This document shows positions 1-64,000 of a stretch of DNA of 64,000 nucleotides, in pieces. A model generated the notes under the pieces. The model ran no database searches. It was not told the DNA's origin and saw nothing but the letters and a program-made list of their open reading frames with translations. A program made the position numbers and the translations under genes. How positions within the stretch are numbered: the stretch's first letter is position 1; the number at the start of each line of letters is the position of its first letter. The stretch comes from an uncultured bacterium. GTDB lineage: Bacteria > Desulfobacterota_D > UBA1144 > Nemesobacterales > UBA2774. The stretch spans positions 1,481,410 through 1,545,409 of the forward strand of contig CAWGRW010000009.1 in the NCBI GenBank assembly GCA_963825135.1. The letters are read 5' to 3'.

Positions 1-2
1 TC

Positions 3-467
3 ATGGGCATCGATAACGAAATCAGCATGGCGTTCGCGAAAGCCCAGATGGCCGCCGGCAACGACCTCCCACTTTCCGGCACCGCGTTCATAAGCGTGAA
101 GGACGACGATAAACCCAGGCTCTCCGAGTTCACTGGGGACCTCGCGGGGCTCGGTTTTAGCATTATGGCGACGAAGGGCACCGCGGCTTATCTCGAAAGT
201 ATCGGCATACATTGTTCTGTCGTGAAGAAGGTAAAGGAGGGGCGTCCGCACGTAGTCGATCACATAAAAAACGGGGGGGTTCAGCTCGTCGTAAATACTA
301 CGTTCGGGGAAAAAGAGGTGGAGCAGTCATACTCGATAAGAAGGGCTGCTCTCGTTCACAGGGTGCCGTATTTTACCACGATTTCCGGCGCCAAGGCCGC
401 CGTGGGAGCGATCGGGGCGCTGATTAAGAGGGGGCTCGACGTAAAGGCTATTCAGGACTATTATTAA
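3..467 (+). CDS. carB: Carbamoyl-phosphate synthase large subunit, C-terminal MGS-like domain. 5'-truncated by the window edge.
   Basis: Translation (…GIHCSVVKKVKEGRPHVVDHIKNGGVQLVVNTT…IRRAALVHRVPYFTTISGA…) matches the CarB C-terminal allosteric (MGS-like) domain. The ORF runs off the 5' window edge and is followed by greA, as in many genomes. Confidence 0.8.
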   Translation: MGIDNEISMAFAKAQMAAGNDLPLSGTAFISVKDDDKPRLSEFTGDLAGLGFSIMATKGTAAYLESIGIHCSVVKKVKEGRPHVVDHIKNGGVQLVVNTTFGEKEVEQSYSIRRAALVHRVPYFTTISGAKAAVGAIGALIKRGLDVKAIQDYY

Positions 468-570
468 GTGTTGTATAATACATACCATGTTCCGCTTTTC
501 TAAAATTGATTTAATCCGCTTAATACGGTTTCCGTTTCCGCTCTCTTAGCAGCTCCAGGAGGATTTTAAT

Positions 571-1047
571 ATGACAGTAGAAAGAGTGCCGATGACCCCC
601 AATGGATATAAAAAGATGCAGGAGGAGCTCCGCAGGCTGAAGACCGTGGAAAGACAGGCGGTGATAAAGCTTATCGAGTTCGCGAGGTCTCTTGGGGACC
701 TTTCGGAGAATGCCGAGTATGAAACGGCGAAGCAAAGACAATCCTTCGTGGAAGGGAGAATTCAGGAGCTCGAGAGCAGGATCAGCAGGGCGGAGGTTAT
801 CGACCCCGCTGAGTTAAGGGATAAAGACAGGGTAACGTTCGGGGTCAGGGTCAGGCTTGAGAACGTCGATACGGGGGAAACTGTCAGCTATCAGCTCGTC
901 GGACCCGATGAATCCGACCCTGAAGGCGGTCTCATCTCGATTTCCTCGCCCATCGGGAAGGCGCTAATAGGAAAGCGGGTTGATGACGAGGTTCAGGTTC
1001 AAGCGCCGGGCGGCGTAAGGGAGTTCGTCGTTCTTGAGATCACCTGA
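571..1047 (+). CDS. greA: Transcription elongation factor GreA
   Basis: 158 aa; N-terminal coiled coil with acidic tip (…SENAEYETAKQRQ…) and C-terminal FKBP-like domain (…ISISSPIGKALIGKRVDDEV…). RBS GGAGG lies 7-8 nt upstream of the ATG. Confidence 0.9.
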   Translation: MTVERVPMTPNGYKKMQEELRRLKTVERQAVIKLIEFARSLGDLSENAEYETAKQRQSFVEGRIQELESRISRAEVIDPAELRDKDRVTFGVRVRLENVDTGETVSYQLVGPDESDPEGGLISISSPIGKALIGKRVDDEVQVQAPGGVREFVVLEIT

Positions 1048-1063
1048 CCGTCGGTAAACGACA

Positions 1064-2143
1064 TCATTCGACGTCTATGGAGGACGCGACTTTTCCCGTT
1101 TCAGGATTGTAAATATATTCCCCGCCCAGAGGGTGGGCCGGGAAATCCGTTGTTGTCTGCAGTTCTATGAATTTTCTGAGCTCGTCCATATTCTTCGGAT
1201 AATCACCGTATAGCTTATTATATCTGGCCGACTTTGCATTCAGAAAATTTATATCCTCATCGATCTTCCGCTTGGATAATTCCGAGCTTTTGATCGCCCC
1301 GATCTTGGGCGCCAGAATGAATTTGCCTCCCATCGGGGCCTCCGGAATCCCGTTTTTCAACACGCCGGCCCTGACCATGTCTTCGAGCCCGGAGGGGGGC
1401 TTTCCATAGGTTTTGACGTACTCGCGGAGGGACTCGGTCAGTTTGTCTTCGAGGGACATGGTATCTATCTCCTCTATATTTCTCAGAGCGAAGTTCCTTC
1501 TCCCTTCGCTCGGGCTCGTTTCGTAGATTATTTCCCAGATTTTCCTCGAAAGCTCCCTGTTCCCGCCCTTCGCATGGGCCGACGCGGCCATGCCCTTCAT
1601 CGAGGCTGCCCTCAATGGGGAAATGCCCGGCTTCTCGGACGCTTCCTTGAACAGCTCTGCCGACTTTTCGTAGTCCTTCGGGTAGAAATAGTATATAAAG
1701 GCTTCCTCCAGGGGCAGGTTGTAGTTCCCGGGGTTGTTCTTCCTCCCTTTGTCGAGGAGCTCTATCCCTTTCTTCGTCTCGCCGAGCCCGAAAGGCGGAG
1801 GTTCGGCCAGGAAAGTGCCTCCGTACCTGTATGCGTTTATGAACTTCGGGTCGAGATCCGTGATGATATCGAAGTAGTGATAAAGCAGGTCGGAGTTCAG
1901 GTCAGCGGGTTTCTCTCCGCCGAAGTACTGGAGCGCCCGTATCCAGTAAATGTCGGCCAAAATCTCATAATATCCCAGGGACAGCTTTTTCAGGGACGAC
2001 GAAGATATGTAGAGGCTCCCTTCGACAGACCGGAACTTGCCCCTTATTTCGTCTATCCTTATCTGAAACGGAATCGATACCGCTACCAGCACGGCCAGAA
2101 TGACGAGGGCGACAACAGGCTTTCTGGATGATATGACGGACAT
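1064..2143 (-). CDS. Hypothetical membrane-anchored protein with an N-terminal TM helix and TPR-like repeats. Last gene of the ABC-2 transporter operon.
   Basis: 359 aa, N-terminal hydrophobic helix (PVVALVILAVLVAVSIPF). A 4-nt gap to the upstream ABC-2 permease gene suggests co-transcription. I recognised no family. Confidence 0.45.
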   Translation of the reverse strand: MSVISSRKPVVALVILAVLVAVSIPFQIRIDEIRGKFRSVEGSLYISSSSLKKLSLGYYEILADIYWIRALQYFGGEKPADLNSDLLYHYFDIITDLDPKFINAYRYGGTFLAEPPPFGLGETKKGIELLDKGRKNNPGNYNLPLEEAFIYYFYPKDYEKSAELFKEASEKPGISPLRAASMKGMAASAHAKGGNRELSRKIWEIIYETSPSEGRRNFALRNIEEIDTMSLEDKLTESLREYVKTYGKPPSGLEDMVRAGVLKNGIPEAPMGGKFILAPKIGAIKSSELSKRKIDEDINFLNAKSARYNKLYGDYPKNMDELRKFIELQTTTDFPAHPLGGEYIYNPETGKVASSIDVE

Positions 2144-2146
2144 ATA

Positions 2147-2950
2147 TTATTTGAACTCTTTCCTCTCGAAGATGATGATTGCGAGTATCAGAAGGGCGAG
2201 CGTATATAGGACCGCATAGACCGTGGTGTATAAGACCAGGTCGGGGTTAACGATGCCGCCGTAAACGGCTTCGCTCCTCACGTCGAATTTCTCCAGATTG
2301 GGAATTATTCTGTACACCGCTTCTGAAAATATTGCGGTTACCGGGCTCTTGACTTCCTCGGCGAACAGTCTGATATCGCTCGAGAAGCGGCCTATCGCGA
2401 TGGCGAAAAAGGTGAAAAGGGCGCTCATAACCGGGGTCGTGAAGCTCGAGAAGACGAGCGCTATGCCGATTACGACGAGGAATTCGAGGTATTCGAAATA
2501 TATCGCGTTAAAGAACTCCGCGTAGTAATGCCCCCCGTAATAAAAGTTTATCAGCCCCTCGTACCTGATTTCTATGAACAGCACCAGCAGGAATAGAATA
2601 AGCGCCATTCCGAGCGTGATTACGAATAGAGTAAGCCCAAGGCCCAGATACTTCCCGAATATGAATTCGTATCTCTTTATAGGCTTCGAGAAGATGTTGT
2701 AGACAGTCTTTCTCTCCACCTCTTTATATACGAGTCCGATACCCAGAAATACGGAGATAAGGATTCCGATTATGGATATCGCGGTGAGTCCCAGGTCCTT
2801 GACTATCTTGTTGTGCTGTTCCGCCGATATGCTGGCGAAGACGAGCGAGCTCATGATCATTATTATTGCGAATAAGATAAGGCTGTAGAGGACCCTGTCC
2901 CTGATTGCCTCAATGAACGTATTGTGCGCGACGCTCAGTATTCTTCTCAT
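2147..2950 (-). CDS. ABC-2 family transporter permease
   Basis: 267 aa, about 6 predicted TM helices. It lies immediately downstream of the ABC ATPase gene. Typical ABC-2 (NatB/YadH-like) topology. Confidence 0.65.
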   Translation of the reverse strand: MRRILSVAHNTFIEAIRDRVLYSLILFAIIMIMSSLVFASISAEQHNKIVKDLGLTAISIIGILISVFLGIGLVYKEVERKTVYNIFSKPIKRYEFIFGKYLGLGLTLFVITLGMALILFLLVLFIEIRYEGLINFYYGGHYYAEFFNAIYFEYLEFLVVIGIALVFSSFTTPVMSALFTFFAIAIGRFSSDIRLFAEEVKSPVTAIFSEAVYRIIPNLEKFDVRSEAVYGGIVNPDLVLYTTVYAVLYTLALLILAIIIFERKEFK

Positions 2951-2983
2951 CTTGTCCTGTATGCCTGACGGGGGTCGAAGTCT

Positions 2984-3928
2984 TTACTGTTCCTTTTGTG
3001 AATTCTCTTTGCGGGCTTCCTCCACAAAGAGTCCTTCGAGGGACTTCCTCAGCGGATGAATGGAGACAATCTCCGCCGAAGTGCGTGTAACGGCGTCGAG
3101 GACCCTCCGTTTAATGTCTTCGTCGAACTTGAGCACTATGTACCCTGCCCTGCTGTCCATCTCTACCCTCAGGTCTTTTACGCACTGCCTTATCTCATCT
3201 CCCGGCCCTTCCAGGTGCATTTCATAGTCGGTGTGAATCTCTTTGAGAAGATCCCCGATCTTGCCTGTTTTTATTACGGCGCCTCCCATTATTATCCCTA
3301 CCCTATCGCAGAGTGCTTCGACGTCCGAAAGCATGTGGGAGCTAAGGAGTATAGTCTTTCCGCTCCGTTTTTCTTCCAGTATCAGGTCTTTTATCTCTCT
3401 CCTGCCTATGGGGTCGAGTCCGCTCATGGGCTCGTCGAGAATGATGAATTCCGGGTCGTTTATGAGGGCCTGTGCGATGCCGATCCTCTGCATCATGCCC
3501 TTTGAGTATTTCCTCATCTGCACCTTTTTTGCGTGCTCCATCCTTACTTTCAGCAGCAGCTCGTCTACCTTTTCGCGGAGGTGTTTCCGTTTCAGGCCGT
3601 GAAGCTCGCCCATGTAAAAGAGCAGCTCCTCGCCCGTGAGGTAGTCGTAGAAGTAAGGGTTTTCCGGAAGGTAGCCGATCCTGCTCTTGACCTCGGAGCT
3701 CGAATGCTCTTTGCCCATGAGCTCTATCTTCCCTTCGGTCGGAGTGACGAACCCCAGGATTGATTTGAACGTCGTGGTCTTTCCGGCGCCGTTAGGCCCG
3801 ACGAAACCGAACACCTCTCCTTTATGAACGTCGAAGGATACGTCTTTCAGGACGCGTGTCTTCTTCCCCGAAAACCCGGTTTTATAGTCCTTGACCAGGT
3901 TCGTGATTTTGAGAATTGTTTCTGGCAT
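2984..3928 (-). CDS. ABC transporter ATP-binding protein (ABC-2 / NatA-like)
   Basis: Walker A GPNGAGKTT, ABC signature YSKGMMQRIGIAQAL, Walker B IILDEP, H-loop SSHML. Confidence 0.9.
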   Translation of the reverse strand: MPETILKITNLVKDYKTGFSGKKTRVLKDVSFDVHKGEVFGFVGPNGAGKTTTFKSILGFVTPTEGKIELMGKEHSSSEVKSRIGYLPENPYFYDYLTGEELLFYMGELHGLKRKHLREKVDELLLKVRMEHAKKVQMRKYSKGMMQRIGIAQALINDPEFIILDEPMSGLDPIGRREIKDLILEEKRSGKTILLSSHMLSDVEALCDRVGIIMGGAVIKTGKIGDLLKEIHTDYEMHLEGPGDEIRQCVKDLRVEMDSRAGYIVLKFDEDIKRRVLDAVTRTSAEIVSIHPLRKSLEGLFVEEARKENSQKEQ

Positions 3929-4014
3929 GTTCGGATATCTAAATATATGTTAATGAATGCCGGGAGGCAATACGGCGATACATCGAAAGGAGCGTTCGGG
4001 CGTATTAATCAATC

Positions 4015-4614
4015 TTATCCGTCACAGGCGGGGTCACCGCTTCCGGATTCGAACGTGCCGTTTGCTCCCGAGGCCTGCGTTGTCACTGTACACTTGATGA
4101 CCTTGTCGGTGAATGCGGAGAAATCTTTCCTGCCGTTAACCCTCGCACTTGTCATAGAAGCCTCCCATCCGAAGTCTCCTTTGAGGGACTGAGCATCGGT
4201 GCCGGCGTCGTCGCTCCATGACAGACAGTATCCTGCTTTGGGATCGTTACAATCGGCGGAGCTCGAGGGGGTGCCGTCGTTAGTAACCGCGTCTTCGAAT
4301 GTAGAATCTAATAGTGCGTCTGCGGGATCGCTTGTTCCGCCCGGGTCTCTGAGTGTTCCCGCGGTGCCGAGAGATCCTATGAGGTTTGTAAAGTTCCTGT
4401 CACCGTTATCGTCCAGGTCCTGTTCGAAATACTCATATTCGGAGTCTTTTAGTGTCTGCAGGGCCTTCCGCGCGTTAGCTTCATTTGAAGAGATACGGGC
4501 TTTTAACAGGTTAGGTATAGCGATTGCGAGCAGGATACCGATGATAGCCGCCACTACGAGAAGCTCGATGAGGGTAAAGCCGTTTTCAATATTTCTATTT
4601 CTCTTCCTGATCAT
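4015..4614 (-). CDS. pilA: Type IVa pilin (PilA-like), paralog 1
   Basis: Class III signal peptide / prepilin motif KRNRNIENG|FTLIELLVVAAIIGILLAIAIPNL (Gly-1, Phe+1, Glu+5). About 170-aa variable C-terminal domain ending in Cys-containing …ACDG, like Myxococcus-type PilA. Confidence 0.85.
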   Translation of the reverse strand: MIRKRNRNIENGFTLIELLVVAAIIGILLAIAIPNLLKARISSNEANARKALQTLKDSEYEYFEQDLDDNGDRNFTNLIGSLGTAGTLRDPGGTSDPADALLDSTFEDAVTNDGTPSSSADCNDPKAGYCLSWSDDAGTDAQSLKGDFGWEASMTSARVNGRKDFSAFTDKVIKCTVTTQASGANGTFESGSGDPACDG

Positions 4615-4640
4615 ATTATCGCCCTTTATAGGTAATTATT

Positions 4641-4656
4641 AGCAATATACATACCA
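4641..4656 (-). promoter_or_regulatory. Putative sigma-54 (-24/-12) promoter for pilin paralog 1
   Basis: Minus-strand sequence TGGTAT-gtata-TTGCT (GG-N10-GC core) about 27 nt upstream of the start codon. Weaker match than the paralog-2 promoter. Confidence 0.3.
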
Positions 4657-4980
4657 CAACCGGCGCTAATATATCTGGTTTACATGCTTTCGTAACAGGC
4701 CCTCATTGTTATATAAATGGATACTCGAAATCGTATCGAGGGTAAGAATATTCATATGATACATTTCTTCAGAAAACGACTTGACAATATTTGTCATAGT
4801 GATGCGATTTCTGTTATCCGGGTGGGTCGAAGAAGAAATTGAAAGATAACATTCTTCCGAAAAACACAGCGGTGAGCTATTGTCAAGTTGTCAATTTTAT
4901 CATGAATACCAAGGGAATAATGGATCAATCGAATAGAACTATGGTCGTCGATTGGAGTAACGGTATACTGTTTCGGGAAT

Positions 4981-5022
4981 AAAAAAACGGCGGGTTTATT
5001 ATAAACCCGCCGTTTTGAGTTT
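4981..5022. terminator. Bidirectional rho-independent terminator between the two pilin genes
   Basis: A7-CGGCGGG-tttattataaa-CCCGCCG-TTTTGAGTTTTT. GC stem flanked by an A-run and a T-run, immediately 3' of pilin paralog 2 (minus strand). Confidence 0.6.
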
Positions 5023-5050
5023 TTCTTTCTGTTGATTATCTATCAGAGTG

Positions 5051-5656
5051 TTAATCGCAGCCGGGTGCAGTACGATGGGCCTCGAATGTCCCGACAGCTC
5101 CGGTAGCTTGTGTACTTAATGTGCATCTTATAACGCCGTCTCCGTATACGGAGAAGTCCCTTCTGCCGGTCTTGTTAAAGCTCGACATACTGTTCTGCCA
5201 GCCGAAGTCGTCAAAACCGCCTGAAGCATTTGCGGTGAATGCCGCGCCGGTCGAATCATTAAAATCACTTTGTATGCAATAACCCGCCTTCGGGTCAGCA
5301 CAGAGTGCGCCTCCTGTACTTAATGCGCCCTCGAAGCTGTCGTCAACAAGAGCGTCCTCTTCTACACTTGTACCCCCGGGATCACGCAAAGACTGAGCAG
5401 TTCCTAGTGCACCAATTTGATCGGTAAAATCTCTTCCACCCTGATCGTCCAGGTCCTGCTCGAAATACTCGCCTTCGGCATCCCTGAGCGTCTGCATGGA
5501 CTTTCTGGCGCTGGCTTCGTTCGCCGACATTCTCGCCTTTATAAGGTTGGGTATCGCGATCGCGAGCAGTATGCCGATGATTGCCGCTACCACTAGAAGT
5601 TCGATAAGCGTGAAACCCTTCTCTCCCTTTTTAACTCTGTTTAACTTGCTTAACAT
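5051..5656 (-). CDS. pilA: Type IVa pilin (PilA-like), paralog 2
   Basis: KGEKG|FTLIELLVVAAIIGILLAIAIPNL prepilin motif. The 25 aa after the cleavage site are identical to paralog 1; the C-terminal domain is divergent and ends …PGCD. RBS GGAGG 8 nt upstream. Confidence 0.85.
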   Translation of the reverse strand: MLSKLNRVKKGEKGFTLIELLVVAAIIGILLAIAIPNLIKARMSANEASARKSMQTLRDAEGEYFEQDLDDQGGRDFTDQIGALGTAQSLRDPGGTSVEEDALVDDSFEGALSTGGALCADPKAGYCIQSDFNDSTGAAFTANASGGFDDFGWQNSMSSFNKTGRRDFSVYGDGVIRCTLSTQATGAVGTFEAHRTAPGCD

Positions 5657-5698
5657 ATCAATAACCTCCGTTTCGGAAATAGTCTTGTAAACTAAGGA

Positions 5699-5714
5699 TG
5701 CAAAGGCCGTGCCA
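5699..5714 (-). promoter_or_regulatory. Sigma-54 promoter (consensus-quality -24/-12) for pilin paralog 2
   Basis: Minus-strand sequence TGGCAC-GGCCT-TTGCA matches the sigma-54 consensus TGGCAC-N5-TTGCW. It sits about 43 nt upstream of the ATG, with the GGAGG RBS in between. Confidence 0.55.
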
Positions 5715-5988
5715 CGTGCCGTTATTACGGCGTATTACACACATAAACCGCTGAAATACAATCGGAATTAGCTTTTATCACGAATATGCCGGATGGCATC
5801 CGGAACCATGGTCGCACTCACAAATTTTATTAATTGTGACATTTTTGCGTCCTTGACGTGACAATGTGACAAAATTTGTCAGGATGTCTGTTTTGGATAC
5901 TATCGGCATGGATATGATTGGGGAATGTTTATCAATCTGAGGAAGTATGCTATTTTATACTACCTATTTTAAAGGAGGCGGTTTTATC

Positions 5989-6519
5989 ATGCATAGAGAT
6001 AAGCATTTCGTTTTCCCGTTACTAATTTCGATTGCCTTTTTCGCCCTGATTGTTACCGGATGCACGACTATCAAAACTACTTCCTACTTTGCCCCGACAA
6101 AGACCAAGCTGCGCGACTTTCAGGCCATTCAGTTCGAGACGTTCGAGACTCAGATCGAGGATTTCCCTAAAGATGCTCTCACGAAGATCCCGGATAAAGC
6201 CGCCGCTCTCCTTGAATCCGAGAATAAGTTCAAAGAGGTTAAATACGGCAAGATTGAAAATATCCCCGCCGAGGATACTATAGTGTTGTTAGGCGAGATA
6301 AGCGAGTACAGACCGAGCTCGGATGTCTCGTTCGAAGGCGGCGCGCTTAAATTCGGCGAAGTCTCTATTTCCATCAAGCTCGCTCTGGTCAACAAAGCTA
6401 CGGGAGATGAAATCGCGACCGGAGAAGTGAACGGATTCAGCTCGACTGGATTTATGGCGAAGGACATTTTCCAAAGCCTCGCGGAGGAAATAGTAAAGTA
6501 TATAAACGAAACCTATTGA
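5989..6519 (+). CDS. Hypothetical lipoprotein
   Basis: Signal peptide with lipobox LIVTG|C. Strong RBS AAAGGAGG 10 nt upstream of the ATG at 5989; the track ORF starts earlier at 5947. No family recognised. Confidence 0.5.
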   Translation: MHRDKHFVFPLLISIAFFALIVTGCTTIKTTSYFAPTKTKLRDFQAIQFETFETQIEDFPKDALTKIPDKAAALLESENKFKEVKYGKIENIPAEDTIVLLGEISEYRPSSDVSFEGGALKFGEVSISIKLALVNKATGDEIATGEVNGFSSTGFMAKDIFQSLAEEIVKYINETY

Positions 6520-6561
6520 GCGGTCGGTACGACGCTTTGAAAATTAAATTTGGAGGATGAT

Positions 6562-7575
6562 ATGAGAGAGCTTGTTCTTTGTCTTTTACTTCTGCCTGTG
6601 ACTATGGGCGCATTCCAGTCGGGAGAGCTTGCTGTGTACGCGCAGGGCGCGGGAGGCGCAGCGGATTTATATAAACAGGGGCGGGAGGCGTTTATGAAGT
6701 TCACGCCTGAAGGGTTCGATCAGGCGATTTTACTCTTCAACCAGGCGATCAAGGCGGACCCCAAGTACGCGCAGGCCTACGCCGGTCTCGCAGAGGTTTA
6801 TTCATTCATGGGTTATTACAGGTATCAGGTCAGGGAGGAGTACGAGAAATACTACAACGATTCCTATGCAAACATGGTCAAGGCTCTTCAGTTCGGTCCG
6901 AACCTCGAAGAGACGCAGGTTGCGCTTGCCTACAGCTATATACAGCTGAGCAGGGAAAAAGACGCGAAGATAACCGCGCAGAATATATTGGCCAAAAACC
7001 CGAACAACGCCGAGGCCCTTTACGTTCTATGGTTCGCCAGCGGCGAGAACCCGGACTCGCCTGACATAAGAAAGGTAATCGAGCTCAACCCGAAATTCGT
7101 ACCGGCTTACGTGGGTCTGGGGAACTCATTATTCTTCAAGAAGAGAGCCTACGGGCAGGCGACCGAGAACTTCAGGAAAGCCGCAGAATTAGCCCCCTCG
7201 GCCCAGATCCATAATTTATTCGGCACCGCCCTCAGGACGCAGGGTCACTACAATGAGGCGATCGAGCAGTACGAGATGGCTATAAAACAGAATCCGAACT
7301 ATGCGCCCGCTTATATGAATCTCGGCATCACCTACTATTACCTCAACAAGTTCAACCAGGACATCGACAACCAGAAAAAAGCGATATCGCTCAACCCGAA
7401 ATATCCCGATGCGTACTTTTTTATCGCGGAGGGTTATGAAAAGGCAAACAATCCGCAGCAGGCCGTCATCTACTACAAGAAATTCCTCGACGTGTCTCTC
7501 GAGCAGGAAATGTACGCGGGTTACGCGGCACAGGCGAAGCAGAGGCTTTCGGCTCTCGGCGGAGGCGGCAAGTAA
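6562..7575 (+). CDS. Secreted tetratricopeptide-repeat (TPR) protein
   Basis: Signal peptide MRELVLCLLLLPVTMGAF. Multiple TPR-like repeats (…AIKADPKYAQAYAGLAEVY…, …NPNYAPAYMNLGITYYYL…). GGAGG 5 nt upstream of the ATG at 6562. Confidence 0.7.
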   Translation: MRELVLCLLLLPVTMGAFQSGELAVYAQGAGGAADLYKQGREAFMKFTPEGFDQAILLFNQAIKADPKYAQAYAGLAEVYSFMGYYRYQVREEYEKYYNDSYANMVKALQFGPNLEETQVALAYSYIQLSREKDAKITAQNILAKNPNNAEALYVLWFASGENPDSPDIRKVIELNPKFVPAYVGLGNSLFFKKRAYGQATENFRKAAELAPSAQIHNLFGTALRTQGHYNEAIEQYEMAIKQNPNYAPAYMNLGITYYYLNKFNQDIDNQKKAISLNPKYPDAYFFIAEGYEKANNPQQAVIYYKKFLDVSLEQEMYAGYAAQAKQRLSALGGGGK

Positions 7576-7675
7576 GCCGGGTCATCGGGCCGGATCGGAA
7601 TATTACGGACGCTCGTGATATTAAGCCGTTTCCGTTGTGCTGCGCGGCGAGCTCCGGCTAAAATAAAAACAATCG

Positions 7676-8050
7676 GTGTGCGGGTTTCACGAAATGCCCA
7701 AGGAAATTCACGAGCCTGAGTTAATAGCATTGACCTTCGGAATGGAATCGAGCGCGAGTCTGTGGAACGTTATATTCGAAGGGTTCGATCAGGAAGTCGT
7801 GCTGGTCTCGAAATTCTCCGGAAGCGACGACCGTGTCGTGAACACCCTCTATGAATTCGGCGATATAATCGGAAGGAACTACAAGGATTGCAAAGTGAGG
7901 GCGACTCGTACGGGGATTGAGATAAAAAAGCCGCTGCCGGGATATGACGTTTCTCTCGTTAACGATTGGACCGGGCTCATGGAGAACATACGGGAGGAAA
8001 TGACCAAATTCATACCGGACGGCATGTTAAGACCCGGCGCAATTAAATAA
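7676..8050 (+). CDS. Hypothetical protein (about 124 aa); start uncertain
   Basis: ORF with coding-like composition, convergent with birA. No recognisable motif. Confidence 0.3.
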   Translation: MCGFHEMPKEIHEPELIALTFGMESSASLWNVIFEGFDQEVVLVSKFSGSDDRVVNTLYEFGDIIGRNYKDCKVRATRTGIEIKKPLPGYDVSLVNDWTGLMENIREEMTKFIPDGMLRPGAIK

Positions 8051-8843
8051 TCGAAACGTCTCCGGTCGTTATTTTGATTACGTTTTCGTCGTCTTGTTTG
8101 AGCAGCAGGTGTCCCTCCCCGTCTATCCCAGTTGCGATACCCTCTATCGTATCCCCGCCTTCCGTGCTGACCCTGACCCGTTTATTGTATCCGCCCCACC
8201 TCTCGGTCCACTCCTTGATTATGGAAGACTTCCCCCGCCTGTTGAACGTTTGATACCACGATTCGAGCTCGACTAACAGGTCTCCGGTAAATTTGGCCCG
8301 GTCGACGTCCTCGCCCAGGCTCTCTTTGAGAGACGTCGCAAATTTCGCCGTCTCTCCCATCTCCTGTTTAATTTGCCCCCTGGTCATGTTTATATTCACC
8401 CCGATCCCGACTACGATGTAATCGACCCTTTCTCCCTTTGGCTCCATCTCGGTCAGCACGCCCGCCGCCTTCTTCCCGTCTATCTGTACATCGTTGGGCC
8501 ATTTGATGACCGTGTTTCTGATACCCGTCTTTTTAATGGTCTCCGCGAGCGCTATGGAAGCGAGGAATGTGAAAATCGGCGATTCCCAGGCCGGGATGGC
8601 GGGCCGGAACAGGACTGATATATAGAGGTTCATGCCGGGCGGGGAGATCCACTTCCGTCCGAGCCTTCCCTTTCCGCCCGTCTGCTTGTCCGCGATGACG
8701 GCCGTCCCCTCGGACGCGCCGTTCTCGGCAAGCCTGCTCAGCACGGTATTTGTGGATACGGTCTCGTCGAAGTAGTGTATGACTTTCCCTATCGTCTCGG
8801 TTTTGAGGAGGCCGTTTAATTTGCGTATCATCGGCGAGGTCAT
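8043..8843 (-). CDS. birA: Biotin--[acetyl-CoA-carboxylase] ligase (group I BirA, no N-terminal HTH)
   Basis: GGKGRLGRKWISPPGMNLYISVLF matches the BirA biotin-binding motif (GRGRxGRxWxSP). 266 aa with a C-terminal SH3-like domain. Confidence 0.85.
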   Translation of the reverse strand: MTSPMIRKLNGLLKTETIGKVIHYFDETVSTNTVLSRLAENGASEGTAVIADKQTGGKGRLGRKWISPPGMNLYISVLFRPAIPAWESPIFTFLASIALAETIKKTGIRNTVIKWPNDVQIDGKKAAGVLTEMEPKGERVDYIVVGIGVNINMTRGQIKQEMGETAKFATSLKESLGEDVDRAKFTGDLLVELESWYQTFNRRGKSSIIKEWTERWGGYNKRVRVSTEGGDTIEGIATGIDGEGHLLLKQDDENVIKITTGDVSII

Positions 8844-9031
8844 GCCTGGTTGTCCTCCATATCCTGCCCGGAACCTATTCTAACCGTTTTATCGCCTTTG
8901 TAGAATCCTCCTAGGCAAGGTCGTGCTGACCGGATTCCGGCGGCCACGGCGCTGAATGGTGGAAAATCATCGGATTACGCTTATAATATTTATATCTTAC
9001 GATCGTCGGGGTTATTACGATTACGAATATA

Positions 9032-9433
9032 CTGAAGATATGCGTCTTCGTTGCGGCGCTGTCCGCGCTTTCATTCCCATTTGATTCTCCCGGCCGGGCG
9101 GAGCAGACGCCCGCCCCGAAAGAGAGCCCGGTACTCGAGGTTCAAATAAAGGACGTAGTCTCTAATCCGGGGGAATTCAACGGTAAAAAGGTTTCCCTGG
9201 AAGGCAAGGTCGCGAAGGTGGACTACAGGAAATCGAGCAAAGGGGAGCCCTTCACCGTATTCAGATTGAAGGATTCCGAGAACAACGAGGTTGGAGTTTA
9301 TTTCGAGGATGAGCGCCTGCCGATCTCAAAGGGCGATAGAGTAAAGATCGTGGGCAGGTTCTGGAAGGAGAAGAGTTATTTCCTCTATAAGATAAAGAAC
9401 GTGATTAAAGCCAGGACCGTCGATATAATCTAG
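9032..9433 (+). CDS. Small OB-fold (BOF/tRNA_anti-like) protein, probably secreted. Start codon unresolved.
   Basis: The open frame from 8987 encodes a hydrophobic signal-like segment (ICVFVAALSALSFPF) then …GKKVSLEGKVAKVDYRKSSKGEPFTVFRLKD…VKIVGRFWKE. No in-frame ATG/GTG/TTG precedes the GTG at 9218, which is where the track ORF starts. An out-of-frame ATG sits at 9039. Confidence 0.35.
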   Translation: MKICVFVAALSALSFPFDSPGRAEQTPAPKESPVLEVQIKDVVSNPGEFNGKKVSLEGKVAKVDYRKSSKGEPFTVFRLKDSENNEVGVYFEDERLPISKGDRVKIVGRFWKEKSYFLYKIKNVIKARTVDII

Positions 9434-9540
9434 ATTCAGCCGTAAATGAGAATCCCGCTTCATGCGGGTTGTTCTACAATGACACCTGTCCGGTCAAATT
9501 CCGCTTTTAAATAGATGATTCGTCATATAATATCTTTTGC

Positions 9541-12500
9541 ATGACCCTCCTCAGGAACGGGTTAGCTAGAGTTCTTTTAATAATATCTCTCGTTGTTTGC
9601 ACTGTCCTCATTTTTCTCAACATATTCCTGGGCGGAAAAATAAGCCGGCTGGCGCCGGAATACCTCGACCGATTCTCAAGGCAGAGCGGTTTTACTCTCC
9701 GGGTTAATAAGGCGGGCCTCGATCCCCTTTTCAGGATCAGACTCGACGGGTTAAACGCCGCCGATCCGGCCGCCCCCGATAAACCGCTGGCCGAGATCGA
9801 AACCCTGACTATCGATCCGCGCATATTTTCCTCCCTCCTTTCCCGGAGCGTGAAAATCGGGGAAATAATAATAGACCGTCCCGTAGTAAGGTATGACGGC
9901 AAGAGCGCCGGCAGGATCATCGCCATGATAAGAGAGGGGGAGGGCGGCGGTAAAGGGTCACAGGTGGAGATCGGGAGAATAAGATTGAATGACGCCCGCG
10001 TCGAAGTCGGCCCCGGCTCCGCCTTTACTTCCGGGGCAATGGATATTCGAATCGCCGGGGAAAGGTCACGGAACGGATCGAGTATCGGGATCGTCGGCGA
10101 CGTTACAGTCTTCGGAAAGGGGATGAGCGTCGAGGGCTCCTTAGATTTAAAGCCAGGCGAAACGAGCGGGAAATTCAATATCGAGACGGATAAATTTCAG
10201 ATCGGCTCACTTCCGGGACCCTCTGAGGGGGCGGGGAATTTGAAAGGGGTACTCGAGCTCTCGTTCAGTGCGGCTGAAAACGTCCGGTCGCGGGGTGAAT
10301 TGACTGTTCGCTCGGACGATGAGGGGAGCGGGACCGGGCGCGCCGCGCTCGGGACGCTCAAGTACGGGCTTACGTATGACAAGGCGGAGGCCGCGGCTCA
10401 TGTGAGCGCTTTGAATTTCGACATGATGAACGTCTTGCATGGAAGTCTGAGCGGTGATGTAAAGAGTGTTACGGAAAACCCCGAATTCGATTTACACGGC
10501 TCCGCCCAGTCGAGCGATCTGAAGCTGCTGTCGAAGCTGGTTCCCGAGATAAAGGCTGATACAATCACCGGAAATTTACGGTCGGACAATTTAAGGGTGA
10601 GCGGTTCTATCGGGAAAAACAGCGTCGAGCTTACGGGAGGAGTTGCGCTCGACGGTATCGGCTTCGCCTACTCGGACGATAGTCTCAGTATTGCGGGATT
10701 AAACTGCGCTCTCGACGTTAAACAGGATATCGGCGGTGGATACGGTCTATCGTTCATATCACGGGGGCCGTGCTCCGTAGAAAAATTATCTCAGAAGGAT
10801 CTGGGCGAGGTAAACGGCATTTCGGCGGGAGTAGAGATTAAAGGGAGCGACCTCTGGAAGAGTAAGGAGCTCTTGTTCTCGGATCTGAACGGCATCTATA
10901 TGGACGGAGTTGTATCCGGCTCGTTCGGCCTGTCCGTAATTAACGGACGAAGCAAAATCGATGGGAGCCTCACGGGAGCGAACCTGAATCTGAAGAAGGT
11001 GCCCAAATCTTTAGTTCCTTTCGACCTGGAGGGCAGCGCCCGGTCCCTGTCCGCCGATATAGAAGGGAATCAGGGAGCCTACGAGGCGGGGGTCAGCTTC
11101 GCCGTAAGTGATTTGATAGTCAGGTCTAATACAGGAAGGGAGTTTAAGGTGTCGAAAGCCGGGTCTTCGGGTCCGCTCGATCTCGAGTACGTGGAGAAGG
11201 CGGCCGACGAGGGTAAAGAGGCCGAAAGGAAAATCAAAATAAACGGCAAAGGGCTCTCGTACGAGAGCCTCTCGTTCGGCGAATATTTTATCGAAGGGGG
11301 CAAGGTCGACGACCTCTCTTTCTCTCTCGATCCCGGCGGCGGCTGGGCCCTCAGTATGGCGTCACAGGGGAAGGGTTTTCAGGTGTCCGGCAGGGAAATA
11401 GGCCTCGAGCAGTTTAAAGAACATATAGAGATAGAAGACAGCGGAAGGAGAGGGTTCAGCGGCACGATCACCGGCACCGGAGGCAGATTCAAGAGTGTGA
11501 CGTTTCCGGAGCTGTCGGCCGAATACGTTTTCGGGGGGGACTTTCTCGATATACGGAAGCTGAGCACTAAAGTGAGCACGATAGGGGAGCTCAGGACAGA
11601 TGATTTGAGAGTCGAGTTCGGCGCCGGGAAGGGGGGCTACCCCTATACTATTAAACTCAATGACGGGGTATTCTCCGGATATGAGGATAAATTGAGGTCC
11701 GAAGGCATATCCGGAACCTTTGTCGTCAACGATCCGGAAACGAGTAAAACCGAATGGGAGGGAGCCGCGTCGGCGTTGAAAACCGATATATTCTCACAGG
11801 TCGTCGAGGGTCTTCATTTGACGGCTTCGCCTTCCCCCGACGGTATTCTTTTAAAAGACATCACCGGCAAGCTCCTGAACGGGGAGGTTAAAGGGAGGGC
11901 CGATATCGTTACCTCCGGTACCCCCGCCCGCATAATAACCGACATCGGTCTGAAAAATGCGTCCGTAAAGTCGGGCGATCTCGATATTGCGCTCGGTAGC
12001 GCGGATTTTGCTTTCTCGGGAACCGTTCCCGACGATTCCCTCCCGGAGGGTACGGGCAAACTGGAGTTCGATCGGCTGAATTTAAAGAAGCCGGTAATGG
12101 ACCTTGTTGACAGCGGTTCGGTAAACATTCGGACTTCGGGTGAAACATTATTCATCGAAGACGGGTTTATAAGAGATAAGGACAAGAGCGAGTTGAGATT
12201 CCTGGGAGAAATGGGAAATTCCCTTAGCGCGGACAGGAGGCTTGAGGTCGTTTTCCCCGACTTCGCCCTTGCAAGCGCAGTTAAATTCCTGTCGCCCCTG
12301 ATGCCGGTGACGATCAAGGAGGGACAGGTCTCGGGTACCGCGAGTTTTAATGTCGTGTTCAACAGGGTATTCGATGCGGGGAGCTCCTGGAGCGGCGGCC
12401 TCTCGTTCAAAGGCGCATCGTTTGCCGCTTATATAGGGGGAGCCGATCTTTCCTTGAGGGGAATAAACGGGTCCATAACAGTAAAAGACGAAGGGGAGGG

Positions 12501-13242
12501 CGGAAACGCCCTGGCGTCACTCGTCGGCAATGCGCTCACTCTCGATAAAGAGGTCTATAAGGAGTACCTGCGCTCGTTCAAGGAGCCGGCCCCGGATACT
12601 GGGGCCGATCATATTAAAATCGACGGGATTGAATACGGGATATTGAAATTCGAGAACGTCGAATGCTCGCTCGAAGCCGACAGGGGCAAGATCGGGATAA
12701 TAAAGCTCGCCGCCGGTTTCTTCGGCGGGAATCTCTACGCAAACGGGGTCCTTAACCTGGGCGGAGCCGAGAGTGTTTATAATTTCTCATTCCTCTTTAA
12801 CGATATCAGCCTCGACGCTATTTCGAAGCGGCTGTCGCCGTCCGAGGAATATATAACGGGGAGGTTAAACGGTCTCGTCTGGCTCACGGGGGAGGGAGGG
12901 GACCTGAACACCATAGACGGCCCCTTCGAGTTCTGGTCAATCAGCTCCGCGAAAGAACCCAGGTCCATCGGCAAGGCTCTTCTCGATAAGCTCGGAGCGA
13001 AAGAGAGACTCATCCTGGGCTCCTCGCGCAGCTATGATAACGGTGAGATTTCAGGTTATATTAATGACGGCGTAATAACGTTCAAAAAGTTTAATATTTC
13101 TAATTCGATTCTTGGAATTAGGAACCTGTCGATTCAGGCGGACCCGGTGAAGAATTCGATCTCCATCGCGCACCTTGCGTCCGTGATAAGGGAAATCGCG
13201 AGAAGGTCGCAGTCGGGCGGTCCGACGATAGAAACTCAATAA
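9541..13242 (+). CDS. AsmA-family large envelope protein (YdbH-like)
   Basis: 1233 aa; single N-terminal TM helix (VLLIISLVVCTVLIFLNIFLG) followed by a long repetitive beta-rich region, as in AsmA/TamB/YdbH proteins. Immediately followed by a DUF1318-like lipoprotein gene, as in ydbH-ynbE-ydbL. Confidence 0.65.
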   Translation: MTLLRNGLARVLLIISLVVCTVLIFLNIFLGGKISRLAPEYLDRFSRQSGFTLRVNKAGLDPLFRIRLDGLNAADPAAPDKPLAEIETLTIDPRIFSSLLSRSVKIGEIIIDRPVVRYDGKSAGRIIAMIREGEGGGKGSQVEIGRIRLNDARVEVGPGSAFTSGAMDIRIAGERSRNGSSIGIVGDVTVFGKGMSVEGSLDLKPGETSGKFNIETDKFQIGSLPGPSEGAGNLKGVLELSFSAAENVRSRGELTVRSDDEGSGTGRAALGTLKYGLTYDKAEAAAHVSALNFDMMNVLHGSLSGDVKSVTENPEFDLHGSAQSSDLKLLSKLVPEIKADTITGNLRSDNLRVSGSIGKNSVELTGGVALDGIGFAYSDDSLSIAGLNCALDVKQDIGGGYGLSFISRGPCSVEKLSQKDLGEVNGISAGVEIKGSDLWKSKELLFSDLNGIYMDGVVSGSFGLSVINGRSKIDGSLTGANLNLKKVPKSLVPFDLEGSARSLSADIEGNQGAYEAGVSFAVSDLIVRSNTGREFKVSKAGSSGPLDLEYVEKAADEGKEAERKIKINGKGLSYESLSFGEYFIEGGKVDDLSFSLDPGGGWALSMASQGKGFQVSGREIGLEQFKEHIEIEDSGRRGFSGTITGTGGRFKSVTFPELSAEYVFGGDFLDIRKLSTKVSTIGELRTDDLRVEFGAGKGGYPYTIKLNDGVFSGYEDKLRSEGISGTFVVNDPETSKTEWEGAASALKTDIFSQVVEGLHLTASPSPDGILLKDITGKLLNGEVKGRADIVTSGTPARIITDIGLKNASVKSGDLDIALGSADFAFSGTVPDDSLPEGTGKLEFDRLNLKKPVMDLVDSGSVNIRTSGETLFIEDGFIRDKDKSELRFLGEMGNSLSADRRLEVVFPDFALASAVKFLSPLMPVTIKEGQVSGTASFNVVFNRVFDAGSSWSGGLSFKGASFAAYIGGADLSLRGINGSITVKDEGEGGNALASLVGNALTLDKEVYKEYLRSFKEPAPDTGADHIKIDGIEYGILKFENVECSLEADRGKIGIIKLAAGFFGGNLYANGVLNLGGAESVYNFSFLFNDISLDAISKRLSPSEEYITGRLNGLVWLTGEGGDLNTIDGPFEFWSISSAKEPRSIGKALLDKLGAKERLILGSSRSYDNGEISGYINDGVITFKKFNISNSILGIRNLSIQADPVKNSISIAHLASVIREIARRSQSGGPTIETQ

Positions 13243-13255
13243 ACGAGGTGAAATA

Positions 13256-13933
13256 ATGGATAGGCGTATATCGAGGGTCCTGCAGTCTTCTCTTTTCATT
13301 CTAACGCTCTATTCCTTGTCCTGCGCGACTATTACCGTCAACGTGTATTTTCCGGCGGAAGAGGTCAGGGAGGCTTATTCGAACCTGGAGGACGAGTTCC
13401 TCGATCAGGGCTCAAAGGGTAACGCCGGTTCCGAGAAAAAACAGCCGGTCGAAAACAAACCCGCGCCCTCGCCCTCACCGTCCCCTCAGAGTATGAGAAA
13501 GTATCAGGACAAGCCGGCTCTCTCGTCGGAGAGGAAATATCTCGTAATCAAAAAAGAGATATCACTCGATTTCAGCGACTATGCCTGGGCTCAGGGCAAT
13601 ATAGCCCAACAAATCACCCAGAAGATACGCAGCATGCCGGATGTTATCCAGGCTTATAAGCGGAGGTCCCAGCGCCTGGGCGAAATAAATCAGATGCTCT
13701 CTCAGGGTCTCGTCGTGGAAGGCAACCAGGGGCTGCTCATTCAGAAAGGCAGTCTAGCCCCGGGGCAGACACAGGCCCTCAACGCGGAGAACGCCGACCG
13801 TCAGGTGATTATCAGGGGGATGGCGAAGGCGATAGTGGAGATTAATAACATAGACCCCACGCCTGAAAATATAGATAAGGTGCTCCCTGAGGCAGCAAGG
13901 CAGTTCGCGAGCGTGAGGCAGAGCGAGAGGTAG
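13256..13933 (+). CDS. Lipoprotein with a C-terminal DUF1318 (YdbL-like) domain
   Basis: Lipobox LYSLS|C, a Pro/Ser-rich linker (PAPSPSPSPQ), and a C-terminal …QGLVVEGNQGLLIQKG…NAENADRQVIIRGMAKAIVEIN… resembling the YdbL/DUF1318 motif (GxVGE…GYL…N..R..IY..IA). Confidence 0.5.
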   Translation: MDRRISRVLQSSLFILTLYSLSCATITVNVYFPAEEVREAYSNLEDEFLDQGSKGNAGSEKKQPVENKPAPSPSPSPQSMRKYQDKPALSSERKYLVIKKEISLDFSDYAWAQGNIAQQITQKIRSMPDVIQAYKRRSQRLGEINQMLSQGLVVEGNQGLLIQKGSLAPGQTQALNAENADRQVIIRGMAKAIVEINNIDPTPENIDKVLPEAARQFASVRQSER

Positions 13934-14163
13934 GGGGCTGCGGCGCTTCATGCCGATAGCCTGAGATTGAGTTCCGGCTTACGGAGGGGGCTTCCCGCAT
14001 CGGCCTTCCCGTGAGGGATTGCCCCCAAGGGGATGGGCTTGGAGTCCCTGCCGGACCGCCCGTCGTCGAATATTTCACATCTTGAAGTTGTTCCGTATTT
14101 GTTGTCTAATAAGAAGCGTAAGGTTGCCCATTCCGTATAGAATCATCACCTGGAGGATGAGAT

Positions 14164-15417
14164 ATGCGCCCGAGAATAGTTCTCCTGGCCGTCATAGCAG
14201 TGTTAACCGCCTTTGCTCCTCTTACGTCGGACGCAAAGAAGTTGTTTGTCGCCAATATAAAAGTCGATGACGAGGTGGAATTCGAGGGCACGGACAGTCT
14301 TTTCAAGGTCGTCGATTTTTTTGACAACAAATCGCTCAAGGAATTCTTCCCGGATTACACGTCGAATTCCGCCGTATTGGCGAGGGTCGATCTGAGGGGG
14401 ATCGATCTCGAAGTAGAGTATCATCAGAATTCGTCGGTCCTTATCGTCAGGATACCTTCAAAAAATTTCGAAGTCAGATTCGAGGGGGCAAACCGCAACC
14501 AGAGCCAGGAGCAGTTCGAGGACTGGCTCAAAGGCGATTTCGAATCCCTTACGGCTCCGAGCGGGAAGCTTACGACGCTCCTCCACATAGTTGTGGCGAA
14601 CTCCCCTGTCGAGCCCGTCGCGGGGAACCCGAACAGTCTTCTGACCAGGATGTTCCTGTCCGATTTCAACGCGGGCATAACAGGGCCCTTTATCAGCTCC
14701 GGAAAACGCGTGGAGGGGAATCAGAACTTCCTCACGCTCGGCGGAGAGTTCGGATTCTTCAACGCGGGCCCTTACGACGGCCAGGTGCTGAATTTCCCGA
14801 TAAATTACAAGTGGAATTTCAAAGGGTGGCCGAAGCTCTCGTGGATATTCGACCTCCCCGTAACGCTTACGAGGGACGAGACGGGGTGGGCTTACATGGC
14901 TTCCTTCGGCACGGGCTTCCAGTTCAGGCCTTACAAATGGTGGAGCATCACCCCGATGGGTCGTATAGGCGGGGTCGGTTCTTTCGACGTGGGGGCGCTG
15001 GCGGTTCTGGTTTCGGGGAGTCTTACGAATTATTTCCAGGGCAGTATCGGCTCCACGAACCTCGGCTTCGGGACGATGACGGGCATATCGACTACGATAG
15101 ACGGGATCAAGGTGGGGGGTTACGACCTCAGCTACGAGCTTACGAATTACGTGCTCCGTAACGGCGGCAACCTGACTCAGAAGCTCAATTTTAATTTCCT
15201 CGGGAACCCCGCGGCGTTCAAGCTCTTCCTTAACCACACGAAATTCTGGGGCAACGAGCTCTACCTGAATTCCTTTTTCGATATGGGGCTCGCATTCGTA
15301 ACGATAAAGAAGGTCGCGGATTCCTTCGTGGAGGCGCTCGACCTTTCGTTCACGTTCTCCGCGGGCGTCGATAACGACTACAACAATTACAGCATTCAAT
15401 TGACTTACCGTTTCTGA
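14164..15417 (+). CDS. Outer-membrane beta-barrel protein (hypothetical)
   Basis: Signal peptide MRPRIVLLAVIAVLTAFAPLTSDA. Alternating-hydrophobic beta-strand pattern in the C-terminal 250 aa. Terminal …QLTYRF (aromatic-x-Phe OMP signature). Confidence 0.55.
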   Translation: MRPRIVLLAVIAVLTAFAPLTSDAKKLFVANIKVDDEVEFEGTDSLFKVVDFFDNKSLKEFFPDYTSNSAVLARVDLRGIDLEVEYHQNSSVLIVRIPSKNFEVRFEGANRNQSQEQFEDWLKGDFESLTAPSGKLTTLLHIVVANSPVEPVAGNPNSLLTRMFLSDFNAGITGPFISSGKRVEGNQNFLTLGGEFGFFNAGPYDGQVLNFPINYKWNFKGWPKLSWIFDLPVTLTRDETGWAYMASFGTGFQFRPYKWWSITPMGRIGGVGSFDVGALAVLVSGSLTNYFQGSIGSTNLGFGTMTGISTTIDGIKVGGYDLSYELTNYVLRNGGNLTQKLNFNFLGNPAAFKLFLNHTKFWGNELYLNSFFDMGLAFVTIKKVADSFVEALDLSFTFSAGVDNDYNNYSIQLTYRF

Positions 15418-15418
15418 C

Positions 15419-15471
15419 CCGCACGCACACGTAGTGCGGCACACAATGTGTGCACACACAATGTGTGTTTT
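15419..15471 (+). terminator. Structured region / putative terminator after the OMP gene
   Basis: GC hairpin CCGCAC-n9-GTGCGG, then tandem CACACAATGTGTG units (self-complementary CACACA/TGTGTG) ending in a TTTT run. Confidence 0.35.
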
Positions 15472-15581
15472 ATGATTCCATCCAACTCTTCTGCTTCCGC
15501 CGCTTCCCCTATCGGTTCTCTCCAAAATCCTCTATTATTTGGTTATGATATATCCCGATCATACCGTCGGAGGTCGTTAGA

Positions 15582-16265
15582 ATGTCTGGGACCGTCAGAC
15601 CGGGCTTCCTAGCCCTGATATTCAGCTCGACTCAATACAAGATGTTCAATTTCATGGTCTCGATTCTGCTCCTGCTGATCCTCTCGGCGGTGCTCGAAGG
15701 CACCGAATACGGATATATCGTAATTAATACGATGAGCAGTATCGTTTTCTTTCTCGGGGTCTATGCCGTGGGCAGGAGCAGGCGCGCTCTCGTCACCTTG
15801 ATTTTACTGGGGCTGCCGTGGTTTTTCTCCGAGTGGGCCTTCACGAAATCGAGCAGGACCATATTCACGAGTATGCTCTTTTTCATTTTCGTGACCGCCA
15901 CTATATTCGAGCATATCTTGAAAGCGGAGGAGGTGACGACCGATACGTTGTACGGCGCCGTCTGTGTTTATCTCCTCCTCGGGATAATGTGGGCCTCTAT
16001 TTACGGTTTCCTCGAATATATTACGCCCGGGGCGGTCTTCAGGGGGTCTGACGTGGGTGCCAATACGAAGCTCAGCACGAACGAGCTCATATATTACAGC
16101 TATTCCACGCTCGCGACCATAGGCTACGGGGATATCACATCCGTGACGCCGGTCGGGAGGATTTTATCGGTGCTCGAGGCCGTATTCGGCCAGCTCTATA
16201 TCGCGTTCCTCGTCGCGAGACTGATAAGCATATATACAATGGACGCGCTCAGGAGAAAAGACTGA
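15582..16265 (+). CDS. Small two-TM-type potassium channel (Ion_trans_2-like)
   Basis: K+ selectivity filter TIGYGD flanked by pore helix and TM helices. 227 aa; the start may be the internal M at about 15642. Confidence 0.7.
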   Translation: MSGTVRPGFLALIFSSTQYKMFNFMVSILLLLILSAVLEGTEYGYIVINTMSSIVFFLGVYAVGRSRRALVTLILLGLPWFFSEWAFTKSSRTIFTSMLFFIFVTATIFEHILKAEEVTTDTLYGAVCVYLLLGIMWASIYGFLEYITPGAVFRGSDVGANTKLSTNELIYYSYSTLATIGYGDITSVTPVGRILSVLEAVFGQLYIAFLVARLISIYTMDALRRKD

Positions 16266-16271
16266 TAGGTC

Positions 16272-16874
16272 TTAGTTCGGAATAGTCAGGTTGCTTATAA
16301 ATTTAACGCCTATGACAACGGCGCCCATCCTGATCCACCACCCCAGAAACACTATCGGGATGAAGAGCGCCGCCGGGTAACGCATCATCCCGCATGCGGC
16401 GTACATCGGGTGGACAGGTATCGGCGACATGGCGCCCCCGAATAACAGCAGGCTCACGATCTTGAGCGAACGGCCCTTCGTCCACCTGTGGTTTTGAACC
16501 TCCGGAAATTTTCTCCTCACGAACGGCGTATCCCCGAAGTACCTGCCGAGAAAGTACGATACTGACGAGCCCGTAACAGCCCCGAGCGCTATTAATGTTA
16601 TCAACCTCCCGGGCTCGTACCCCAAAATTGTCCCCAGCACCGCGTAGGCCGTAACGGGAAACGTGATGGGGGAGCTGCTGACGGCGGTAATCAAGTACAG
16701 CATGATGTCCGTGTTTCTTTGACCGTAGCTCGTGAGGAGACCCTCGCCAAAATCGAGCAGCCTTTCGCCGTAGAATAGCGAGACCGCGGAGCTTGCCAGC
16801 ACCATTCCGAATGTGACCAGCAGGGCCAGCTTTATCGAGTTAGGGACCGCCCGGAGCCTGACAGGGATCATCAC
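16272..16874 (-). CDS. DedA / VTT-domain (TVP38/TMEM64) family membrane protein
   Basis: 200 aa polytopic membrane protein with a YFLGRYFG motif, typical of DedA-family proteins. Confidence 0.65.
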   Translation of the reverse strand: MMIPVRLRAVPNSIKLALLVTFGMVLASSAVSLFYGERLLDFGEGLLTSYGQRNTDIMLYLITAVSSSPITFPVTAYAVLGTILGYEPGRLITLIALGAVTGSSVSYFLGRYFGDTPFVRRKFPEVQNHRWTKGRSLKIVSLLLFGGAMSPIPVHPMYAACGMMRYPAALFIPIVFLGWWIRMGAVVIGVKFISNLTIPN

Positions 16875-17021
16875 GTGTAATAAGAAAACATGGCCGTCTT
16901 TAATTTCGGTTAAGCGGCCGTGAATCTATGATGAAGCTCAAAATGCGTATAGCGGGTATTTTTTGACAATTTTCATCACAGGGAATTGATAAGGCCGTTA
17001 AATCAGGGTTCAATATTTCGG

Positions 17022-18041
17022 ATGAGCGAGCGTAAGATAGTAATAATCCCGGGGGACGGCATCGGTCCCGAGATCACGGCTGCTGTGATGAAGGTTATCG
17101 AGGCCTCCGGCGCGGAAATCACGTGGATCGAGCGCGTAGCCGGCCTCGCCGCCCTCGAGAAGGGCATGGACGTGCTTCCGGACGAGACTCTGGAGGCTAT
17201 AAAGGAACACAAGGTCGCATTGAAGGGTCCCTGCACTACCCCGATCGGCGAAGGTTTTACATCCGTAAACGTAAAGCTCAGAAAGACACTCGACCTTTAC
17301 GCCGCCGTGAGGCCCGTCAGGAACCTCCCGGGTGTTATAACGCGGTTCAGGAATGTGGATATAGTTATCATACGCGAGAATACCGAGGGACTTTACAGCG
17401 GGGTTGAGAACATCATTACGCCGGGAGTCGTGATGAGCATGAAAGTCGCGACTGAGAAGGCCTGCACCCGTATTTCGCACTGGGCTTTCGAATACGCGCT
17501 TCACCGTCACAGGAAAAAGATCACGGTCTTACACAAAGCCAACATCATGAAATTGACGGACGGGCTCTTTATCAGGAAATCGAAGGAAGCGAGCAGGGAA
17601 TACAGTGACATCCAATACGAGGAGATGATAATCGACGCGGGGTGCATGAAGCTCGTACAGGACCCGGCCCTTTTCGATATGCTGCTTCTCGAAAACCTCT
17701 ACGGGGACTTGATCAGCGACCTGTGCGCGGGACTGGTCGGCGGGTTAGGGGTAGTGCCCGGAGCTAACATAGGCGACAGGGAAGCCGTCTTCGAGGCCGT
17801 CCACGGCTCGGCTCCCGATATAGCCGGAAAAGGCGTCGCGAACCCGCTCGCGCTCCTCATGTCGGGGGTGATGATGCTCAACCACCTTGCGGATACGGAG
17901 GGGCGGGAGGACCTCCGCGCCTCAGCCGTGAAGATAAAAAACGCTTATGACAGCGCCCTCCAGGAGGGCGACCGGACACGCGACCTCGGCGGAAAGCTCG
18001 GCACCATGGAATTCGCCGACGCGCTGATCAGGAGAATGTAA
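17022..18041 (+). CDS. Isocitrate/isopropylmalate dehydrogenase family protein, NAD-IDH / homoisocitrate-DH-like
   Basis: IIPGDGIGPEI, …NVDIVIIRENTEGLYSG…, …NLYGDLISDLCAGLVGGLG… signature of the beta-decarboxylating dehydrogenase family. Start placed at MSERKIVII; the track ORF begins 12 codons earlier. Confidence 0.8.
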   Translation: MSERKIVIIPGDGIGPEITAAVMKVIEASGAEITWIERVAGLAALEKGMDVLPDETLEAIKEHKVALKGPCTTPIGEGFTSVNVKLRKTLDLYAAVRPVRNLPGVITRFRNVDIVIIRENTEGLYSGVENIITPGVVMSMKVATEKACTRISHWAFEYALHRHRKKITVLHKANIMKLTDGLFIRKSKEASREYSDIQYEEMIIDAGCMKLVQDPALFDMLLLENLYGDLISDLCAGLVGGLGVVPGANIGDREAVFEAVHGSAPDIAGKGVANPLALLMSGVMMLNHLADTEGREDLRASAVKIKNAYDSALQEGDRTRDLGGKLGTMEFADALIRRM

Positions 18042-18084
18042 TGCGGGTTAGAATGGTCCGCCTGAGATCTAATCCGGAATTTGC

Positions 18085-19047
18085 TTAAGAGGCCGGTTTA
18101 ATGTTTTCCTTGACTACCCTCAGAAAATTACCGCCCATGATTTTTCTCACTCTGCTCTCGGAGTATCCTTTCTTCTGGAAATAATCAGCTATCTTCGGCA
18201 GGTCCGCGATCCTTCTCAGGTCTTCGGGGAAGTCCTCGATCCTGGCCCCGTCCATGTCGCTCCCAATGCCCACGTGGTCCTCGCCGCAAAGATTGACTAT
18301 ATAGTCCGCATGCCTGAACACGTCTTCCACCGTGGGCGTGCTATCCCCCGTCCTGAGGAACTGGTTATAGAGCACGATCCCGATGACTCCCCCTCTTTCC
18401 GAGATAGCGAGGAGCTGGTTGTCTTTCAGGTTCCTCGGGTGCTCGGTGAGCGACCTCGCGTTTGAGTGCGAGGCTATGGGTATGAGACTCGTGAGCCGTA
18501 TCGCTTCCCAGAACCCCTTTTCGTTGATATGAGAGAGGTCGAGCGTGATATGGAGCTCGTTCATTCCCTTTATCAGCTCCCTCCCCTCGTCCGTGAGCCC
18601 TTCTTCGGTCTCGTTCCCCGAGGCGTATCGGTTCTTATCGTTCCATGTAAGCCCTATCAGCCTCACTCCCCGTTCGTAGAATTCACCGAGCTTGTCAGGG
18701 CCTTCAATCGGGTCAGCACCCTCCACGAGCGTAAGGAACCCGGTTCTCCCGTCGGAGCCTGTACTCATGAGGTCCTCACGCGTCTTTATCTGAAAGACTT
18801 CGTCTTTATGCTCTTTATAAATCCTGTCGTATGTGTCGAACTGACGGAGCGCCGATTCGAGCGTCTTTTCCGGCTTGTGTTTAGGGTGTACGAATATTGT
18901 ATTGAATACGAGACGGATGTTGGCTTCTTTCATCCAGGGGAGTGTGATCATGCAGGGTACGGAGGGGCTAACGAAGTCCCTGTCGTAGTAGTTTAAATGG
19001 AACGCGATGTCTTCGTGCGCGTCGAGTATGAATAAATCCTTAAGCAC
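18085..19047 (-). CDS. Membrane dipeptidase (peptidase family M19, renal dipeptidase-like)
   Basis: N-terminal ILDAHEDI zinc-binding motif, …IASHSNARSL…, …HVGIGSDMDG… are typical M19 motifs. 320 aa. Confidence 0.8.
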   Translation of the reverse strand: MLKDLFILDAHEDIAFHLNYYDRDFVSPSVPCMITLPWMKEANIRLVFNTIFVHPKHKPEKTLESALRQFDTYDRIYKEHKDEVFQIKTREDLMSTGSDGRTGFLTLVEGADPIEGPDKLGEFYERGVRLIGLTWNDKNRYASGNETEEGLTDEGRELIKGMNELHITLDLSHINEKGFWEAIRLTSLIPIASHSNARSLTEHPRNLKDNQLLAISERGGVIGIVLYNQFLRTGDSTPTVEDVFRHADYIVNLCGEDHVGIGSDMDGARIEDFPEDLRRIADLPKIADYFQKKGYSESRVRKIMGGNFLRVVKENIKPAS

Positions 19048-19098
19048 TATTTCCCGCCTGTTCCCGATAATTTCTATTCGAGCCCTTGTGTCTTCCGG

Positions 19099-20340
19099 CT
19101 AGATATAAAACCCCATGCTCGCGTAACTCACTACCGACCCCGTATCCGGCTCGAGCGCCTGCCCGTAATCGAGCAGCTTACCCCTCTCCGCGTCGATCGC
19201 CGCGAGCGTCGCGTATATAGGTGAGAGCCCGCAGACCTTCCGCCAGTCCTTCTCCTCCTCGACGGAGCGGTAAAACCCCTCGGCGTCCATCTTCTCGCCG
19301 AAGGAGAGGCTCAGCATGTCTCTTTCTCTTATCTTGCCGAGCGTGAGATCGTTTACGGGTTCTTTGTCCCCGAACTTGAGCCCCACGTGGGCCATGTCCG
19401 CCCCCGCGATTATAAAGACGTTATCGCCCGTATCCCTTACGATCCCCGCGACCGCTTCGAGAAAGACGGATATGTATTCGTCCTCGGCCGGCGATCTGCC
19501 GTCCATGACCAGTCTGTAAAACGAGTTGCAGAGTACGGGCACTATTTTGTATTTCTTTTTTCCGTTCAGCATATGCTGAAGGAACGCGACCTGGAACTCT
19601 ATCGAATGCTCGGTACGGTGCGAGATCTCGCCATCATACAAATCCCATCCGCACGCTCCTTCGAGCTTCTCGATTATCTTCCTGTCCGTTTCAGCTTCCC
19701 CGAGGGGCGTCATAAAGTTCTTTCTGGTCAGGATAAACGGGTTTTCCACTTCGGCATAATGAGAGGTGCCGAAGATAATAAATGTATCCGCTTCGTTTTC
19801 CCGAAGCAGTTCCCTGTATGCGAGCGCGTACGATACACCGCCCCTCCCGTAGTCGATATGAGGGGAAATCAGCCCCCGTAACTTTCCGGGGGTTTCTTCA
19901 TAGGGCCGGCTCTCTTCCGCCTTGCCGAAAAAGGCCTTAAACCATCTGTCGAGCTCCTTCGGGTCACCGGGGTACGACAGGCCCGCGTGGCTCGACTCCC
20001 TCGTCACCGCTTCCCGGAAACCGGATTCAAGCCGGTGCTTATAGTCCCTGAAATTTTCGCTTTCGAGAAAGAGCGCTTCGTCGAGCTGTTCTATTAAATC
20101 CTCTATTTCGTCCGATAGCACAAGCTCCCCGAACCTCTCCATGCAGAGCGACTGAATATCGCGGACGGTCTTTGTCCCGTCGAAGAGGCTCAATATCCTG
20201 AGAGTATCTATCGGGACTGCGAGGATCTTATCCGACAGGTTCTGCGGGTCCCTCAGGCATATGATCCTCTCCCCTTCGACCTCCGCGGGGACGGCCTCGA
20301 CGTATCTCAGTCTCGGATATTCAAGAGTTTTATCGGTCAT
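19099..20340 (-). CDS. Fusion protein: N-terminal PqqD-like RRE (peptide-recognition) domain plus C-terminal MEMO1 / AmmeMemoRadiSam system protein B-like domain
   Basis: N-terminal residues about 15-110 (…RYVEAVPAEVEGERIICLRDPQNLSDKILAVPIDTLRILSLFDGTKTVRDIQSLCMERFGELVLSDEIEDLIEQLDEALFLE) align motif-for-motif with PqqD (LNETAAxILELxDGxRxVxxIIxxLxERF…VxEFLxxL). The C-terminal part carries Memo-family motifs (SHAGLSYPG, ISPHIDYGRGGVSYA, IFGTSHYAE, AGADMAHVG). Start set at M8 so that ATG overlaps the upstream HyuB stop (ATGA coupling). Confidence 0.65.
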   Translation of the reverse strand: MTDKTLEYPRLRYVEAVPAEVEGERIICLRDPQNLSDKILAVPIDTLRILSLFDGTKTVRDIQSLCMERFGELVLSDEIEDLIEQLDEALFLESENFRDYKHRLESGFREAVTRESSHAGLSYPGDPKELDRWFKAFFGKAEESRPYEETPGKLRGLISPHIDYGRGGVSYALAYRELLRENEADTFIIFGTSHYAEVENPFILTRKNFMTPLGEAETDRKIIEKLEGACGWDLYDGEISHRTEHSIEFQVAFLQHMLNGKKKYKIVPVLCNSFYRLVMDGRSPAEDEYISVFLEAVAGIVRDTGDNVFIIAGADMAHVGLKFGDKEPVNDLTLGKIRERDMLSLSFGEKMDAEGFYRSVEEEKDWRKVCGLSPIYATLAAIDAERGKLLDYGQALEPDTGSVVSYASMGFYI

Positions 20341-21905
20341 GCGTTTTTTGGTCTCCCCCACCCGCCCCCGCCGGGCGTCCTGATTTCGAGCACGTCCCCT
20401 TTGCTTACCGCGAACGTTGACTTGGGAGGTATAACGGATGATTTCCCCTTTCTCAAGAGGGTGTTCCTGCCTCTCATTCCCCGCCCTCCGCCTTTAATGC
20501 CGTAAGGCGCCGATTTCCTGCGCTCGGTTATGAGAGAAACGGTCGCGTCCGTGAGGAACCTGTACTTCCTGACGATGCCGTCTCCCCCCCTGAACCTTCC
20601 GCCGCCTCCGCTGTTTTTACGTATGGAATACGCATCTATCATGACGGGGAGCTCCCTCTCGAGCGCCTCAATCGGGGTATTGAGTGTATTGGTCATATGC
20701 GTCTGGACGGCGCTCACGCCGTCCTTCCCGTACCTCCCGCCCATGCCGCCCGCGATGGTTTCGTAGTAGGCGAAGTTCCTGCCGTTCCCGGGGTTCACCC
20801 CCCCGAACGTCGTATTGCTCATGGTGCCCGCGCTCGCCGCCTGGATCTTTTCGGGGACGGCTTTTGAAAGCGCTCCGAACACAATATCGACGACGCGCTG
20901 CGAGGTCTCTACGTTTCCCCCGACTACCGCCGCCGGGAATTCGGCATTTAATATGGAGCCCTTTTCAGCTTTGATATCTATTACCCTCAGCGGCCCCGAG
21001 TTAAGCGGCATGCCTTCCGGGGCAATGCACTGAAATGCATATACAGTAGCTGCTGTCGTCACGCTGAAGGGTGCGTTCAAACAGCCCTTCACCTTCTCGG
21101 ACGACCCTCTGAAATCCACGACCGCTTTTTCTCCTTTAATGCTTACGGAAACCCTTAGAGGTATATTCCTGGTCCCCGCCCCGTCGTCGTCGAGGACGTC
21201 TTCGAACGTATAAACCCCGTCGGGAATATTGTCGATAACATTCCTCATCATTTTTTCGCTGTACCCGAGGAGCCCCTCAGCCGCTTCTTTTATCTTTTTT
21301 AGCGAGTACTTCGCGGTGACTTCCTTTAACCTTCTTATCCCGAGTTCGAGCGAGCCTGACTGCGCCCTCAGGTCTCCTTCCCTTTCTTCCGGGTCGCGCG
21401 AAGCGGACAGGATGCCTTCAAAGAGAGACCGGTTCAGCTTCCCTTTCTTATATAGTCTCGACGGGGGGATCAAAATCCCTTCTTCGTGTATCGATGTGGA
21501 CAGCGGCATCGAGCCCGGCGTGAGGCCCCCCATGTCCGCGTGGTGGGCGCGTGAGGCGACGAAGAATTCAAGCGTGCCGTTTACCATTACCGGCGCTATG
21601 CATGTGACGTCGGGCAGGTGTGTCCCGCCCCTGAATGGGTCGTTAAGTATGAAGACGTCTCCCTCCGCTATCCCCGGCTCTCCGATAATCGCTTTCACCG
21701 CGAAGCTCATCGAGCCCAGGTGTACGGGGATGTGCGCCGCCTGCGCGATCATTTCCCCCGTGGCTTTGAATATCGCGCAGGACAGGTCTCTCCGCTCCTT
21801 TATATTGGGCGAGAACCCGGCGCGTATGAGGACGACCCCCATTTCCTCGGCGATCGAGCTGAGCGCGTTCTGAAATATTTCGAGTTCGAATGGGCTAAGG
21901 GGCAT
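20337..21905 (-). CDS. Hydantoinase B / oxoprolinase B family protein (HyuB-like); no HyuA partner in the window
   Basis: Classic HyuB motifs: …IAQAAHIPVHLGSM…, …GDVFILNDPFRGGTHLPDVT…. 522 aa. Confidence 0.85.
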   Translation of the reverse strand: MPLSPFELEIFQNALSSIAEEMGVVLIRAGFSPNIKERRDLSCAIFKATGEMIAQAAHIPVHLGSMSFAVKAIIGEPGIAEGDVFILNDPFRGGTHLPDVTCIAPVMVNGTLEFFVASRAHHADMGGLTPGSMPLSTSIHEEGILIPPSRLYKKGKLNRSLFEGILSASRDPEEREGDLRAQSGSLELGIRRLKEVTAKYSLKKIKEAAEGLLGYSEKMMRNVIDNIPDGVYTFEDVLDDDGAGTRNIPLRVSVSIKGEKAVVDFRGSSEKVKGCLNAPFSVTTAATVYAFQCIAPEGMPLNSGPLRVIDIKAEKGSILNAEFPAAVVGGNVETSQRVVDIVFGALSKAVPEKIQAASAGTMSNTTFGGVNPGNGRNFAYYETIAGGMGGRYGKDGVSAVQTHMTNTLNTPIEALERELPVMIDAYSIRKNSGGGGRFRGGDGIVRKYRFLTDATVSLITERRKSAPYGIKGGGRGMRGRNTLLRKGKSSVIPPKSTFAVSKGDVLEIRTPGGGGWGRPKNA

Positions 21906-21968
21906 CGGATTAGCTCTCCGCTGCTTTTCCCGGCAGCGGTTGCGGGTCTGTGGCCGAAGAGCCGATTG

Positions 21969-22430
21969 TTATTCCGGCTGGGGCGCGGAAGGCGTCATGG
22001 TTTCCAGGTTCGAGTATCTGCATAGCTCGGAGGCGTAGTACCTTACCCGGGTGCTTTCCCCGAGATCTGCCTTCGGGCTTCCCGGAATGATGTGACTGCC
22101 GTTCTTGCATTCCTGCGCGACCTTTAGAAACGGCACCGGCGCAAGGTCGCCCGGTCCGTATTTGCCCTTTATGTTCTTTTCTACTTTCACGGTAGCGTTA
22201 CATTTCGACACCGTCTCGGGAATAAAATCCGCTGCGCCTTCGTCGGACGCTCTGCATTCTCCCGAATCGTAAGGCTTCCCGCATTCGATTTTCACGACCG
22301 TCCCCTCGACTGCGTAATCGGAGCTATTGAGGAGATCCTCCCGGGAGCAAGGGGGCGGGATAGCGCGGACGCTTACCGCTCCGATAGCGAATAAAGTAAA
22401 AATGAGTGGTATTATTAACTTGTTTTTCAC
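21969..22430 (-). CDS. Secreted cysteine-rich hypothetical protein
   Basis: Signal peptide MKNKLIIPLIFTLFAIGAVSVRA; 6 Cys in the roughly 130-aa mature part. No family recognised. Confidence 0.45.
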   Translation of the reverse strand: MKNKLIIPLIFTLFAIGAVSVRAIPPPCSREDLLNSSDYAVEGTVVKIECGKPYDSGECRASDEGAADFIPETVSKCNATVKVEKNIKGKYGPGDLAPVPFLKVAQECKNGSHIIPGSPKADLGESTRVRYYASELCRYSNLETMTPSAPQPE

Positions 22431-22521
22431 CCTGATTATACTAATGTATTGTGCTTTTATTCGTTGTCAAACGAAATCTTCAAAGCGGAGAAATTTGGCA
22501 TGCAAGGGGACGATAAATAGA

Positions 22522-23472
22522 ATGAAAATTCTGGTTACGGGGGCCGCCGGGTTTATAGGGTCTCACCTTGCCGAGAGGCTTGTTAAAGAAGGCCATACGG
22601 TCGTGGGAGTAGACTCGTTTCTCGACTACTACCCCCGAAAGATTAAAGAGCGCAACGTCGAGGGCCTGGTCGTTAAAAAGGGGTTCGAGTTCATCGAAGG
22701 AGACATACTCTGCCTTGATCTCGATAAGCTCTTAAGCGGCATAGACGCGGTGTTCCATCAGGCTGCGATCGCGGGAGTGAGGTCGAGCTGGGGCGCCGGG
22801 TTCGACGAATACGTCAGGAACAACATACTCGGGACGCAGCTCCTGCTGGAGGCCTGCAGGGACGGTCGTATCAAAAAGTTCGTGTACGCATCCTCCTCGT
22901 CCGTTTACGGCGATTGCGACGAGCTCCCGATAAAGGAGACCTCCCCCGTGAGGCCGGTCTCGCCTTACGGTGTTACTAAGCTCTCAGGCGAGCAGCTCGC
23001 TTATCTCTACTACAAGGGCTACGGAGTCCCGGTCGTGTCTCTCAGATACTTCACCGTCTACGGTCCGAGGCAGCGCCCGGACATGGCCTTCCACAAGTTT
23101 CTGAAGGCGGTAATCACGGGAGGGGAGATAGAGGTCTACGGCACGGGGGAGCAGACGAGGGATTTCACCTTCATCGGGGACGCTGTCAGTGCCAACCTCG
23201 CTGCGTTCTCAAACGGCGTGAACGGGGAGGCATACAACGTAGGCGGCGGAAGCAGGATAAAGCTCATCGAATGCATAAGGGTTATCGAGGAGATATGCGG
23301 AAAGAAGGCCAATCTCAACTTTACAGACCCCCAGAGGGGCGACGCGGCCCACACCTACGCCGATGTATCGAAGGCAAAAAAGGATTTCGGGTATTCCCCG
23401 TCGGTCGGTATAAGGGAAGGGCTGACTGAACACTACGACTGGCTGAAGAAGAATTTAGGGCTTTACCTCTGA
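22522..23472 (+). CDS. NAD-dependent epimerase/dehydratase (UDP-sugar 4-epimerase / UDP-glucuronate decarboxylase-like SDR)
   Basis: MKILVTGAAGFIGSHL Rossmann motif, YASSSSVYG, catalytic Y-x3-K (SPYGVTKLSGEQ). The track ORF is extended upstream; the ATG at 22522 fits the family N-terminus. Confidence 0.85.
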   Translation: MKILVTGAAGFIGSHLAERLVKEGHTVVGVDSFLDYYPRKIKERNVEGLVVKKGFEFIEGDILCLDLDKLLSGIDAVFHQAAIAGVRSSWGAGFDEYVRNNILGTQLLLEACRDGRIKKFVYASSSSVYGDCDELPIKETSPVRPVSPYGVTKLSGEQLAYLYYKGYGVPVVSLRYFTVYGPRQRPDMAFHKFLKAVITGGEIEVYGTGEQTRDFTFIGDAVSANLAAFSNGVNGEAYNVGGGSRIKLIECIRVIEEICGKKANLNFTDPQRGDAAHTYADVSKAKKDFGYSPSVGIREGLTEHYDWLKKNLGLYL

Positions 23473-23473
23473 G

Positions 23474-24343
23474 TTAGCTTATCGCCTCTTTCAGGGTCTC
23501 CCCCATCTCTGCAGGGCTCGGGCATACCCGCACCCCCGCTCTTTCTAGCGCCGCTACCTTGTCCTTGGCGCTTCCCGAGCTTCCCGATATGATCGCCCCC
23601 GCGTGTCCCATCCTTTTCCCTTTGGGGGCGGTCGCTCCGGCTATAAACGCAACTACGGGTTTTGACATATGGCTCTTGATGAATTCGGCAGCTTCCTCTT
23701 CCGCGCTTCCGCCGATCTCGCCTATCATCACTACAGCGTCCGTATCCTTGTCCTTTTCAAATAGCTTCAATATGTCGATGAACGTCGAGCCGATTATAGG
23801 GTCTCCGCCAATCCCGACGCTTGTGGACTGCCCTATGCCGAGGTTGGACAGCTGCCATACGGCCTCATAAGTGAGCGTGCCGCTGCGGGAGATAATGCCT
23901 ATTCTTCCGGGCGTGTGTATGTATCCGGGCATAATGCCTACCTTCGCTTCGCCGGGCGTCATCACTCCGGGGCAGTTGGGCCCCACGAGACGCGCCTTCT
24001 TGCCCTTCAGGTACTCCTTTACCTTAATCATGTCCTGCGTCGGGACGCCTTCGGTGATACATATTACGAGCTCGATCCCGGCGTCTATAGCCTCCACCAT
24101 CGAATCCATCGCGAACGGGGCGGGTACGAATATAAGAGACGCGTTAGCCCCGGTCTTTTTGACTGCGGCCGCCACTGTGTCGAATACGGGGAACCCCTCG
24201 ACCTCTGTCCCGCCTTTCCCCGGCGTGACTCCGCCCACGACCTTCGTGCCGTATTCGCGGCACTGTGTGGCGTGGAACAGGCCCGCGCTCCCGGTAATCC
24301 CCTGAACTATTACTTTTGTATTTTTATTGACCAGGATACTCAT
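23474..24343 (-). CDS. sucD: Succinyl-CoA synthetase alpha subunit (SucD-like CoA-binding / ligase-CoA protein)
   Basis: …[12 protein letters not shown]…, …[20 protein letters not shown]…, catalytic His region …[13 protein letters not shown]…. No sucC adjacent. Confidence 0.8.
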
Positions 24344-24541
24344 GTTTACTTACTCCTTTAGGCGATTCCTTATTCAAAGCCGTGACGGCGGAGAGGAATC
24401 ATAACACAGTGTTTTGCCGCTTGCAAACCCCGGAACCCGCCGCTCGATCCGGGCCTTATCAACCGTATTATCGGGAGTTTTTTCGCCCCACGCCGCAGAC
24501 TATACGGTCTCTACGCATATTTTTGCGGTCGTCCGGACAGG

Positions 24542-25411
24542 TTATTCTATATTCTGGAGCTGCTCCCTTATTTTCTCAAGCTCCGACCTGAGCTCTATGG
24601 TAAAATGGGAGATTTCGGCGTCCTTGGCCTTCGCCGCTACGGTGCCTGCCTCGCGGTTCATCTCCTGGAGCAGGAAATCTAGCTCCTTTCCTATCGACCC
24701 CTTGTCCTTGATGGTTTCCCTGAATTTGCCGATGTGAGCCTTTAATCTGACCAGCTCTTCCGTAATGTCGCTTCTTTCCGTGAGGAATGCCGCTTCCTGA
24801 TAGAGCCTCGCTTCGTCTATCTGGTTGTCTTCGAGGATTTTCGATATCCTCTCCTTGAGCTTCACCGAGGCGGTCTCCATGAAGTCCTTTCTTTTTGTTG
24901 TTATCGTGCGTGTGAGGCCCTCGATCTTGTCGAGTCTCTCCCTGAAATCCTTCTCGAGCTTCTTCCCCTCGGCCTTTCTTGTTTCGTCGAGCTTTTGAAT
25001 CGCCTTTGAGAGGACTTTCTCGATCTCGAGGATATCGCCTGCGGTGAAATGATCGTCTGCTTTGGTCGTAAATATGTCCTTGACCGTAAGGAAATGCTCG
25101 AGCCGCAATTCTTCTTTTATTCCGAACTCCTTCTTCAGGGATTCGATGCTCTTCTTAAATTGCTTCGCAAGATCCAGGTTGAGGACCGGAGGCGTCGCCT
25201 TCGTCCCCTCGAGCGTAACCGTAATTCTCAGCTTGCCCCTCAGAATATGTTTCTTTACGCATTCCGCGAGCTCCGGTTCGATCGAGGAAACGGATTCAGG
25301 GAGCATCAGCTTTATGTCGAGGAACCTGTGGTTCTCGGACCTCGCTTCAACCACGACCCTTCCGTATCTCGTTTCGCCTTCGCTCTTTCCGAACCCTGTC
25401 ATGCTTTTCAT
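24542..25411 (-). CDS. yicC: YicC-family stress-induced protein
   Basis: Starts MKSMTGFGKSEGE… (YicC N-terminal signature) and has a long coiled-coil C-terminus. Start set at the internal M so it overlaps the upstream gene stop by ATGA. Confidence 0.75.
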   Translation of the reverse strand: MKSMTGFGKSEGETRYGRVVVEARSENHRFLDIKLMLPESVSSIEPELAECVKKHILRGKLRITVTLEGTKATPPVLNLDLAKQFKKSIESLKKEFGIKEELRLEHFLTVKDIFTTKADDHFTAGDILEIEKVLSKAIQKLDETRKAEGKKLEKDFRERLDKIEGLTRTITTKRKDFMETASVKLKERISKILEDNQIDEARLYQEAAFLTERSDITEELVRLKAHIGKFRETIKDKGSIGKELDFLLQEMNREAGTVAAKAKDAEISHFTIELRSELEKIREQLQNIE

Positions 25412-25944
25412 CTCTTCGTCACCTCTTTCAATTGACCCGTGTAATCGTGCCTGAGCTTCCCGAACAACTCTCTCATCAGGGCGCTCCCGTAATCCGGATA
25501 GGTCCATTCGAGCGTTCTGAATTCATCTCTCACATAAATAAGCGTCAGGTCGGCATAAACTCCTCTTCCGAGATAGGGGCGGTGGGAATAACCTTTTCCC
25601 GTGGCCAGGATTACGTGCTCTTGCGCGATGTATCCGGGATCGATGTTTATAGTCCTCTTATGTTCATATGAAAATACCTTTTCCATGTTATTTGTAAATA
25701 TTTTTATTTCTACGATATCTTCCCTCTTTACGAGATCCCTGAAAGTGATGACGGCCCTCCTGAGCGCGGGCCCCATTTCCTCTTCGTAGTATCTGGTGCC
25801 GTCGAAAGGCATCTCGCCGCTCCTGAACTCGATCTCGCCGACCCCCTCCCCGAGTTTCCCGATGCACTCCTCTATCCGGGAGGACGGTCTGTATATCAGT
25901 CCCGCAAAGAGCTTGACGGGCTTGGGGTCCTGAAGGAGGCTCAT
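25408..25944 (-). CDS. Hypothetical protein (DUF4416-like?), translationally coupled to yicC
   Basis: 178 aa soluble ORF; 4-nt ATGA overlap with yicC. The family assignment is only a weak recollection. Confidence 0.4.
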   Translation of the reverse strand: MSLLQDPKPVKLFAGLIYRPSSRIEECIGKLGEGVGEIEFRSGEMPFDGTRYYEEEMGPALRRAVITFRDLVKREDIVEIKIFTNNMEKVFSYEHKRTINIDPGYIAQEHVILATGKGYSHRPYLGRGVYADLTLIYVRDEFRTLEWTYPDYGSALMRELFGKLRHDYTGQLKEVTKR

Positions 25945-26052
25945 GTATTCTCTATCGCCCGGGGCAAAATTGAATTTTTCGCTGAATCAATCATTATTTG
26001 AGTCTAACGAACTCTATTTCCAGCACCAATTTTACTACATAACCGACCGTTA

Positions 26053-27333
26053 ATGAAAATTAGAGAACCGGTGATCCTGCTTACTTTACTCTTCATAGCC
26101 TCGATTTCGTTAAGCCTCGGAGTCCCGAGGAATTTCGGCAGCGAAATCGGATTTGTGAACGATTACGGTGACAAACTTGTCTATGCCGCCAGGGGTTCCT
26201 GGTACCCGTACTCGAATAATCCATATACGGATATCCCGAGCGAATATCCCCAGGCCGCTACCTATTTCTTCGCCGTGCCTTATATGGTATTGGGCTCTCC
26301 GGGTTCTTTCGACACGCACCTGATCGCGCAGATCGAGCGCTTTGTTAACAGCAATCCTCAGACTAATCCCAACCTGCCGTCTTCTCCGCATCTCAGGAAC
26401 AGGCTCTTCATGCGCTATTCGCTCGTCTTTTCGCTGCTCATGGTCCCGTTCCTATTCTTTTCGATACTGATCGTTTACAACCTGAGGCCCGAAAGGAAGT
26501 ACCTCGCATACCTCATGCTCCTTCCGGCCGGGCTATTCTTTACCCACAACAGGTTCGATATAATTCCCGCTTTCCTCGGACTTCTGGCCGTTTTCCTGCT
26601 TTCAAAAAACAGATTCAAGCTGTCGGCGTTCGTAATAGCGTTCGGGTTTCTTACGAAGTGGTACCTCGCGCTCCTGCTTCCCGTATTTCTCGCCTACTAT
26701 TACACTCAGAGGAGAAAAATCAACTGGCCGATGGTCCTCGTCTTCGCGGTAACCTGCCTGGCTGTCCTCGTTCCTACTTTCCTGGCAGGCGGCCTGAACG
26801 GGCTCTTCGCTCCTTATATCGCCCAGCTCTCCCGCGACCTTGACCAGCCGTCCTTGTTTTTCCTCGTGTCCATGCTTCTCGACCGGGGCTTCGGTCTAGA
26901 TATCGACAATTTCTATCTCGCGGCCGCGTCGCTCGCACTTCAGTTCTCGGTGATACCGCTCTGCGTGACGAGCAGGGTCGATTCCCTGGACAAGGTGATC
27001 AGGTGGTCATCGTTATCCATTCTGGTGTTCATCATATTCGCCCGGATAAATTCTCCGCAGTGGATTTTGTGGGTCAGTCCCATGCTTATCTTGATTGCGG
27101 GCAGGGGGATGTTCATAGCGGGCATTGTCCTCCTCGACCTGCTGTCCTACATCCAGTTCCCCGTGCTCTTTTATCTCCGCTCTTACAGCGAGTCGTATTA
27201 CAATCTCTTCCTCCTGGCGTTTTCAGTCAAGCTCGCATTACTTATCTTGTTCGCCGTTTATCTATTCGGGGGCCTGATAGGGGATAATCCGGTTTTCGCC
27301 CGCCTGCGGGGCCGGAAGGCGGATCAGTCCTGA
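26053..27333 (+). CDS. Polytopic membrane protein, GT-C-fold glycosyltransferase-like (DUF2029/GT87-like)
   Basis: 426 aa with more than 10 TM helices and a conserved loop region (…DIIPAFLGLLAVFLLSKNRF…). Resembles PIG-M/GT87-type mannosyltransferases; tentative. Confidence 0.45.
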   Translation: MKIREPVILLTLLFIASISLSLGVPRNFGSEIGFVNDYGDKLVYAARGSWYPYSNNPYTDIPSEYPQAATYFFAVPYMVLGSPGSFDTHLIAQIERFVNSNPQTNPNLPSSPHLRNRLFMRYSLVFSLLMVPFLFFSILIVYNLRPERKYLAYLMLLPAGLFFTHNRFDIIPAFLGLLAVFLLSKNRFKLSAFVIAFGFLTKWYLALLLPVFLAYYYTQRRKINWPMVLVFAVTCLAVLVPTFLAGGLNGLFAPYIAQLSRDLDQPSLFFLVSMLLDRGFGLDIDNFYLAAASLALQFSVIPLCVTSRVDSLDKVIRWSSLSILVFIIFARINSPQWILWVSPMLILIAGRGMFIAGIVLLDLLSYIQFPVLFYLRSYSESYYNLFLLAFSVKLALLILFAVYLFGGLIGDNPVFARLRGRKADQS

Positions 27334-27358
27334 ACAGGGGGTTATATATTGTCGATGT

Positions 27359-27919
27359 GTGAAATTTCTTGATATATCGTCTCCGACAACTTATTCTAAT
27401 TGCTTGACGCAGCGGGGTATTTTTGAGAAACGTTTGAGAAAATCATTTTATGCGGTAATTGCCGCCTTGATGCTGTCCGCGGTATTTTCCTGCGTTAAGA
27501 AGCCTGAGCCGGAAATCCCCGAGAGGAAGACTCTCGACCCTTCACCGACGAAAGTGGTCGATGAATTGCTCAATGCCTGGCAGCATGAGGATTTCAAAAA
27601 GGCCTTCAAATATGTCTATGCGCCCTATTCGGACGTGGACGGCTACGTGATTCAGATGAAGAACTATTTCAAGGATAATCAGATAACCATTCTCGATTAT
27701 CATATACTGGGGACGCAAATATACGACAGGACGGCTATCGTCGTCGTGGAGCTGAGACAAAAACTTAAATCCTCCAAGACGGGCACCGTCATCGAGCTCA
27801 ATCAGAAGAGCCAGTACGACCTGGGGATCTTCGAGGACAAATGGAAAGTGACTGCGGGAATCTGTATCGAGAACTGTATCGAGAAAGAGCAGCAATTAAA
27901 GGTGAACGACAGCAAATGA
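27359..27919 (+). CDS. Hypothetical lipoprotein (start uncertain)
   Basis: Lipobox AVFS|C after a hydrophobic stretch, so the real start is probably near 27437-27470. A 4-nt overlap with dapB suggests co-transcription. Confidence 0.45.
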   Translation: MKFLDISSPTTYSNCLTQRGIFEKRLRKSFYAVIAALMLSAVFSCVKKPEPEIPERKTLDPSPTKVVDELLNAWQHEDFKKAFKYVYAPYSDVDGYVIQMKNYFKDNQITILDYHILGTQIYDRTAIVVVELRQKLKSSKTGTVIELNQKSQYDLGIFEDKWKVTAGICIENCIEKEQQLKVNDSK

Positions 27920-28716
27920 TAAGGGTATCGGTAATGGGTTCAGCGGGGAGGATGGGGCAGAGGATAATTTATTACCTCTCCAGGGACGAGGGGATCAGGA
28001 TAGTCGGAGCCAAGGAAGCCGATAGACACCCCTCGCTCGGCATAGACGCGGGGATACTCGCCGGGGTGGGAGAGATAGGCGTCCCTATAACGAGCGATAT
28101 GGCCGGATCCTCGCACGGTGCGGATGTCATCGTCGATTTTTCTTCCCCTAAATCGACGCTGCTTAACGCCTCGTACGCTTCGGCCGAAGGCAAATCCATG
28201 GTGATCGGGACTACGGGCTTTACGGAAGGAGAGGAGAAAGAGCTCTCGGAGATTTGCATGGGGTTACCCTGCGTGGTCTCGGCGAATATGAGCATCGGCG
28301 TAAATGTCATGATAGAGGCGACAAAGATCCTGGCGCGTACCCTTGGGGACGAATACGACGTCGAGATCTTCGAGGCCCACCATAAGCATAAAGTCGACTC
28401 CCCGAGCGGCACGGCGTTAATGATCGGGCAGGCGGCCTCGGAGGGTCTGGGCCGGGATTTCCGGGAAGTCGCCAGATTCGAAAGGCACGGGAGGGTGGGT
28501 GAGCGGAAACAGCATGAGATAGGCATACAGTCGCTCCGGGGCGGGGACGTGGTGGGGGAGCATACCGTCATGTTCCTGGGCGAGGGGGAGAGGATCGAGC
28601 TTACACACAGGGCGTTCAGCAGGGACAATTTCGCCAAGGGAGTCTTGCGCGCTGTAAACTGGGTCCATGGCAAGCCGCCCGGAATCTATTCCATGAAGGA
28701 CGTTCTGGCCCTTTGA
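27916..28716 (+). CDS. dapB: 4-hydroxy-tetrahydrodipicolinate reductase
   Basis: MIRVSVMGSAGRMG NAD(P)-binding N-terminus and the DapB signature EAHHKHKVDSPSGTAL. Confidence 0.85.
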   Translation: MIRVSVMGSAGRMGQRIIYYLSRDEGIRIVGAKEADRHPSLGIDAGILAGVGEIGVPITSDMAGSSHGADVIVDFSSPKSTLLNASYASAEGKSMVIGTTGFTEGEEKELSEICMGLPCVVSANMSIGVNVMIEATKILARTLGDEYDVEIFEAHHKHKVDSPSGTALMIGQAASEGLGRDFREVARFERHGRVGERKQHEIGIQSLRGGDVVGEHTVMFLGEGERIELTHRAFSRDNFAKGVLRAVNWVHGKPPGIYSMKDVLAL

Positions 28717-28722
28717 TCGTAG

Positions 28723-29879
<1,157 letters not shown>

Positions 29880-29880
<1 letters not shown>

Positions 29881-30269
29881 TGTATAAGAACATCATAGCG
29901 ATAATATCCGTAGCTTTAATGGCGATGGGCGGGTGCCAGGCGCCCGGAGGCGAAGGCGGGGGCGGCACTTCTCCCTTGGCCTTCCTGCCGTTCGTCCTGA
30001 TATTCGTCCTGTTTTATTTCCTGATTCTGAGGCCCCAGCAGAAACAGGGCAAAAAAAAGGAAGAGCTGCTGAAGAGCCTTAAGCGCGGAGACAATGTCAT
30101 CACCGCCGGGGGTATCTACGGTAAGATAATGAACATCACGGAAGACGATATTGTAACGCTCGAGGTATCCAAGGGCGTAAGCATCCGCATCGCCCGCTCC
30201 GGTATTTCCGGGCTCGAGGGCCAGGCGAAGGAAGAACCAAAGGATAAGGAGGATAAATCCAAGAAATGA
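29880..30269 (+). CDS. yajC: Preprotein translocase subunit YajC
   Basis: TM helix followed by …QQKQGKKKEELLKSLKRGDNVITAGGIYGKI…; conserved tgt-yajC-secD-secF order. Start codon uncertain (GTG at 29880 or a downstream ATG). Confidence 0.75.
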
Positions 30270-31864
30270 GAGCTTCCAGAGGATGGGTTATTGCGATTCT
30301 CGTCTTTACCGTGCTGTCTGTGCTTTTAATGATCCCGACGGTTGCGGGCGACGCCCTTCCGAAATGGTGGGGAAAAATTTTCCCCGACAAGGGGATCAAC
30401 CTCGGGCTTGATTTAAGAGGAGGGATTTTTCTTCTTGTTGGTGTGGACAGCGATAAGGCTATAGAGCATGAGCTTAACAGCATTAACGATTTTATGGGGC
30501 AGGAATTAAAAAACGAAAAGGTGCTGGTTAAGGGTTCTCAGATAACCGGTCAGGATCTGACGATGCAGTTTTTTTCGAAAGAGGACCTAGATAAGGCGAA
30601 GAAGATCGCGGATGACAACTTCAAGGACAGGACCGATATTGACGAGAAAGATCTATCTTTGAAATTTGCCCTTAAGAGCAGATATCTAGAGGATGTACGC
30701 GTCAGGGCAATCGACCAGGTCAAGCAGGTGCTGGAAAACCGCATTCAGGAGATGGGGCTTGTCGAGCCATCCGTCCAGAAAGCGGGAGCGGGAAGGATAT
30801 TGATACAGGTCCCGGGCGCTTCCGAAAAGGACAGGCAGAGAGTAATCGACATAATAAAGCGTTCTGCGGTGCTCCAGTTCAAGATCGTCAAGGATACGGG
30901 TCCTGACCAGGACGTCCTGCTTGCAAAATACGGCGTTAAGACGCCAGAAGAGCTCAAAGCCCAGGGCTTGACGCTCATTCCCGGGTCTACGGGGACCGAA
31001 AACGAGAAATTTTTTATCGCTACCGCCGATTCGCCGGTGACGGGCGAGTCTCTTTCCGACGCGAGGATCATATTCGACGAATTCGGCAGACCCGCCGTCG
31101 GCTTTAACTTCAAAGGCCAGGGCGCGAGCAGATTCGGCGAGCTGACTGAGAAAAATATCGGCAAGAGACTTGCCATAGACCTCGACGGAACAATCAAGTC
31201 CGCGCCGACTATTCAGGAGAGAATATCCTCCCAGGGGAGGATTACGGGTAGTTTTACACCCGATGAAGCGAAAGACCTGGCGCTCGTGCTGCGTTCGGGC
31301 GCCCTTCCGGTCCCGGTTAATATCGAGCAGGAAAGGACAGTGGGGCCGTCGCTCGGCAAGGACTCTATAGATAGCGGCATTCGCTCGATGGTCGTCGGGG
31401 GGCTGTTGGTCATCGTCTTCATGATCTTCTTCTACAAGCTGCAGGGCTTTGTCTCCGACCTCGCTCTCGCATTGAACATGCTGTTCATACTGGGTTTCCT
31501 TTCCGCCTTCGGAATTACGCTTACGCTTCCCGGCATAGCGGGTCTCGTCCTTACGATGGGTATGGCCGTTGACGGGAATATTATTATTCTCGAAAGGATT
31601 AAAGAGGAGATCAGGGCCGGGAAATCTCCCTTGGCGGCGATAGACGCGGGTTATGGAAGATCTCTATGGACCGTGCTCGACGCAAACATAACGACCCTGA
31701 TTACGGCCCTCATTCTGTTCTGGTTCGGCACCGGGCCGATAAAAGGCTTCGCAGCGACGGTTTCGATCGGTATTATTTCAACGGTTTTCAGCAACGTGGT
31801 TGTTGCTCGCGTAATGACCAATTTTATTTATCAGGATAGAAAAGTACCTGCTATAAGCATCTAA
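30266..31864 (+). CDS. secD: Protein translocase subunit SecD
   Basis: 532 aa with a large periplasmic domain and C-terminal 6-TM bundle (…SIDSGIRSMVVGGLLVIVFMIFFY…). Conserved synteny. Confidence 0.9.
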   Translation: MRASRGWVIAILVFTVLSVLLMIPTVAGDALPKWWGKIFPDKGINLGLDLRGGIFLLVGVDSDKAIEHELNSINDFMGQELKNEKVLVKGSQITGQDLTMQFFSKEDLDKAKKIADDNFKDRTDIDEKDLSLKFALKSRYLEDVRVRAIDQVKQVLENRIQEMGLVEPSVQKAGAGRILIQVPGASEKDRQRVIDIIKRSAVLQFKIVKDTGPDQDVLLAKYGVKTPEELKAQGLTLIPGSTGTENEKFFIATADSPVTGESLSDARIIFDEFGRPAVGFNFKGQGASRFGELTEKNIGKRLAIDLDGTIKSAPTIQERISSQGRITGSFTPDEAKDLALVLRSGALPVPVNIEQERTVGPSLGKDSIDSGIRSMVVGGLLVIVFMIFFYKLQGFVSDLALALNMLFILGFLSAFGITLTLPGIAGLVLTMGMAVDGNIIILERIKEEIRAGKSPLAAIDAGYGRSLWTVLDANITTLITALILFWFGTGPIKGFAATVSIGIISTVFSNVVVARVMTNFIYQDRKVPAISI

Positions 31865-31890
31865 AGGACTACTCGGGAGGGTATCGTAAC

Positions 31891-32808
31891 TTGGATTTAA
31901 TAAAACCTGGCACTCATATCGATTTCGTGGGGAAAATGGGAAAAGCCTTGGTAATATCGGGCGTACTCATCCTGATTTCGATAGCATCGGTAATATATCA
32001 TAAGGGTCCTAACTGGGGGGTCGAGTTCACCGGCGGCAGTGAGATACAGATTAAACTCGCAAAGGACGTGAGCGTCGAGGATATCAGAGCCGTCCTGACA
32101 AAGTCCTCTTACCAGCCGGATGAAGTTCAGAGGCTCGGCCTTCAGAGCGAGCACGAGTACCTGATCAGGTTCAGCTCCGACGTCGTAAAATTTGACCAGA
32201 TACAGGGCTTTCAGAATAAGCTGAGAGAGATAATGGATTCGAATCCCGAGTTCCAGGGCGGTTCTATTTTGAGGGTCGATTATATAGGACCTAAAGTCGG
32301 CGCGGAACTGATAGAGAAGGCGATAATTGCCGTGTTATTGGGATGTGTCGGGATCCTCATATATGTAATGTTCAGGTTCGAGTTCGCTTTCGCAATGGGG
32401 GCCGTCCTCGCGCTCGTGCACGACACGGTCATAACCATAGGAGCCATATCCATTACGGATAAGGAATTCACTCTCACGATTGTAGCCGCCCTGCTGACGA
32501 TAATCGGTTATTCGGTGAACGACACTATCATCATATTCGACAGAATTAGAGAGAATGTGAAGAAGGGCGGCGGTTTGAGCTTCGGGGAGATCGTGAACAA
32601 TTCCGTGAATCAAACCCTGTCGAGGACGATATTGACGAGCTTGACGGTTTTCCTCGTGTTGTTATCGCTTTTCTTCCTGGGCGGCTCGGTAATACATGAT
32701 TTCGCCTTTGCACTTATTGTGGGCGTCATAGTGGGTACTTACTCTTCGGTCTTTATAGCGAGCGCGCTCGTCATATACTGGAGAAGATTCAGAGGAATGA
32801 CGAATTAA
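31891..32808 (+). CDS. secF: Protein translocase subunit SecF
   Basis: 305 aa, SecF TM core (…IIGYSVNDTIIIFDRIREN…), immediately after secD. Confidence 0.9.
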   Translation: MDLIKPGTHIDFVGKMGKALVISGVLILISIASVIYHKGPNWGVEFTGGSEIQIKLAKDVSVEDIRAVLTKSSYQPDEVQRLGLQSEHEYLIRFSSDVVKFDQIQGFQNKLREIMDSNPEFQGGSILRVDYIGPKVGAELIEKAIIAVLLGCVGILIYVMFRFEFAFAMGAVLALVHDTVITIGAISITDKEFTLTIVAALLTIIGYSVNDTIIIFDRIRENVKKGGGLSFGEIVNNSVNQTLSRTILTSLTVFLVLLSLFFLGGSVIHDFAFALIVGVIVGTYSSVFIASALVIYWRRFRGMTN

Positions 32809-33137
32809 ATAACGGAAGCCCGCGGTTCGAGCTCTTTCGCTATATCCTCCAGGGACGGCACAGTCCCCGAGCTTACCGTTTTCCCGTTCACGATGACAGC
32901 GGGCACCGGATACCAGAGCAGCAGGGTCCTTATGGAAGAAATTAGAGGCCCGCGGCGCCTTAAAATGTCTTTAATCACCGCGGGTATGACGTATATATAG
33001 TCTTTGGGCTCGATCTGTATTATCTCCACTTCGTCTTCCGAGTACCTTTCCCTGATTTCCCTGTGGAGCCTCCCGCATTCCCCCGCCGATTCCCTTATCT
33101 CATGGTACGAGGGTTCCTTCTTTGCATGCTCCCCCAT
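32805..33137 (-). CDS. Small thioredoxin-fold protein (redox-active disulfide protein 2-like C-terminus); start uncertain
   Basis: C-terminal …WYPVPAVIVNGKTVSSGTVPSLEDIAKEL… resembles small thioredoxin-family proteins (…TPALVIDGEVVSSGRVPSKEEI…). The track ORF (to 33290) overlaps the cstA 3' end by 86 nt; an internal Met at 33137 avoids the overlap. Confidence 0.4.
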   Translation of the reverse strand: MGEHAKKEPSYHEIRESAGECGRLHREIRERYSEDEVEIIQIEPKDYIYVIPAVIKDILRRRGPLISSIRTLLLWYPVPAVIVNGKTVSSGTVPSLEDIAKELEPRASVI

Positions 33138-33204
33138 GCCTCCCGAGCAGCATATGCACCCGCTTCCCGAATCGCTCTCCCTCACTATGATAACGGTCGA
33201 GTCG

Positions 33205-35034
33205 CTAATCGTGAGCCGCCTCCTTTTCAGGGAGTGTCTCCGCTTTCTTTTCGGCGGGTGACGCCTTGATCCATACCCTGATCGAATCAATAATGATTAT
33301 TATAGCGCAGAGCATAATCACGGCCGTGAAAATTATGTTCACGTACCCCTGGAGCGCGAAGCCTTCCTTCCCGGCAAGCGGAATGTAATTCTTCGTGATA
33401 TTCAGCCACGCGGCCGTGAGCGTCGTCGCCATGACGAATGCCATCGGCACGAGGGTAACCCATGCGTATTTCGCCCTGCCGAGCTTGATGATGAACGTCG
33501 TCCCGACGCAGAGCGCGATTCCGGCCAGCAGCTGGTTCGCCGTTCCGAACATGGGCCAGATTGTGCTGATGCTCCCGGTGAGCACGAAGTATCCCCAGGC
33601 GCAGGATATGAGGGCGCTCGAAATCACCGCCGACGGCAGGTGGTCTATCCTCTCGAACGGTTTATAAAACCTCCCGCCGAACTCCTGTATCATGAACCTG
33701 GCGACCCTCGTCCCCGTGTCTATGGTCGTCAGTATGAAGAGTGCTTCGAACATTATCGCGAAATGGTACCAGTAGTCCATCAGTCGGCTCATTCCCGGGA
33801 GCGCCGTGAATATCTGGGCCATCCCCACGGCGAGGGAAACTGCTCCGCCCGTCCTTCCGTACAGGCTTTCCCCGACCTGCGCCGAGAGATGGTCGAGGTT
33901 CACGGTGCTCAGGCCGAGCGTTTCGAATATCGGCGCGGGGACGTTTATGGCGAAGTAGTCGCCGGGGAAGAGGGCGGTCGCGGCGATGAGCGCGAGGATT
34001 GCGATGAACCCCTCTATCAGCATCGCGACGAACCCTATCGTTTTGATATCCGATTCCTTCGAGACCATTTTGGGAGAAGTACCAGATGCGACGAGCGCGT
34101 GGAACCCCGAGATCGCGCCGCAGGCGATTGTTATGAAGGTGAAAGGGAACAACGCCCCCGGTATTATGGGCCCTCCGCCATGTATATACCGGGTCAGGGC
34201 CGGCATCTTGAGCTCGGGGTCGACGATGATTATCCCGACGGCGAGAAATATTATAGTGCCGATTTTCATGAAAGAACTAAGATAATCCCTCGGACAGAGG
34301 AGGAGCCAGACGGGCATTATCGAGGCGGCAAAACCGTAAATGAGTATGAATATGGTTATCTTGGTTTTCGGAAGCATGAAATAGGGCGCGAGCGAAGAGT
34401 GCGCTATGTCCTTCCCGAAATAGACGGCGCAAATGAGCAGGATTACGCCTATGACCGTGGCTTCCACTATCCTTCCTTTCCTGAACCTGTACATGTAGAG
34501 TCCCATAAAGAAGGCGATCGGTATGGTGCACCCTATAGTGAACACCCCCCATGAGCTTTCCGCGAGCGCGTTTACTACGGCGAGCCCGAGCCCTGCCAAT
34601 GCTATGACGAGTATGAACAGGACCGCGATCGAGGCTATGATCCCCGAAAGCGGGCTGATTTCCGCCTTCGCTATCTCCGCTAGGGATTTTCCCCCGTGCC
34701 TTACCGATGCGAAGAATATGATAAAGTCATGTACCGCGCCCGCGAGCACTACGCCTATCAATATCCAGAGATAACCCGGCAGCACCCCGAACTGGGCGGC
34801 GAGGACGGGCCCTATCAGGGGCCCCGCTCCCGTAATGGCGGCGAAGTGATGTCCGAAGAGCACCCATTTATTCGTCGGGAAGTAGTTCTGACCGTCATAC
34901 ATCGTGTATGCGGGGGTTTTTCTCGAATCGTCCAGCACCGCGACCCTGGCGGCGATAAACCCGTGGTAATACCTGTAGAAAATCACCATGACGCAAAGAG
35001 CCGCTACGACCAGAGGCATGGCGTGTATGGTCAT
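33205..35034 (-). CDS. cstA: Carbon starvation protein A (peptide/pyruvate transporter CstA family)
   Basis: 609 aa polytopic protein; N-terminus [31 protein letters not shown]…[29 protein letters not shown] is highly characteristic of CstA. Confidence 0.9.
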
Positions 35035-35483
35035 CTGGGTGACCTCGTTTCAGAATCAATATCGAAGGGGGCGATCATGATCTCGTTAATCGGCCGTATT
35101 CATCATTCCCGGTTGTTTTTATCATGAAACCGGCGCTCCGCCGGATATGAAGATACAGCAAATGGATCATAAACTCAAAAAACCTGCCGTTTATGGAACG
35201 ACGGTATCTATTTTATGCCCCTCGCATCATTCTCCTTGACTTTATTGTGTATTCTGATATGTTTTCCGCATCTTTGGGAGGAATGAGGTTATAAATTGCT
35301 TCGATCGAGGTACGGAAACGTTAGTAAGAGTACCTGCCGGGAATGTGTGTTCCGCTCATTTTTATTTTTAAATTCAGGCAGTTCCAGCATAGCTAGAAAA
35401 TCCCCCGGTTTACACCTCGCCCCCCGCACGACAATAATCTGAAAATTGCAGAATGTTATCAATAAAACAAAGGAGAATTTGAT

Positions 35484-37607
35484 ATGGAGATAAGCAGCCA
35501 CACATTAATTTTGCTTGTTTTAGGCATAAGCGTGCTTTCTCTGGCTTTCGCGGGATATCTTGCGAAGTTCGTGCTCAGTTCCGATGTGGGCACGACCGCG
35601 ATGCAGGAGATAAGTAACGCGATTAAGGAAGGAGCGGAGGCGTTTCTCAAGAGACAGTACTCGACTATTATCATGATGAGTCTCGCTCTCGCTGCACTTA
35701 TGTTCCTGGTTTACTGGTTCCTCGCCGGCGATAAGGATACCGCCTGGCGTACTACAGTCGCATTTCTTTTCGGAGCGGGCTGCTCGGCTCTTGCTGGATA
35801 TATAGGGATGTGGATATCGATAAGGACGAACATCCGTACCGCGAGCGCCGTCAGGTCGAGTCTCGACAGGGCGCTCAGGATTTCGTTCAGGGGCGGGGCG
35901 GTATCGGGTATCACGATCGTCGCCATGAGTCTTCTAGGCGTTGGCATTCTCTTCGTGCTCTACGGCGGATATAGTGATAATGCGGAAGTGCTGAAGAGGG
36001 TCCCGTATCTTATAGTCGGGTACGGATTCGGAGCGAGCTTCGTCGCGCTTTTCGCTCAGCTGGGAGGCGGTATTTACACTAAAGCGGCTGACGTCGGAGC
36101 CGACCTCGTCGGCAAGGTCGAAGCCGGGATACCCGAAGACGACCCAAGGAACCCCGCCGTTATAGCCGACCTCGTCGGTGATAACGTCGGCGACTGCGCC
36201 GGCCGTGGAGCCGACCTCTTTGAGTCGACCGCCGCAGAAAACATAGGCGCCATGATTTTGGGTGTTGCCCTCTTCCCTCACTTCGGGATCAAGGGGATAC
36301 TCTTCCCGCTCGTCGCCCGTGCCTTCGGTCTCATAGCGAGCATGATTGGAATAACGTTGGTTAAGTTAAAAAATGAAAATGAAGACCCCATGGAGTCGCT
36401 CAACCGCGGCTACTACATCACCTGCATCCTTGCGGCCGCAGGGTTTTTCGTTGCGACGTATCTCCTGCTTAACAACAACCTCTGGTTGTTCCTCTCAGGC
36501 GTGATCGGTATCGCGACGAGCATCGCGTTCGTTTACATCACACAATACTATACGGAATACAGATACCGTCCGGTGCAGTTCATAGCCGAAGCGTCTCAAA
36601 CGGGTCCCGCTACCAACATCATAGCCGGTCTCGCGGTAGGCCTCGAGTGTACCGCCCTCCCCGTGCTTGCTATTTCCGCGGCTCTTATAAGCTCATATTA
36701 CTGCGGAATGCACGGACTTAAGGAGTTTGCCGATATTTCACGGAACGCCGCGGGTCTATACGGCACTGCAATCGCCTGTATGGGAATGCTGGGTACGGCG
36801 GCATACATCCTTGCCATGGATACCTTCGGGCCTATTACGGACAACGCCGGCGGTATAGTTGAAATGAGCAAGCAGCCTGAAGAAATTAGAAACAAGACGG
36901 ACAGGCTCGATGCGGTCGGAAACACGACCAAGGCCCTCACCAAGGGATACGCTATAGGCTCTGCTGCTCTCGCGGCGTTCCTTCTCTTCTCGGCTTACAT
37001 GGACGAAGTCTCACACCTCACCGGAAAGCTTTTCGATACCGTTGACATTGCCCAGGTCCAGGTCTTCGTGGGCGGACTCTTGGGAGCGATGTTGGTCTTC
37101 CTCTTCAGCTCGCTCGCGATAAGGGCTGTAGCCAGAGCGGCGTACTATGTAATCAGCGACGTACGCGCTCAGTTCAAGGAAAACCCGGGTATCCTCCAGG
37201 GCACTTCCAAGCCTGACTACGCCAGGTGCGTCGATATCGTCACGAAGGGCGCTCTCAAGGAAATGATCCCTCCCGGGCTTCTCGCCGTCTGCATGCCTAT
37301 AGCGGTAGGACTCGTATTCAAGCAGTTCGGTCTCGGTGCAGAGGCTGTGGCCGCGTTCCTGATGGTGGGAACGATAGCAGGCATCCTGCTCGCGACGTTT
37401 ATGAATAACGGCGGCGGCGCCTGGGACAACGCGAAGAAATTCGTGGAGATGGGGAACTACGGCGGTAAGAAGTCAGAGACGCATAAAGCTACAATAGTAG
37501 GCGACACGGTCGGCGACCCGTTCAAGGACACGGCAGGCCCGTCTATACACGTGCTGATCAAGCTTCTCTCGACGATTACGCTCGTGCTCGCGCCGTTGTT
37601 TATCTAA
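35484..37607 (+). CDS. hppA: Membrane-bound proton-translocating pyrophosphatase (H+-PPase); K+-independent-type signature
   Basis: …GGGIYTKAADVGADLVGKVEAGIPEDDPRNPAVIADLVGDNVGDCAGRGADLFES… and …GNTTKALTKGYAIGSAALAAF… (Lys in the GNTT[A/K]A motif). Confidence 0.9.
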   Translation: MEISSHTLILLVLGISVLSLAFAGYLAKFVLSSDVGTTAMQEISNAIKEGAEAFLKRQYSTIIMMSLALAALMFLVYWFLAGDKDTAWRTTVAFLFGAGCSALAGYIGMWISIRTNIRTASAVRSSLDRALRISFRGGAVSGITIVAMSLLGVGILFVLYGGYSDNAEVLKRVPYLIVGYGFGASFVALFAQLGGGIYTKAADVGADLVGKVEAGIPEDDPRNPAVIADLVGDNVGDCAGRGADLFESTAAENIGAMILGVALFPHFGIKGILFPLVARAFGLIASMIGITLVKLKNENEDPMESLNRGYYITCILAAAGFFVATYLLLNNNLWLFLSGVIGIATSIAFVYITQYYTEYRYRPVQFIAEASQTGPATNIIAGLAVGLECTALPVLAISAALISSYYCGMHGLKEFADISRNAAGLYGTAIACMGMLGTAAYILAMDTFGPITDNAGGIVEMSKQPEEIRNKTDRLDAVGNTTKALTKGYAIGSAALAAFLLFSAYMDEVSHLTGKLFDTVDIAQVQVFVGGLLGAMLVFLFSSLAIRAVARAAYYVISDVRAQFKENPGILQGTSKPDYARCVDIVTKGALKEMIPPGLLAVCMPIAVGLVFKQFGLGAEAVAAFLMVGTIAGILLATFMNNGGGAWDNAKKFVEMGNYGGKKSETHKATIVGDTVGDPFKDTAGPSIHVLIKLLSTITLVLAPLFI

Positions 37608-37637
37608 TTTTTAGAGAGTAATATTCAGGAGGCCCTG

Positions 37638-39080
37638 TTGATGTTGAAACAACTCCTGAAACGAAAAAATATAAGCCGGATAATGGTTGAAGCGGACGAG
37701 CGGCACGGTCTAAAACGTGTGCTCGGTCCGCTTGATCTGGTTAGCCTCGGCGTCGGGATCATAATCGGCGCCGGTATTTTCGTCGTTACGGGCCAGGCGG
37801 CTGCCCAGTACGCGGGACCCGCAATATCGCTCTCCTTCGTTCTATCCGGTTTCGGCTGCGTTTTGGCGGGTTTGTGTTATGCCGAAATGGCCTCGATGAT
37901 CCATGTCTCCGGGAGCGCATATACCTATGCGTATGCCACGCTCGGGCAATTTATCGCGTGGGTGATCGGGTGGGACCTCATTCTCGAGTACCTCTTCGCA
38001 AGCTCGACTGTCTCGGTAGGCTGGTCGGGCTACGTCGTGAGTTTCCTCAAGGACTTCGGCTACATAGTTCCCGACATCATATCGAAGGCACCTTTATCCT
38101 ACGACCCTCATGCCGGATGGGCTTTCACGGGCGCGGTTATCAATCTCCCCGCCATACTTATCGTTCTCGCCGCGATGACGCTCCTGACCCTAGGTATCAG
38201 GGAATCGGCGGCGGCGAACAGCATTATCGTGATTATGAAGCTCGCGGTTCTGCTGGTCTTCATCGGGGTCGGCTTTTTCTATATAAACAAGGAGAACTGG
38301 CACCCGTTCATACCCCCTAATACAGGATCGTTCGGTCATTTCGGATGGAGCGGAGTGCTCCGGGGCGCGGGCGTGATATTCTTCGCTTATATAGGCTTCG
38401 ACGCCGTTTCTACCGCAGCGCAGGAAACACGAAACCCGCAGCGTAACGTGCCTATAGGCATACTCGGCTCTTTGCTCGTCGCGACTGTTTTATATATCGT
38501 AGTAGCGCTTGTTCTAACGGGCGTCGTGAAATATTCGATATTGAACGTGCCCGATCCGATCGCGGTGGCCGTCGATTTTATGGGGGAGAAGCTCTACTGG
38601 CTCCGCCCGTTGATAAAGATAGGGGCGATTGCCGGCCTCACGTCCGTTATCCTCGTGCTCCTGTTCGGGCAGACCAGGATATTCTATTCGATGGCGCGCG
38701 ACAAAATGCTGCCCGGACGGTTCGCGGCCTTGCATCCCGTATACAGGACCCCGATATTTACTACGATTCTGACTGGGGTCTCCGCTTCTTTTATCGCGGG
38801 AATATTCCCTATAGGAATACTGGGAGAGCTGGTATCGATAGGGACCCTGTTCGCTTTCGTGATAGTCTGCGCCGGGGTGCTTGTGCTCCGATATACCGAC
38901 CCCGGGCTTCCGAGGCCCTTTAAGGTCCCGTTTTTTCCCCTTGTCCCGATACTGGGCGCGTGCGTGAGCTTCCTTCAGATGGCGGCGCTTCCTATGAGTA
39001 CGTGGTTAAGGCTGATTATCTGGATGCTGATCGGGTTCGCGATATATTTCCTGTACTCCCGGAAACATGCCGTGATCTGA
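37638..39080 (+). CDS. Amino acid permease (APC superfamily)
   Basis: 480 aa, 12 TM helices, APC signature region …GAGIFVVTGQAAAQYAGPAISLSFVLSGFGCVLAGLCYAEMAS…. Confidence 0.85.
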   Translation: MMLKQLLKRKNISRIMVEADERHGLKRVLGPLDLVSLGVGIIIGAGIFVVTGQAAAQYAGPAISLSFVLSGFGCVLAGLCYAEMASMIHVSGSAYTYAYATLGQFIAWVIGWDLILEYLFASSTVSVGWSGYVVSFLKDFGYIVPDIISKAPLSYDPHAGWAFTGAVINLPAILIVLAAMTLLTLGIRESAAANSIIVIMKLAVLLVFIGVGFFYINKENWHPFIPPNTGSFGHFGWSGVLRGAGVIFFAYIGFDAVSTAAQETRNPQRNVPIGILGSLLVATVLYIVVALVLTGVVKYSILNVPDPIAVAVDFMGEKLYWLRPLIKIGAIAGLTSVILVLLFGQTRIFYSMARDKMLPGRFAALHPVYRTPIFTTILTGVSASFIAGIFPIGILGELVSIGTLFAFVIVCAGVLVLRYTDPGLPRPFKVPFFPLVPILGACVSFLQMAALPMSTWLRLIIWMLIGFAIYFLYSRKHAVI

Positions 39081-39187
39081 TCAGGATCAGCATGTAAGGG
39101 GGCGCCGCACTCTGGCGAACAAACCGAACTCAAGTTTGCGAATAATAAGTTGGATAAGCGCATTTTTGTAGGTAAATCTATTTAATC

Positions 39188-39694
39188 ATGGATTACGTCG
39201 TCCTCGCCTTCTACCTGCTAATATCCCTCGCGGGTCTCGTTACCCTCATATTCGGCCTCCCGGGTACTTTCATCATACTCGGAGCCTCTGTCCTCTACGG
39301 CTGGTACGGCGGTTTTCAGGAGATTACCGTCAAAATAATCGTTATTCTGGTAGTTCTCGCGCTCGCCGGGGAGCTTATAGAGCTCCTTCTCGGCATATTG
39401 GGGGCTAAAAAATACGAATCGAGCAACAGGGCCATTGTGGGCTCTATAATCTTCGGCATCATCGGCGCCGTCCTGGGCGCGCCATTTTTTTTCGGCATTG
39501 GGGCTGTCCTGGGCGCGTTTGCGGGGGCTTTCGCCGGGGCGATATTGATCGAGCTCTCGCAGGGAAAAAAGATGGACGAAGCCATCAAATCTGGCTGGGG
39601 GGCGTTCCTGGGCAGGGTCGCCGGGACCATTTCAAAGGGCGCCCTGGGAATAGCGATGATAGCAATAACCGTGACGGCCGTGCTCAAAAATTAA
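39188..39694 (+). CDS. DUF456-family small membrane protein
   Basis: 168 aa, 4 Gly/Ala-rich TM helices with the pattern typical of DUF456. Confidence 0.55.
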   Translation: MDYVVLAFYLLISLAGLVTLIFGLPGTFIILGASVLYGWYGGFQEITVKIIVILVVLALAGELIELLLGILGAKKYESSNRAIVGSIIFGIIGAVLGAPFFFGIGAVLGAFAGAFAGAILIELSQGKKMDEAIKSGWGAFLGRVAGTISKGALGIAMIAITVTAVLKN

Positions 39695-39783
39695 TACACG
39701 ACTATCATTCGTCGGTCGGTATAGATGTAAATTCTCGTTATGGTAGATTATTCTCCGGATTTCGATGATTTTGGCGGAGCGAA

Positions 39784-40806
39784 TTGATGATAGATATGCT
39801 CGAAGAGGTTAAAAAACAGGCGGAAGCCGAGCTCAGTTCGGTAAGCGACGAGATATCTCTGCAGAACCTCAAGGCCAAATTCGTCGGCAGGAAGGGGGTT
39901 ATCACAGAGATATTAAAGGGCATGAAGGATATACCCGACTCCGACCGACCGCGCATGGGGAAGCTCATAAACGAGACCAAGACCTTCGTCGAGGACCTCA
40001 TCGACGGCAGGCTTAACGAGATCAGGGACGAGAAGAAGAGACGCTCCCTCTTTGAGGAGAAAATAGACGTCACGCTTCCGGGTAGGGGAATGCCGATAGG
40101 GGCGAGACACCCCATAACTCAGGTCATGGAGGAGATAATAGCGATCTTCGAGAGAATGGGGTTCGAGGTCGCCGAAGGCCCCGAGGTCGAGACCGACTAC
40201 TATAACTTCGAGGCGCTCAATATTCCCAAGAACCACCCGGCGCGGGACATGCAGGACACATTCTATATTTCCGACGATATAGTCCTCAGGACACACACCT
40301 CCCCCGTTCAGATACGAGTCATGGAAAAGCGGAAGCCTCCGGTGAAAATTATCGCCCCCGGGAAGGTGTACAGGTGCGATAGCGATATATCGCACACGCC
40401 TATGTTCCACCAGATAGAGGGGCTCCTCGTCGACGAGGGGGTAACTTTCGGGGACCTGAAGGGGGTGCTGACCGAGTTCGTGAGGCTCGTCTTCGGAGAG
40501 GGCGTGGGGGTCAGGTTCAGGCCGAGCTTCTTCCCGTTCACGGAGCCGAGCGCGGAAGTCGACATAGCGTGCCTCATATGCGGGGGGAAGGGGTGCAGGG
40601 TGTGCAAGAACACCGGCTGGCTCGAGATTCTGGGCTCCGGCATGGTCGACCCGGAGGTCTTCAAGAGCGTGGGTTACGACCCCGATAAATACTCGGGCTT
40701 CGCTTTCGGCATGGGGATCGAAAGGATAACCATGCTCAAATTCGGCATCAACGACATAAGGCTCTTCTTCGAGAACGACCTCCGTTTCCTAAGGCAGTTC
40801 ACCTGA
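39784..40806 (+). CDS. pheS: Phenylalanine--tRNA ligase alpha subunit
   Basis: Class II aaRS motifs (…FRPSFFPFTEPSAEVDI…, …GSGMVDPEVF…, …GFAFGMGIERITMLKFGI…). 340 aa. No pheT follows. Confidence 0.9.
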   Translation: MMIDMLEEVKKQAEAELSSVSDEISLQNLKAKFVGRKGVITEILKGMKDIPDSDRPRMGKLINETKTFVEDLIDGRLNEIRDEKKRRSLFEEKIDVTLPGRGMPIGARHPITQVMEEIIAIFERMGFEVAEGPEVETDYYNFEALNIPKNHPARDMQDTFYISDDIVLRTHTSPVQIRVMEKRKPPVKIIAPGKVYRCDSDISHTPMFHQIEGLLVDEGVTFGDLKGVLTEFVRLVFGEGVGVRFRPSFFPFTEPSAEVDIACLICGGKGCRVCKNTGWLEILGSGMVDPEVFKSVGYDPDKYSGFAFGMGIERITMLKFGINDIRLFFENDLRFLRQFT

Positions 40807-40826
40807 TCGGACTCTTAGCACCTAAT

Positions 40827-40950
40827 ATTTGTCACTGCGAGCGTAGCGCGGCAATCTCATCACTTTCTCGTTTCATTTTTGTCATCCTGAACTCGTTTCA
40901 GGATCTGATCTTTTAAGTTTTGTCATTCCCGAATGTCTTTATCGGGAATC
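40827..40950 (+). repeat. Tandem array of three REP-like hairpin repeats, each TTTGTCA[C/T] plus an 8-bp-stem palindrome
   Basis: Units begin at about 40828, 40878 and 40919. Unit 2 is ATCCTGAA-ctcgt-TTCAGGAT and unit 3 is ATTCCCGA-atgtcttta-TCGGGAAT; unit 1 is degenerate. Confidence 0.6.
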
Positions 40951-40997
40951 CATTCTTATCCTTTAACGCCACCTCTTATATGTGGATGCGTGGGAGT

Positions 40998-41051
40998 GGG
41001 GGGTACGTTAAATTCCCCCCAATTGAGTTAAATCCCCGTCTGTGGTACTAT
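40998..41051 (+). promoter_or_regulatory. G6-N11-C6 hairpin followed by a putative sigma-70 promoter (TTGAGT-17-TACTAT) upstream of dcd
   Basis: GGGGGG-tacgttaaatt-CCCCCC at 40998-41020, then TTGAGT (41023-41028), a 17-nt spacer and TACTAT (41046-41051). The dcd ATG is at 41097. Confidence 0.3.
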
Positions 41052-41096
41052 GCTTTTCCCTAAGCGGTAAAACCCAAATCACCAGGAGTAAGAACA

Positions 41097-41651
41097 ATGG
41101 GAGTCAAGCCCGACCACTGGATCAGAAAGATGGCCAAAGAGCATAAAATGATAGACCCTTTCGTCGACGGGCAGGTGAGGGAGGGCGCTATATCGTACGG
41201 CCTCTCCGCATACGGCTACGACATCAGGGTGAGCGACGAATTCAAGGTATTCACTAACGTGTACAACACCGTAGTCGACCCCAAGGGTTTCGATGAACGA
41301 TCGTTCGTCGAGATTAAATCGGACGTCTGCATGATCCCGCCCAATTCATTCGCGCTCGCGCGGACGGTCGAGTACTTCAGGATACCCAGGAGTACCATCA
41401 CGCTCTGCGTCGGGAAGTCCACATACGCCAGGTGCGGGATTATAGTGAACGTCACCCCGTTCGAGCCCGAATGGGAGGGGTTCGTCACGCTCGAGATCTC
41501 GAACACCACGCCTCTTCCGGCGAAAATATACGCCAACGAGGGCATAGCCCAGGTGCTTTTTTTCGAGGCCGACGAGATGTGCGAGGTCTCTTACGCGGAC
41601 AAGAAGGGGAAATACCAGAAGCAGATGGGGATAACTCCGCCCAGGGTGTGA
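41097..41651 (+). CDS. dcd: dCTP deaminase
   Basis: 184 aa; …[22 protein letters not shown]…, …[31 protein letters not shown]…, typical of Dcd. Confidence 0.9.
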
Positions 41652-41779
41652 TTCGGGCATCCGGAATACCCTGTCCTGACTGGAAAATTAGCATTCCCGG
41701 CTTCCTGCGCCCCGCTTCAGGAATTACTTCGATAAATGTATTAAAACCCCTTGATTTTACTTCCATTTTTTGCCCGTCA

Positions 41780-41788
41780 TGGTATAAT
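41780..41788 (+). promoter_or_regulatory. Extended -10 promoter element (TGgTATAAT) upstream of gyrB
   Basis: Perfect TATAAT with TG at -15/-14, about 50 nt upstream of the gyrB TTG start. GGAGG RBS at about 41824. Confidence 0.35.
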
Positions 41789-41830
41789 ATTATCTCAGAA
41801 ATTTCCCCCCTGCAGGATTTTCGGAGGTAG

Positions 41831-44305
<2,475 letters not shown>

Positions 44306-44335
44306 TCGAAATATCCCCGGGCCGGGACAAACGAA

Positions 44336-44701
44336 ATGTCCGAGTCAGTAAAAAATATAAATAAAATCCCCGTAGAAAAGGTAAGCGCCGGGAGCTCCGC
44401 GTACCGCCAGGTGCTGATCGGCCCCGACGAAGGGCCCAACTTCGCGATGAGACGCTTTATCATGGAGCCGGGCGGCGGCATACCCGCCCACACGAACACC
44501 GTCGAGCACGAGCAGTACGTGCTGCGCGGCCGCGCGCGGATCGGCATTGGCGATAATGTATATGAGGTGAAAGCGGACGACATTCTCTACATCCCCGCCG
44601 GGGTGCCCCACTGGTACGAGGTCCTGGGCGGTGAGAATTTCGAATTCCTCTGCATGGTCCCCAATCGGGACGATCAGATAAAATTAGTCGGAAGCGACTA
44701 A
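44336..44701 (+). CDS. Cupin-domain protein
   Basis: 121 aa; two-His/Glu cupin motifs (…GGGIPAHTNTVEHEQYVLRG…, …ILYIPAGVPHWYE…). Confidence 0.65.
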   Translation: MSESVKNINKIPVEKVSAGSSAYRQVLIGPDEGPNFAMRRFIMEPGGGIPAHTNTVEHEQYVLRGRARIGIGDNVYEVKADDILYIPAGVPHWYEVLGGENFEFLCMVPNRDDQIKLVGSD

Positions 44702-44767
44702 TTTCCTAATTGTTTCCGCAATAATTCATTTACAGTCAAAAGAAATAAGTGCGAACCGGCGGCGTAT

Positions 44768-45835
44768 TTAAACCTTTAAATAGCCGTAGCTCTGGAGGAC
44801 CAGGATAGCGATGCTTACGATTATCAGGTTCGCGACGGCTATAGGAAAGAGCACCTTCCATCCGAGGCTCATCACCTGGTCGTACCTGAACCTCGGCAGC
44901 GTAAACCTCACCCATATGAAGAAGAACAGGAACGCCAGCACCTTCCCCATGAAAACGATAGGAGGGAGGTACCAGTATTTGTCTATGTCGATTCCGAACC
45001 ATCCGCCGAACGGGAGCGGATACCACCCGCCGAAGAATAGCGCTACGGCCAGGCACGAGACCACTATCATGTGCGTGTACTCGGCCATGAAGAACATCGC
45101 GAATTTCATGCTGCTGTACTCCGTGTGATAACCCGCCACTATCTCGGGCTCCGCTTCCGGCATGTCGAACGGCAGCCGGTTCGTCTCTGCGAACGCAGCG
45201 GCCAGGAATACGATGCAGCCGAGTACCTGCGGGACCGCGAACCAGCACCTCGACTGCGCTTCTATTATGTCCTCGAGCCTGAGCGACCCCGTCCAGGCTA
45301 TGACGCCCACGATGGATAAACCCATGGCGAGCTCGTAGCTTATCATCTGCGCCGCGCCGCGGAGACCCCCCAGGAAAGAGTACTTGCTGTTGGATGCCCA
45401 CCCCCCGAGCACTACTCCGTAAACGCTGAGCGACCCTATCGCGAGCACGTAGAGGATACCGACATTTAAGTCCGCTATCTGGAGCTTGACGAAAATGGGC
45501 TCGCTCAGGAGGCCCAGTATCGTCGTATAAAATCCCCTGCCGATCGGTACTACGGCGAGCGCTATGAGGGCCGTGATGAGTGCGAACGCGGGCGCCGCGA
45601 TAAAAAAGGGCTTATTCGCGTGGTTCGGTATTATGTCTTCCTTGAATATGAACTTGACGCCGTCCGCGAGAGGCTGGAGTAATCCGAACGGTCCCACGCG
45701 GTTAGGGCCGAGTCTGTCCTGAATGAACGCGCTTACCCTCCGCTCTGCGAGCGTGAGGTAGGCGACGAGCGTAAGCACGACGAAGAATAAGAGAGCTATT
45801 TTTACGAGTGAGATTCCGAGTTCTACCCAGACCAT
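44768..45835 (-). CDS. nuoH: NADH-quinone oxidoreductase subunit H (ND1/NuoH family)
   Basis: 355 aa, 8 TM helices, conserved NuoH regions (…ERRVSAFIQDRLGPNRVGPFGLLQPLADGVKF…, …YELAMGLSIVGV…). Could alternatively be the H-like subunit of a related energy-converting complex. Confidence 0.85.
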   Translation of the reverse strand: MVWVELGISLVKIALLFFVVLTLVAYLTLAERRVSAFIQDRLGPNRVGPFGLLQPLADGVKFIFKEDIIPNHANKPFFIAAPAFALITALIALAVVPIGRGFYTTILGLLSEPIFVKLQIADLNVGILYVLAIGSLSVYGVVLGGWASNSKYSFLGGLRGAAQMISYELAMGLSIVGVIAWTGSLRLEDIIEAQSRCWFAVPQVLGCIVFLAAAFAETNRLPFDMPEAEPEIVAGYHTEYSSMKFAMFFMAEYTHMIVVSCLAVALFFGGWYPLPFGGWFGIDIDKYWYLPPIVFMGKVLAFLFFFIWVRFTLPRFRYDQVMSLGWKVLFPIAVANLIIVSIAILVLQSYGYLKV

Positions 45836-45858
45836 ATCTGTTCCCTGTCAGCGGTTCG

Positions 45859-47454
45859 TCAGACCCTGTCCCTGCCCAGCACGCCTATGTTTTCGTAGTT
45901 GATACCGCCGTAGGAAGGGACGTGAGCCGCTATGTCGAGCATTATTTCCGAAGGAGCCTCGTATTGGAAGCCGGCCGGCTCTATGGCGCCGCCTATGAGC
46001 GAGAGTATTTCCCAATCCGGCCTCGCAGTCCCCGGAGGCGGTATCGCCCGCCCGGCCCTCTGTACCCTTCCCCTGTCGTTTGTGAACGTGCCCTCCCTTT
46101 CGTAGGGGCTTGCGCCCGGGAGTATTACGTGAGCCAGTTTTACGGTTTCCGTGAGCCTGTAATCCTGCACTACCAGGAGCGATAGTCCGGCGAGCGCTTC
46201 CTTAAGTCTCGGGTGCCGCTCGGCCGCCGTAATCTTAAAGAGATCGTCCCCGGCGACATATAGCGCCCCGACGCCGCCGTCTAATATCGATTGTATAAGT
46301 TCTTCTATCCTTTCCGGGCCGGCGGCTATTCCCAGGTCCTTTACCCCCGCGCTGTTGGGATGCGGGTCCCCGCTTATCAGGCCGTGGAGCTTTTGAGCGC
46401 CCGGGTCGCCCGTGTTCGAGTACACCCTCTCCGTATTAAGCGCCGAGGCGATTTTCTTCAGCAGGTAAAGCTCCTCGTTCGTTAGCGTGGGCGATCCTAA
46501 AAGAGCGATTGAACTGGGCAACGTTTCCCGCGCCTTCATGAGGCCCGACGACGCGGCGTCCACGGCGTCCTTCCAGTCCGATATTTGAAACCCCTCGCCT
46601 TTTCTCACGATCGGGTCTTTCAGGCGCACTGTACCCTCCTGAATGTCCCTGAAACCGTACCTTCCCCTGTCGCATATCCAATATTCGTTCACGTCCATAT
46701 TCGTTCGCGGCCTTACCCTCGACACCTCTCCCTTACGCGGGTCGACGCCGACTGTAATATTGCATCCGTTACTGCAGAGCGTGCAGACGCTGTCCGTGAA
46801 TTTCCAGTACCAGACCCTCTCCTCGTGAAGGGTGTCCTTGTTGAGGAGCGCCCCTACGGGGCAGAGGTCCGTAACATTTCCCGAGAGCTCGTTGTCGAGG
46901 TTCTGACCCGGGAAGACGACGATCTTTTTCCTGAAACCCCTGCCGTCGAATCCAAGCTCCCCGGTTTTCGTGATTTCGTCTGTAAACCTGACGCACCTGG
47001 TGCACATGATGCACCGGTTCGGGTCATAGAGTATCCTGTCGCTGAGGTAGTATTTCCGTCTGACCTTTTTCTCTTCCGGCCCTTCGAACCTGCTGTGTCC
47101 CGGCCCGTGCTTGACCGTAGTGAGCTGGAGCGGGCATTCCCCGCCCTTATCGCATATGGGGCAGTCGAGGGGGTGATTGATGAGAGTGAATTCTACTGTC
47201 GCCCTTCTGGCTTTTATCGCCTTATCGGTATTGGTTTTGACTATCAGGCCCTCTCTGACAAAAGTATTGCAGGCGGGCATGACCTTCGGGACCCCCTCCA
47301 CCTCGACGAGACATTGCCGGCACTGAGCCACGACGCTCAAGGCCGGGTGGTAGCAAAAATGCGGGACTTCGATGCCGACCCGTGAAGCCGCCTGTATCAG
47401 GTTGAGGCCGTCTTCGACTTCTATTTCGATTCCGTCTATCGTGAGTTTAGGCAT
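45859..47454 (-). CDS. nuoG: NADH dehydrogenase 75-kDa subunit NuoG-like (short form)
   Basis: N-terminal 2Fe-2S ferredoxin fold (MPKLTIDGIEIEV…CYHPALSVVAQCRQCLVEV), HPLDCPICDKGGECPLQ, and 4Fe-4S motifs (CIMCTRCVRF, CTLCSNGCN). Start set at MPKLTIDG, internal to the track ORF. Confidence 0.8.
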   Translation of the reverse strand: MPKLTIDGIEIEVEDGLNLIQAASRVGIEVPHFCYHPALSVVAQCRQCLVEVEGVPKVMPACNTFVREGLIVKTNTDKAIKARRATVEFTLINHPLDCPICDKGGECPLQLTTVKHGPGHSRFEGPEEKKVRRKYYLSDRILYDPNRCIMCTRCVRFTDEITKTGELGFDGRGFRKKIVVFPGQNLDNELSGNVTDLCPVGALLNKDTLHEERVWYWKFTDSVCTLCSNGCNITVGVDPRKGEVSRVRPRTNMDVNEYWICDRGRYGFRDIQEGTVRLKDPIVRKGEGFQISDWKDAVDAASSGLMKARETLPSSIALLGSPTLTNEELYLLKKIASALNTERVYSNTGDPGAQKLHGLISGDPHPNSAGVKDLGIAAGPERIEELIQSILDGGVGALYVAGDDLFKITAAERHPRLKEALAGLSLLVVQDYRLTETVKLAHVILPGASPYEREGTFTNDRGRVQRAGRAIPPPGTARPDWEILSLIGGAIEPAGFQYEAPSEIMLDIAAHVPSYGGINYENIGVLGRDRV

Positions 47455-47684
47455 AGGAAATTCGGTTAAGCGAGAGTCGGGAAAAATATTATCTGACGGG
47501 AGGTGCCTTAGCAAGTTATGCGTGGAATATGGAAGATTTACAGCCGTATAAGCCTATCTGCGGAGTGAGAGCGATTTGCCTCCCGATGAAGGAAAACGAT
47601 TCCATCCGATGTCGCAAGAGCGCGCGTCCCCGTCATTTGTATCGAGAGGGCGGGGGGCATGTGTTATAATTCACAGGATAGGCT

Positions 47685-50600
47685 ATGCGTTCGAAAGTCC
47701 TAAAACCTATATTTATATTTCTTCTGTTGCTGCTTTTATTGTCCGCTGTAATCGTTCTAATAATTCAGACCCATTACTTCAGGCAGTTCGTCAAGATCAC
47801 GACCAACGCCATCGTCAGCACCCTTACGGCCCAGGATTTCACAATCGGGAGCATTGAAGGCAATTTTCTTAAAGGCATGACCCTCAGGAACGTTTCTTTC
47901 CAAATAGGGAAAGAGAAGTTCGTCGATTGCGACGAGATTTACATAGATTACTCCCTCCCCCTTATACTCGACGGCTCGATGCTCTTCAGCAAGGTGATCC
48001 CGCTTCACGAAGTCAGGATGACGGGTATCCGGATAAATCTTGTCCATTACAAGGACGATACATGGAATTTTCAGGAGTTTCAGAAGTTAATGATGAAAGA
48101 AAAAAGGCCTAACCCCGACTGGAACATCTTTATCCAGAACGGTTCTATCGTGGACGCGGAAATGACGATCGAGGACGAGGCCAGGGGGGAGAACTCGATC
48201 TTCGAGCTGTCGAATGCGGATTTATCCTTGAACATGTTCAAGATAGCCGACAAAGCGGAGCTTGATCTTCGTGACGCTCATCTGACGGTCGCCTACGAAA
48301 GCATGAATTATGAAAAACTGTATTTTGAAAACATAAAGGGCAAGGCCGTATATTCGAACAAGGAGCTGCCCGATAAGTTCGATGTCGAGAGCCTCGTTTT
48401 CAATTATCTGGGCGCGGCGGTTTCGGGAAAGGGGACCATAATCAATATGATGGACCCGAAGTTTAGCCTGAAGGGGGTCATAAACGGTATCGACATCCCC
48501 GACGTCGGGACCCTCAACCTCGATATTGAGGCGCAGGGTAGTTCCTTTCAATGGAGGGATTTGCACGCTACGGGGAAGATGAGGCTCAGGGACTCTTCGG
48601 CGCTGCAGAGCGGTCTCACGGGCGGGGTCGAGTCGGTCGCCGTGGAGAACACGCACGTAGCATTAAATAAAGGCAGCCTGAGCGCAAGCTTCGGGGACGC
48701 GTCGTTTGACGGAACCATCGATCTTCTGGAGATGAGCGACAGGGCAAAGTATAACCTGGCGGACATACGGCTCGACCTCCGGTCTCTCAAGGTCCCACGG
48801 GTCCTGGAGCTTGTGGAGAAAAGAAACGGTCCTCTCGGCGAGGGTATCAACAAAAATATAGACGCGGTTATCAATTCGAAGCTGAAAGTTACAGCCGGAT
48901 GGAGCAGGTCCCGCGAGTTTACAGCCGGGCTGGATATAGGCGAAATGAGCTTAACCGGCGGAGGGGTCGGGGAGATCAAGCTAAAAGGCCCTGTATCGCT
49001 CGCGGGCTCGAAAATAGATTACGATCTGGACGCGGGCTTCCTCAAGACGAATTTCGCTCCCTTGCTTAATGATGAAAAGTACAGGAGCGATTTTAATTCG
49101 GATCTCAAGATTAAAGGGTCTTTGAGCACCGCCGAGGTCTTTCCCAAGGGCTTTGAGGTTGCGTTGCGCGGCGAGGCGGGGGCTTCAAAGATATTCGACC
49201 TGAATCTAAAAAGAGCAGTCGTGGATACGAGTTATAACGGAACATCGATCGATATCAGATCCCTTGTCCTGGAGTCCGAGCCCTTTAGCATGAATGCATC
49301 CGGCCGGCTCGGCAGCACCGGCGGAGAAGGCGTCAAGTACGAGATAAACGTAAAGAACCTCAATTTCCTCTCGAAACTCGCGCCCGCTCATCATGTCGGG
49401 GGGAGCCTCGGCCTCAGCGGCCGCATCGAGGGGAGTTTTCAGAACCCTAACATCATCGTTGACGTCACAGGCTCGGATATTACGTATGAGGAAATGCGGT
49501 TGAGGATGAAGAAGATCGAATTGAGCGCGCGCAGCTTTCTCGATATCAACGACCTGAAATTCAAAGCGGCCGCGGAAGTGAAGGGGATAGACGTGCAGGG
49601 CAGGGAAATCCAGACGGTCAATTTCAAGGCCGGGAGCAGAGGCGGCGAAATAGACGGGACGTTCGACGTACAGGAAACCGCGAAAAGGAAATATTCCTTT
49701 GATTTTAATATCAGGGATCTCGGCAAAGAGGAAACGAAGCTTGAGCTGGATAATGTCGTCATGAATTTCAGAAATGCCGTTTTTAAAAACCGTAAGCCCG
49801 TTCTTATTTCATTGTTCAAGGATAGAGTGAAGGTGAGTTCCTTCAACCTGTATCATAAAGATAACTTTATGGTCGGGGATCTCGTTCTCGGTTTCGACGA
49901 GAGCGTGGACGGATCGGTCAGGCTCGAAAAATTAAGCCTCCTCGACGCATCCGAGCTGTTGGGCATAGAATTCCCGGTAAAGGGCCAGATGACGGGAGAA
50001 ATAAAATTAGGTTCTTCGCTCAAGCATCCGGACTTGAGGGCCGATATCATGGTGAAGAACCTCGAGTATATGAAATTCAAGAGCGACGAGCTCAAGCTCT
50101 CGTTCTTTTTCTCCGATAATAAAATGGGCCTCGATTTGAAGATATGGGGCGGAAAGGAAGAGATCCTTTCCGCGGTTTGTGACGCGAAGCTGAATTTCGA
50201 TCCCGAGAATATCGATAAAAGCATCAGAGAGGCCGAGTATAGAGCGGTAATAAAATCGAAGGGAGTCGATATAAGCCCGCTGGCCATCTTCAATGAAGAG
50301 ATTCAGGAAATAAACGGGAAGCTTCTAGTGGACATCGTCGCCGAGGGAACGGGGGTCGATCCCAACGTCACCGGCAGTCTCGAGCTCCGGGATATGACTA
50401 TGAAGATACTGGCGCTGCGTAATAAAATTCACATAGATAAGGCGATCATGGATATGACCGGGAAATACGGAAAGCTCCGCCCCGCCATAATCGATACAGG
50501 CGGGGGAGAAGGGGTCTTCGAGGGCAGCGTAGATTTCCGGGACCTCTCATACACGGGTAAGGGGAAAATGTCCGGCCTGCTCGTAAAAACATATCCGGCT

Positions 50601-51578
50601 GAAGTTACCGCGAACCTCGACGGCGATCTGGAGGTGCAGGGGAAATTCATGAACGCGTCGATTAAAGGGAGCATCACGGCGAACAATGTCAAAGTCACTG
50701 TACCCGACAAACCCCTTAAGGAGATCGAGAACATAAAATTTATCGACGAAAAAGATGCGGACAAGGAAGAGTTCATATTCACAGGAGAGAAAAAAGAGGA
50801 TTTTGTCGAGGAGTACATTGCGCTTGACCTCAGCCTCGATATTCCCAAGGAATCGCGGGTAAAGGGCGCGGGTGCGAACATCGAGGTCGAAGGGAAGCTC
50901 GACGTCGATAAGAACTATAATGAGCCTTACACCATCTCGGGGAATATTGATGTCATAAGAGGTGATTACCAGTTCATGGGCAGGCTCTTCAAGATTGAGA
51001 ACGGTACGGTGAGCTTCAGAGGGAAGGATATCGCGGATCCGTTCCTCGACCTGCGCGCGACGTATGAGGTATCGGGCGTGGAGGTCTATATTAACATCAC
51101 GGGCACTGCGGAGAAACCGAGGATTCAGCTTTCGAGCGACCCTCCGCTCGATGAAAACGAAATAGTGTCCTATCTCGTGTTCGGCACTTCGTCGGAGACG
51201 CTCGGTACGGACGAGAGGGTGCAAATTCAGGAGAAAGCGGGAGAGGTTTTGGGCACGATGGCGGTGGGCGAGCTGAGGGAAGCCCTCGGCGAAGAGCTTG
51301 CCATAGACGTGATGACCATCAAGGGCGGCCAGACCGGGTTCAGGGACACTCACCTCGAGATAGGCAAATATCTGACAGACGACCTCTACATAGGGTATGA
51401 GCGGTTGTCTTATGAAAGGTATTTCTACGAGCGTTATTTCTTCAGTCCGGGTCTTCCTTCGTCCACAGTCACGGCCAACAGGGCCGTCATCGAATACAGG
51501 GTGTTCGATTTCCTGACGCTCGAGAGCGAGATAGGCGAGCAGGCGGGAGCCGACGTCTTTTTCAATTTCGACTATTGA
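47685..51578 (+). CDS. tamB: Translocation and assembly module subunit TamB-like (AsmA family, C-terminal DUF490)
   Basis: 1297 aa; N-terminal TM helix (PIFIFLLLLLLLSAVIVLII); C-terminal DUF490 signature (…GNIDVIRGDYQFMGRLFKIENGTVSFRG…DPFLDLRATYEVSGVEVYINITGTAEKPRIQLSSDPPLDENEIVSYLVFG…). No tamA adjacent. Confidence 0.8.
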   Translation: MRSKVLKPIFIFLLLLLLLSAVIVLIIQTHYFRQFVKITTNAIVSTLTAQDFTIGSIEGNFLKGMTLRNVSFQIGKEKFVDCDEIYIDYSLPLILDGSMLFSKVIPLHEVRMTGIRINLVHYKDDTWNFQEFQKLMMKEKRPNPDWNIFIQNGSIVDAEMTIEDEARGENSIFELSNADLSLNMFKIADKAELDLRDAHLTVAYESMNYEKLYFENIKGKAVYSNKELPDKFDVESLVFNYLGAAVSGKGTIINMMDPKFSLKGVINGIDIPDVGTLNLDIEAQGSSFQWRDLHATGKMRLRDSSALQSGLTGGVESVAVENTHVALNKGSLSASFGDASFDGTIDLLEMSDRAKYNLADIRLDLRSLKVPRVLELVEKRNGPLGEGINKNIDAVINSKLKVTAGWSRSREFTAGLDIGEMSLTGGGVGEIKLKGPVSLAGSKIDYDLDAGFLKTNFAPLLNDEKYRSDFNSDLKIKGSLSTAEVFPKGFEVALRGEAGASKIFDLNLKRAVVDTSYNGTSIDIRSLVLESEPFSMNASGRLGSTGGEGVKYEINVKNLNFLSKLAPAHHVGGSLGLSGRIEGSFQNPNIIVDVTGSDITYEEMRLRMKKIELSARSFLDINDLKFKAAAEVKGIDVQGREIQTVNFKAGSRGGEIDGTFDVQETAKRKYSFDFNIRDLGKEETKLELDNVVMNFRNAVFKNRKPVLISLFKDRVKVSSFNLYHKDNFMVGDLVLGFDESVDGSVRLEKLSLLDASELLGIEFPVKGQMTGEIKLGSSLKHPDLRADIMVKNLEYMKFKSDELKLSFFFSDNKMGLDLKIWGGKEEILSAVCDAKLNFDPENIDKSIREAEYRAVIKSKGVDISPLAIFNEEIQEINGKLLVDIVAEGTGVDPNVTGSLELRDMTMKILALRNKIHIDKAIMDMTGKYGKLRPAIIDTGGGEGVFEGSVDFRDLSYTGKGKMSGLLVKTYPAEVTANLDGDLEVQGKFMNASIKGSITANNVKVTVPDKPLKEIENIKFIDEKDADKEEFIFTGEKKEDFVEEYIALDLSLDIPKESRVKGAGANIEVEGKLDVDKNYNEPYTISGNIDVIRGDYQFMGRLFKIENGTVSFRGKDIADPFLDLRATYEVSGVEVYINITGTAEKPRIQLSSDPPLDENEIVSYLVFGTSSETLGTDERVQIQEKAGEVLGTMAVGELREALGEELAIDVMTIKGGQTGFRDTHLEIGKYLTDDLYIGYERLSYERYFYERYFFSPGLPSSTVTANRAVIEYRVFDFLTLESEIGEQAGADVFFNFDY

Positions 51579-51633
51579 AGGACTTCTATTCGGCCCCTTA
51601 CGGGTTCAAACCGCGCGTACGATATAATGCGCG

Positions 51634-52821
51634 TCAGTAACTATTGAGGAACTTCCTTATCCCCCTTACGGCCTGCATGATCCTTTTCTCGTTCTCGACG
51701 AGAGCGAACCTCAGGTGTCCTTCACCATAGTTTCCGAAGCCGATGCCGGGAGATACGGCTACCTTTGCCTTTTCTATGAGCAGCTTCGAGAACTCGAGAG
51801 ACCCCATGCTCTTGAATTCGTCGGGTATCTCGGCCCAGACGAACATCGTCCCTTTGGGTTTCGGTATCTCCCATCCCGACTTTGCGAGACCGTCGACGAG
51901 CTTGTCCCTTCTCGATTTGTATAGTTTTCTGATGTCCTCGACGCACTCCTGCGGTCCGCTGAGCGCCGCGATTGCGGCGACCTGAATAGGGGTGAATATG
52001 CCGTAGTCCATGTAACTCTTTATACGCTTGAGCGCGGATACTATCCTAGCGTTCCCCACCATGAAACCCACCCTCCACCCGGGCATGTTGTAGCTTTTGG
52101 ACAGGGAGTAGAATTCGACCCCGATATCCTTTGCGCCCGGGATCTGAAGGAAGCTCGGGGCCTTGTAGCCGTCGAAACAGAGCTCGGCGTATGCGAAATC
52201 GTGCACGACGATTAGTCCCGCTTCCCTCGCGAGCTCGTAGATGTCCCTGAAGAAACCGAGGTCCACCACCGTCGACGTGGGGTTGTTAGGGAACGAGATC
52301 ATGAGCACCTTCGGTTTTGGCCAGGTCTCTTTAACCGCGTTCTCTATCCCCTGGAGAATGTTCGAGTCCCTCGTGAACGGGACGCTGTGGACGTCGCCCC
52401 TCGAAATAATAACGGAGTAGATATGAATCGGATAAGAAGGGTTGGGAACGATAACCGTGTCGCCGGGTGAGAGTATTGACAGCATGAGGTGGCATATCCC
52501 TTCTTTCGAGCCGATCGTGGTAACGACTTCCGTATCGGGGTCGAGCTCGACGTCGTAATTCTTCTTATACCATCCCGCGACCGCCCTTCTCAATTTCGGT
52601 ATGCCGGCAGAAGCGGAGTACCTGTGGGCTCTCGGGTCCTTCGATGCCTCTATTAATTTTTTTACGATATGGTCGGGAGTCGCCTGGTCCGGATTACCCA
52701 TTCCCAGGTCTATGATGTCGTCGCCCCTCGCCCTCGCTTTGGATTTAAGCTCGTTGACGATCGTGAATACATAGGGCGGAAGCCGCCTTATTAATGAGAA
52801 TTCTTCTGGTTTATATTGCAT
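51634..52821 (-). CDS. Class I/II pyridoxal-phosphate aminotransferase (AlaT/AspC-like; possible LL-DAP aminotransferase)
   Basis: …[14 protein letters not shown]…, …[15 protein letters not shown]…, …VPNPSYPIH…, PLP-lysine region …[16 protein letters not shown]…. The DapL role is only suggested by dapF/dapB in the window. Confidence 0.8.
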
Positions 52822-52915
52822 TTATTGTCCTTTTGCATTTTCAGTTATTTTATTCGAATCCTTGACAATCTCAAGAAAATTAAGCGAAAATAGTAAAATA
52901 CTGAAATAAAGGGTC

Positions 52916-53314
52916 ATGAATAAAAATGTAGGCTTATTCTCAATATTGCTGCTTATCGTATTCGCTGTGCCTTTGGTTTGCGCTCAGGAGGTTCGTCAGT
53001 ACGGCAACGCCTCCTGGTATGCGAGCTCTCTGCACGGCAGGAAAACCGCGAGCGGCGAATGTTATGACAAGGACGAATACACAGGAGCCCACAGGGAGCT
53101 TCCGTTCGGGACGTTGATAAGGGTCAAGAACCTGGGCAACGGTAAAGAGGTAATAGTCAGGGTGAACGACAGAGGGCCGTTTGTTAAGAGTCGTATAATC
53201 GACCTCTCGCGGGCGGCGGCTGTTACGCTTGGGATTCTGAACATGGGCACGGCGAGGGTCAGCATAGAAGTAATATCGCTGCCGGAGAGCGCCGATCCGG
53301 GATCCTCTTCATAG
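52916..53314 (+). CDS. RlpA-like double-psi beta-barrel (DPBB) protein, no SPOR domain
   Basis: Signal peptide; …GNASWYASSLHGRKTASGECYDKDEYTGAHRELPFGTLIRVKNLGNGKEVIVRVNDRGPF… matches the RlpA DPBB core. Confidence 0.75.
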   Translation: MNKNVGLFSILLLIVFAVPLVCAQEVRQYGNASWYASSLHGRKTASGECYDKDEYTGAHRELPFGTLIRVKNLGNGKEVIVRVNDRGPFVKSRIIDLSRAAAVTLGILNMGTARVSIEVISLPESADPGSSS

Positions 53315-53361
53315 TTAGGGTTCCTCTTATAGCCCGTCCTCTGTCATCAATTTTCGAGAGC

Positions 53362-54036
53362 ATGAATAATAGATTACTTCTATTATTGTTGATTCTCCCA
53401 GTTGTATTCTCATGCGCAAAAAAAAGTGTCGAATCGACCCCCATACCGCGGGAGGAAGCCCCTTCGGGCGGTTATACCGAGCGGGGCTCTACCCAGGTCG
53501 GGACGGCTTCCTGGTACGGGATAGAGGAGCACAACAATAACGCGGCCAACGGTGAGCGATTCAGCAAGTACGCCTATACGGCGGCTCACAAGAGCCTCCC
53601 GATGGGCACGGTAGTAAGGGTAACGAATTTGGAGAACGGCAGGGACGTAATTGTGGAGATAAACGACAGGGGGCCGTTTGTGAGAGGCCGTATCATCGAT
53701 CTCTCGTATGCAGCGGCGCAGTCGATCGGAATGGTCGCGAAAGGCACGGTCGAGGTCAAGGTCGAGGTCATCTCGACGCCTTCCACCAGAGGGGGCAGCT
53801 ACTTTCAGCCGCTCTACACCGTGCAGGTCGCGTCGTTCTCGGAGGAGGGCAAGGCGCTGACGCTAAAGCGGGAGCTCGACGGCGAGTACGATGACGTCAG
53901 GGTGGAGTCGATAGAGGTGAGCGGTGATAACTACTGGAGGGTCAGGGTCGGGCGTTACGATGATAAGCAGGACGCCGAGGAAACCGCTTCGAAGCTCAGA
54001 ACGGACGGGCTTTACGGAAGGGTAATAATGGAGTAG
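53362..54036 (+). CDS. rlpA: Septal ring lytic transglycosylase RlpA-like lipoprotein (DPBB + C-terminal SPOR domain)
   Basis: Lipobox VVFS|C; DPBB core (…GTASWYGIEEHNNNAANGERFSKYAYTAAHKSLPMGTVVRVTNLENGRDVIVEINDRGPF…) and SPOR-like C-terminus (…YTVQVASFSEEGKALTLKRELDGEYDDVRVESIEVSGDNYWRVRVGRYDD…). Confidence 0.8.
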   Translation: MNNRLLLLLLILPVVFSCAKKSVESTPIPREEAPSGGYTERGSTQVGTASWYGIEEHNNNAANGERFSKYAYTAAHKSLPMGTVVRVTNLENGRDVIVEINDRGPFVRGRIIDLSYAAAQSIGMVAKGTVEVKVEVISTPSTRGGSYFQPLYTVQVASFSEEGKALTLKRELDGEYDDVRVESIEVSGDNYWRVRVGRYDDKQDAEETASKLRTDGLYGRVIME

Positions 54037-54149
54037 GTCTAATCCTGTTCCCGGAACATGCGCTGTCGCGGGTGGGCGCCTGACAATAAATCTGAACGCG
54101 TAGTATGAATAGATATGTTCTCTTATCGAGATTGTCGAGGTCATGATAT

Positions 54150-55019
54150 ATGAACGAATTCGTAAAATCACACGGGCTCGGGAATGATTATTTCGTGCTC
54201 GACGGCTCCCGGATTTCTTTCGAGCTCACGCCCGCCGCTATAAGACTCCTTTGCGACAGGAACTACGGTATCGGCTCGGACGGTATCCTGCTCCTCGGGC
54301 CTTCGGCCAGGGCCGCCTTCGGCTTGAGGATACTCAACCCGGACGGGAGCGAAGCCGAGAAGAGCGGGAACGGGCTCAGGATATTCGCCAAGTATCTCTA
54401 CGAGCACGGTCACACGGATAAGAAGGAATTTACAATCGATACGCCCGGAGGCGTAGTCACGGCCGAGCTCGAGGTAAGAGACGGCAGGGTCCCGTTCGTT
54501 ACCGTGGAGATGGGGACCGCGACTTTCGATAGCCGGCTGATACCGGTGCGGGGGGAAGAGAGGGAGGTAGTGAACGAGGAGATGAGGATCGAGGGCGAGG
54601 TGCTCAGGTTCACGGCCGTTTCCGTCGGCAACCCGCACTGCGTCGTGTTCTCGGAGACGCTCGACGAAGGGTACACGAGGCTCCTCGGGCCCTTGATCGA
54701 GACAGCCGAGCTCTTCCCCAACCGTACGAACGTCCAGTTCGCTCACGTCCTGTCAGGCGACAGGGTCGAGATAATGATTTGGGAGCGCGGGGCCGGCTAC
54801 ACGCTCGCCTCGGGGAGCAGCTCCTGCGCGGTCGCCGCGGCATGCGTGAGGAACGGCCTTACCGACAGCAAGGTGACCGTATCCATGCCGGGCGGCGAGC
54901 TCGATATTGAAATAAGGCCGGATTGGTCGATTAGAATGAGGGGGGCGGTGGAAGAGGTCGCTTACGGCACTCTGAGCGACGATTTGATAGGAAGGATAAG
55001 CTCGCTCCCGGCGGAATGA
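54150..55019 (+). CDS. dapF: Diaminopimelate epimerase
   Basis: …HGLGNDYFVLD…, …NPDGSEAEKSGNGLR…, …VGNPHCVVF…, second catalytic Cys region …ERGAGYTLASGSSSCA…. Confidence 0.9.
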   Translation: MNEFVKSHGLGNDYFVLDGSRISFELTPAAIRLLCDRNYGIGSDGILLLGPSARAAFGLRILNPDGSEAEKSGNGLRIFAKYLYEHGHTDKKEFTIDTPGGVVTAELEVRDGRVPFVTVEMGTATFDSRLIPVRGEEREVVNEEMRIEGEVLRFTAVSVGNPHCVVFSETLDEGYTRLLGPLIETAELFPNRTNVQFAHVLSGDRVEIMIWERGAGYTLASGSSSCAVAAACVRNGLTDSKVTVSMPGGELDIEIRPDWSIRMRGAVEEVAYGTLSDDLIGRISSLPAE

Positions 55020-55088
55020 TAGATTCATTCTCCGTGATGAGATATTTCGCTCGCCACCATACCTGATACGGGGACATTCGGTCTTATT

Positions 55089-56339
55089 ATGGAAAAGCTG
55101 ATACTGACTGCCGAAACGGTTCTGCCTGTTTCCTCCAAACCCTTGAAAAACGCATCCGTACTGATCTCAGGCGGAAAGATCAGGGAGATCGGAAAATCCG
55201 CGGCCCTCAGGAAACGCTATAAAGGTATTAACGAAATGGACCTCGGAAAGGGGATACTCCTGCCCGGCTTCGTCAATGCCCATACCCATCTTGAGCTAGG
55301 GTGGATGCACGGGAGGCTCCGCGGCTTCAGGGGCTTCACAGGCTGGCTCGGGCAGATAATAAAGGAAAAAAGGGCGGGCGTTACAATCGGAGAGATAATA
55401 ACATCGGTAGCGGACGGAATCGAAGCTAACATCCGTTCGGGGGTTACGACCGTAGGGGAAATATCCTCATACGGCGGCCTGGACAAACCGCTCCTTAAAT
55501 CCTCGGGGTTAAGGGCGGTGCTCTTCAAAGAAATACTCGACAGCAATGAACGGCGGACGGATTTCTCGTCTCTCGAAAAGGGCGCGCTCTTCGAGGAAAG
55601 GCTCTTCCCGCATTCACCATATTCGTGCAGTCCAGGGGTGCTGAAAAAAACGCTCAGGTCTCACAGGCGGAACGGCGTCCCCCTCGGCATCCACCTTGCC
55701 GAGAGCCCGGACGAGGTAAAGTTCGTGAGGGGTGAGGAAAACAGCATCGAAAACAAGATATTCCCGCTTATAGATAAAACACCCTTCAGAAGGCCCCCGT
55801 CGGACTCGCCTGTCTCGTATCTCGGGAAACTGGGCCTGCTCGACGGCACGAGAATCACTCTCGTTCACATGGTGCAGGTGAGCGTGAAAGAGGCGCGGGA
55901 GCTGCGCGAGCACGACGCGGCCCTGGTTCTTTGTCCGAGGAGCAATTTTTTTCTTCAGGTCGGGGCCCCTCCCGTAAAGGAATACGCGAAGTTCGAAAGG
56001 ATAGGAATGGGGACAGACGGTTTGTCGAGCAACTATAATCTCGACTTTTTCGAGGAGATGAGGTTCCTGCATCTCCTCATGTCGGAGTCCCAGGGGCAGA
56101 GGGCCGCGTATGTTGCCGTCTATGCGGCGACGCTCGGGGGGGCAGGGGCCCTCTATCTCGAGCGTAAGACCGGCAGCATCGAGCCCGGAAAAGAGGCCGA
56201 CCTGATATTCCTCGATAACGGCGCCGGATCGGGCGACCCGTATCTCTCCGTGATTTCATCGACCGCGCGGAATGTCGGAATGGTCATGGTCCGCGGCGAA
56301 ATTATCCACTCCGGAAAAGCTGCGCGTCCGAACAGGTAG
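55089..56339 (+). CDS. Amidohydrolase-superfamily protein (MTA/SAH- or aminofutalosine-deaminase-like, or chlorohydrolase-like)
   Basis: Metal-binding LLPGFVNAHTHLELG, later …HLAES…, …GMGTDG… motifs of the amidohydrolase_1 family. 416 aa. Subfamily not resolved. Confidence 0.7.
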   Translation: MEKLILTAETVLPVSSKPLKNASVLISGGKIREIGKSAALRKRYKGINEMDLGKGILLPGFVNAHTHLELGWMHGRLRGFRGFTGWLGQIIKEKRAGVTIGEIITSVADGIEANIRSGVTTVGEISSYGGLDKPLLKSSGLRAVLFKEILDSNERRTDFSSLEKGALFEERLFPHSPYSCSPGVLKKTLRSHRRNGVPLGIHLAESPDEVKFVRGEENSIENKIFPLIDKTPFRRPPSDSPVSYLGKLGLLDGTRITLVHMVQVSVKEARELREHDAALVLCPRSNFFLQVGAPPVKEYAKFERIGMGTDGLSSNYNLDFFEEMRFLHLLMSESQGQRAAYVAVYAATLGGAGALYLERKTGSIEPGKEADLIFLDNGAGSGDPYLSVISSTARNVGMVMVRGEIIHSGKAARPNR

Positions 56340-56341
56340 AG

Positions 56342-57388
56342 ATGTCGGGTCTAATCGATAAAATCTTCGTTTACGGCACGCTCCAGCGCGGGGAAGAGAG
56401 GAGCTGCTACATGCGGGACTGCAGGCTCTCGGGGATACTCGAGGTCCCCGGGCGACTATACGATACGGGGCGGGGGTACCCGGCCGCAGTATTCGACGGC
56501 GAATCGGACTCTACGGTGTCGGGCGAGCTCTACATCATGGAGAGCCCGACTTTGAGGATCGAGGAGCTCGACAGGGTGGAGGGGGTCAGCTCGGGCCTCT
56601 TCAGAAGGTCGAGGATCAAAAACCCCGTCGCGGAATTTTTCTGCTACGAGCCCGGGCCTCTGTTAAAGGACGTCGTCTCCGGCGGGAACAGGATTCAGGA
56701 CGGGATATGGAGGACTCACTCGTCACTCGCTTTCACCGACCCCGTCGATTTCGCGCTCAGGTTCGAGTCGCATATAAAAAATAGTTACAAAGTGCATGCG
56801 GAGGAAGGCACGGACGGGATACATCATATAAAAGGACGCGTCCCTGTCATCGTCACGGCCCCTCACGCGACCGCGCACGTGCGCATGGGCAGTTTGAAGA
56901 GGCAGGAGTTCTACACGGGGGCGCTCGCCGTCATGCTTCATTCCCTGACGGGGTGTCATGCGCTCTATACGGACAGGCTGTCTCCGATAGACCCCAATTA
57001 CTCGGACGAATCCCCGTTTAAGGCGAGACTCTCCGAAATAGCGGGGAGATACGGGATAGTATTTTTACTCGACCTGCACGGCACAGGCACTGAAAGTCCG
57101 GGCGACGTCTTCCCCGGAGCGGGAAGCGGCAGGGAGTTCCTAAACGGCGGTCACCGAATATTTGACGAGCTGAATAATGCTGCCGCATCAAACGGCATAT
57201 CGCTCGGCTCTGAGGACGTATTCCCGGCTCAGAGGCAGATGACCGTTACAAGGTTCTCGGCGGCAAGATTGGGCATACCCTCGATGCAGCTCGAAATAGG
57301 CGGGGGTCTCAGGCAGCCGGGGAGTGCGCCCGGGGATTTCACGAGGCTCGTGAATTTTCTGAGGGAATTTATCGGGCGTGTTTGTTGA
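56342..57388 (+). CDS. Two-domain protein: N-terminal gamma-glutamylcyclotransferase-like (AIG2/GGACT) plus C-terminal N-formylglutamate-amidohydrolase/gamma-PGA-hydrolase-like domain (tentative)
   Basis: N-terminus IFVYGTLQRGEERSCYM…GELY…RIEELDRVEG matches the GGCT-like fold (YGTL…E). C-terminal half has …PVIVTAPHATAHV…, …LLDLHGTG…, …MQLEIG… resembling FGase-family zinc amidases. Only a 2-nt gap to the upstream amidohydrolase. Confidence 0.5.
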   Translation: MSGLIDKIFVYGTLQRGEERSCYMRDCRLSGILEVPGRLYDTGRGYPAAVFDGESDSTVSGELYIMESPTLRIEELDRVEGVSSGLFRRSRIKNPVAEFFCYEPGPLLKDVVSGGNRIQDGIWRTHSSLAFTDPVDFALRFESHIKNSYKVHAEEGTDGIHHIKGRVPVIVTAPHATAHVRMGSLKRQEFYTGALAVMLHSLTGCHALYTDRLSPIDPNYSDESPFKARLSEIAGRYGIVFLLDLHGTGTESPGDVFPGAGSGREFLNGGHRIFDELNNAAASNGISLGSEDVFPAQRQMTVTRFSAARLGIPSMQLEIGGGLRQPGSAPGDFTRLVNFLREFIGRVC

Positions 57389-60290
57389 TCCTGCCCGCAA
57401 GCACCTCTGCTATGTGCTTCACCTTCCTGCCCGTGAAGTGCTCTATCTGATGCCTGCAGGATACGCCCGAGACCGCTATGACGGTTTCGGGTGAGGCGGT
57501 TCTCACGGCGGGGAATAAACGGTCTTCACCGATTGTTCTCGAAACCTCGTAGTGCTCGCTCTCATACCCGAAGGCCCCGGCCATGCCGCAGCACCCGGCC
57601 CCGCTCTCCCTCGCTCGTATGCCCGCGAGGCCGAGCATGCCGAGGGGCGCCTCGACTCCGGTGAGAGACCTCTCGTGACAGTGCCCGTGGTATAAGACCT
57701 CCTGAGCGTCTCCGCTCCATTCAATTCCGGGCCCTCGTCCCCCCTGCGCGCGGTATAAAAACTCCTCGAGCAGAAACGAGTTCCCGGCGAGCGATTTGGC
57801 GTCTCCGTCCCCCGGCAGGAGATCGGGGTATTCGTCCCTGAACGTGAGTATGCAGCTCGGCTCAGTACCTACGACGGGGATGCCTTCGGCCGCATATTTT
57901 GCGAGGAGCGAGACGTTTTTTCGCGCCATCTCCCTGGCCTGCTCGATTCTCCCTTTGCTGAGCATGGGCCTCCCGCAGCAGGCCCTCCGCCGCTCGAGCA
58001 ACACCTCGTATCCGGCGGCCTCGAGCAGCTCGACCGCCGATTTCCCAACCTCCGGATGGTAGTACGTCACCCACGTGTCATGAAAAAAGAGTACCTTCCT
58101 GCCTGATGTTTTCGGACGCGCTTTCCTCGCGTCGAACCATGCCGTGAAGCTCTCCCCGGCCACCTTCGGCAGAGACCGCTCCCTGTGAATCCCGATACCC
58201 GATAAAATCAGTCTCGTGACCGGGTTCCCGATAAGGATGTTCGATAACCCGGGGGCGAGCGAAGCGATACGGCTCGCTTCGTGGACGTCCGAGAGAACGC
58301 GGTCCCTCATACTCATACCGTGCGCTGCGTTGTAGTTGGAAAGGAACTCGGTCTTCATCTTGGCCGCGTCCACCCTCGACGGGCACTCCGTCTTGCAGGC
58401 CTTGCACGATATGCACAGATCAAAGACGCCGTGCATCTCCTTGCCTATGAGCGCCTCTTTCCCGAGCTCCCCGGAGAGCACGGCCCTGAGCGCGTTGGCG
58501 CGCGCCCTGGTCGAGTCCCTCTCGTCGCGTGTGGCCATAAAAGAAGGACACATTACCCCCTCGCCCAGCTTCCTGCACACGCCCTGACCGTTACACATCC
58601 CCACCGCCTGCGGAAATCCGTTGTCGGACGACCAGTCGAGGCCGGTCCTGATTTCGATCGAGCCTGATCTGTTTTTGTATCTGAGGTTCTCGTCGGGCCT
58701 GGCATGGTCAACGACTTTTCCGGGATTGAATATGCCCTCGGGGTCAAACGCCTCTTTAAGCCCCTTCATCGCCCTGTAGAGCTCGGCCCCGAACAGCTTC
58801 TCGTTGAGGTAGCTTCTTTGACAGCCGTCCCCGTGCTCTCCGCTCATCACGCCCCCGTACCTGAGCGCGAGCTTGAAGGCTTCGTCCATGAGCTCTTTCA
58901 TCATCAGGACGCCTCCTCCGGTTTTCAGGTTCACAAGCGGCCTTATGTGGAGACAGCCCGCGCTCGCGTGCCCGTAGAATCCGGCCGTTGTCCCGAGCCG
59001 TTTGATAAGCTCCGACACGTCGCGCACATATTCAGGCAGTCTGTCGACCGGGACGGAGACGTCTTCTATGCACGGAATGGGTTTATGGTCGTCCCTTCTG
59101 CTCATCATTATCCCGAGTCCAGCCCGCCTCACTCCCCATATGTTCGCCTGCTCCTCCGGGCTGAAGGCGTAATTGATTTTGCGTACGCCCGTTCTTTCCT
59201 TTAACGAAGCAGCGAGACCCCCGGTCTTTTTTCTTACCTCGGCTTCGCTCGCTCCGTAGAATTCCACAACGAGAAGGGCCTCGGGCTCACCATCGACGAA
59301 CGAGAGCATGGCGCTGAAGCCCGCGTGAGACCTCGCCAGGTTTATGAGCATGGAGTCTATGAGCTCGATCGCGGAAGGGCTATGCCCGAGAATTTCGGGC
59401 ACGGCCTCCATAGCGGAAATGATGCTCCCGAACTGGAGTATGGCGAGCCCGGTAAATTCGGACCTCGGCACGAGCTTGAGAGTGAATTCGGTCGCGACGC
59501 CGAGAGTGCCTTCCGCGCCCGCGAGCAGCCTGGCCGGATTAAACGGGGATTCGAGAAAATAGTTCAGGCTGTAGCCCGACGCCCTCCGCCAGTGCTTCGG
59601 GAAGTCGCGCTTTATCGCCTCCGAATATTTTTCACGCAGCGCGGCCAGGCTCTTAAACAGAAGCCCCGCGCTCCCCCCCTCCTTCGCCCGCGCGAGGAGC
59701 CCGTCTTCGCCGAGGGCTCTGAGCTCGATTGGATTTCCGCCCTGCAGGATCCTTGCGGCCTCGACGTTGTCCCCCGCCATTCCATAGAGTATGGAATGGG
59801 CCCCCGTGGCGTTATTCCCGACGACGCCTCCCGCGGTCGCTATCCTGACCGTGGACGGGTCGGGGCCGAACATGAGTCCGTACCGCCCGAGCTGCCGGTT
59901 CATCTGCTCAATGTATACGCCCGGCTGGACGCGCGCGGTTTTTGCCTCGGGGTTTATTTCGATGACGCTGTTCAGGTACTTCGAAAAATCGATGACGAGC
60001 GCCTCTCCCACGGCCTGCCCGGCAAGGCTCGTCCCCCCTCCCCTGGGCAGTATCGCGAAGCCGAGCTTCCGTGCGGTATCGACTGCGGCCGCCGCGTCCT
60101 CCTCCGTCCTCGGTATGACGACGCCGACAGGCTCTATTTCGTAATTGCTCGCGTCCGTGCTGTAGAGGGTTCTGCTGAGGGTATCGAAACACACTTCGCC
60201 GGTTATGGCTTTCCTGAGCTCTGATTCGAGCTCTGCTCTCGAGCGGTCCGCGTCTGTATTCGACATAGGCGGGATTAGTATAACTTGCAT
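57369..60290 (-). CDS. Large FAD-linked oxidase fused to an Fe-S (CCG-domain, GlcF/GlpC-like) module; YdiJ-like 2-hydroxyacid dehydrogenase
   Basis: 973 aa; N-terminal FAD-binding PCMH domain (…RGGGTSLAGQAVG…), central FAD-oxidase C-terminal domain, then 4Fe-4S (CISCKACKTECP) and CCG-type Cys clusters (…CCGMAGAFGYE…). Confidence 0.8.
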   Translation of the reverse strand: MQVILIPPMSNTDADRSRAELESELRKAITGEVCFDTLSRTLYSTDASNYEIEPVGVVIPRTEEDAAAAVDTARKLGFAILPRGGGTSLAGQAVGEALVIDFSKYLNSVIEINPEAKTARVQPGVYIEQMNRQLGRYGLMFGPDPSTVRIATAGGVVGNNATGAHSILYGMAGDNVEAARILQGGNPIELRALGEDGLLARAKEGGSAGLLFKSLAALREKYSEAIKRDFPKHWRRASGYSLNYFLESPFNPARLLAGAEGTLGVATEFTLKLVPRSEFTGLAILQFGSIISAMEAVPEILGHSPSAIELIDSMLINLARSHAGFSAMLSFVDGEPEALLVVEFYGASEAEVRKKTGGLAASLKERTGVRKINYAFSPEEQANIWGVRRAGLGIMMSRRDDHKPIPCIEDVSVPVDRLPEYVRDVSELIKRLGTTAGFYGHASAGCLHIRPLVNLKTGGGVLMMKELMDEAFKLALRYGGVMSGEHGDGCQRSYLNEKLFGAELYRAMKGLKEAFDPEGIFNPGKVVDHARPDENLRYKNRSGSIEIRTGLDWSSDNGFPQAVGMCNGQGVCRKLGEGVMCPSFMATRDERDSTRARANALRAVLSGELGKEALIGKEMHGVFDLCISCKACKTECPSRVDAAKMKTEFLSNYNAAHGMSMRDRVLSDVHEASRIASLAPGLSNILIGNPVTRLILSGIGIHRERSLPKVAGESFTAWFDARKARPKTSGRKVLFFHDTWVTYYHPEVGKSAVELLEAAGYEVLLERRRACCGRPMLSKGRIEQAREMARKNVSLLAKYAAEGIPVVGTEPSCILTFRDEYPDLLPGDGDAKSLAGNSFLLEEFLYRAQGGRGPGIEWSGDAQEVLYHGHCHERSLTGVEAPLGMLGLAGIRARESGAGCCGMAGAFGYESEHYEVSRTIGEDRLFPAVRTASPETVIAVSGVSCRHQIEHFTGRKVKHIAEVLAGRINKHAR

Positions 60291-60448
60291 GCCGCCATAA
60301 TATCCAATTCAGGAGCGGGCCCGTCTCTGCCTCTGATCCCGATTTCGAATATTACTGACTTTGAGAAAATACTGGTATCATTAACTGGTCTCAAAATGCG
60401 CCCTTATCGCGGGCGCGCCGTCTATGTCCGAGCACGAAAAGACCTCAT

Positions 60449-61102
60449 ATGAAATTCGCGATCGTTCCCGTAAAAGACCTCTCTAAAGCAAAAGAAAGAC
60501 TGTCCTCGATACTGCCGCAGGACGTGAGGACCGAGCTTGCCTACGCGATGCTCGAGGACGTACTCACGGCGCTCAGGGGATCAAAGCTCCTGGACCGTGT
60601 ATTCGTCGTGACGATGGACAGGGCCGCGGTGAAGATAGCCGGGCGAATGGGGGTCGAAGTCATCGAAGAGACCGAGCAGAACGGGGAGAGCGATTCTGTC
60701 GACCGGGCGTCCCGGATATGCGGGGATATGGGAGCCGGATCGGTGCTCGTTATTCCGGGCGATGCCCCCCTGATAAGAACGGAGGACATCGACTTTATCG
60801 TCGCGAGGCAATCGGTATCCCCCTCGGTCATACTCGTCCCCGCGAGGGACAAGCTGGGTACGAACGCCATATTGAGAACCCCTCCCGACGCTATCCCGTC
60901 CCGGTTCGGCCACGACAGCTTCAGGAAGCACATCGAGGAGGCGGACGGGAAGGGCATCCGGGTTGAATATTACGAGAACGAAAGGGTAGGGCTCGACATC
61001 GACCACCCGGACGATTTGAGAATATTCGCCTCTGAAAAGAGCGGCACCAAAACGTATGAATTACTTTTGAGTAAGAATATCCTGGGCAAGATCAGCGAAT
61101 AA
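60449..61102 (+). CDS. CofC-like (2-phospho-L-lactate / PEP guanylyltransferase family) MobA-like nucleotidyltransferase
   Basis: N-terminus MKFAIVPVKDLSKAKERLSSILPQDVRTELAYAMLEDVLTAL matches the CofC consensus (AVIPVK.L..AK.RL…R..L..AML.DVL). 217 aa. No other F420 genes in the window. Confidence 0.5.
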   Translation: MKFAIVPVKDLSKAKERLSSILPQDVRTELAYAMLEDVLTALRGSKLLDRVFVVTMDRAAVKIAGRMGVEVIEETEQNGESDSVDRASRICGDMGAGSVLVIPGDAPLIRTEDIDFIVARQSVSPSVILVPARDKLGTNAILRTPPDAIPSRFGHDSFRKHIEEADGKGIRVEYYENERVGLDIDHPDDLRIFASEKSGTKTYELLLSKNILGKISE

Positions 61103-61127
61103 TGCGAGAGGGTCCCGCGCTACCCGC

Positions 61128-62561
61128 TCAGTAATTGAGATTGACCACCATGAGTTTCAGTTCGGTCATCTCCTCGATCGCGTACCGGACGCCTTCCTTC
61201 CCGACGCCCGAGTCCTTGACCCCCCCGTAGGGCATGTTCTCGACCCTGAAGCTCGGATAGTCGTTCACGACCACCCCTCCTACATCGAGCGCGCTGTAGG
61301 CCTTAAACGCCTTCTTGATGTCCTTGGTAAAGACCCCTGCCTGTAGCCCGTAGCGTGAGTCGTTGACGGCCTTAAGGGCCTCGTCGAAATCCCAGTACCT
61401 CTCTACGTGCACGACCGGCCCGAACACCTCGCCCTTGCTGACGTCGCATCCGGGGGGCACGCCCGTCAGTATCGCGGGCTCGATGAGAGAGCCCTCCCTC
61501 TTCCCGCCCGTAAGGAGCGTCGCTCCCCTGTCTATTGCGTCCTCTATCCACGCCATTATCCTGTCGGCTGACGCCGCGTCTATGACCGGGCCCACGTCCG
61601 TGTCCTCGAGCATCGGGTCGCCCAGCCTTAACTTTCTGGTCTCTTCGACGAATTTGCTTATGAACCTGTCGAATATCTTTTCATGCACATACATCCTCTG
61701 CACGGATATGCAGCTTTGACCGGCCTGGTAAAATGCGCCCCACGCGTTCCTGCTCGCGGCGAAATCGAGGTCGGGCGGGTCCTCGTCTATTATGGTCGCA
61801 GCGTTGCCCCCGAGCTCGAGCGTAACCTTCTTTTTCGGATATTTCCTTTTGAGCTCCCACCCTATGGCGTCGCTCCCGGTGAATGAGACCTTCTTCACTC
61901 TGTCGTCGTCTATCACGGCCTCTATCTCCGCGCCGGGCACGGGCAATATATTGAGCAGTCCGTCGGGCAGTCCCGCCTCGCTGACGACCTCTCCCAGCAT
62001 AAGCGCAGAGAGCGGGGTCTGGGACGCGGGCTTGAGCACCATCGCGTTCCCCGACGCTATCGACGGGGCGACTTTATGTGCGACGAGGTTGAGCGGGAAA
62101 TTAAACGGGGATATGCCTATGACGACCCCTAACGGAAAGCGTCTCGCCAACCCGAACATCCCATCGCTTCCGGGCGCTATGTCGATCGGGATAACCTCGC
62201 CTTCGGAGGTCCTGTTCGCTTCCTCGGCCGCGACGGAGAATGTCGTTACGGCGCGGCCCACCTCGACCCTCGCTGTCTTAAGCGGTTTTCCCCCTTCGAG
62301 CACGAGCGTCCTGGCGAACTCCTCTTTCCTCGCGGCGATCCCCTCGGCTATTTTTCTCAATATACCGCTACGCTTGTGGCTCGGGCTTTCTCTCCATTTC
62401 CCGTACGCGCTCTCGGCCGGACCTATTGAGCCTATAGCGGTCTCGCGGTCGGGGACGCTCACTATTCCGGCGGTCTCTCCGTTATAGGGGCTTCTTATCT
62501 CCCTCTTCTTTCTGCCTTTCAGCCACTTGCCGTTTATGAGGTATCCGTATTCCTTGGGCAT
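61128..62561 (-). CDS. NAD(P)-dependent aldehyde dehydrogenase
   Basis: 477 aa; ALDH motifs (…VTLELGGNAATII…, catalytic Cys in …YQAGQSCISVQRMYV…, …FTGSDAIG…). Confidence 0.9.
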   Translation of the reverse strand: MPKEYGYLINGKWLKGRKKREIRSPYNGETAGIVSVPDRETAIGSIGPAESAYGKWRESPSHKRSGILRKIAEGIAARKEEFARTLVLEGGKPLKTARVEVGRAVTTFSVAAEEANRTSEGEVIPIDIAPGSDGMFGLARRFPLGVVIGISPFNFPLNLVAHKVAPSIASGNAMVLKPASQTPLSALMLGEVVSEAGLPDGLLNILPVPGAEIEAVIDDDRVKKVSFTGSDAIGWELKRKYPKKKVTLELGGNAATIIDEDPPDLDFAASRNAWGAFYQAGQSCISVQRMYVHEKIFDRFISKFVEETRKLRLGDPMLEDTDVGPVIDAASADRIMAWIEDAIDRGATLLTGGKREGSLIEPAILTGVPPGCDVSKGEVFGPVVHVERYWDFDEALKAVNDSRYGLQAGVFTKDIKKAFKAYSALDVGGVVVNDYPSFRVENMPYGGVKDSGVGKEGVRYAIEEMTELKLMVVNLNY

Positions 62562-62598
62562 TACACCGCTCCTATCCTGTGTTGCGAGTTATCGATTA

Positions 62599-63534
62599 TT
62601 ATAAGGCCTGTTGAACCCTTACTCTATCCCGGTCGAGAATATTTATTGGTGATTGATATGAGGAGGGGATTCCGTATCCGGAATCTAGATTTCGAGTATA
62701 TCGAGCCTTGCACTTTTCCTTTATAATCCCTTTGTCGTAAGCCCTGTTGAAGAAATATTCGAGCGCGGCCTTTCCTCTCTCCCCGAGTCCTAGCGTGTAT
62801 TCGTTTACGTACATAAGCACGAATTTCTCCCCGACGTCCTCGCCGATACCCCTGCCGTATTTCATTGCGTATTCGAGCGCTTCTTTTTTGTGCGCCAGCC
62901 CGTACTCGATGCTCTCCTTATGGGCCCTCAGAATCTCCCTCTGAAGCCCCTCTCCTATGTCCCTCTTCACGACGTTAAGCCCGAGAGGGAGCGGGAGCGC
63001 CGTGTCTTTCGCCCAGAGCTCGCCTATGTCGAATAGCATGTGAAGCCCGGCGTCCTTATACGTGAGCTGTCCCTCGTGTATGAGGAGCCCGGTCTCTATA
63101 TCCCCCCTCGCGACTGAGGGCATTATCTCGTCAAACGGCATCTCAACTGGTATGAATCCGTCGGCGAATATGGAGAGGAGGAGGTAAGCGGAGGTGAGCT
63201 TTCCCGGCACTCCTATCTCTTTTCCTTCGAGGCTCGTTACGGGCTCTTTCGAAACCACTATCGGCCCGTATCCCTCTCCCATGCTCGCCCCGCAGGACAT
63301 GATTCTGTAATCGTCCTGTACTTTCAGGTATCCGTGCGCGGAGATTGCGGTAGTTTCAAGTTCTTTATTGAGCGCGCGCAAGTTCAGGGATTGAATGTCT
63401 TCTATCACGTGCTCGAAATCGATCTTGTCCGAAGTCACTTTGCCTGAGGCTATGCCGTAAAACATGAAGGCGTCGTCCGGGTCGGGGCTGTGTCCGAGTC
63501 TCATCGTTATCTTGCTCAATCTGATTCCCTCCAA
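62599..63534 (-). CDS. mqnD: Menaquinone biosynthesis (futalosine pathway) MqnA/MqnD-family protein; most likely MqnD (1,4-dihydroxy-6-naphthoate synthase)
   Basis: N-terminus …RLGHSPDPDDAFMFYGIA… resembles the MqnD motif (SPCPNDTFIFYAL) of the PF02621 periplasmic-binding-like fold. 311 aa. Confidence 0.65.
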   Translation of the reverse strand: MEGIRLSKITMRLGHSPDPDDAFMFYGIASGKVTSDKIDFEHVIEDIQSLNLRALNKELETTAISAHGYLKVQDDYRIMSCGASMGEGYGPIVVSKEPVTSLEGKEIGVPGKLTSAYLLLSIFADGFIPVEMPFDEIMPSVARGDIETGLLIHEGQLTYKDAGLHMLFDIGELWAKDTALPLPLGLNVVKRDIGEGLQREILRAHKESIEYGLAHKKEALEYAMKYGRGIGEDVGEKFVLMYVNEYTLGLGERGKAALEYFFNRAYDKGIIKEKCKARYTRNLDSGYGIPSSYQSPINILDRDRVRVQQAL

Positions 63535-63543
63535 TCGTTCTTG

Positions 63544-64000
63544 CTATCGTGAATATATCTTGATTCGGGAAATTTCTTCGGACTCGCCCAGACGGGATAG
63601 ATATTCGCTGTATCTGCCGATCGCTTCGATCTCCCTTTCGCCGAGACCGTACTTTATCCTTTCAGTCAGATATTTATAGCATACGCCCTCGTTGATTCCC
63701 GTCCTCACCGACTCGGTCTTCGCTATTTCGCCTGTAATGCCGAGCCCGTAGTCCCTGGATTTATGGAGCGCGTCCAGGTTCCGTCCCAGATCCACGCCCT
63801 CGTTTACCGCGAAGACGGCGTATACGAAAGGGAGTCCGGTCTCTCCGGTCCATATCTCCCCCAGGTCATGGACGTCATAACCCCGGGGAGGGGTATGGGT
63901 CAATTCGAGCCCCGTATCACCGATTATCATCCCCGCATCGACGTCTATTAAAAAGTCCTTGCCCGTTTCTCTCGGGTAGTAGGCCGGGGACAGGCCGTTA
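63544..64000 (-). CDS. mqnA: MqnA/MqnD-family protein, probably MqnA (chorismate dehydratase). 5' end beyond the window edge.
   Basis: …LGEIWTGETGLPFVYAVFAVNE… matches the MqnA C-terminal motif (W…TGLPFVFA.WA). The frame stays open upstream of the track ORF start to the window edge, so the gene is truncated by the window. Confidence 0.55.
   Translation of the reverse strand, partial: NGLSPAYYPRETGKDFLIDVDAGMIIGDTGLELTHTPPRGYDVHDLGEIWTGETGLPFVYAVFAVNEGVDLGRNLDALHKSRDYGLGITGEIAKTESVRTGINEGVCYKYLTERIKYGLGEREIEAIGRYSEYLSRLGESEEISRIKIYSR

Follow-up and report, generated by a model that had tools for sequence, protein, structure and literature searches.

Putative sigma-54 promoters and a conserved upstream dyad precede two tandem type IV pilin genes of an uncultivated, Dadabacteria-like bacterium

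In an uncultivated, Dadabacteria-like bacterium, two type IV pilin genes stand in tandem, and each of them is preceded by a -24/-12 element of the sigma-54 type and, 125-170 bp beyond this promoter, by a TGACA-N5-TGTCA dyad. We consider it probable (about 0.8) that each pilin forms a unit of its own, consisting of a sigma-54 promoter and an upstream dyad which would be read by a bacterial enhancer-binding protein (bEBP) of the NtrC family. Motif sequences, excess over chance, conservation and spatial arrangement were observed directly in the 64-kb stretch of DNA analysed (in the following: the window) and in a set of about 70 orthologous, syntenic loci (L081-L149), in which pilin identity ranges from 95% down to about 50%; these loci are not independent samples and some of them are near-identical. 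All seven sequence elements listed in an earlier note on this DNA were found exactly where the note had placed them. The upstream region of pilin 2 was compared in alignment A3, which includes 12 diverged loci, and that of pilin 1 in alignment A4.

The upstream member of the tandem pair, pilin 2 (5051..5656, minus strand, 201 aa), and its paralogue pilin 1 (4015..4614, minus strand, 199 aa) are about 60% identical (alignment A1). Both ORFs contain the prepilin N-methylation motif (cleavage/methylation motif GFTLIE, cleaved after G, followed by the hydrophobic alpha-1 helix) and match PF07963 (N_methyl) and TIGR02532, which identifies them as type IV pilins with class III signal peptides. The pilin profile also matches the N-termini of solved PilA structures, and the N-terminal helix of pilin 2 is nearest to Myxococcus PilA and Geobacter PilA-N. 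More than 2000 homologues of pilin 2 were detected, many of which are labelled Dadabacteria or Thermodesulfobacteriota, and the tandem second pilin is kept in many related loci. A contig search with the full-length pilin alignment matched the generic N-terminal motif and yielded unrelated pilins from many phyla (L001-L080).

The Shine-Dalgarno sequence of pilin 2 (GGAGG, 5665..5669, minus strand; AAAGGAGGT), which is invariant in A3, is strong and that of pilin 1 is weak; because of this strong Shine-Dalgarno sequence, pilin 2 is probably the major pilin. A terminator scan placed a rho-independent terminator with a 15-pair stem and a subsequent T run after pilin 2 (4984..5016, minus strand), and its hairpin is kept by compensatory changes in the relatives (CGGCGGG/CCCGCCG versus GGGAGGG/CCCTCCC, A4). 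Since this terminator lies between the two pilins, pilin 1 would constitute a separate transcription unit. An Rfam scan of 4400-6200 returned nothing near the gathering score, the weak matches falling on the terminator hairpin. The G+C content of the pilin-upstream regions is 38%, compared to 54% for the whole window.

For the prediction of promoters both strands of the window (~128,000 positions) were scanned with a sigma-54 weight matrix. The element upstream of pilin 2 (TGGCACGGCCTTTGCA, 5699..5714, minus strand, -12 GC at 5701-5700) took rank 1; it is a perfect consensus, the sole sigma-54 match with 0 mismatches in the window and invariant in A3, so that the consensus -24/-12 element described in the earlier note is borne out. 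The weaker element that had been described for pilin 1 (TGGTATGTATATTGCT, 4641..4656, minus strand, -12 GC at 4643-4642) likewise stands: it took rank 3 in the same scan, with GG and GC correctly spaced and 2 mismatches elsewhere relative to TGGCAC-N5-TTGCW, and its core is kept without change before the second pilin of the orthologous loci, in the form TGGTA(T/C)-N5-TTGC(A/T). The match on rank 2 is situated within a coding region, antisense to its gene. Both pilin promoters have the correct orientation and lie 26-42 nt 5' of the pilin ATG in the window, and in the orthologous loci TGGCAC/T-N5-TTGCA is kept 35-50 nt 5' of the first pilin start codon. Within 417 kb of related loci, searched on both strands, 75 of the 78 matches to TGG[CT]A[CT]-N5-TTGC[ATC] preceded a pilin ORF by no more than 260 nt. 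In the relatives GG and GC do not change, in contrast to the N5 spacer and the leader, which are variable (A3, A4). A conserved GTTA-containing patch was also seen ~45-55 bp upstream of the -24 element. Taken from these sequence features, both pilin promoters are likely to use sigma-54.

The primary enhancer dyad (upstream activating sequence, UAS) of pilin 2, TGACAAAATTTGTCA (5867..5881), is a perfect palindrome which is conserved column by column in A3, and the dyad of pilin 1, TGACAATATTTGTCA (4782..4796), is a single, equally perfect site that is invariant in A4. Counted from the first T of TGGCAC, the promoter-distal end of the pilin-2 dyad (5881) is reached after 167 nt in the upstream direction, and the same offset is found in L081, L082, L103 and L113; for pilin 1, 140 nt separate the -24 element from the promoter-distal end of the upstream dyad (4796), as they do in L081, L082 and L086. 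The core TGACA-N5-TGTCA comprises 15 bp with an A/T-only spacer, and the position matrix of the related sites reads gTGACAAAWTTTGTCAc with both halves equally conserved. We regard this 15-bp palindrome, which related genomes share, as the very probable binding target of the activator protein. In a sister clade (L129, L133-L137 and L142) the position of the dyad is occupied by G[T/C]GCAA-N4-TTGC[A/G]C, in which the half-site changes are symmetric.

A search of the 64 kb for TGACANNNNNTGTCA with at most 1 mismatch gave only two matches, both perfect and one upstream of each pilin, whereas ~0.05 perfect dyads are expected in the window (P(>=2) ~1e-3). The hexamer TTGTCA/TGACAA reaches a density of 9.1 per kb upstream of the pilins, 1.06 in other intergenic DNA and 0.21 in coding DNA; seven pilin-upstream hexamers were counted against 0.5 expected by composition (P ~1e-6), and 0 of 5000 shuffles reached seven. 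According to the earlier note, a similar frequency of the motif in intergenic and coding sequence would have spoken against the proposed enhancers; given its excess over both kinds of DNA, the motif does not occur at such a background level. The other hexamers of the window are isolated, none of them being paired or near a sigma-54 match, and were for these reasons rejected as members of the regulon. The related loci (396 kb) contain 53 perfect dyads, of which 48 fall into a zone that makes up 4.3% of the sequence and extends from 60 to 300 bp upstream of the pilin sigma-54 promoters. Sites with at least 8 of 10 dyad matches numbered 80, compared to 8 in shuffles. Most relatives have their dyad at a distance of 99-180 bp from the -24 element, on its upstream side, and a small number of additional sites occur at -280. 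L150 (20.6 kb), which represents a second complete-looking genome, contains exactly one sigma-54 match and one dyad, both upstream of the pilin. The enhancer-to-promoter distance exhibited no helical phasing (Rayleigh test, p ~0.14), and no match to the IHF consensus WATCAANNNNTTR was detected between the enhancer and either promoter with 1 mismatch allowed.

A second, degenerate enhancer site of pilin 2, absent from the earlier note, was found on the pilin strand at 5837..5851 (GACGCAAAAATGTCA, minus strand; A3 columns 172-190). Its centre is 30 bp from the primary dyad on the promoter side, one of its half-sites, TGTCAC (GTGACA on the plus strand, 5836-5841), is conserved and the other one is degenerate or displaced by 1 nt; in the respective columns of A3 G, T and C are invariant. 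Where the site of the window is degenerate, relatives have a complete second dyad, at 29-31 bp from the primary one. Many of them carry two or three dyads at this distance, the centre spacing of neighbouring sites peaking at 29-31 bp (15 of 20 pairs), and pilin 1 of the window has one site. Classical NtrC-type enhancers comprise two or more sites. As a third site of pilin 2, TCACAAATTT at 5818-5827 was considered and rejected, being off the 30-bp register and weakly conserved.

The five repeats which the earlier note had listed as enhancer sites about 100-250 bp upstream of the -24 elements were measured at 75-240 bp, and they fared differently. Those at 4781-4796 and 5867-5881 represent one conserved dyad, whereas the remaining ones are not conserved. 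The direct repeat TTGTCAAGTTGTCAA (4880..4894) falls into a region where most relatives are gapped in A4 and is lost in L081 and L082, the two relatives spanning that stretch; moreover, L082 and L086, the closest relatives, have the -140 dyad alone upstream of pilin 1. This direct repeat thus probably lies outside the core enhancer. The CCGG palindrome CCGGATGGCATCCGG (5789..5803; A3 columns 220-240) is not conserved in the closest relatives, its aligned position being unrelated sequence in L081, L082 and L083, and a CCGG-N7-CCGG in the corresponding columns was present in L087 alone. The extra half-site TGACAA (5859..5864, in the part 5858-5866 of the repeat listed at 5858-5871), which abuts the primary dyad, is specific for this genome; L081, L082 and L083 lack it in the aligned columns.

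Sigma-54 promoters do not form an open complex without an ATP-hydrolysing bEBP. In the proposed mechanism, an NtrC-family activator that carries a Fis-type helix-turn-helix would bind the dyads as dimers and assemble into the active ring; by looping across ~100-140 bp of A/T-rich DNA, the ring would reach the sigma-54 closed complex and remodel it. Transcripts would then begin near 5688 for pilin 2 and near 4630 for pilin 1, leaving a predicted leader of ~32 nt and a short leader, respectively. Pilin 2 is equipped with a consensus -24/-12 element and two sites, pilin 1 with TGGTAT...TTGCT and one site. Since promoter match, site number and Shine-Dalgarno strength all favour pilin 2, the arrangement suggests that one regulator may set a high-to-low expression ratio of a major and an accessory pilin.

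Signatures of bEBPs (GAFTGA, ESELFGH, Walker A) and the RpoN box were found neither in six-frame translations of the 64-kb window nor within 5-10 kb of the pilins in the ~70 related loci (six-frame translations, with the same result for Pfam), and pilR/pilS are not linked to the pilins in the window, which extends 4 kb to one side and 58 kb to the other, or in these loci. As none was present in the window or around the related pilins, the genes for RpoN and the activator are assumed to be encoded elsewhere. Binding of a bEBP to the dyads is predicted from the form and position of the sites. PilR-like, as the earlier note had called the regulator from the sequence, is a putative label; no activator or rpoN gene was seen in the window or beside the related pilins, and the dyad is unlike the published PilR site of Pseudomonas aeruginosa. 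Only tentatively, and with considerable doubt, do we put forward that the reader of the pilin enhancer might be a dedicated, unlinked bEBP which is not orthologous to PilR and whose specificity would have changed in concert with its site as the phylum radiated. If so, the TGACA-N5-TGTCA clade and the G[T/C]GCAA clade would provide a natural series for the evolution of enhancer-binding specificity, and a single regulator would set the ratio of the two pilins via promoter and site strength.

On the other side of the intergenic region lies a divergent lipoprotein gene (5989..6519, plus strand, 176 aa, lipobox LIVTGC), which is syntenic in 41 related loci and is followed by a gene encoding a TPR protein (6550-7575). 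The lipoprotein matched no Pfam or NCBIfam family; the best NCBIfam match of the TPR protein is PilW, below the curated cut-off. A block 5' of the lipoprotein gene (TGTTTATCAA...AAGTATGCTATTTTATACTAC, 5926..5963, plus strand) consists of invariant columns in A3 across the 12 diverged loci and includes the dyad AGTAT-N8-ATACT. It is a candidate for an extended -10 sigma-70 promoter (TGcTATTTT) of the lipoprotein gene, which agrees with the divergent promoter suggested in the earlier note, the promoter assignment being drawn from the sequence. We assign the TGACA-N5-TGTCA dyad to the pilin promoter and not to the lipoprotein gene, because pilin 1 has a dyad without a divergent neighbour.

The same observation bears on an unlikely alternative, in which the dyads are operators of an ordinary helix-turn-helix regulator that controls the lipoprotein-TPR operon or represses the pilins, with the sigma-54 activator binding elsewhere or lacking a DNA-binding domain. 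Some bEBPs, such as FlgR and CtcC, indeed act without DNA binding, the pilin-2 dyad lies ~45-60 bp upstream of the conserved promoter block of the lipoprotein gene, and no bEBP gene was found near the pilins in the window and loci searched. However, only the terminator of pilin 2, and no divergent gene, is located upstream of the pilin-1 dyad, and the position of 48 of 53 dyads relative to pilin sigma-54 promoters is difficult to reconcile with such an operator. Furthermore, apart from the dyad and its second site no element in the enhancer zone is conserved, and the paired spacing of 29-31 bp matches that of NtrC-type enhancers (PMC11841059). It is very improbable that TTGACA/TGACAA represent sigma-70 -35 elements which drive pilin, antisense or divergent transcripts, the -24/-12 matches being incidental. 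TTGACA at 4781-4786 is a perfect -35 hexamer, and a sigma-70-like site with 9 of 12 matches uses TTGTCA at 5876 and faces the lipoprotein gene; its putative -10 element TACTAT (5898-5903), however, is not kept in L081-L083. A scan found sigma-70-like promoters at the level expected from shuffles (3 versus 3.1) and none on the pilin strand, a -35 element would not need the equally conserved palindrome halves, and the conservation of the -24/-12 elements is nearly exclusive to pilin genes.

That the two 15-bp palindromes at 4782-4796 and 5867-5881 bracket a 1.1-kb pilin cassette, and that the pilins are tandem paralogues, would fit recombination sites for deletion, inversion or switching of pilins (phase or antigenic variation). 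This reading is scarcely credible in view of a locus devoid of a recombinase gene, of single-pilin genomes such as L150 which retain the dyad in the same place, of the many loci with two or three dyads 30 bp apart before one gene and of the fixed position of the dyad relative to the sigma-54 promoter. That the repeats as a whole arose by chance in A/T-rich intergenic DNA is just as implausible. The regions are low in G+C and rich in short palindromes, and three of the five originally listed repeats are unconserved; this reading stands for 4880-4894, 5789-5803 and 5859-5864. It is refuted for both dyads and both promoters: the hexamer count was not attained in any composition-matched shuffle, the related loci show a tenfold excess of dyads over shuffles, and the dyads are kept column by column within otherwise diverged intergenic DNA.

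With a sigma-54 promoter and an upstream activator site at each pilin as the preferred reading, the locus is a well-supported but ordinary case of a known pilin gene switch, and the general understanding of such regulation is left unchanged. It provides a cis-regulatory code (sigma-54 promoter plus gTGACAAAWTTTGTCAc) for the pilin genes of an uncultivated lineage; a literature search retrieved no paper linking Dadabacteria to sigma-54 and none on pilin regulation in this lineage. The motif can be used to find the remaining regulon and the cognate activator in complete genomes and to interpret metatranscriptomes. The control of type IVa-like pilins by sigma-54 and an activator, known in Proteobacteria, Myxococcota and Desulfobacterota, is hereby extended to another deep lineage, which suggests that the arrangement is old.

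Among the known systems, NtrC at the enteric glnAp2 promoter differs from the pilin locus in site (TGCACCA-N3-TGGTGCA), regulon and signal. Common to both are dyads ~100-140 bp upstream of a sigma-54 promoter; at glnAp2 NtrC oligomerises across neighbouring sites and the DNA loops (PMC11841059, PMC7962754), and enhancer-to-promoter distances are usually 100-140 bp (PMC7962754), with which the distance at the pilin genes agrees. The NtrC-like regulator NmpR of Myxococcus xanthus recognises GCGCA-N5-TGCGC sites, as demonstrated by gel shift and reporter assays, usually as a pair that precedes a sigma-54 promoter with 14-15 bp between the two sites (PMC11841059). The pilin dyads share this geometry, being of the 5-N5-5 form with centres 29-31 bp apart, corresponding to a gap of 14-16 bp, but the half-site sequence differs, the second pilin-2 site is degenerate in the window, and NmpR targets an oxygen-use regulon and pilR and no pilin gene. 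In Desulfovibrio vulgaris the sigma-54 response regulator DVU2114 was mapped to pilin genes by DAP-chip, with a site that is also kept in a few related species (PMC3333781); it targets pilins of the Flp/Tad type, whereas the pilins described here are type IVa-like.

The closest parallel in function is the control of pilA by sigma-54 and PilR, which is established in Pseudomonas, Myxococcus and Geobacter (PMC2725144, PMC6058289, PMC3333781). In these systems, as is proposed here, the gene of a major type IV pilin has a -24/-12 promoter and, farther upstream, sites for the activator (PMC2725144, PMC6058289, PMC7170775, PMC3333781). The N-terminal helices of the pilins described here also resemble those of Myxococcus PilA and Geobacter PilA-N most. 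In Geobacter pilR is located immediately upstream of pilA (PMC2725144), whereas pilR/pilS are not adjacent to the pilins in the window or the ~70 related loci. The PilR site of P. aeruginosa, the one PilR site used for the comparison, consists of TGT-N11-ACA/AGA plus GTCT elements (PMC8035640, PMC6058289) and differs from the TGACA-N5-TGTCA arrangement. Unlike in the PilR/pilA systems, two tandem pilins are present here, each with a promoter and an enhancer of its own.

Pilin 2, the upstream gene of the tandem pair (5051-5656, minus strand; 201 aa), and its paralogue pilin 1 (4015-4614, minus strand; 199 aa) both encode prepilin-type proteins with the N-methylation motif G|FTLIELLVV and an N-terminal helix nearest to those of Myxococcus PilA and Geobacter PilA-N. 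The two genes are separated by a rho-independent terminator with a 15-pair stem (4984-5016), which follows the first pilin, and therefore each pilin needs a promoter of its own. The hairpin is kept via compensatory changes, CGGCGGG/CCCGCCG versus GGGAGGG/CCCTCCC, at aligned positions in the related loci L084, L090, L097, L125 and L088. A lipoprotein gene (5989-6519) and a gene for a TPR protein (6550-7575, plus strand) diverge from pilin 2; the NCBIfam top match of the TPR protein is PilW, and it also matches Tgl, both below the cut-offs.

The pilin 2 family is large and well conserved, with more than 2000 database matches, of which those with names carry the label Candidatus Dadabacteria or Thermodesulfobacteriota. 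Scanning metagenomes with the C-terminal part of pilin 2, which is specific to the family, yielded 69 loci (L081-L149), and a further locus on a 2.67-Mb contig (L150) was added by exact look-up. The loci are orthologous. At protein identities of 40-95% they retain one order of genes: BirA, a small ORF, the TPR protein and the lipoprotein, followed by the diverging pilin(s), the ABC ATPase, the ABC-2 permease and an ORF of 359 aa. Within the pilin alignment (A1) the family shows 60-95% identity over many metagenome bins, which is unusual for a pilin, and within it an acidic stretch, EYFEQDLD, is invariant and four cysteines are conserved. The ABC ATPase, the ABC-2 permease and the 359-aa ORF, the last without family assignment, follow the pilins in conserved synteny at 1064-3928 (minus strand). 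These ABC genes are reminiscent of PilGHI, which are ABC-like genes in the pilus cluster of Myxococcus (PMC6060248), and pilus functions besides the pilins may be encoded at the locus.

Sigma-54 promoters on both pilin genes had been proposed in the earlier note, and all motifs listed there are present at the coordinates given. Scanning both strands of the window with a simple weight matrix placed the pilin-2 promoter TGGCACGGCCTTTGCA (5699-5714, minus strand), the sole perfect consensus match in the window, at rank 1 and the pilin-1 promoter TGGTATGTATATTGCT (4641-4656, minus strand) at rank 3; the rank-2 site lies within a coding region and is oriented against the gene. A sigma-70 scan of 4500-6100 gave three matches, with 3.1 expected, and none on the pilin strand. 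Both sigma-54 promoters are conserved in the related loci: TGGCA(C/T)-N5-TTGCA precedes the ATG of the first pilin by 35-50 nt in nearly all of them, the five spacer bases and the leader vary between lineages, and the Shine-Dalgarno sequence AAAGGAGGT is retained. In loci with a second pilin, TGGTA(T/C)-N5-TTGC(A/T) lies before that gene, the same weaker form as at 4641-4656. The pattern occurs 78 times in 417 kb of loci (both strands), 75 times before a pilin ORF, and at least one of the other three matches is located at a contig end where the second pilin would be cut off.

Two further elements resemble the promoter core. On the pilin strand an offset copy of the -24 element precedes the -24 element itself by 7 nt (5708-5720, minus strand; CGGCACGTGGCACG), and its upstream GCAC is also found in close relatives. 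Loci L109, L117, L119, L121 and L123 carry a second sigma-54-like sequence, TGGCA(C/T)-N5-TTGCC, located upstream of the main pilin promoter by about 110-155 bp. This sequence also has the form of a 5-N5-5 dyad (GGCAy/TTGCC) and represents a candidate tandem promoter or activator site.

The half-site TTGTCA/TGACAA is far denser in the pilin-upstream regions than in the rest of the window, which speaks against the motif being equally frequent elsewhere: 9.1 copies per kb were counted in the two pilin-upstream regions, 1.06 in other intergenic and 0.21 in coding sequence. Seven copies were seen upstream of the pilins versus 0.5 expected by composition, a number reached in none of 5000 shuffles, and the remaining copies in the window are isolated. 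The complete dyad TGACANNNNNTGTCA, searched with up to one mismatch, matched twice in 64 kb, both times perfectly (about 0.05 perfect copies expected), at 4782-4796 and 5867-5881, with promoter-distal ends 140 and 167 nt upstream of the first base of the respective -24 element. These offsets are identical in the closest relatives. Separately, three (T)TTTGTCA(T) copies occur in the intergenic region after pheS (40807-41097), at 40829, 40879 and 40920, the latter two each followed by a short hairpin; they are not dyad-paired and have no sigma-54 match nearby.

Among 53 perfect dyads in 396 kb of loci, 48 lie within 60-300 bp upstream of a pilin sigma-54 promoter, a zone comprising 4.3% of the sequence, and sites with at least 8/10 matches number 80 in the related loci versus 8 in shuffles. 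In the 20.6 kb of L150 there is a single sigma-54 match and a single dyad, both upstream of the pilin. The 53 distinct sites give the consensus gTGACAAAWTTTGTCAc, in which the two halves are conserved equally and the spacer is A/T only. Neighbouring sites are spaced 29-31 bp centre to centre in 15 of 20 pairs; helical phasing of the enhancer was tested and none was found.

Alignments of the orthologous intergenic regions reveal sharp invariant islands amid diverged sequence. Upstream of pilin 2 (A3) these are, in order, a block on the lipoprotein side, the dyad, a further site that is closer to the promoter by 30 bp, a small patch containing GTTA, the -24/-12 element and the Shine-Dalgarno sequence; upstream of pilin 1 (A4) they are the terminator, the dyad, an A/T-rich patch and the -24/-12 element. 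Within the enhancer zone, no upstream element other than the dyad and its second site is conserved. That second pilin-2 site, at 5837-5851 on the plus strand (TGACATTTTTGCGTC), is absent from the earlier list. Its half-site GTGACA (5836-5841) is conserved, and its other half is, in this sub-clade, either degenerate or offset by one base; in other sub-clades it is a full dyad. Of the five repeats originally suggested as enhancer sites, those at 4781-4796 and 5867-5881 stand as conserved dyads. Even among relatives whose pilins are 84-95% identical, there is no conservation of the direct repeat (4880-4894), the palindrome (5789-5803) or the extra half-site (5859-5864), and these three were treated as chance or strain-specific. 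Between enhancer and promoter lies a small conserved patch, about 45-55 bp upstream of the -24 element for each pilin (about 5760-5770 and 4695-4712); A3 shows a GTTA core there, A4 an AAyAAT with a TTA further downstream. The patch does not match the IHF consensus, and no IHF consensus was found between enhancer and promoter.

In 12 loci with pilins of only about 65-95% identity, the lipoprotein-side block (5926-5963, plus strand; TGTTTATCAA...AAGTATGCTATTTTATACTAC) is the same throughout. It can be read as a candidate extended -10 promoter (TGcTATTTT), about 25 nt upstream of the ATG of the lipoprotein gene, which fits the earlier suggestion of a divergent promoter, and it contains the dyad AGTAT-N8-ATACT. 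Because the conservation is so strict, an operator overlapping this putative promoter is suggested.

Six loci of a sister clade (L129, L133, L134, L135, L137 and L142) are without the TGACA dyad and carry G[T/C]GCAA-N4-TTGC[A/G]C instead, at about -138 to -124 relative to the -24 element; GTGCAATTTGTTGCAC and GCGCAATAATATGCGC are two examples. The position is that of the TGACA dyad and the changes are symmetric in both half-sites, which looks like a switch in enhancer specificity.

The closed complex of the sigma-54 holoenzyme opens only on ATP hydrolysis by a bacterial enhancer-binding protein (bEBP; PMC2725144), and a conserved sigma-54 promoter therefore implies an activator. In form and position the dyads correspond to enhancer sites of the NtrC family, as does their pairing in many related loci. 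Most likely, dimers of an activator with a Fis-type HTH would bind the dyads, oligomerise and loop to the promoter, and transcription would start near 5688 and near 4630. For pilin 2, a consensus promoter goes together with two sites and a strong Shine-Dalgarno sequence; pilin 1 has a weaker promoter with a single site, and its Shine-Dalgarno sequence is weak. This suggests that one regulator drives the two genes at graded levels. Neither in the window nor within 5-10 kb of the pilins in about 70 loci was an rpoN or bEBP gene found, and a search of 4400-6200 for known RNA families found none.

Control of the major pilin by sigma-54 and PilR is textbook knowledge for Pseudomonas, Myxococcus, Geobacter and others (PMC2725144, PMC3333781, PMC6058289, PMC7170775). 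For the pilins described here, sigma-54/enhancer control, as read from the sequences, is a known type of regulation that is solidly supported by the comparison of loci. Literature searches turned up no publication that connects Dadabacteria with sigma-54, nor any on how pilins are regulated in the lineage. New are the lineage, the specific motif, the lack of linkage between the presumed regulator and the pilin genes, and the tandem pilins each having a copy of the entire promoter-plus-enhancer unit. The dyad is unlike the PilR site published for P. aeruginosa (PMC8035640, PMC6058289), so that "PilR-like" denotes the expected role and is a candidate label only. The distance between dyad and promoter fits the usual 100-140 bp (PMC7962754), and the closest documented geometry is that of NmpR from M. 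xanthus, which binds GCGCA-N5-TGCGC at two sites 14-15 bp apart, as demonstrated by gel shift and reporter mutagenesis (PMC11841059).

Follow-up and report, generated by a model that had tools for sequence, protein, structure and literature searches.

The route by which phospholipids reach the outer membrane, and the way in which AsmA-like bridge proteins are fastened to it, are the subject of ongoing work, nearly all of it in E. coli and Pseudomonas. Among systems with a YdbL-fold partner, the YdbH–YnbE phospholipid bridge alone has been characterised (PMC11126948). The balance of YdbL to YnbE is critical in E. coli, and excess YdbL is lethal when YdbH–YnbE is the sole bridge (PMC13464000). 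For the YdbL residues E35, N58, E60, R61, L68, K70, and N72, either contact with the YnbE helix or an essential role is reported, with E60, L68, K70, and N72 forming the YnbE-helix interface; a C-terminal beta-hairpin carrying W104/K107 is predicted to touch YdbH and is required for full YdbL function (PMC13464000).

In the window, a stretch of 64,000 nucleotides from an uncultured bacterium, lies a Dadabacteria locus where a gene encoding a giant AsmA-clan protein is followed by a lipoprotein gene with a YdbL-fold domain, and the two are likely co-transcribed and translationally coupled. The open reading frames, the 13-bp and 230-bp spacings, the transmembrane anchor, the lipoprotein, and its Pro/Ser linker named in a preliminary description of the locus are all present in the sequence, as is the second AsmA-family protein, TamB. 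Neither spacer of the three-gene stretch contains a small lipoprotein-like open reading frame. The features are as follows:

9541..13242, + strand: AsmA-clan giant protein, 1233 aa, predicted to be inner-membrane-anchored with a repeating beta-groove body
9568..9630, + strand: N-terminal transmembrane anchor of the giant protein, approximately residues 10-30, a hydrophobic helix (RVLLIISLVVCTVLIFLNIFL)
12613..13239, + strand: C-terminal region of the giant protein, residues 1025-1233, its most conserved part, with the densest run of invariant columns
13243..13255, + strand: 13-bp spacer with a GAGG Shine-Dalgarno sequence
13256..13933, + strand: lipoprotein, 225 aa, composed of signal peptide, N-terminal module, linker, and YdbL-fold domain
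13322..13420, + strand: N-terminal module of the lipoprotein, comprising the lipid-bearing Cys23, the segment ATITVNVYFP, and an acidic helix (residues 34-55)
13421..13582, + strand: lipoprotein linker, disordered and rich in Pro, Ser, and Lys (pLDDT 50-65)
13583..13591, + strand: near-invariant A-x-A motif (A110-W-A112) at the border between linker and folded domain
13592..13930, + strand: YdbL/DUF1318-fold domain without the C-terminal beta-hairpin
14164..15417, + strand: 417-aa open reading frame for a putative secreted or outer-membrane protein, judged to be outside the module, after a 230-bp gap behind the lipoprotein gene
47685-51578: TamB, the second AsmA-clan gene in the window (Pfam TamB, 207.7 bits)

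The large protein had been described as AsmA-like, and this reading holds. Over residues 1025-1125 it reaches 36.0 bits with Pfam AsmA (PF05170), where the cut-off is 29.8 (E = 4.9e-9), and it carries a single N-terminal hydrophobic helix. Pfam AsmA also hits 13 of 16 homologues. Residues 8-257 match the start of the DUF748 profile at 25.9 bits, below the cut-off of 50 that partner proteins from other phyla pass (59.8-79.4 bits); the N-terminus also matches Pfam YhdP weakly, below cut-off, and aligns with the start of the DUF748, YhdP, and GspN profiles alike. An AF2 model computed from a 17-sequence alignment (pLDDT 76.9) consists of 62% strand, with approximately 66 consecutive strands, in agreement with the anticipated beta groove, and in this predicted model hydrophobicity alternates along the strands more strongly than in shuffled strands (z = 3.2). 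Judged from these profiles and the model, the giant protein is an AsmA-clan, beta-rich, inner-membrane-anchored protein. Invariant columns are densest in residues 1025-1233 in two family alignments, and the Pfam AsmA match falls in the same region, which we infer to be the docking end for the lipoprotein.

A Foldseek search with the model returned ApoB100 (1.6e-6) and the LPD-3/BLTP1 complex (9e-6). ApoB100 is a lipid-binding beta-sheet protein and LPD-3 is a bridge-like lipid-transfer protein. A profile search of the PDB by sequence gave only chance matches to BPI for the giant protein.

The narrower label "YdbH-like" does not fit. The family HMM of the giant protein scores E. coli AsmA at 49.1, TamB at 31.3, YhdP at 28.8, and YdbH at -1.1 bits, and the YdbH profile PF11739 finds no match in the window protein at E < 0.1; since YdbH is the lowest of the paralogues and PF11739 is without a match, the protein is not of the YdbH type by sequence. 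PF11739 weakly matches 9 of the 16 homologues, one of them above the cut-off (P0125, 33.3 vs 26.3), and matches none of seven partner proteins from other phyla, whose genes are typed as AsmA/DUF748. Comparison of the C-terminal regions of the giant protein and YdbH yields a weak profile match (P = 3.8e-4, probability 36%). The giant protein is thus AsmA-like without being specifically YdbH-like, and its length is that of YhdP.

To place the two genes in their genomic context, a locus search with an eight-sequence alignment was used, giving 63 loci from Dadabacteria, Nitrospirota, Methylomirabilis, Geobacteraceae/Desulfuromonadales, Syntrophaceae, and UBP4. An AsmA-like open reading frame (1047-1282 aa) lies directly upstream of the lipoprotein gene on the same strand in 58 of them, separated by -46 to +391 bp, and the loci examined leave no room for a separate ynbE between the paired genes. 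Five Geobacteraceae loci carry a lipoprotein paralogue with no AsmA-like open reading frame detected upstream. Outside Dadabacteria, the pair is the only part of the neighbourhood seen to persist. The two genes are a conserved pair across several phyla and echo ydbH–(ynbE)–ydbL as proposed, the YdbL-fold gene following directly. A nearby VTT/DedA gene was rejected as a module member: it is seen only as part of the general Dadabacteria synteny and is absent from L012-L016 and from all other phyla.

The C-terminal half of the lipoprotein has the fold of E. coli YdbL. Direct scanning with Pfam DUF1318 (PF07027) gives the window lipoprotein 15.4 bits, below the cut-off of 27, over profile positions 5-56 of 92, and weakly matches 10 of 22 close homologues (best E = 0.0029). 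A profile of the lipoprotein family finds 128 representatives, both two-domain and single-domain proteins, at E values from 1e-58 to 1e-4, and eight of nine scanned representatives pass the DUF1318 cut-off with 42.2-72.3 bits. The seven YdbL residues listed above correspond, in order, to E155, N179, D181, R182, M189, K191, and N197 of the lipoprotein, the N179 and R182 columns being invariant in 68 of 68 sequences, and fold comparison assigns the domain to the YdbL fold. Transitive profile searches, the conserved residues, and the comparison of folds thus confirm the suggested DUF1318 resemblance, the direct Pfam match remaining sub-threshold. The W104/K107 hairpin is absent from the window lipoprotein and from all close Dadabacteria homologues; it is present in relatives of 49% identity or less. 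A search of the PDB by sequence with the lipoprotein profile found nothing.

The signal peptide of the lipoprotein ends in LYSLS-C23, and a Pro/Ser-rich linker (KPAPSPSPSPQS) follows the N-terminal module. This module is invariant among 22 Dadabacteria lipoprotein homologues and is kept across phyla as C-A-x-ITVNVYFP plus helix; at least 90% of family members have the lipid-bearing cysteine. The linker varies in both length and sequence, and the A-x-A motif, preceded by a short semi-hydrophobic stretch, occurs in 125 of 134 family members. In the AF2 monomer model (pTM 0.69 for the whole chain) the acidic helix is predicted with a pLDDT of approximately 93, and the ITVNVYFP segment forms a coil, not a strand; YnbE models built without YdbH likewise lose the strand (PMC13464000). 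A YnbE-like part had been proposed to be merged into this open reading frame, and at the level of sequence homology this could not be upheld. The YnbE profile PF13617 (Lipoprotein_19), which scores E. coli YnbE at 59.3 bits as a control, matches neither the window lipoprotein nor nine family members. Aligned with hhalign against the YnbE alignment, the mature regions score 10.0, compared with 8.5 ± 2.1 for column-permuted controls, of which 54 of 300 reach that score (p ~0.18); with signal peptides included P falls to 5e-4, a score driven by the signal peptide and lipobox. The likeness to YnbE that these searches leave is one of architecture alone: a lipid-bearing cysteine, a short strand-type motif, and an acidic helix. 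A 1568-aa repeat adhesin (P0262) gave 13 matches to the module through "TVTITVNP" repeats and was dismissed as a chance hit to a short strand motif.

The 417-aa open reading frame downstream was put forward in the preliminary description as an outer-membrane beta-barrel partner. In such a three-gene module, its product would serve the bridge as TamA serves TamB. Its gene shares the strand of the pair and adjoins it in eight close Dadabacteria loci, the protein starts with a signal peptide and ends in TYRF, and the integral outer-membrane partner of YdbH-type bridges is an open question (PMC12447247). This adjacency carries little weight, because synteny in Dadabacteria extends over the whole neighbourhood, the BirA and isocitrate dehydrogenase genes included. 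Even there the gene is missing from the collinear loci L009-L011 and L014, whose lipoproteins are 72-84% identical, and from L017-L029; in L005 a homologue lies 6 kb from the pair behind opposite-strand genes, and a complete 2.67-Mb Dadabacteria genome has it at another site. More distant homologues, including ones of 36% and 26% identity, occur in unrelated contexts (P0151, P0176, P0194), and none of the non-Dadabacteria loci of the set carries the gene. The protein has no Pfam, NCBIfam, or PDB match, to Omp85 or POTRA or to anything else. Since the gene behaves as an insertion or deletion among Dadabacteria loci and shows no linkage to the pair elsewhere, a partner role for its product is not supported; synteny largely refutes the three-gene module, which we regard as very improbable.

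We propose that the two remaining genes probably make up a conserved envelope module that is a fused form of the YdbH–YnbE–YdbL system, in which a lipoprotein strand would dock on the bridge and the YdbL-fold domain would hold the helix. The mechanism is drawn by analogy with the E. coli system (PMC11126948, PMC13464000, PMC12447247). The giant protein would be anchored in the inner membrane, with a groove of YhdP-like length spanning most or all of the periplasm and carrying lipid, most likely glycerophospholipid. The lipoprotein would sit in the outer membrane, presenting the N-terminal module and the YdbL-fold domain in one chain, joined by a flexible tether of approximately 55 residues. 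Taking the role of YnbE, the N-terminal module would add to the last strands of the groove by strand augmentation and fasten the far end of the groove to the outer membrane at its inner leaflet. The YdbL-fold domain, on its tether, would bind the acidic helix next to it, either in cis or from one copy to its neighbour, and so keep the sticky strand from self-association until docking, at a fixed 1:1 stoichiometry. Several observations count against this mechanism: undetectable YnbE homology, the coil predicted for ITVNVYFP in the monomer, a giant protein that is not of the YdbH type and may be long enough on its own, the missing hairpin, and the five Geobacteraceae loci with a lipoprotein paralogue but no AsmA-like open reading frame detected upstream.

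Two of these observations, the undetected YnbE homology and the modelled coil, also favour a rival account in which the giant protein would be a self-sufficient, YhdP-like bridge and the lipoprotein a regulator or chaperone of the YdbL type tethered at the outer membrane, with the conserved motif serving anchoring, sorting, or some other contact. With 1233 aa and about 66 strands, the giant protein is YhdP-like in length and may extend to the outer membrane without help, as is supposed for YhdP, and long AsmA-like constructs function without YnbE in P. aeruginosa (PMC12447247). An invariant motif directly after the lipid-bearing cysteine, together with an acidic helix, exceeds what an anchor needs, however, and the residues with which E. 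coli YdbL binds the YnbE helix are retained in the YdbL-fold domain, so that a helical ligand is implied; the sole conserved acidic helix of the two-gene module sits in the same chain. We consider this account unlikely. Rather more doubtful is a task other than bulk phospholipid transport, such as the assembly of outer-membrane proteins or lipoproteins, as has been proposed for AsmA, TamB, and the AsmA-like GspN. Of the E. coli paralogues, AsmA and TamB come nearest to the family HMM, the N-terminus weakly matches Leptospira-type GspN, and two pilin-like genes lie at 4015-5656; yet the GspN match reaches only 19.7 bits against a cut-off of 50 and covers the shared N-terminus only, no secretion machinery is adjacent here, only the AsmA-like/lipoprotein pair was seen to persist outside Dadabacteria, and the one characterised YdbL-fold partner system is a phospholipid bridge. 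A GspN-type role in a type II secretion system was given low weight, with the score far under cut-off and no secretion machinery nearby.

Extending the fused two-gene reading, we tentatively suggest, as a possibility that we consider less likely than not, that the lipoprotein is a natural single-chain YnbE plus YdbL, with a strand that caps the groove in a long bridge of the AsmA/DUF748 type and a helix held in cis. This connector could then be widespread and possibly ancestral, with the split proteobacterial ynbE and ydbL genes related to it by fission or fusion. The A-x-A motif could be a fossil of the site where the YdbL signal peptide was cleaved, or else a real processing site, freeing the chaperone domain at an exact 1:1 ratio. 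Were the single-chain reading true, YnbE/YdbL-type connectors would partner AsmA-like bridges in several non-proteobacterial phyla. The natural tethering of a YdbL-fold domain to a lipoprotein in several deep-branching phyla offers independent evolutionary support for a direct, fixed-stoichiometry partnership of lipoprotein and YdbL, and its conservation beside long AsmA-like proteins is evidence that this type of connector is not limited to short YdbH proteins. The two-component system is also a simpler subject for structural work, and the adjacent putative outer-membrane protein is struck off as a candidate for the missing integral outer-membrane partner.

Compared with known systems, the locus shares with E. 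coli YdbH–YnbE–YdbL a gene order, here probably within one operon too, in which an inner-membrane-anchored AsmA-clan beta-groove protein precedes the outer-membrane lipoprotein and YdbL-fold functions (PMC11126948, PMC13464000); it differs in having two genes instead of three, with lipoprotein and YdbL-fold domain fused through the linker, and in a giant protein of 1233 aa, not YdbH-type by sequence, in place of the 879-aa YdbH. The YdbL fold and the helix-binding residues are retained, whereas the W104/K107 hairpin of E. coli YdbL is not. YnbE shows the same order of short strand-type motif and acidic helix, but its motif starts approximately 13 residues after the lipid-bearing cysteine, compared with 2 in the window lipoprotein, and no homology is detectable. 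Stand-alone DUF1318/YdbL proteins (PF07027) have the same fold and the core motifs G-E...G and E-N-x-D-R; they are soluble periplasmic proteins of approximately 110-130 aa with a type I signal peptide and a GWWxQ...GxWxxK C-terminal hairpin, whereas the window lipoprotein has a lipid anchor, an extra N-terminal module and linker, and no hairpin. YhdP of E. coli and P. aeruginosa, whose 1266 aa are enough to span the periplasm, likewise combines an N-terminal transmembrane anchor with a continuous beta-groove, but has no known lipoprotein or YdbL-type partner and depends on C-terminal hydrophobic helices (PMC12447247). TamB–TamA also pairs an AsmA-clan bridge with an outer-membrane partner; there the partner is an Omp85 barrel, whereas in the window a lipoprotein takes the place of the conserved partner, and the putative outer-membrane protein next to the pair is neither Omp85-like nor conserved with the pair.

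The giant protein and the lipoprotein are encoded in immediate succession on the same strand, with the gene of the putative outer-membrane protein (OMP) following. A check of the sequence placed all three ORFs exactly where the preliminary description had put them, and its second AsmA-family protein is a clear TamB (207.7 bits). Judging by the names that its close homologues carry, the organism belongs to Candidatus Dadabacteria, classed by NCBI within Thermodesulfobacteriota.

Features of the window, with coordinates and strand
2147-3928, minus strand: ABC transporter pair, adjoining both pilin- or pseudopilin-like genes
4015-4614 and 5051-5656, minus strand: two pilin- or pseudopilin-like genes, both with a prepilin N-terminal methylation motif
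9218-9433, plus strand: small ORF of 71 aa upstream of the giant protein gene, kept in all Dadabacteria loci
9454-9468: GC-rich, terminator-like hairpin after the small ORF
9541-13242, plus strand: giant protein gene, 1233 aa with a single N-terminal hydrophobic helix
Spacer between the giant protein and lipoprotein genes: 13 bp, containing GAGG
13256-13933, plus strand: lipoprotein gene, 225 aa with signal peptide, Cys23, Pro/Ser-rich stretch and helical C-terminal half
14164-15417, plus strand: putative OMP gene, 417 aa with signal peptide and C-terminus TYRF, 230 bp past the lipoprotein gene
16272-16874, minus strand: VTT/DedA-domain gene, 2.3 kb downstream of the giant protein/lipoprotein pair
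45859-47514, minus strand: NuoG-like NADH dehydrogenase subunit, flanking the TamB gene
47685-51578, plus strand: TamB gene, 1297 aa
51634-52821, minus strand: aminotransferase, flanking the TamB gene

The TamB gene is solitary in the window, without an adjacent TamA/Omp85 gene. Near the pilin- or pseudopilin-like genes at 4015-5656, neither secretion nor pilus machinery was seen, and in related loci outside Dadabacteria the 71-aa ORF was not found adjoining the pair.

Linkage of the two genes is shared across phyla. A scan for ITVNVYFP, using one genome per species, confirmed 163 loci; 80 of these were taken for analysis, and they span Dadabacteria, Nitrospirota, Methylomirabilis, Geobacteraceae/Desulfuromonadales, Syntrophaceae and UBP4. 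Linkage was counted with local HMMs in the 63 loci with sufficient upstream sequence, and in 58 of them a same-strand AsmA-like ORF (1047-1282 aa) precedes the lipoprotein gene, with a gap of -46 to +391 bp between the two. Pfam typing of seven partners from other phyla assigned AsmA and/or DUF748 to all seven and YdbH-like to none. The five exceptions represent a second Geobacteraceae lipoprotein paralogue, upstream of which no AsmA-like ORF was detected in these loci. A same-strand lipoprotein of ~245 aa (N-terminus ...LSGCT-YK-Q) precedes the Geobacteraceae paralogue in the second-paralogue loci L038 (7202-8645), L069 (7121-8597), L058 (2001-3477) and L059 (425-1914), the last two having less upstream sequence than the exceptions L038 and L069. 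The spacers of the window hold no lipoprotein-like small ORF, and elsewhere the short gaps allow little room for a separate ynbE between the pair.

The large protein has an AsmA-like fold, as had been proposed. Pfam AsmA matches it at 36.0 bits, above the curated cut-off of 29.8, and its N-terminus resembles the starts of the DUF748 and YhdP profiles, both below cut-off. The AF2 model of residues 34-1233 (mean pLDDT 76.9) is 62% strand, with ~66 successive strands of ~12 residues each on average, whose internal alternation in hydrophobicity exceeds that of shuffled strands (z = 3.2). At E <= 0.001 Foldseek matches the model only to beta-sheet proteins that bind lipid, namely ApoB100 and the bridge-like lipid-transfer complex LPD-3/BLTP1. 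The sequence does not support the label 'YdbH-like' that the protein had also received: PF11739 finds no match in it and is weak in nine of 16 homologues, one of these above cut-off, and with a family HMM built across phyla E. coli AsmA scores 49, TamB 31, YhdP 29 and YdbH -1.1 bits. A C-terminal likeness to YdbH is only suggestive, coming from a sequence profile of this region compared with a small YdbH alignment (P = 3.8e-4, probability 36%).

The C-terminus of the lipoprotein can be assigned to DUF1318, in agreement with the preliminary description, since its relatives pass the cut-off and the YdbL residues map onto it, with the qualification that the hairpin carrying W104 and K107 is absent. 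In a direct Pfam scan the C-terminus scores 15.4 bits, below the threshold, and aligns only with positions 5-56 of the 92 in the profile. When a profile made from 22 Dadabacteria homologues was run on 1.84 billion representatives, it retrieved 128 proteins; nine were scanned with Pfam, of which eight were two-domain proteins (202-231 aa) and the ninth was a classical stand-alone member (125 aa), and eight of the nine passed the DUF1318 cut-off at 42-72 bits. One homologue was already auto-annotated as 'DUF1318 domain-containing protein'. Modelled by AF2 from an alignment of 56 sequences, residues 115-224 reach a pLDDT of ~97. YdbL residues E35, N58, E60, R61, L68, K70 and N72, which are reported to be essential or to shift upon YnbE helix binding (PMC13464000), correspond in the family alignment to E155, N179, D181, R182, M189, K191 and N197, the columns of N58 and R61 being invariant. 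The terminal hairpin GWWxQ...GxWxxK, a predicted YdbH contact of YdbL (PMC13464000), is lost in the Dadabacteria clade and kept in relatives of <= 49% identity. In P0261, a metagenomic protein of 339 aa from the representative search, apparent AsmA-like C-terminal strands are joined directly to a complete DUF1318 domain; this could be a natural deletion/fusion or else an assembly artefact.

After the lipid-modified Cys, CATITVNVYFPAEEVR(E/D)AYSxLExEFL is common to all 22 Dadabacteria homologues; across phyla the motif reads C-A-x-ITVNVYFP, with an acidic amphipathic helix after it. In the AF2 model (whole-chain pTM 0.69) residues 23-33 are coil and 34-55 a helix (pLDDT ~93) with about five net negative charges. 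The part of this ORF that had been proposed as a merged YnbE-like lipoprotein is similar to YnbE in architecture alone; homology could not be demonstrated. PF13617 matched neither the window lipoprotein nor nine family members (control E. coli YnbE, 59 bits). Against eight YnbE sequences taken from chromids and plasmids, hhalign placed the mature regions in the expected register with a score of 10.0, a level that 54 of 300 column-permuted controls also reached; with signal peptides kept, P was 5e-4, a value that stems from the signal peptide and lipobox themselves. The module is therefore described as YnbE-analogous, not YnbE-homologous. Where the disordered linker meets the YdbL-fold domain, after a short semi-hydrophobic stretch, lies an A-x-A motif (A110-W-A112; 13583-13591) that is present in 125 of the 134 members of the family. 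It resembles a signal-peptidase-I-type site, whether vestigial or active, or a fossil signal peptide; such a site would be in keeping with an origin by fusion or with processing.

The putative OMP had been suggested as the outer-membrane partner, and its distribution does not support membership in the module, because it is patchy in collinear loci and unlinked elsewhere. The whole neighbourhood is collinear in Dadabacteria, with TPR, orf124, BirA (minus strand) and a small ORF upstream of the pair and K+ channel, VTT/DedA (minus), isocitrate dehydrogenase and M19 peptidase (minus) after the lipoprotein gene. The OMP gene lies between the lipoprotein and the next gene in L006-L008, L012, L013, L015, L016 and L039, is absent in L009-L011, L014 and L017-L029, lies 6 kb away in L005, and is sited elsewhere in a complete 2.67-Mb Dadabacteria relative. 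Homologues at 36% and 26% identity have unrelated gene contexts, and none was found in the non-Dadabacteria loci. Neither the protein nor ten homologues gave Pfam, NCBIfam or PDB-sequence matches. The family comprises at least 60 clusters with a very conserved motif, SPVxPVAGNPNSL, and the OMP gene is followed by one for a pentameric ligand-gated channel in L004 and L005. Eukaryotic bridge-like lipid-transfer proteins have VTT proteins as partners; the VTT/DedA gene was rejected as a module member, its position being merely general Dadabacteria synteny, and it is not near the pair in other phyla.

By analogy with E. coli YdbH-YnbE-YdbL, we propose that the giant protein would form a groove starting from the inner membrane, and that the N-terminal motif of the lipoprotein, which is separated from the lipid anchor by only two residues, would augment the last strands of this groove and fasten its end to the inner leaflet of the outer membrane. 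The tethered YdbL-fold domain, in which the basic and polar residues for binding are retained, would hold the neighbouring acidic helix and thereby restrain the sticky strand until docking. The main rival explanation is that the lipoprotein is merely a tethered chaperone or regulator. Fusion holds the YdbL:lipoprotein ratio constant; E. coli needs a balance between the two (PMC11126948, PMC13464000). Detailed work on YdbH-YnbE-YdbL exists for E. coli and Pseudomonas, and our literature searches returned no account of fused forms and none of DUF1318 proteins as partners of other AsmA-like subfamilies.

The lipoprotein resembles YnbE in the order of its parts, namely lipid anchor, short strand-type motif and acidic helix; in YnbE, strand I30-I38 augments YdbH and helix K45-T56 binds YdbL (PMC13464000). 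YdbH, at 879 aa, reportedly lacks the length to cross the periplasm unaided (PMC11126948, PMC12447247), whereas the giant protein, at 1233 aa, matches YhdP in length, so it may not need a YnbE-type multimeric stack.

Follow-up and report, generated by a model that had tools for sequence, protein, structure and literature searches.

Genomes of the Candidatus Dadabacteria type carry a lineage-specific gene cluster in which a hydantoinase B-like subunit (HyuB) without an adjacent HyuA is followed by a fusion of a PqqD-like RRE domain to a Memo domain (RRE-Memo) and by an M19 dipeptidase. We tentatively read this cluster as a set of probably co-transcribed cytosolic enzymes for the turnover of small peptides and their by-products, as opposed to dedicated peptide maturation. 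This reading, to which we give slightly less than even confidence, treats "peptide turnover" as a loose common theme.

Organization of the locus

Within the 64-kb stretch of DNA analysed here (the window), four minus-strand genes follow one another from 5' to 3': an open reading frame (ORF) for a 153-aa Cys-rich protein with a signal-peptide-like N-terminus and six cysteines (21969 to 22430), HyuB (522 aa, PF02538; 20337 to 21905), the RRE-Memo fusion (413 aa from an ATG start; 19099 to 20340) and the M19 dipeptidase of the renal-dipeptidase family (PF01244; 18085 to 19047). All four sets of coordinates were confirmed, as were the identities given in the initial annotation (HyuB, RRE-Memo, M19 and a secreted six-Cys ORF) and the tight linkage that it described. 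The Memo-like ORF (19099 to 20361, minus strand) opens with GTG, but the start picked by gene callers in RRE-Memo orthologues is ATG, which in the window lies in frame at 20340 (GCATGACC); here the TGA stop of HyuB overlaps the Memo start as ATGA. This 4-nt overlap is found in the window copy and in two related loci (L001 and L002). Exactly 51 bp separate the stop of Memo (19099) from the start of M19 (19047), and intergenic gaps across the cluster measure 43, 51, 63 and 91 bp.

Just 5' of the 153-aa ORF lies a sigma-70-like promoter match (22443 to 22470, minus strand; TTGACA, 16-nt spacer, TACATT; 10/12, a match to consensus only), the sole minus-strand promoter-like site between 17900 and 22700. 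Since the promoter/terminator scan of the same interval returned no minus-strand terminator-like site inside the cluster, a single four-gene transcript fits this layout, and the ATGA overlap, together with gaps of at most 63 nt in 20 loci, suggests co-translation and co-transcription. A hairpin in the 63-nt stretch separating the Cys-rich gene from HyuB is no more stable than folds of shuffled sequence (z=-0.59) and is conserved in close relatives only. Also encoded in the window is a protein with a GGACT domain; enzymes of this type release 5-oxoproline.

Gene order is conserved within one clade

The initial annotation had set conservation of gene order in related genomes as a check, and this was found, inside the lineage only. 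In all 29 testable Dadabacteria-type loci, RRE-Memo comes after HyuB on the same strand, and of the 25 with room for M19 after RRE-Memo, 23 have it there; order and strand are kept even where HyuB identity falls to 65% and Memo identity to 43%. Three loci in which all flanking markers are replaced (L012, L014 and L023) keep the order as well, including L012, where it survives the replacement of both flanks. These loci all belong to one subclade and therefore represent approximately one rearrangement event. The wider neighbourhood (SucD, epimerase, Icd, SecDF, TGT and DapB) is likewise syntenic in close relatives, so simple inertia explains much of the conservation. In five loci of the clade, 2-4 kb of unrelated genes, some of them in the opposite orientation, separate HyuB from RRE-Memo, and L023, L014 and L015 have lost or displaced M19.

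Outside the Dadabacteria-type clade, the order HyuB, RRE-Memo, M19 was not found in 56 HyuB outgroup loci or in 77 RRE-Memo loci, and the closest outgroup HyuB genes, from other phyla and at 50-56% identity, had a Memo or M19 gene beside them in 0 of 56 loci. Given this lack of co-occurrence and the insertions in five loci, the linkage of the three genes may be neutral.

HyuB is conserved without an adjacent HyuA

The PF02538 match spans the full length of HyuB (profile positions 2-519 of 519, E=4.5e-205), and among solved structures the closest to it are the HyuB portion of a fused N-methylhydantoinase (7hk5, E=5e-85) and the caprolactamase subunit CapB (6yra_B). Residues D40, H96, D99 and H121 align to the CapB metal ligands D41, H99, D102 and H124 (PMC8453981), and this Asp-His-Asp-His quartet does not vary across 25 Dadabacteria-type and 56 outgroup sequences (81 in total). 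Judged by sequence, the protein would belong to an ATP-dependent lactamase of the hydantoinase B/oxoprolinase family as the subunit that contains the metal and carries out hydrolysis or "coupling", here encoded without an adjacent HyuA.

The local absence of HyuA noted in the initial annotation was borne out by Pfam scans of the large ORFs in the 64-kb window and by tblastn with seven HyuA proteins (E<=1e-3); tblastn likewise returned no HyuA in 31 Dadabacteria-type loci. A full-length family match, the CapB tetrad and nearest relatives in canonical HyuA-HyuB operons link the window protein to known HyuA/HyuB lactamases (OplAB-type 5-oxoprolinase, N-methylhydantoinase and CapAB), from which it differs in that no hyuA lies next to it or is fused to it, in the window as in the 31 related loci. 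Among the 56 closest outgroup loci, 52 have a canonical HyuA directly upstream of HyuB. In one outgroup genome (L029), hyuB likewise lacks an adjacent hyuA.

Accelerated or relaxed evolution of the Dadabacteria HyuB, tested by identity and conserved columns, was not found. The protein keeps 115 of 124 family-conserved columns (93%) versus 116 of 124 (94%) in a HyuA-linked control clade, and it is nearly as similar to outgroups (47-56% identity) as outgroup phyla are to one another (51-64%). Since constraint on HyuB is not relaxed, we argue that a HyuA partner persists; retention of the metal tetrad, with constraint equal to that of HyuA-linked relatives, makes a HyuA elsewhere in the genome likely. 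In caprolactamase, the CapA-CapB interface buries ~3000 A2, and it is CapA that contains the ATP site (PMC8453981). Unlinking has parallels in L029 and in the window itself, which contains sucD and, within its 64 kb, no sucC. From the constraint, the CapAB interface and these two parallels, HyuA is probably encoded elsewhere in the genome rather than dispensable. In the supplements to a paper on marine Dadabacteria genomes, no KO or COG entry for hyuA or hyuB is listed; we found no paper connecting Dadabacteria to hydantoinase or oxoprolinase, and none of the papers found mentions an orphan hydantoinase B.

In B. subtilis, the genes of one 5-oxoproline-type cluster are ordered ycsF-ycsG-ycsI-kipIA. 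The outgroup HyuAB loci resemble this cluster and pxpTABC in being flanked by an NRAMP-family transporter gene and a DUF1445/D-Glu-cyclase gene, and differ from pxpTABC in that the lactamase is of the HyuAB and not the PxpABC type. In 17 of the outgroup HyuA-HyuB loci, the gene directly downstream is of the NRAMP family, and a D-Glu_cyclase/putative hydro-lyase gene adjoins HyuAB in two different phyla. The NRAMP-family protein PxpT/YcsG is the 5-oxoproline uptake system of pxp clusters (PMC13274462), and the outgroup gene scores below the NCBIfam cut-off for MntH, a score that does not separate a Mn2+ transporter from the 5-oxoproline type. By analogy, the outgroup HyuAB neighbourhood, with its NRAMP and D-glutamate-cyclase genes, is probably of the 5-oxoproline type. 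Together with the HyuA-HyuB pairing of the closest relatives and the GGACT-domain protein of the window, it favours a 5-oxoproline-type ancestry for the Dadabacteria HyuB. Neither the window nor the Dadabacteria loci contain NRAMP or DUF1445 accessory genes.

RRE-Memo is a large, normally stand-alone family

The PF01875 match in the Memo-like ORF covers residues 123-416 only, leaving an N-terminal extension of ~115 aa. The RRE domain (20065 to 20319, minus strand) occupies approximately residues 8-92 when the ATG at 20340 is taken as the start, and the Memo domain lies at 19114 to 19995. In the window copy, the match of the extension to the PqqD profile PF05402 (E=0.025, 15.3 bits) is below the cut-off of 23.4, whereas ~15 orthologues at ~62% identity carry PF05402; among 29 diverse family members, none matches at E<=0.01. 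The AlphaFold model of the domain has the topology beta-beta-beta-alpha-alpha-alpha, with a three-stranded sheet and a three-helix winged-helix fold. The predicted topology supports a PqqD-like RRE fold for the extension, in line with the initial annotation.

The Memo domain shows both the PF01875 match and a LigB-like fold, and its MEMO1-type metal-site motifs are intact: PH, SH, D..H and CG align with MEMO1 and are invariant or nearly so in two family alignments. The corresponding MEMO1 residues are H49, H81, D189, H192 and C244 (His/His/Asp/His/Cys). At the profile for AmmeMemoRadiSam system protein B (TIGR04336, cut-off 26), the window protein scores 125.7 bits, while a genuine B-A fusion scores 295 bits. 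Unlike MEMO1 and system protein B, the window protein has an additional RRE and no AMMECR1 or radical-SAM partner nearby; tblastn found neither an AMMECR1 nor a system radical-SAM gene in the window or the Dadabacteria-type loci. On these grounds, RRE-Memo appears to be a paralogous subfamily distinct from system protein B, and the name "AmmeMemoRadiSam system protein B" that NCBI gives to its members misleads. In the literature, we found the term AmmeMemoRadiSam mentioned only in passing.

Full-length RRE-Memo fusions account for all of the best 150 representatives of clusters at 50% identity, to which the window protein aligns along its entire length at 33-45% identity; the family thus comprises at least 150 such clusters, with 1301 matches below E=1e-30. 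It corresponds to RREFam044 "Memo_RRE" of the 2025 RRE-Finder update, where the fusion is only listed, termed "unprecedented in RiPPs" and given no function (PMC12710340). The window protein shares with RREFam044 the N-terminal PqqD-like RRE followed by Memo (PF01875), and is set apart by its HyuB and M19 flanks, which occur only in the Dadabacteria-type clade.

RRE-Memo is a large, normally stand-alone family. The 80 metagenomic RRE-Memo loci fall into 34 clades with varied immediate neighbours, and HyuB, HyuA and M19 are all absent from 77 of them. Across the 80 loci there is no universal neighbour and no conserved small ORF near RRE-Memo. The gene lies directly beside Lon in 17 loci and beside an M20 peptidase in 6, each set being a single clade, and these adjacencies hint at a recurring context of peptide turnover.

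The M19 dipeptidase is predicted to be cytosolic

The M19 protein matches PF01244 over positions 3-319 of 319 (E=6e-85), and solved M19 enzymes of bacteria and fungi, among them the bacterial dipeptidases 3fdg and 3neh, GliJ and Sco3058, match it with E=1e-27 to 1e-36. The motifs AHED, VEGAD, SHSN and GSDMDG are visible in its sequence. It shares the full-length family match with known M19 dipeptidases (renal dipeptidase, Sco3058, GliJ), but differs from them in having neither a signal peptide nor a membrane anchor. A cytosolic location is predicted from the missing signal peptide.

The upstream Cys-rich protein is probably unrelated

The 153-aa protein belongs to a lineage-restricted orphan family, in which the six cysteines are invariant in 26 homologues and the motif NG(S/T)HIIPGSP is found. 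Its predicted fold is a disulfide-rich beta-barrel, nearest to NTR/TIMP modules. The initial annotation had left open whether this protein is unrelated to its neighbours or a substrate or partner of them. It is probably functionally unrelated to the enzyme trio, sharing a promoter region with it in one subclade only; its signal peptide, predicted barrel fold and patchy occurrence argue against the substrate role. We consider it extremely unlikely that the locus is a RiPP-like cluster with this protein as the RRE substrate. The gene does lie directly upstream on the same strand, apparently behind the same promoter, and its product is lineage-restricted, as RiPP precursors often are. However, a Sec-type signal peptide on a well-predicted beta-barrel is unlike a leader-core precursor, neither the subclade with other flanks nor any of the other RRE-Memo loci has the gene, and all three enzymes lack export signals.

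A working model and its alternatives

On the turnover reading, HyuB would be the metal-site subunit of a putative ATP-dependent lactamase of the 5-oxoprolinase type. In caprolactamase, the ATP-activated intermediate passes from the HyuA-type subunit through an internal tunnel to the HyuB site (PMC8453981). By extension, HyuA would activate the lactam with ATP and the intermediate would travel through the tunnel to the Asp-His-Asp-His site of HyuB for hydrolysis. In the Dadabacteria-type ancestor, hyuB would have become separated from hyuA, and HyuB most likely still acts with an unlinked HyuA. From its family membership, M19 would cleave dipeptides in the cytosol, and RRE-Memo presumably holds a peptide on its RRE and acts at the His/His/Asp/His/Cys metal centre of Memo.

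The three genes could also be mere neighbours, brought together by an accident that was fixed in the Dadabacteria-type ancestor; their roles would then be unrelated and of a housekeeping kind, HyuB working with an unlinked HyuA and RRE-Memo doing whatever it does where it stands alone. We regard this as somewhat unlikely, although several observations favour it. The co-occurrence is confined to one clade, the wider SucD-to-DapB neighbourhood is also syntenic, the trio is interrupted in five loci and has lost or displaced M19 in three, the replaced-flank loci count as about one rearrangement, and RRE-Memo neighbours differ across 34 clades. Accidental adjacency does not readily account for the ATGA overlap and short gaps (<=63 nt in 20 loci), for an order that outlived the replacement of both flanks in L012, or for the presence of RRE-Memo beside a peptidase in two other clades (Lon and M20).

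The pathway suggested in the initial annotation, which processes a pyroglutamyl or otherwise cyclised peptide, is not supported by our results. In its explicit form, the RRE would recruit such a peptide, HyuB would open the lactam without HyuA, perhaps in a complex with RRE-Memo, and M19 would trim the product. The absence of HyuA from the window and all 31 related loci, the support for the RRE fold and the retention of the trio throughout the clade all speak for this scheme, as does the translational coupling of HyuB and RRE-Memo, which mimics the HyuA-HyuB overlap of outgroups. It is nonetheless improbable. The 43-91 bp gaps are too small for a precursor gene, and no conserved small ORF was found in the 80 loci. 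Insertions interrupt the association in five loci, and the 77 non-Dadabacteria-type RRE-Memo loci lack it. HyuB remains under unrelaxed constraint, and its sequence gives no sign that its partner or function has changed; because the characterised HyuB site receives an ATP-activated intermediate through an internal tunnel, a peptide-bound lactam would not fit the HyuA-to-HyuB route (PMC8453981). Very improbable, too, is the proposal that Dadabacteria have lost HyuA altogether, and that HyuB was recruited by RRE-Memo and together with M19 opens and dismantles an RRE-held lactam peptide, such as one bearing a pyroglutamyl group at its N-terminus; if true, no HyuB before this one would have acted independently of HyuA, and the widespread RRE-Memo family would gain its first function.

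Implications for HyuB and the RRE-Memo family

Should HyuA prove to be absent from complete Dadabacteria genomes, the biochemistry of HyuB would need rethinking. The main lead from this locus is RRE-Memo itself, a large family present in many uncultured lineages that has so far been listed rather than studied. The Dadabacteria locus is one of the few sites at which RRE-Memo has stable, annotatable neighbours, namely a lactamase subunit and a dipeptidase. Taken together with the Lon and M20 peptidases beside it in two other clades, the HyuB and M19 neighbours point to a role for RRE-Memo in peptide or protein turnover rather than in natural-product synthesis.

Organization of the cluster

Four minus-strand ORFs lie head to tail at 18085-22430: a 153-aa Cys-rich ORF without a family match (21969-22430), HyuB of 522 aa (20337-21905; PF02538 end to end, E=4.5e-205), a Memo-like ORF of 413 aa from its ATG (19099-20340; PF01875, with ~115 N-terminal residues outside the match) and an M19 dipeptidase of 320 aa (18085-19047; PF01244, E=6e-85). 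In GCATGACC the stop codon of HyuB overlaps the ATG of Memo as ATGA, and 51 bp separate Memo from M19. The whole 64-kb window contains no HyuA; on this point, as on the four ORFs, the overlap and the gap, our analysis bears out the initial annotation. A signal peptide is found on the 153-aa protein and on none of the three enzymes. Directly 5' of the 153-aa ORF is a promoter-like site (TTGACA, 16-nt spacer, TACATT; consensus match only), while a consensus scan found no terminator-like site on the minus strand inside the cluster. A 7-bp hairpin (CCGCTGC, loop CGGGAAAA, GCAGCGG) lies in the 63 nt that separate the Cys-rich gene from hyuB (21906-21968, minus strand) and shows one compensatory change, G-C to A-T, in close relatives; its stability is not above that of shuffled sequence, it has no T-tract and it is not kept in more distant loci.

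Gene order is conserved within one clade

MAGs assigned to Candidatus Dadabacteria and 'Thermodesulfobacteriota' supply the nearest proteins. The 31 loci of this Dadabacteria-type clade span 65-94% HyuB identity, with Memo identity as low as 43%. RRE-Memo follows HyuB on the same strand in 29/29 testable loci, at a distance of <=63 nt in 20, 199-869 nt in 4 and 2.1-3.8 kb in 5, and M19 is next in line in 23/25 loci with room for it. In close relatives the entire neighbourhood is syntenic (SecDF, TGT, DapB, YicC, SucD, epimerase, Icd), and much of the conservation of the cluster is therefore inertia. One subclade (L012, L014, L023) has exchanged all flanking markers and has MetF and UbiE on the upstream side, yet HyuB, RRE-Memo and M19 are still together. 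Its HyuB and RRE-Memo genes are set apart by three insertions: a PNPOx-like gene, a 155-aa ORF and a gene for a CGNR zinc-finger regulator. Since these loci represent roughly one rearrangement event, they are weak evidence for selected proximity. The putative regulator, a ~207-aa ABATE + CGNR protein (PF07336 and PF11706), is encoded directly upstream of RRE-Memo (L012 13265-13888, plus strand; also L014, L015, L018 and L023) and may control the RRE-Memo/M19 pair in its subclade.

Scanning species-representative genomes yielded 56 more HyuB loci (50-56% identity) in lineages that include Aminicenantes, Aquificota, Deferribacterales, Methylomirabilales and Bryobacterales. Neither Memo nor M19 is encoded within 10 kb in any of them, and in 52 the gene immediately upstream encodes a canonical HyuA (about 660 aa), commonly with a 4-nt overlap. 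For RRE-Memo, a profile search of a clustered library returned 8951 matches (1301 below 1e-30); the top 150 cluster representatives are without exception full-length fusions and share 33-45% identity with the window protein. Among 80 metagenomic RRE-Memo loci, falling into 34 clades with differing neighbours, HyuB or M19 occurs in only three, all Dadabacteria-type; the other 77 lack HyuB, M19 and HyuA, and no conserved small ORF adjoins RRE-Memo in the 80. The initial annotation had made the case for more than coincidence depend on gene order being conserved in related genomes, and this holds inside the clade and fails outside it (0/56 HyuB and 0/77 RRE-Memo loci). Peptidases are immediate neighbours of RRE-Memo in three separate clades: a co-oriented Lon gene immediately upstream in 17 loci of one (L096, L102, L104, L106, L107, L109, L117, L136, L143 and others), an M20 peptidase 12-15 nt upstream in six loci of another (L152-L155, L159, L164), and M19 in Dadabacteria.

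HyuB and its likely partner

In caprolactamase, the ATP site of the HyuA-like CapA is connected by a 40-A tunnel to the metal site of the HyuB-like CapB (Asp41/His99/Asp102/His124), and the CapA/CapB interface buries about 3000 A2 (PMC8453981). D40, H96, D99 and H121 of the window HyuB align with these ligands, and the tetrad is invariant in 81/81 compared sequences. Dadabacteria HyuB is 47-56% identical to the outgroups, versus 51-64% between outgroup phyla, and keeps 115/124 of the columns that are conserved among HyuA-linked reference proteins, versus 116/124 in a HyuA-linked control clade; neither measure shows a sign of altered constraint. Among 55 outgroup loci with sequence upstream of HyuB, the sole hyuB without an adjacent hyuA is that of a Hydrogenothermaceae MAG (L029 9989-11566, plus strand), where it comes directly after gyrB and hyuA is absent within 10 kb. 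The window region holds a second obligate two-subunit enzyme with unlinked genes: sucD (succinyl-CoA ligase alpha subunit; 23474-24343, minus strand) stands without sucC, for which tblastn with a Pfam-validated SucC query found no match in the 64-kb window or any fetched locus. Judging from these sequence comparisons, HyuA is probably encoded elsewhere in the Dadabacteria genome.

An NRAMP-family gene lies directly downstream of HyuA-linked HyuB relatives at 17 loci, overlapping the HyuB stop, and a D-Glu_cyclase/putative hydro-lyase gene adjoins HyuA-HyuB operons in two different phyla (operons with accessory genes: L064 73-4403, L073 1965-6577, L034 7981-12749). These accessory gene types mirror those of pxp 5-oxoprolinase clusters; ycsI of the B. 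subtilis pxp-type cluster is a DUF1445 protein. Uptake of 5-oxoproline in pxp clusters requires the NRAMP-family PxpT/YcsG (PMC13274462). The comparison suggests that this HyuAB subfamily has 5-oxoproline-type substrates and is a 5-oxoprolinase, although the NRAMP gene could not be told apart from Mn2+ transporters.

At 56342-57388 (plus strand), ~35 kb from hyuB, a 348-aa protein carries an N-terminal GGACT/AIG2-like gamma-glutamyl cyclotransferase domain (PF06094, E=3.5e-13), with its C-terminal ~220 aa outside the match. GGACT-type enzymes release 5-oxoproline, and the protein fits a peptide-turnover theme only circumstantially; the preceding gene (55089-56339) encodes an aminofutalosine-deaminase-like amidohydrolase, so the GGACT gene and hyuB are probably unrelated. 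Four further sizeable ORFs have no Pfam match: 14164-15417 (plus strand; signal peptide, ending ...YRF like an outer-membrane barrel protein), 26053-27333 (plus strand; a polytopic membrane protein), 1064-2143 (minus strand) and 13256-13933 (plus strand).

The RRE-Memo fusion

PqqD (PF05402) matches the Memo extension below threshold (E=0.025); some 15 orthologues (roughly 62% identical) have a precomputed match, and none of 29 diverse family members matches at E<=0.01. An AlphaFold model from a 31-sequence alignment (mean pLDDT 81.7) has an N-terminal domain of three strands followed by three helices, a predicted structure that indicates an RRE more clearly than the sequence evidence does. 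The PH, SH, D..H and CG motifs of the Memo domain are intact and align with the MEMO1 metal site. A 2025 RRE-discovery paper called Memo-like/RRE fusions 'unprecedented in RiPPs' and supplied an HMM, RREFam044 Memo_RRE, without an assigned function (PMC12710340).

Against AmmeMemoRadiSam protein B the window protein scores 126 bits, whereas a genuine B-A fusion at an RRE-Memo locus (L089) reaches 295 bits; AMMECR1 and radical-SAM partners are lacking near the window protein. It is not a canonical AmmeMemoRadiSam protein B, and the annotation-pipeline name is therefore misleading. In L089 (3059-4495, plus strand) RRE-Memo lies 63 nt downstream of that fusion (TIGR04336 295 bits, TIGR04335 196 bits), so two distinct Memo paralogues coexist. 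Another RRE-Memo locus, L100, has a weak glycyl-radical-activase-like radical-SAM gene upstream.

Interpretation of the cluster

The 153-aa protein has 51 detectable homologues, all within the Dadabacteria-type clade and all annotated hypothetical, with six cysteines and an NG(S/T)HIIPGSP motif invariant. A role as substrate for the cytosolic enzymes is unlikely, because the protein is exported and folded, and its gene is missing from the replaced-flank subclade and from every other RRE-Memo locus. These properties likewise make a RiPP cluster, with an RRE protein acting on the Cys-rich protein as its substrate, highly improbable.

The data establish what the genes encode, that their catalytic motifs are intact and that they are tightly packed in an order kept across the clade; they also show that the association is lacking elsewhere and that there is no precursor gene. 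We tentatively favour a loose functional grouping of genes for peptide and amino-acid turnover. In it HyuB would act as a 5-oxoprolinase-type lactamase together with a HyuA encoded at another site, M19 would be a cytosolic dipeptidase and RRE-Memo would bind a peptide; the common theme would be that small peptides and their cyclised by-products are turned over. That the three genes are mere neighbours without a functional tie is a somewhat less likely reading. The dedicated cyclised-peptide pathway of the initial annotation, with HyuB independent of HyuA, has no HyuA in the window to contradict it, but HyuB keeps the constraint of HyuA-linked relatives, and we consider this pathway improbable.

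Every gene of the cluster is a member of a known family. The cluster was undescribed until now, and the evidence that it works as a system is weak; it is valuable mostly as a clue, from gene context, to what the RRE-Memo family does.

Follow-up and report, generated by a model that had tools for sequence, protein, structure and literature searches.

The window analysed here, a 64-kb stretch of DNA, carries on its + strand pheS (39784–40806), which encodes the alpha subunit of phenylalanyl-tRNA synthetase (Pfam tRNA-synt_2d, 4e-107, and Phe_tRNA-synt_N), followed by dcd (41097–41651; dCTP deaminase, Pfam DCD, 2.8e-36) and gyrB (41837–44305; Pfam DNA_gyraseB, Toprim, HATPase_c and GyrB_C). The Pfam domains identified the last of these, an 822-aa open reading frame (ORF) downstream of dcd, as gyrB rather than pheT, which corrects the context given for it earlier. 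As read from the sequence, the pheS stop codon occupies positions 40804–40806 and the dcd ATG begins at 41097, so that 290 bp separate the two genes, and it is within this spacer that the repeats described below are located. The closest relatives of the PheS protein were found in Candidatus Dadabacteria CSP1-2 (79% identity), in bacterium HR37 (76%) and in related metagenome-assembled genomes of Thermodesulfobacteriota; by its PheS, the host is a relative of Candidatus Dadabacteria. In five genomes of the Dadabacteria clade in which DNA past pheS was available (L122–L126), the gene order was pheS-dcd-gyrB throughout, as in the window.

Three TTTGTCA heads are present in the spacer, all on the + strand, at positions 40828, 40878 and 40919 (spacing of 50 and 41 bp). 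This is in line with the first-pass annotation, which had described three tandem TTTGTCA units at this place, the first of them degenerate, and the other two are indeed perfect 8-bp hairpins. Unit 2 (U2; 40878–40905) reads TTT-GTC-ATCCTGAA-CTCGT-TTCAGGAT-C, with its perfect 8-bp inverted repeat at 40884–40891 and 40897–40904, and is followed on its 3' side by a T-rich tail (TGATCTTTTAAG) that extends to about position 40917; its single-stranded DNA fold has a free energy of −6.1 kcal/mol (z −3.3). Unit 3 (U3; 40919–40950) reads TTT-GTC-ATTCCCGA-ATGTCTTTA-TCGGGAAT-C, in which ATGTCTTTA is the loop between the perfect 8-bp arms at 40925–40932 and 40942–40949; its tail (CATTCTTATCCTTTAAC) extends to about position 40967 and the single-stranded fold has a free energy of −6.9 kcal/mol (z −3.2). 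Unit 1 (U1; 40828–40856) reads TTT-GTCAC-TGCGAGCGTAGCGCGGCAAT-C and is a degenerate copy of a two-tier type, GTCATTGCGAG...GGCAATC. Positions 40831–40856 of it read GTCACTGCGAGCGTAGCGCGGCAATC, and its DNA fold (−3.7 kcal/mol, z +0.15) was no better than that of shuffled sequences. U1 differs by two substitutions from GTCATTGCGAGCGAAGCGCGGCAATC, found in the locus L051 of the IMG/VR collection; since one of the two, a T-to-C change in the head, breaks the second stem pair, U1 was regarded as a decayed copy. This decay suggests that the cluster may be a relic.

The clustering of the heads is not due to chance. In the whole 64-kb window, 4.0 ± 2.2 copies of TTTGTCA are expected on both strands together, and the approximate probability that three of them fall on one strand within 100 bp at any place in it is ~2e-5. 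Further, GTCAT joined to a perfect stem of 7 bp or more occurred twice, whereas 200 dinucleotide-shuffled sequences contained 0.185 such units on average. No further units were detected in the window outside this single cluster; the other matches to GTCAT with an imperfect stem all lacked the C tail and were chance-like. We also dismissed a CRISPR-like array, as only the heads of about 8 nt are repeated and the hairpins differ between units.

Downstream of the three units, the G6-N11-C6 hairpin reported previously was also recovered. It spans 40997–41021 on the + strand (TGGGGGG at 40997–41003, CCCCCCA at 41015–41021), with a fold of −7.4 kcal/mol (z −2.0). It is not a GTCAT unit and has no T-run on its 3' side; at the aligned position, the relative L123 carries a weaker AGGG/CCCT hairpin. 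Searches of the whole 64-kb window against Rfam at gathering thresholds returned no match, and when the spacer was searched at E values up to 10 only chance snoRNA-like matches were obtained.

All three units share one frame, GTC-AT...AT-C, in which GTC directly precedes the palindrome (40831–40833, 40881–40883 and 40922–40924) and C directly follows it (40856, 40905 and 40950). A 47-aa ORF without a Pfam match (40920–41063, +) spans U3 and the G/C hairpin; it is almost certainly spurious, and the repeat family probably gives rise to other false 'hypothetical proteins' of small size.

The Neisseria Transformation Sequence (NTS, CGTCATTCCCGCGMAVGCGGGAATCYRG), of which the long-known dRS3 repeat forms part, and a wider class of Ssn-related motifs (SRM) were defined by Chenal et al. 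2025 (Nat Commun 16:2388; PMC11893778). In the system described there, NTS/SRM hairpins flank ssnA, which encodes a 94-aa single-domain GIY-YIG nuclease, and are cut by it: SsnA binds the hairpin that such a unit forms on single-stranded DNA and cleaves the strand a few nucleotides upstream of GTC, in Neisseria and three other species, and leaves double-stranded DNA, RNA and the reverse strand untouched (PMC11893778). Cleavage depends most on the three bases 5' of the palindrome and binding on the 3' C, and with the enzyme of N. meningitidis a change in the palindrome that kept the hairpin abolished activity (PMC11893778).

The units of the window resemble NTS/SRM in several respects. They are oriented, with GTC on the 5' side, stem ends AT...AT and C on the 3' side; they are intergenic and clustered, and their stem sequences vary widely. 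A hairpin palindrome in an inverted repeat of 20–50 nt, a further feature of SRM, was found in U2 and U3 (z about −3.2) and in part in U1. However, the published pattern, HGTCWYN(0-2)YYVSBRHN(0-5)WNVSBRGN(0-2)RNCYNB, had no match in the window when applied as a regular expression, and U1, U2 and U3 each failed it even after the permitted loop had been extended to 12; the canonical NTS, used as a control, passed. U3 has a 9-nt loop, U2 a CCTGAA stem and U1 a two-tier hairpin. The present case differs also in that the window has no ssn gene, in its host, which belongs to a Dadabacteria-type lineage, and in the presence of three palindromes side by side, in contrast with the palindrome-specific Neisseria enzyme. 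As for the dRS3 repeat and the Neisseria intergenic mosaic elements (NIME), U3 shares with them its ATTCCC...GGGAAT arms, and both are mosaics of short tandem intergenic units; however, dRS3 is ATTCCC-N8-GGGAAT and U3 is ATTCCC-N13-GGGAAT, so U3 is not a dRS3 copy, U1 and U2 have other arms, the units are not separated by RS blocks and the host lies outside Neisseria.

Since the units do not conform to the published SRM expression, their link to ssn genes was tested directly. Two small GIY-YIG proteins (Pfam PF01541) whose genes adjoin units in viral loci were employed as queries, and 80 metagenomic ssn-like loci were fetched. To count as strict, a unit had to consist of GTCAT, a perfect stem of 7 bp or more, a loop of 3–25 nt and then C. 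Within 300 bp of an ssn-like gene there were 175 such units per 100 kb, compared with 11 per 100 kb in the remainder of the same loci and 0.42 per 100 kb in the unrelated PheS control loci (1.19 Mb). Most units around the ssn-like genes formed inverted pairs, with 38 on the + strand upstream of the gene and 24 on the − strand downstream of it. Among all perfect hairpins whose stems reach 8 bp or more, collected with no preselection of the head, GTC-AT...AT-C was the commonest context in the ssn-like loci.

The very unit types of the array were found at such genes. Units of the U1, U2 and U3 types lie 20–110 bp from ssn-like genes in L225, L266, L220, L221 and L251: the U2 type GTCATCCTGAACTTGTTTCAGGAT, with the same stem and one loop base different, is located 36 and 75 bp from the gene in L225 and L266, respectively; the U3 type, with its 8-bp stem and 9-nt loop, flanks the genes in L220 and L221; and the U1 type is located 62 bp upstream in L251. 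The U2 type GTCATGCTGAACTYGTTTCAGCAT was detected in L237, L240, L266 and L268. The array's unit types thus flank small single-domain GIY-YIG genes elsewhere, as NTS/SRM do. The metagenomic ssn-like genes encode single-domain GIY-YIG proteins of about 95 aa and have canonical NTS at their flanks; among structures in the PDB, the only relatives of these proteins were UPF0213, and a comparison with NCBIfam gave no match above the cut-off and one far below it. On these sequence features the genes are candidate members of cd10448. In L266 and L220 a single ssn-like gene is flanked by units with different palindromes (in L266, GCTGAA upstream and CCTGAA downstream), which may indicate that stem specificity is relaxed or that units recombine. 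Six-frame phmmer searches revealed no ssn or GIY-YIG gene in the 64-kb window, and none was found in 105 kb from the five relatives.

Copies of the family are widespread in other contigs. IMG/VR contigs scanned with TGTCATTCCCG-N(3-20)-CGGGAATC yielded more than 120 stretches with at least 171 copies. In the IMG/VR loci, the stems that follow GTC in the GTCAT hairpins include ATTCCCG, ATTCCGG, ATCCCCG, ATCCTGA, ATGCCAG, ATTGCCC and others; GTC precedes all of them, and the tail base was C in 341 of 414 units in the viral loci listed. A copy identical to U3, loop included, was found in L064, with a U2-type hairpin before it and a GTCATTGCGAG... hairpin after it, and the U1, U2 and U3 types occur together in same-orientation mosaic arrays in L064, L072 and L051. 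To avoid circularity, 52 sites were chosen by head, loop and tail alone; 47 of them had all four free stem positions complementary, and these 47 cover at least six different stems. In line with this, a GTCAC head is accompanied by a GTC tail, which is a compensatory change. As judged from these substitutions, the stems are kept by compensatory changes, i.e., the hairpin is selected.

Outside IMG/VR, an exact 26-nt copy of U2 was found at 4001–4026 of L281, the plasmid pTomTYG65a of Sphingobium sp. TomTYG65, an alphaproteobacterium, where it is flanked by two convergent genes, rpoN2 and a lysophospholipase gene; an identical unit is therefore present at phylum-level distance from the host of the window. 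BLAST searches with U2 plus U3 gave only two short matches among plasmids, in Sphingobium and Sulfurovum, and none among phages, the units being too short for BLAST.

Several further arrangements were observed in the IMG/VR material. The putatively viral loci L064, L072, L051, L038 and L060 carry very dense one-orientation mosaics of several units per kb and many GTCAT-hairpin types, interleaved with CCCCCCTT-loop-AAGGGGGG hairpins followed by GGGGGGATTTAAT; in the window, positions 41007–41037 on the opposite strand are weakly similar to these modules. In many phage-like loci (among them L046, L048, L044, L056 and L096), GTCATTCCCGCG...GGGAATCCAG and GTCATTGCGAG...GGCAATC units are found in sense orientation, often 10–25 nt 5' of a ribosome-binding site and an ATG. 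By this placement, a subset of units may have a role in local gene expression, despite the unbiased overall orientation of the family described below.

Taken together, the array is probably a mosaic of three oriented hairpin repeats of the NTS/SRM kind, inserted into a pre-existing pheS-dcd spacer. Other readings were weighed against this one.

The strongest of the remaining candidates, which we nonetheless consider unlikely, is that the hairpins were selected as an RNA-level terminator or 3'-end stabiliser of pheS. The array lies directly 3' of the pheS stop codon and 5' of a promoter-like site for dcd, and U2, taken together with its tail (ATCCTGAACTCGTTTCAGGAT CTGATCTTTT), agrees with a loose terminator consensus, although it is the only unit that does so, and weakly. 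However, two terminator-like sites in the region compare with 0.9 ± 1.0 in shuffles and are thus not in excess, the T-run begins 5–7 nt past the stem in U1, U3 and most family members, and the whole spacer folded as RNA was no more stable than shuffled sequence (z −0.5). Further, in bacterium HR37 (L122) the spacer between pheS and dcd measures only 30 bp, so that no terminator is needed there. Finally, of 139 family members located between co-directional ORFs, 66 were in the same and 73 in the opposite orientation, a count based on crude ORF calling. This balance argues against transcript-level selection for the family and fits an element that acts at the DNA level. The role in termination or RNA stability suggested in the first-pass annotation is therefore not the general function of the family; the pheS transcript may still be affected locally and incidentally.

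The promoter-like site mentioned above, TTGAGT-N17-(TGG)TACTAT, is located at 41023–41051 on the + strand and is shared with positions 6533–6561 of L123. In the alignment, the window and L123 (MFD09513) have in common AATTGAGT-N-TGGTA(C/G)TAT (AATTGAGT...TGGTAGTAT), with an identical spacing of 17 nt. The block agrees with the consensus at 8 of 12 positions, below the threshold of the sigma-70 promoter scan, which detected nothing at threshold, so the proposal of a dcd promoter draws on the conservation in L123. The block is plausibly the dcd promoter, and the 3' part of the spacer appears, from the same alignment, to be ancestral.

That the units are REP or BIME elements maintained by a RAYT, a Y1 transposase of the IS200/IS605 type, we hold to be very unlikely. 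REP elements have a GTAG or GT[AG]G tetranucleotide as head. The heads found here are GTCAT or GTCAC; all three units lie on the + strand as direct repeats, in contrast with the alternating orientation of BIMEs; and elsewhere these unit types flank small GIY-YIG genes, the REP enzyme being a HUH Y1 transposase. No transposase was detected in Pfam scans of 25 ORFs of the window, which included 12 of the longest. The likeness to REP/BIME and RAYT nevertheless goes some way: in both, short palindromes outside genes carry a conserved head on their 5' side, cluster in spacers and form mosaics, and the hairpins are recognised in single-stranded form by a small nuclease encoded between them, and the analogy of NTS/SRM with REP was drawn by the authors of the system themselves (PMC11893778). 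Accordingly, the earlier comparison with REP/BIME or MITE-like elements holds insofar as the units belong to an interspersed, hairpin-forming intergenic family, analogous to REP/BIME, that is found in many genomes and has compensatory stems. It does not hold for membership, since neither the GTAG head, nor the alternation, nor terminal inverted repeats were found and the association is with ssn-like genes instead. A MITE, which would be a unit of 100–400 bp with terminal inverted repeats and a target-site duplication, was rejected for the same lack of terminal inverted repeats, as the repeat search retrieved only the hairpins within units and short direct repeats of the heads.

Still less probable is the reading of TTTGTCA as a double-stranded binding site of a regulator that acts at pilin genes as well. 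The same 7-mer does occur in palindromes at 4781–4796 and 5867–5881, 5' of two pilin-like genes with an N_methyl motif (4015–4614 and 5051–5656, both on the − strand). However, outside the array TTTGTCA was found six times against 4.0 ± 2.2 expected, i.e., at chance level, and the sites at the pilin genes are built differently, as inverted TGACAA-N3/4-TTGTCA palindromes plus tandem TGTCA(C) repeats without an adjoining hairpin. They are also upstream of a perfect sigma-54 promoter, TGGCACGGCCTTTGC (5700–5714, −), 44 bp before the gene at 5051–5656: the TGTCAC/TTGTCA repeats at 5838–5885, which include the palindrome TGACAAAATTTGTCA, lie about 130–230 bp upstream of this promoter. Upstream of the second pilin-like gene (4015–4614), the motifs TTGACAATATTTGTCA and TTGTCAAGTTGTCAA were observed (4781–4796 and 4881–4895). 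In addition, what is conserved across hundreds of copies of the array family is GTCAT plus palindrome plus C, and not TTTGTCA. The 7-mer shared with the pilin upstream regions, for which coincidence or a common protein-binding motif had been offered as explanations, is thus coincidental. PilR-type regulators bind TGTC repeats, and the layout of the pilin sites is probably that of a regulon controlled by a PilR-like enhancer-binding protein.

Hardly credible, finally, is the idea that the array is the breakpoint scar of a separation of pheS from pheT. The canonical adjacency is common in neighbouring lineages: of the 80 PheS loci retrieved, 65 have pheT directly 3' of pheS. However, none of the five relatives (L122–L126) has pheT within 10 kb of pheS. 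In the window, tblastn with five PheT sequences gave no match, and no pheT domains were seen when 12 of the longest ORFs were compared with Pfam. Because the five relatives share the order pheS-dcd-gyrB without pheT, the split is ancestral to the clade and predates the array, a possibility that the first-pass annotation had named as contrary to its own proposal. The spacers of L124, L125 and L126 measure 100–190 bp, and that of L123 measures 1.3 kb and has two inserted genes at 5452–6382 (DUF2007 and a dual-specificity phosphatase); none of the spacers of L122–L126 contains a GTCAT-hairpin unit. Since these spacers, down to 30 bp in HR37, lack units, the array is a later, lineage-specific insertion, and the notion that it occupies the 'pheT position' or marks a breakpoint does not stand. 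With two genes inserted in L123 and 30 bp in HR37, the pheS-dcd spacer was also observed to be an insertion hot spot in the Dadabacteria clade.

Returning to the mosaic of NTS/SRM-kind repeats, each unit would consist of GTC, a palindrome that starts with AT and ends with AT, C and a T-rich tail of 12–20 nt, a length that accounts for the period of 41–50 bp. The + strand at 40828–40950 would then present three candidate Ssn sites, one of them decayed. Given a cognate Ssn in the genome, a nick would be expected in the T-run immediately 5' of every GTC whenever the strand is single-stranded, for instance in replication, in repair or in the uptake of DNA. Insertion or duplication would have brought the units into the old spacer in this Dadabacteria lineage, where they may be tolerated since dcd appears to be served by a separate promoter located 3' of the array; if the pheS transcript is affected at its 3' end, this would be incidental.

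As the N. meningitidis enzyme is palindrome-specific, the presence of three palindromes calls for several enzymes or for relaxed specificity. The mosaics in the window and in L064, L072 and L051, together with the flanks of L266 and L220, could reflect one Ssn that reads frame and shape, or a second partner; we regard this as a long shot, if a slightly better one than a selected terminator. If true, it would point to a structure-guided, sequence-relaxed nuclease for single-stranded DNA, unlike the sequence-specific Neisseria enzyme, and both the T-rich tails and the 9-nt loop, which is semi-conserved (ATGYYTTWA), would have a function within a longer unit of about 45 nt.

For the locus itself, these results mean that the array is not a scar of the loss of pheT: the gene order is old and the repeats are a later passenger. 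Ssn-related hairpin repeats, only recently described, would reach into a Dadabacteria-type lineage, and published counts of such elements are likely underestimates, since stem and loop variants escape the published pattern. From a biotechnological point of view, every further class of palindrome may indicate an Ssn enzyme that differs in its specificity for single-stranded DNA.
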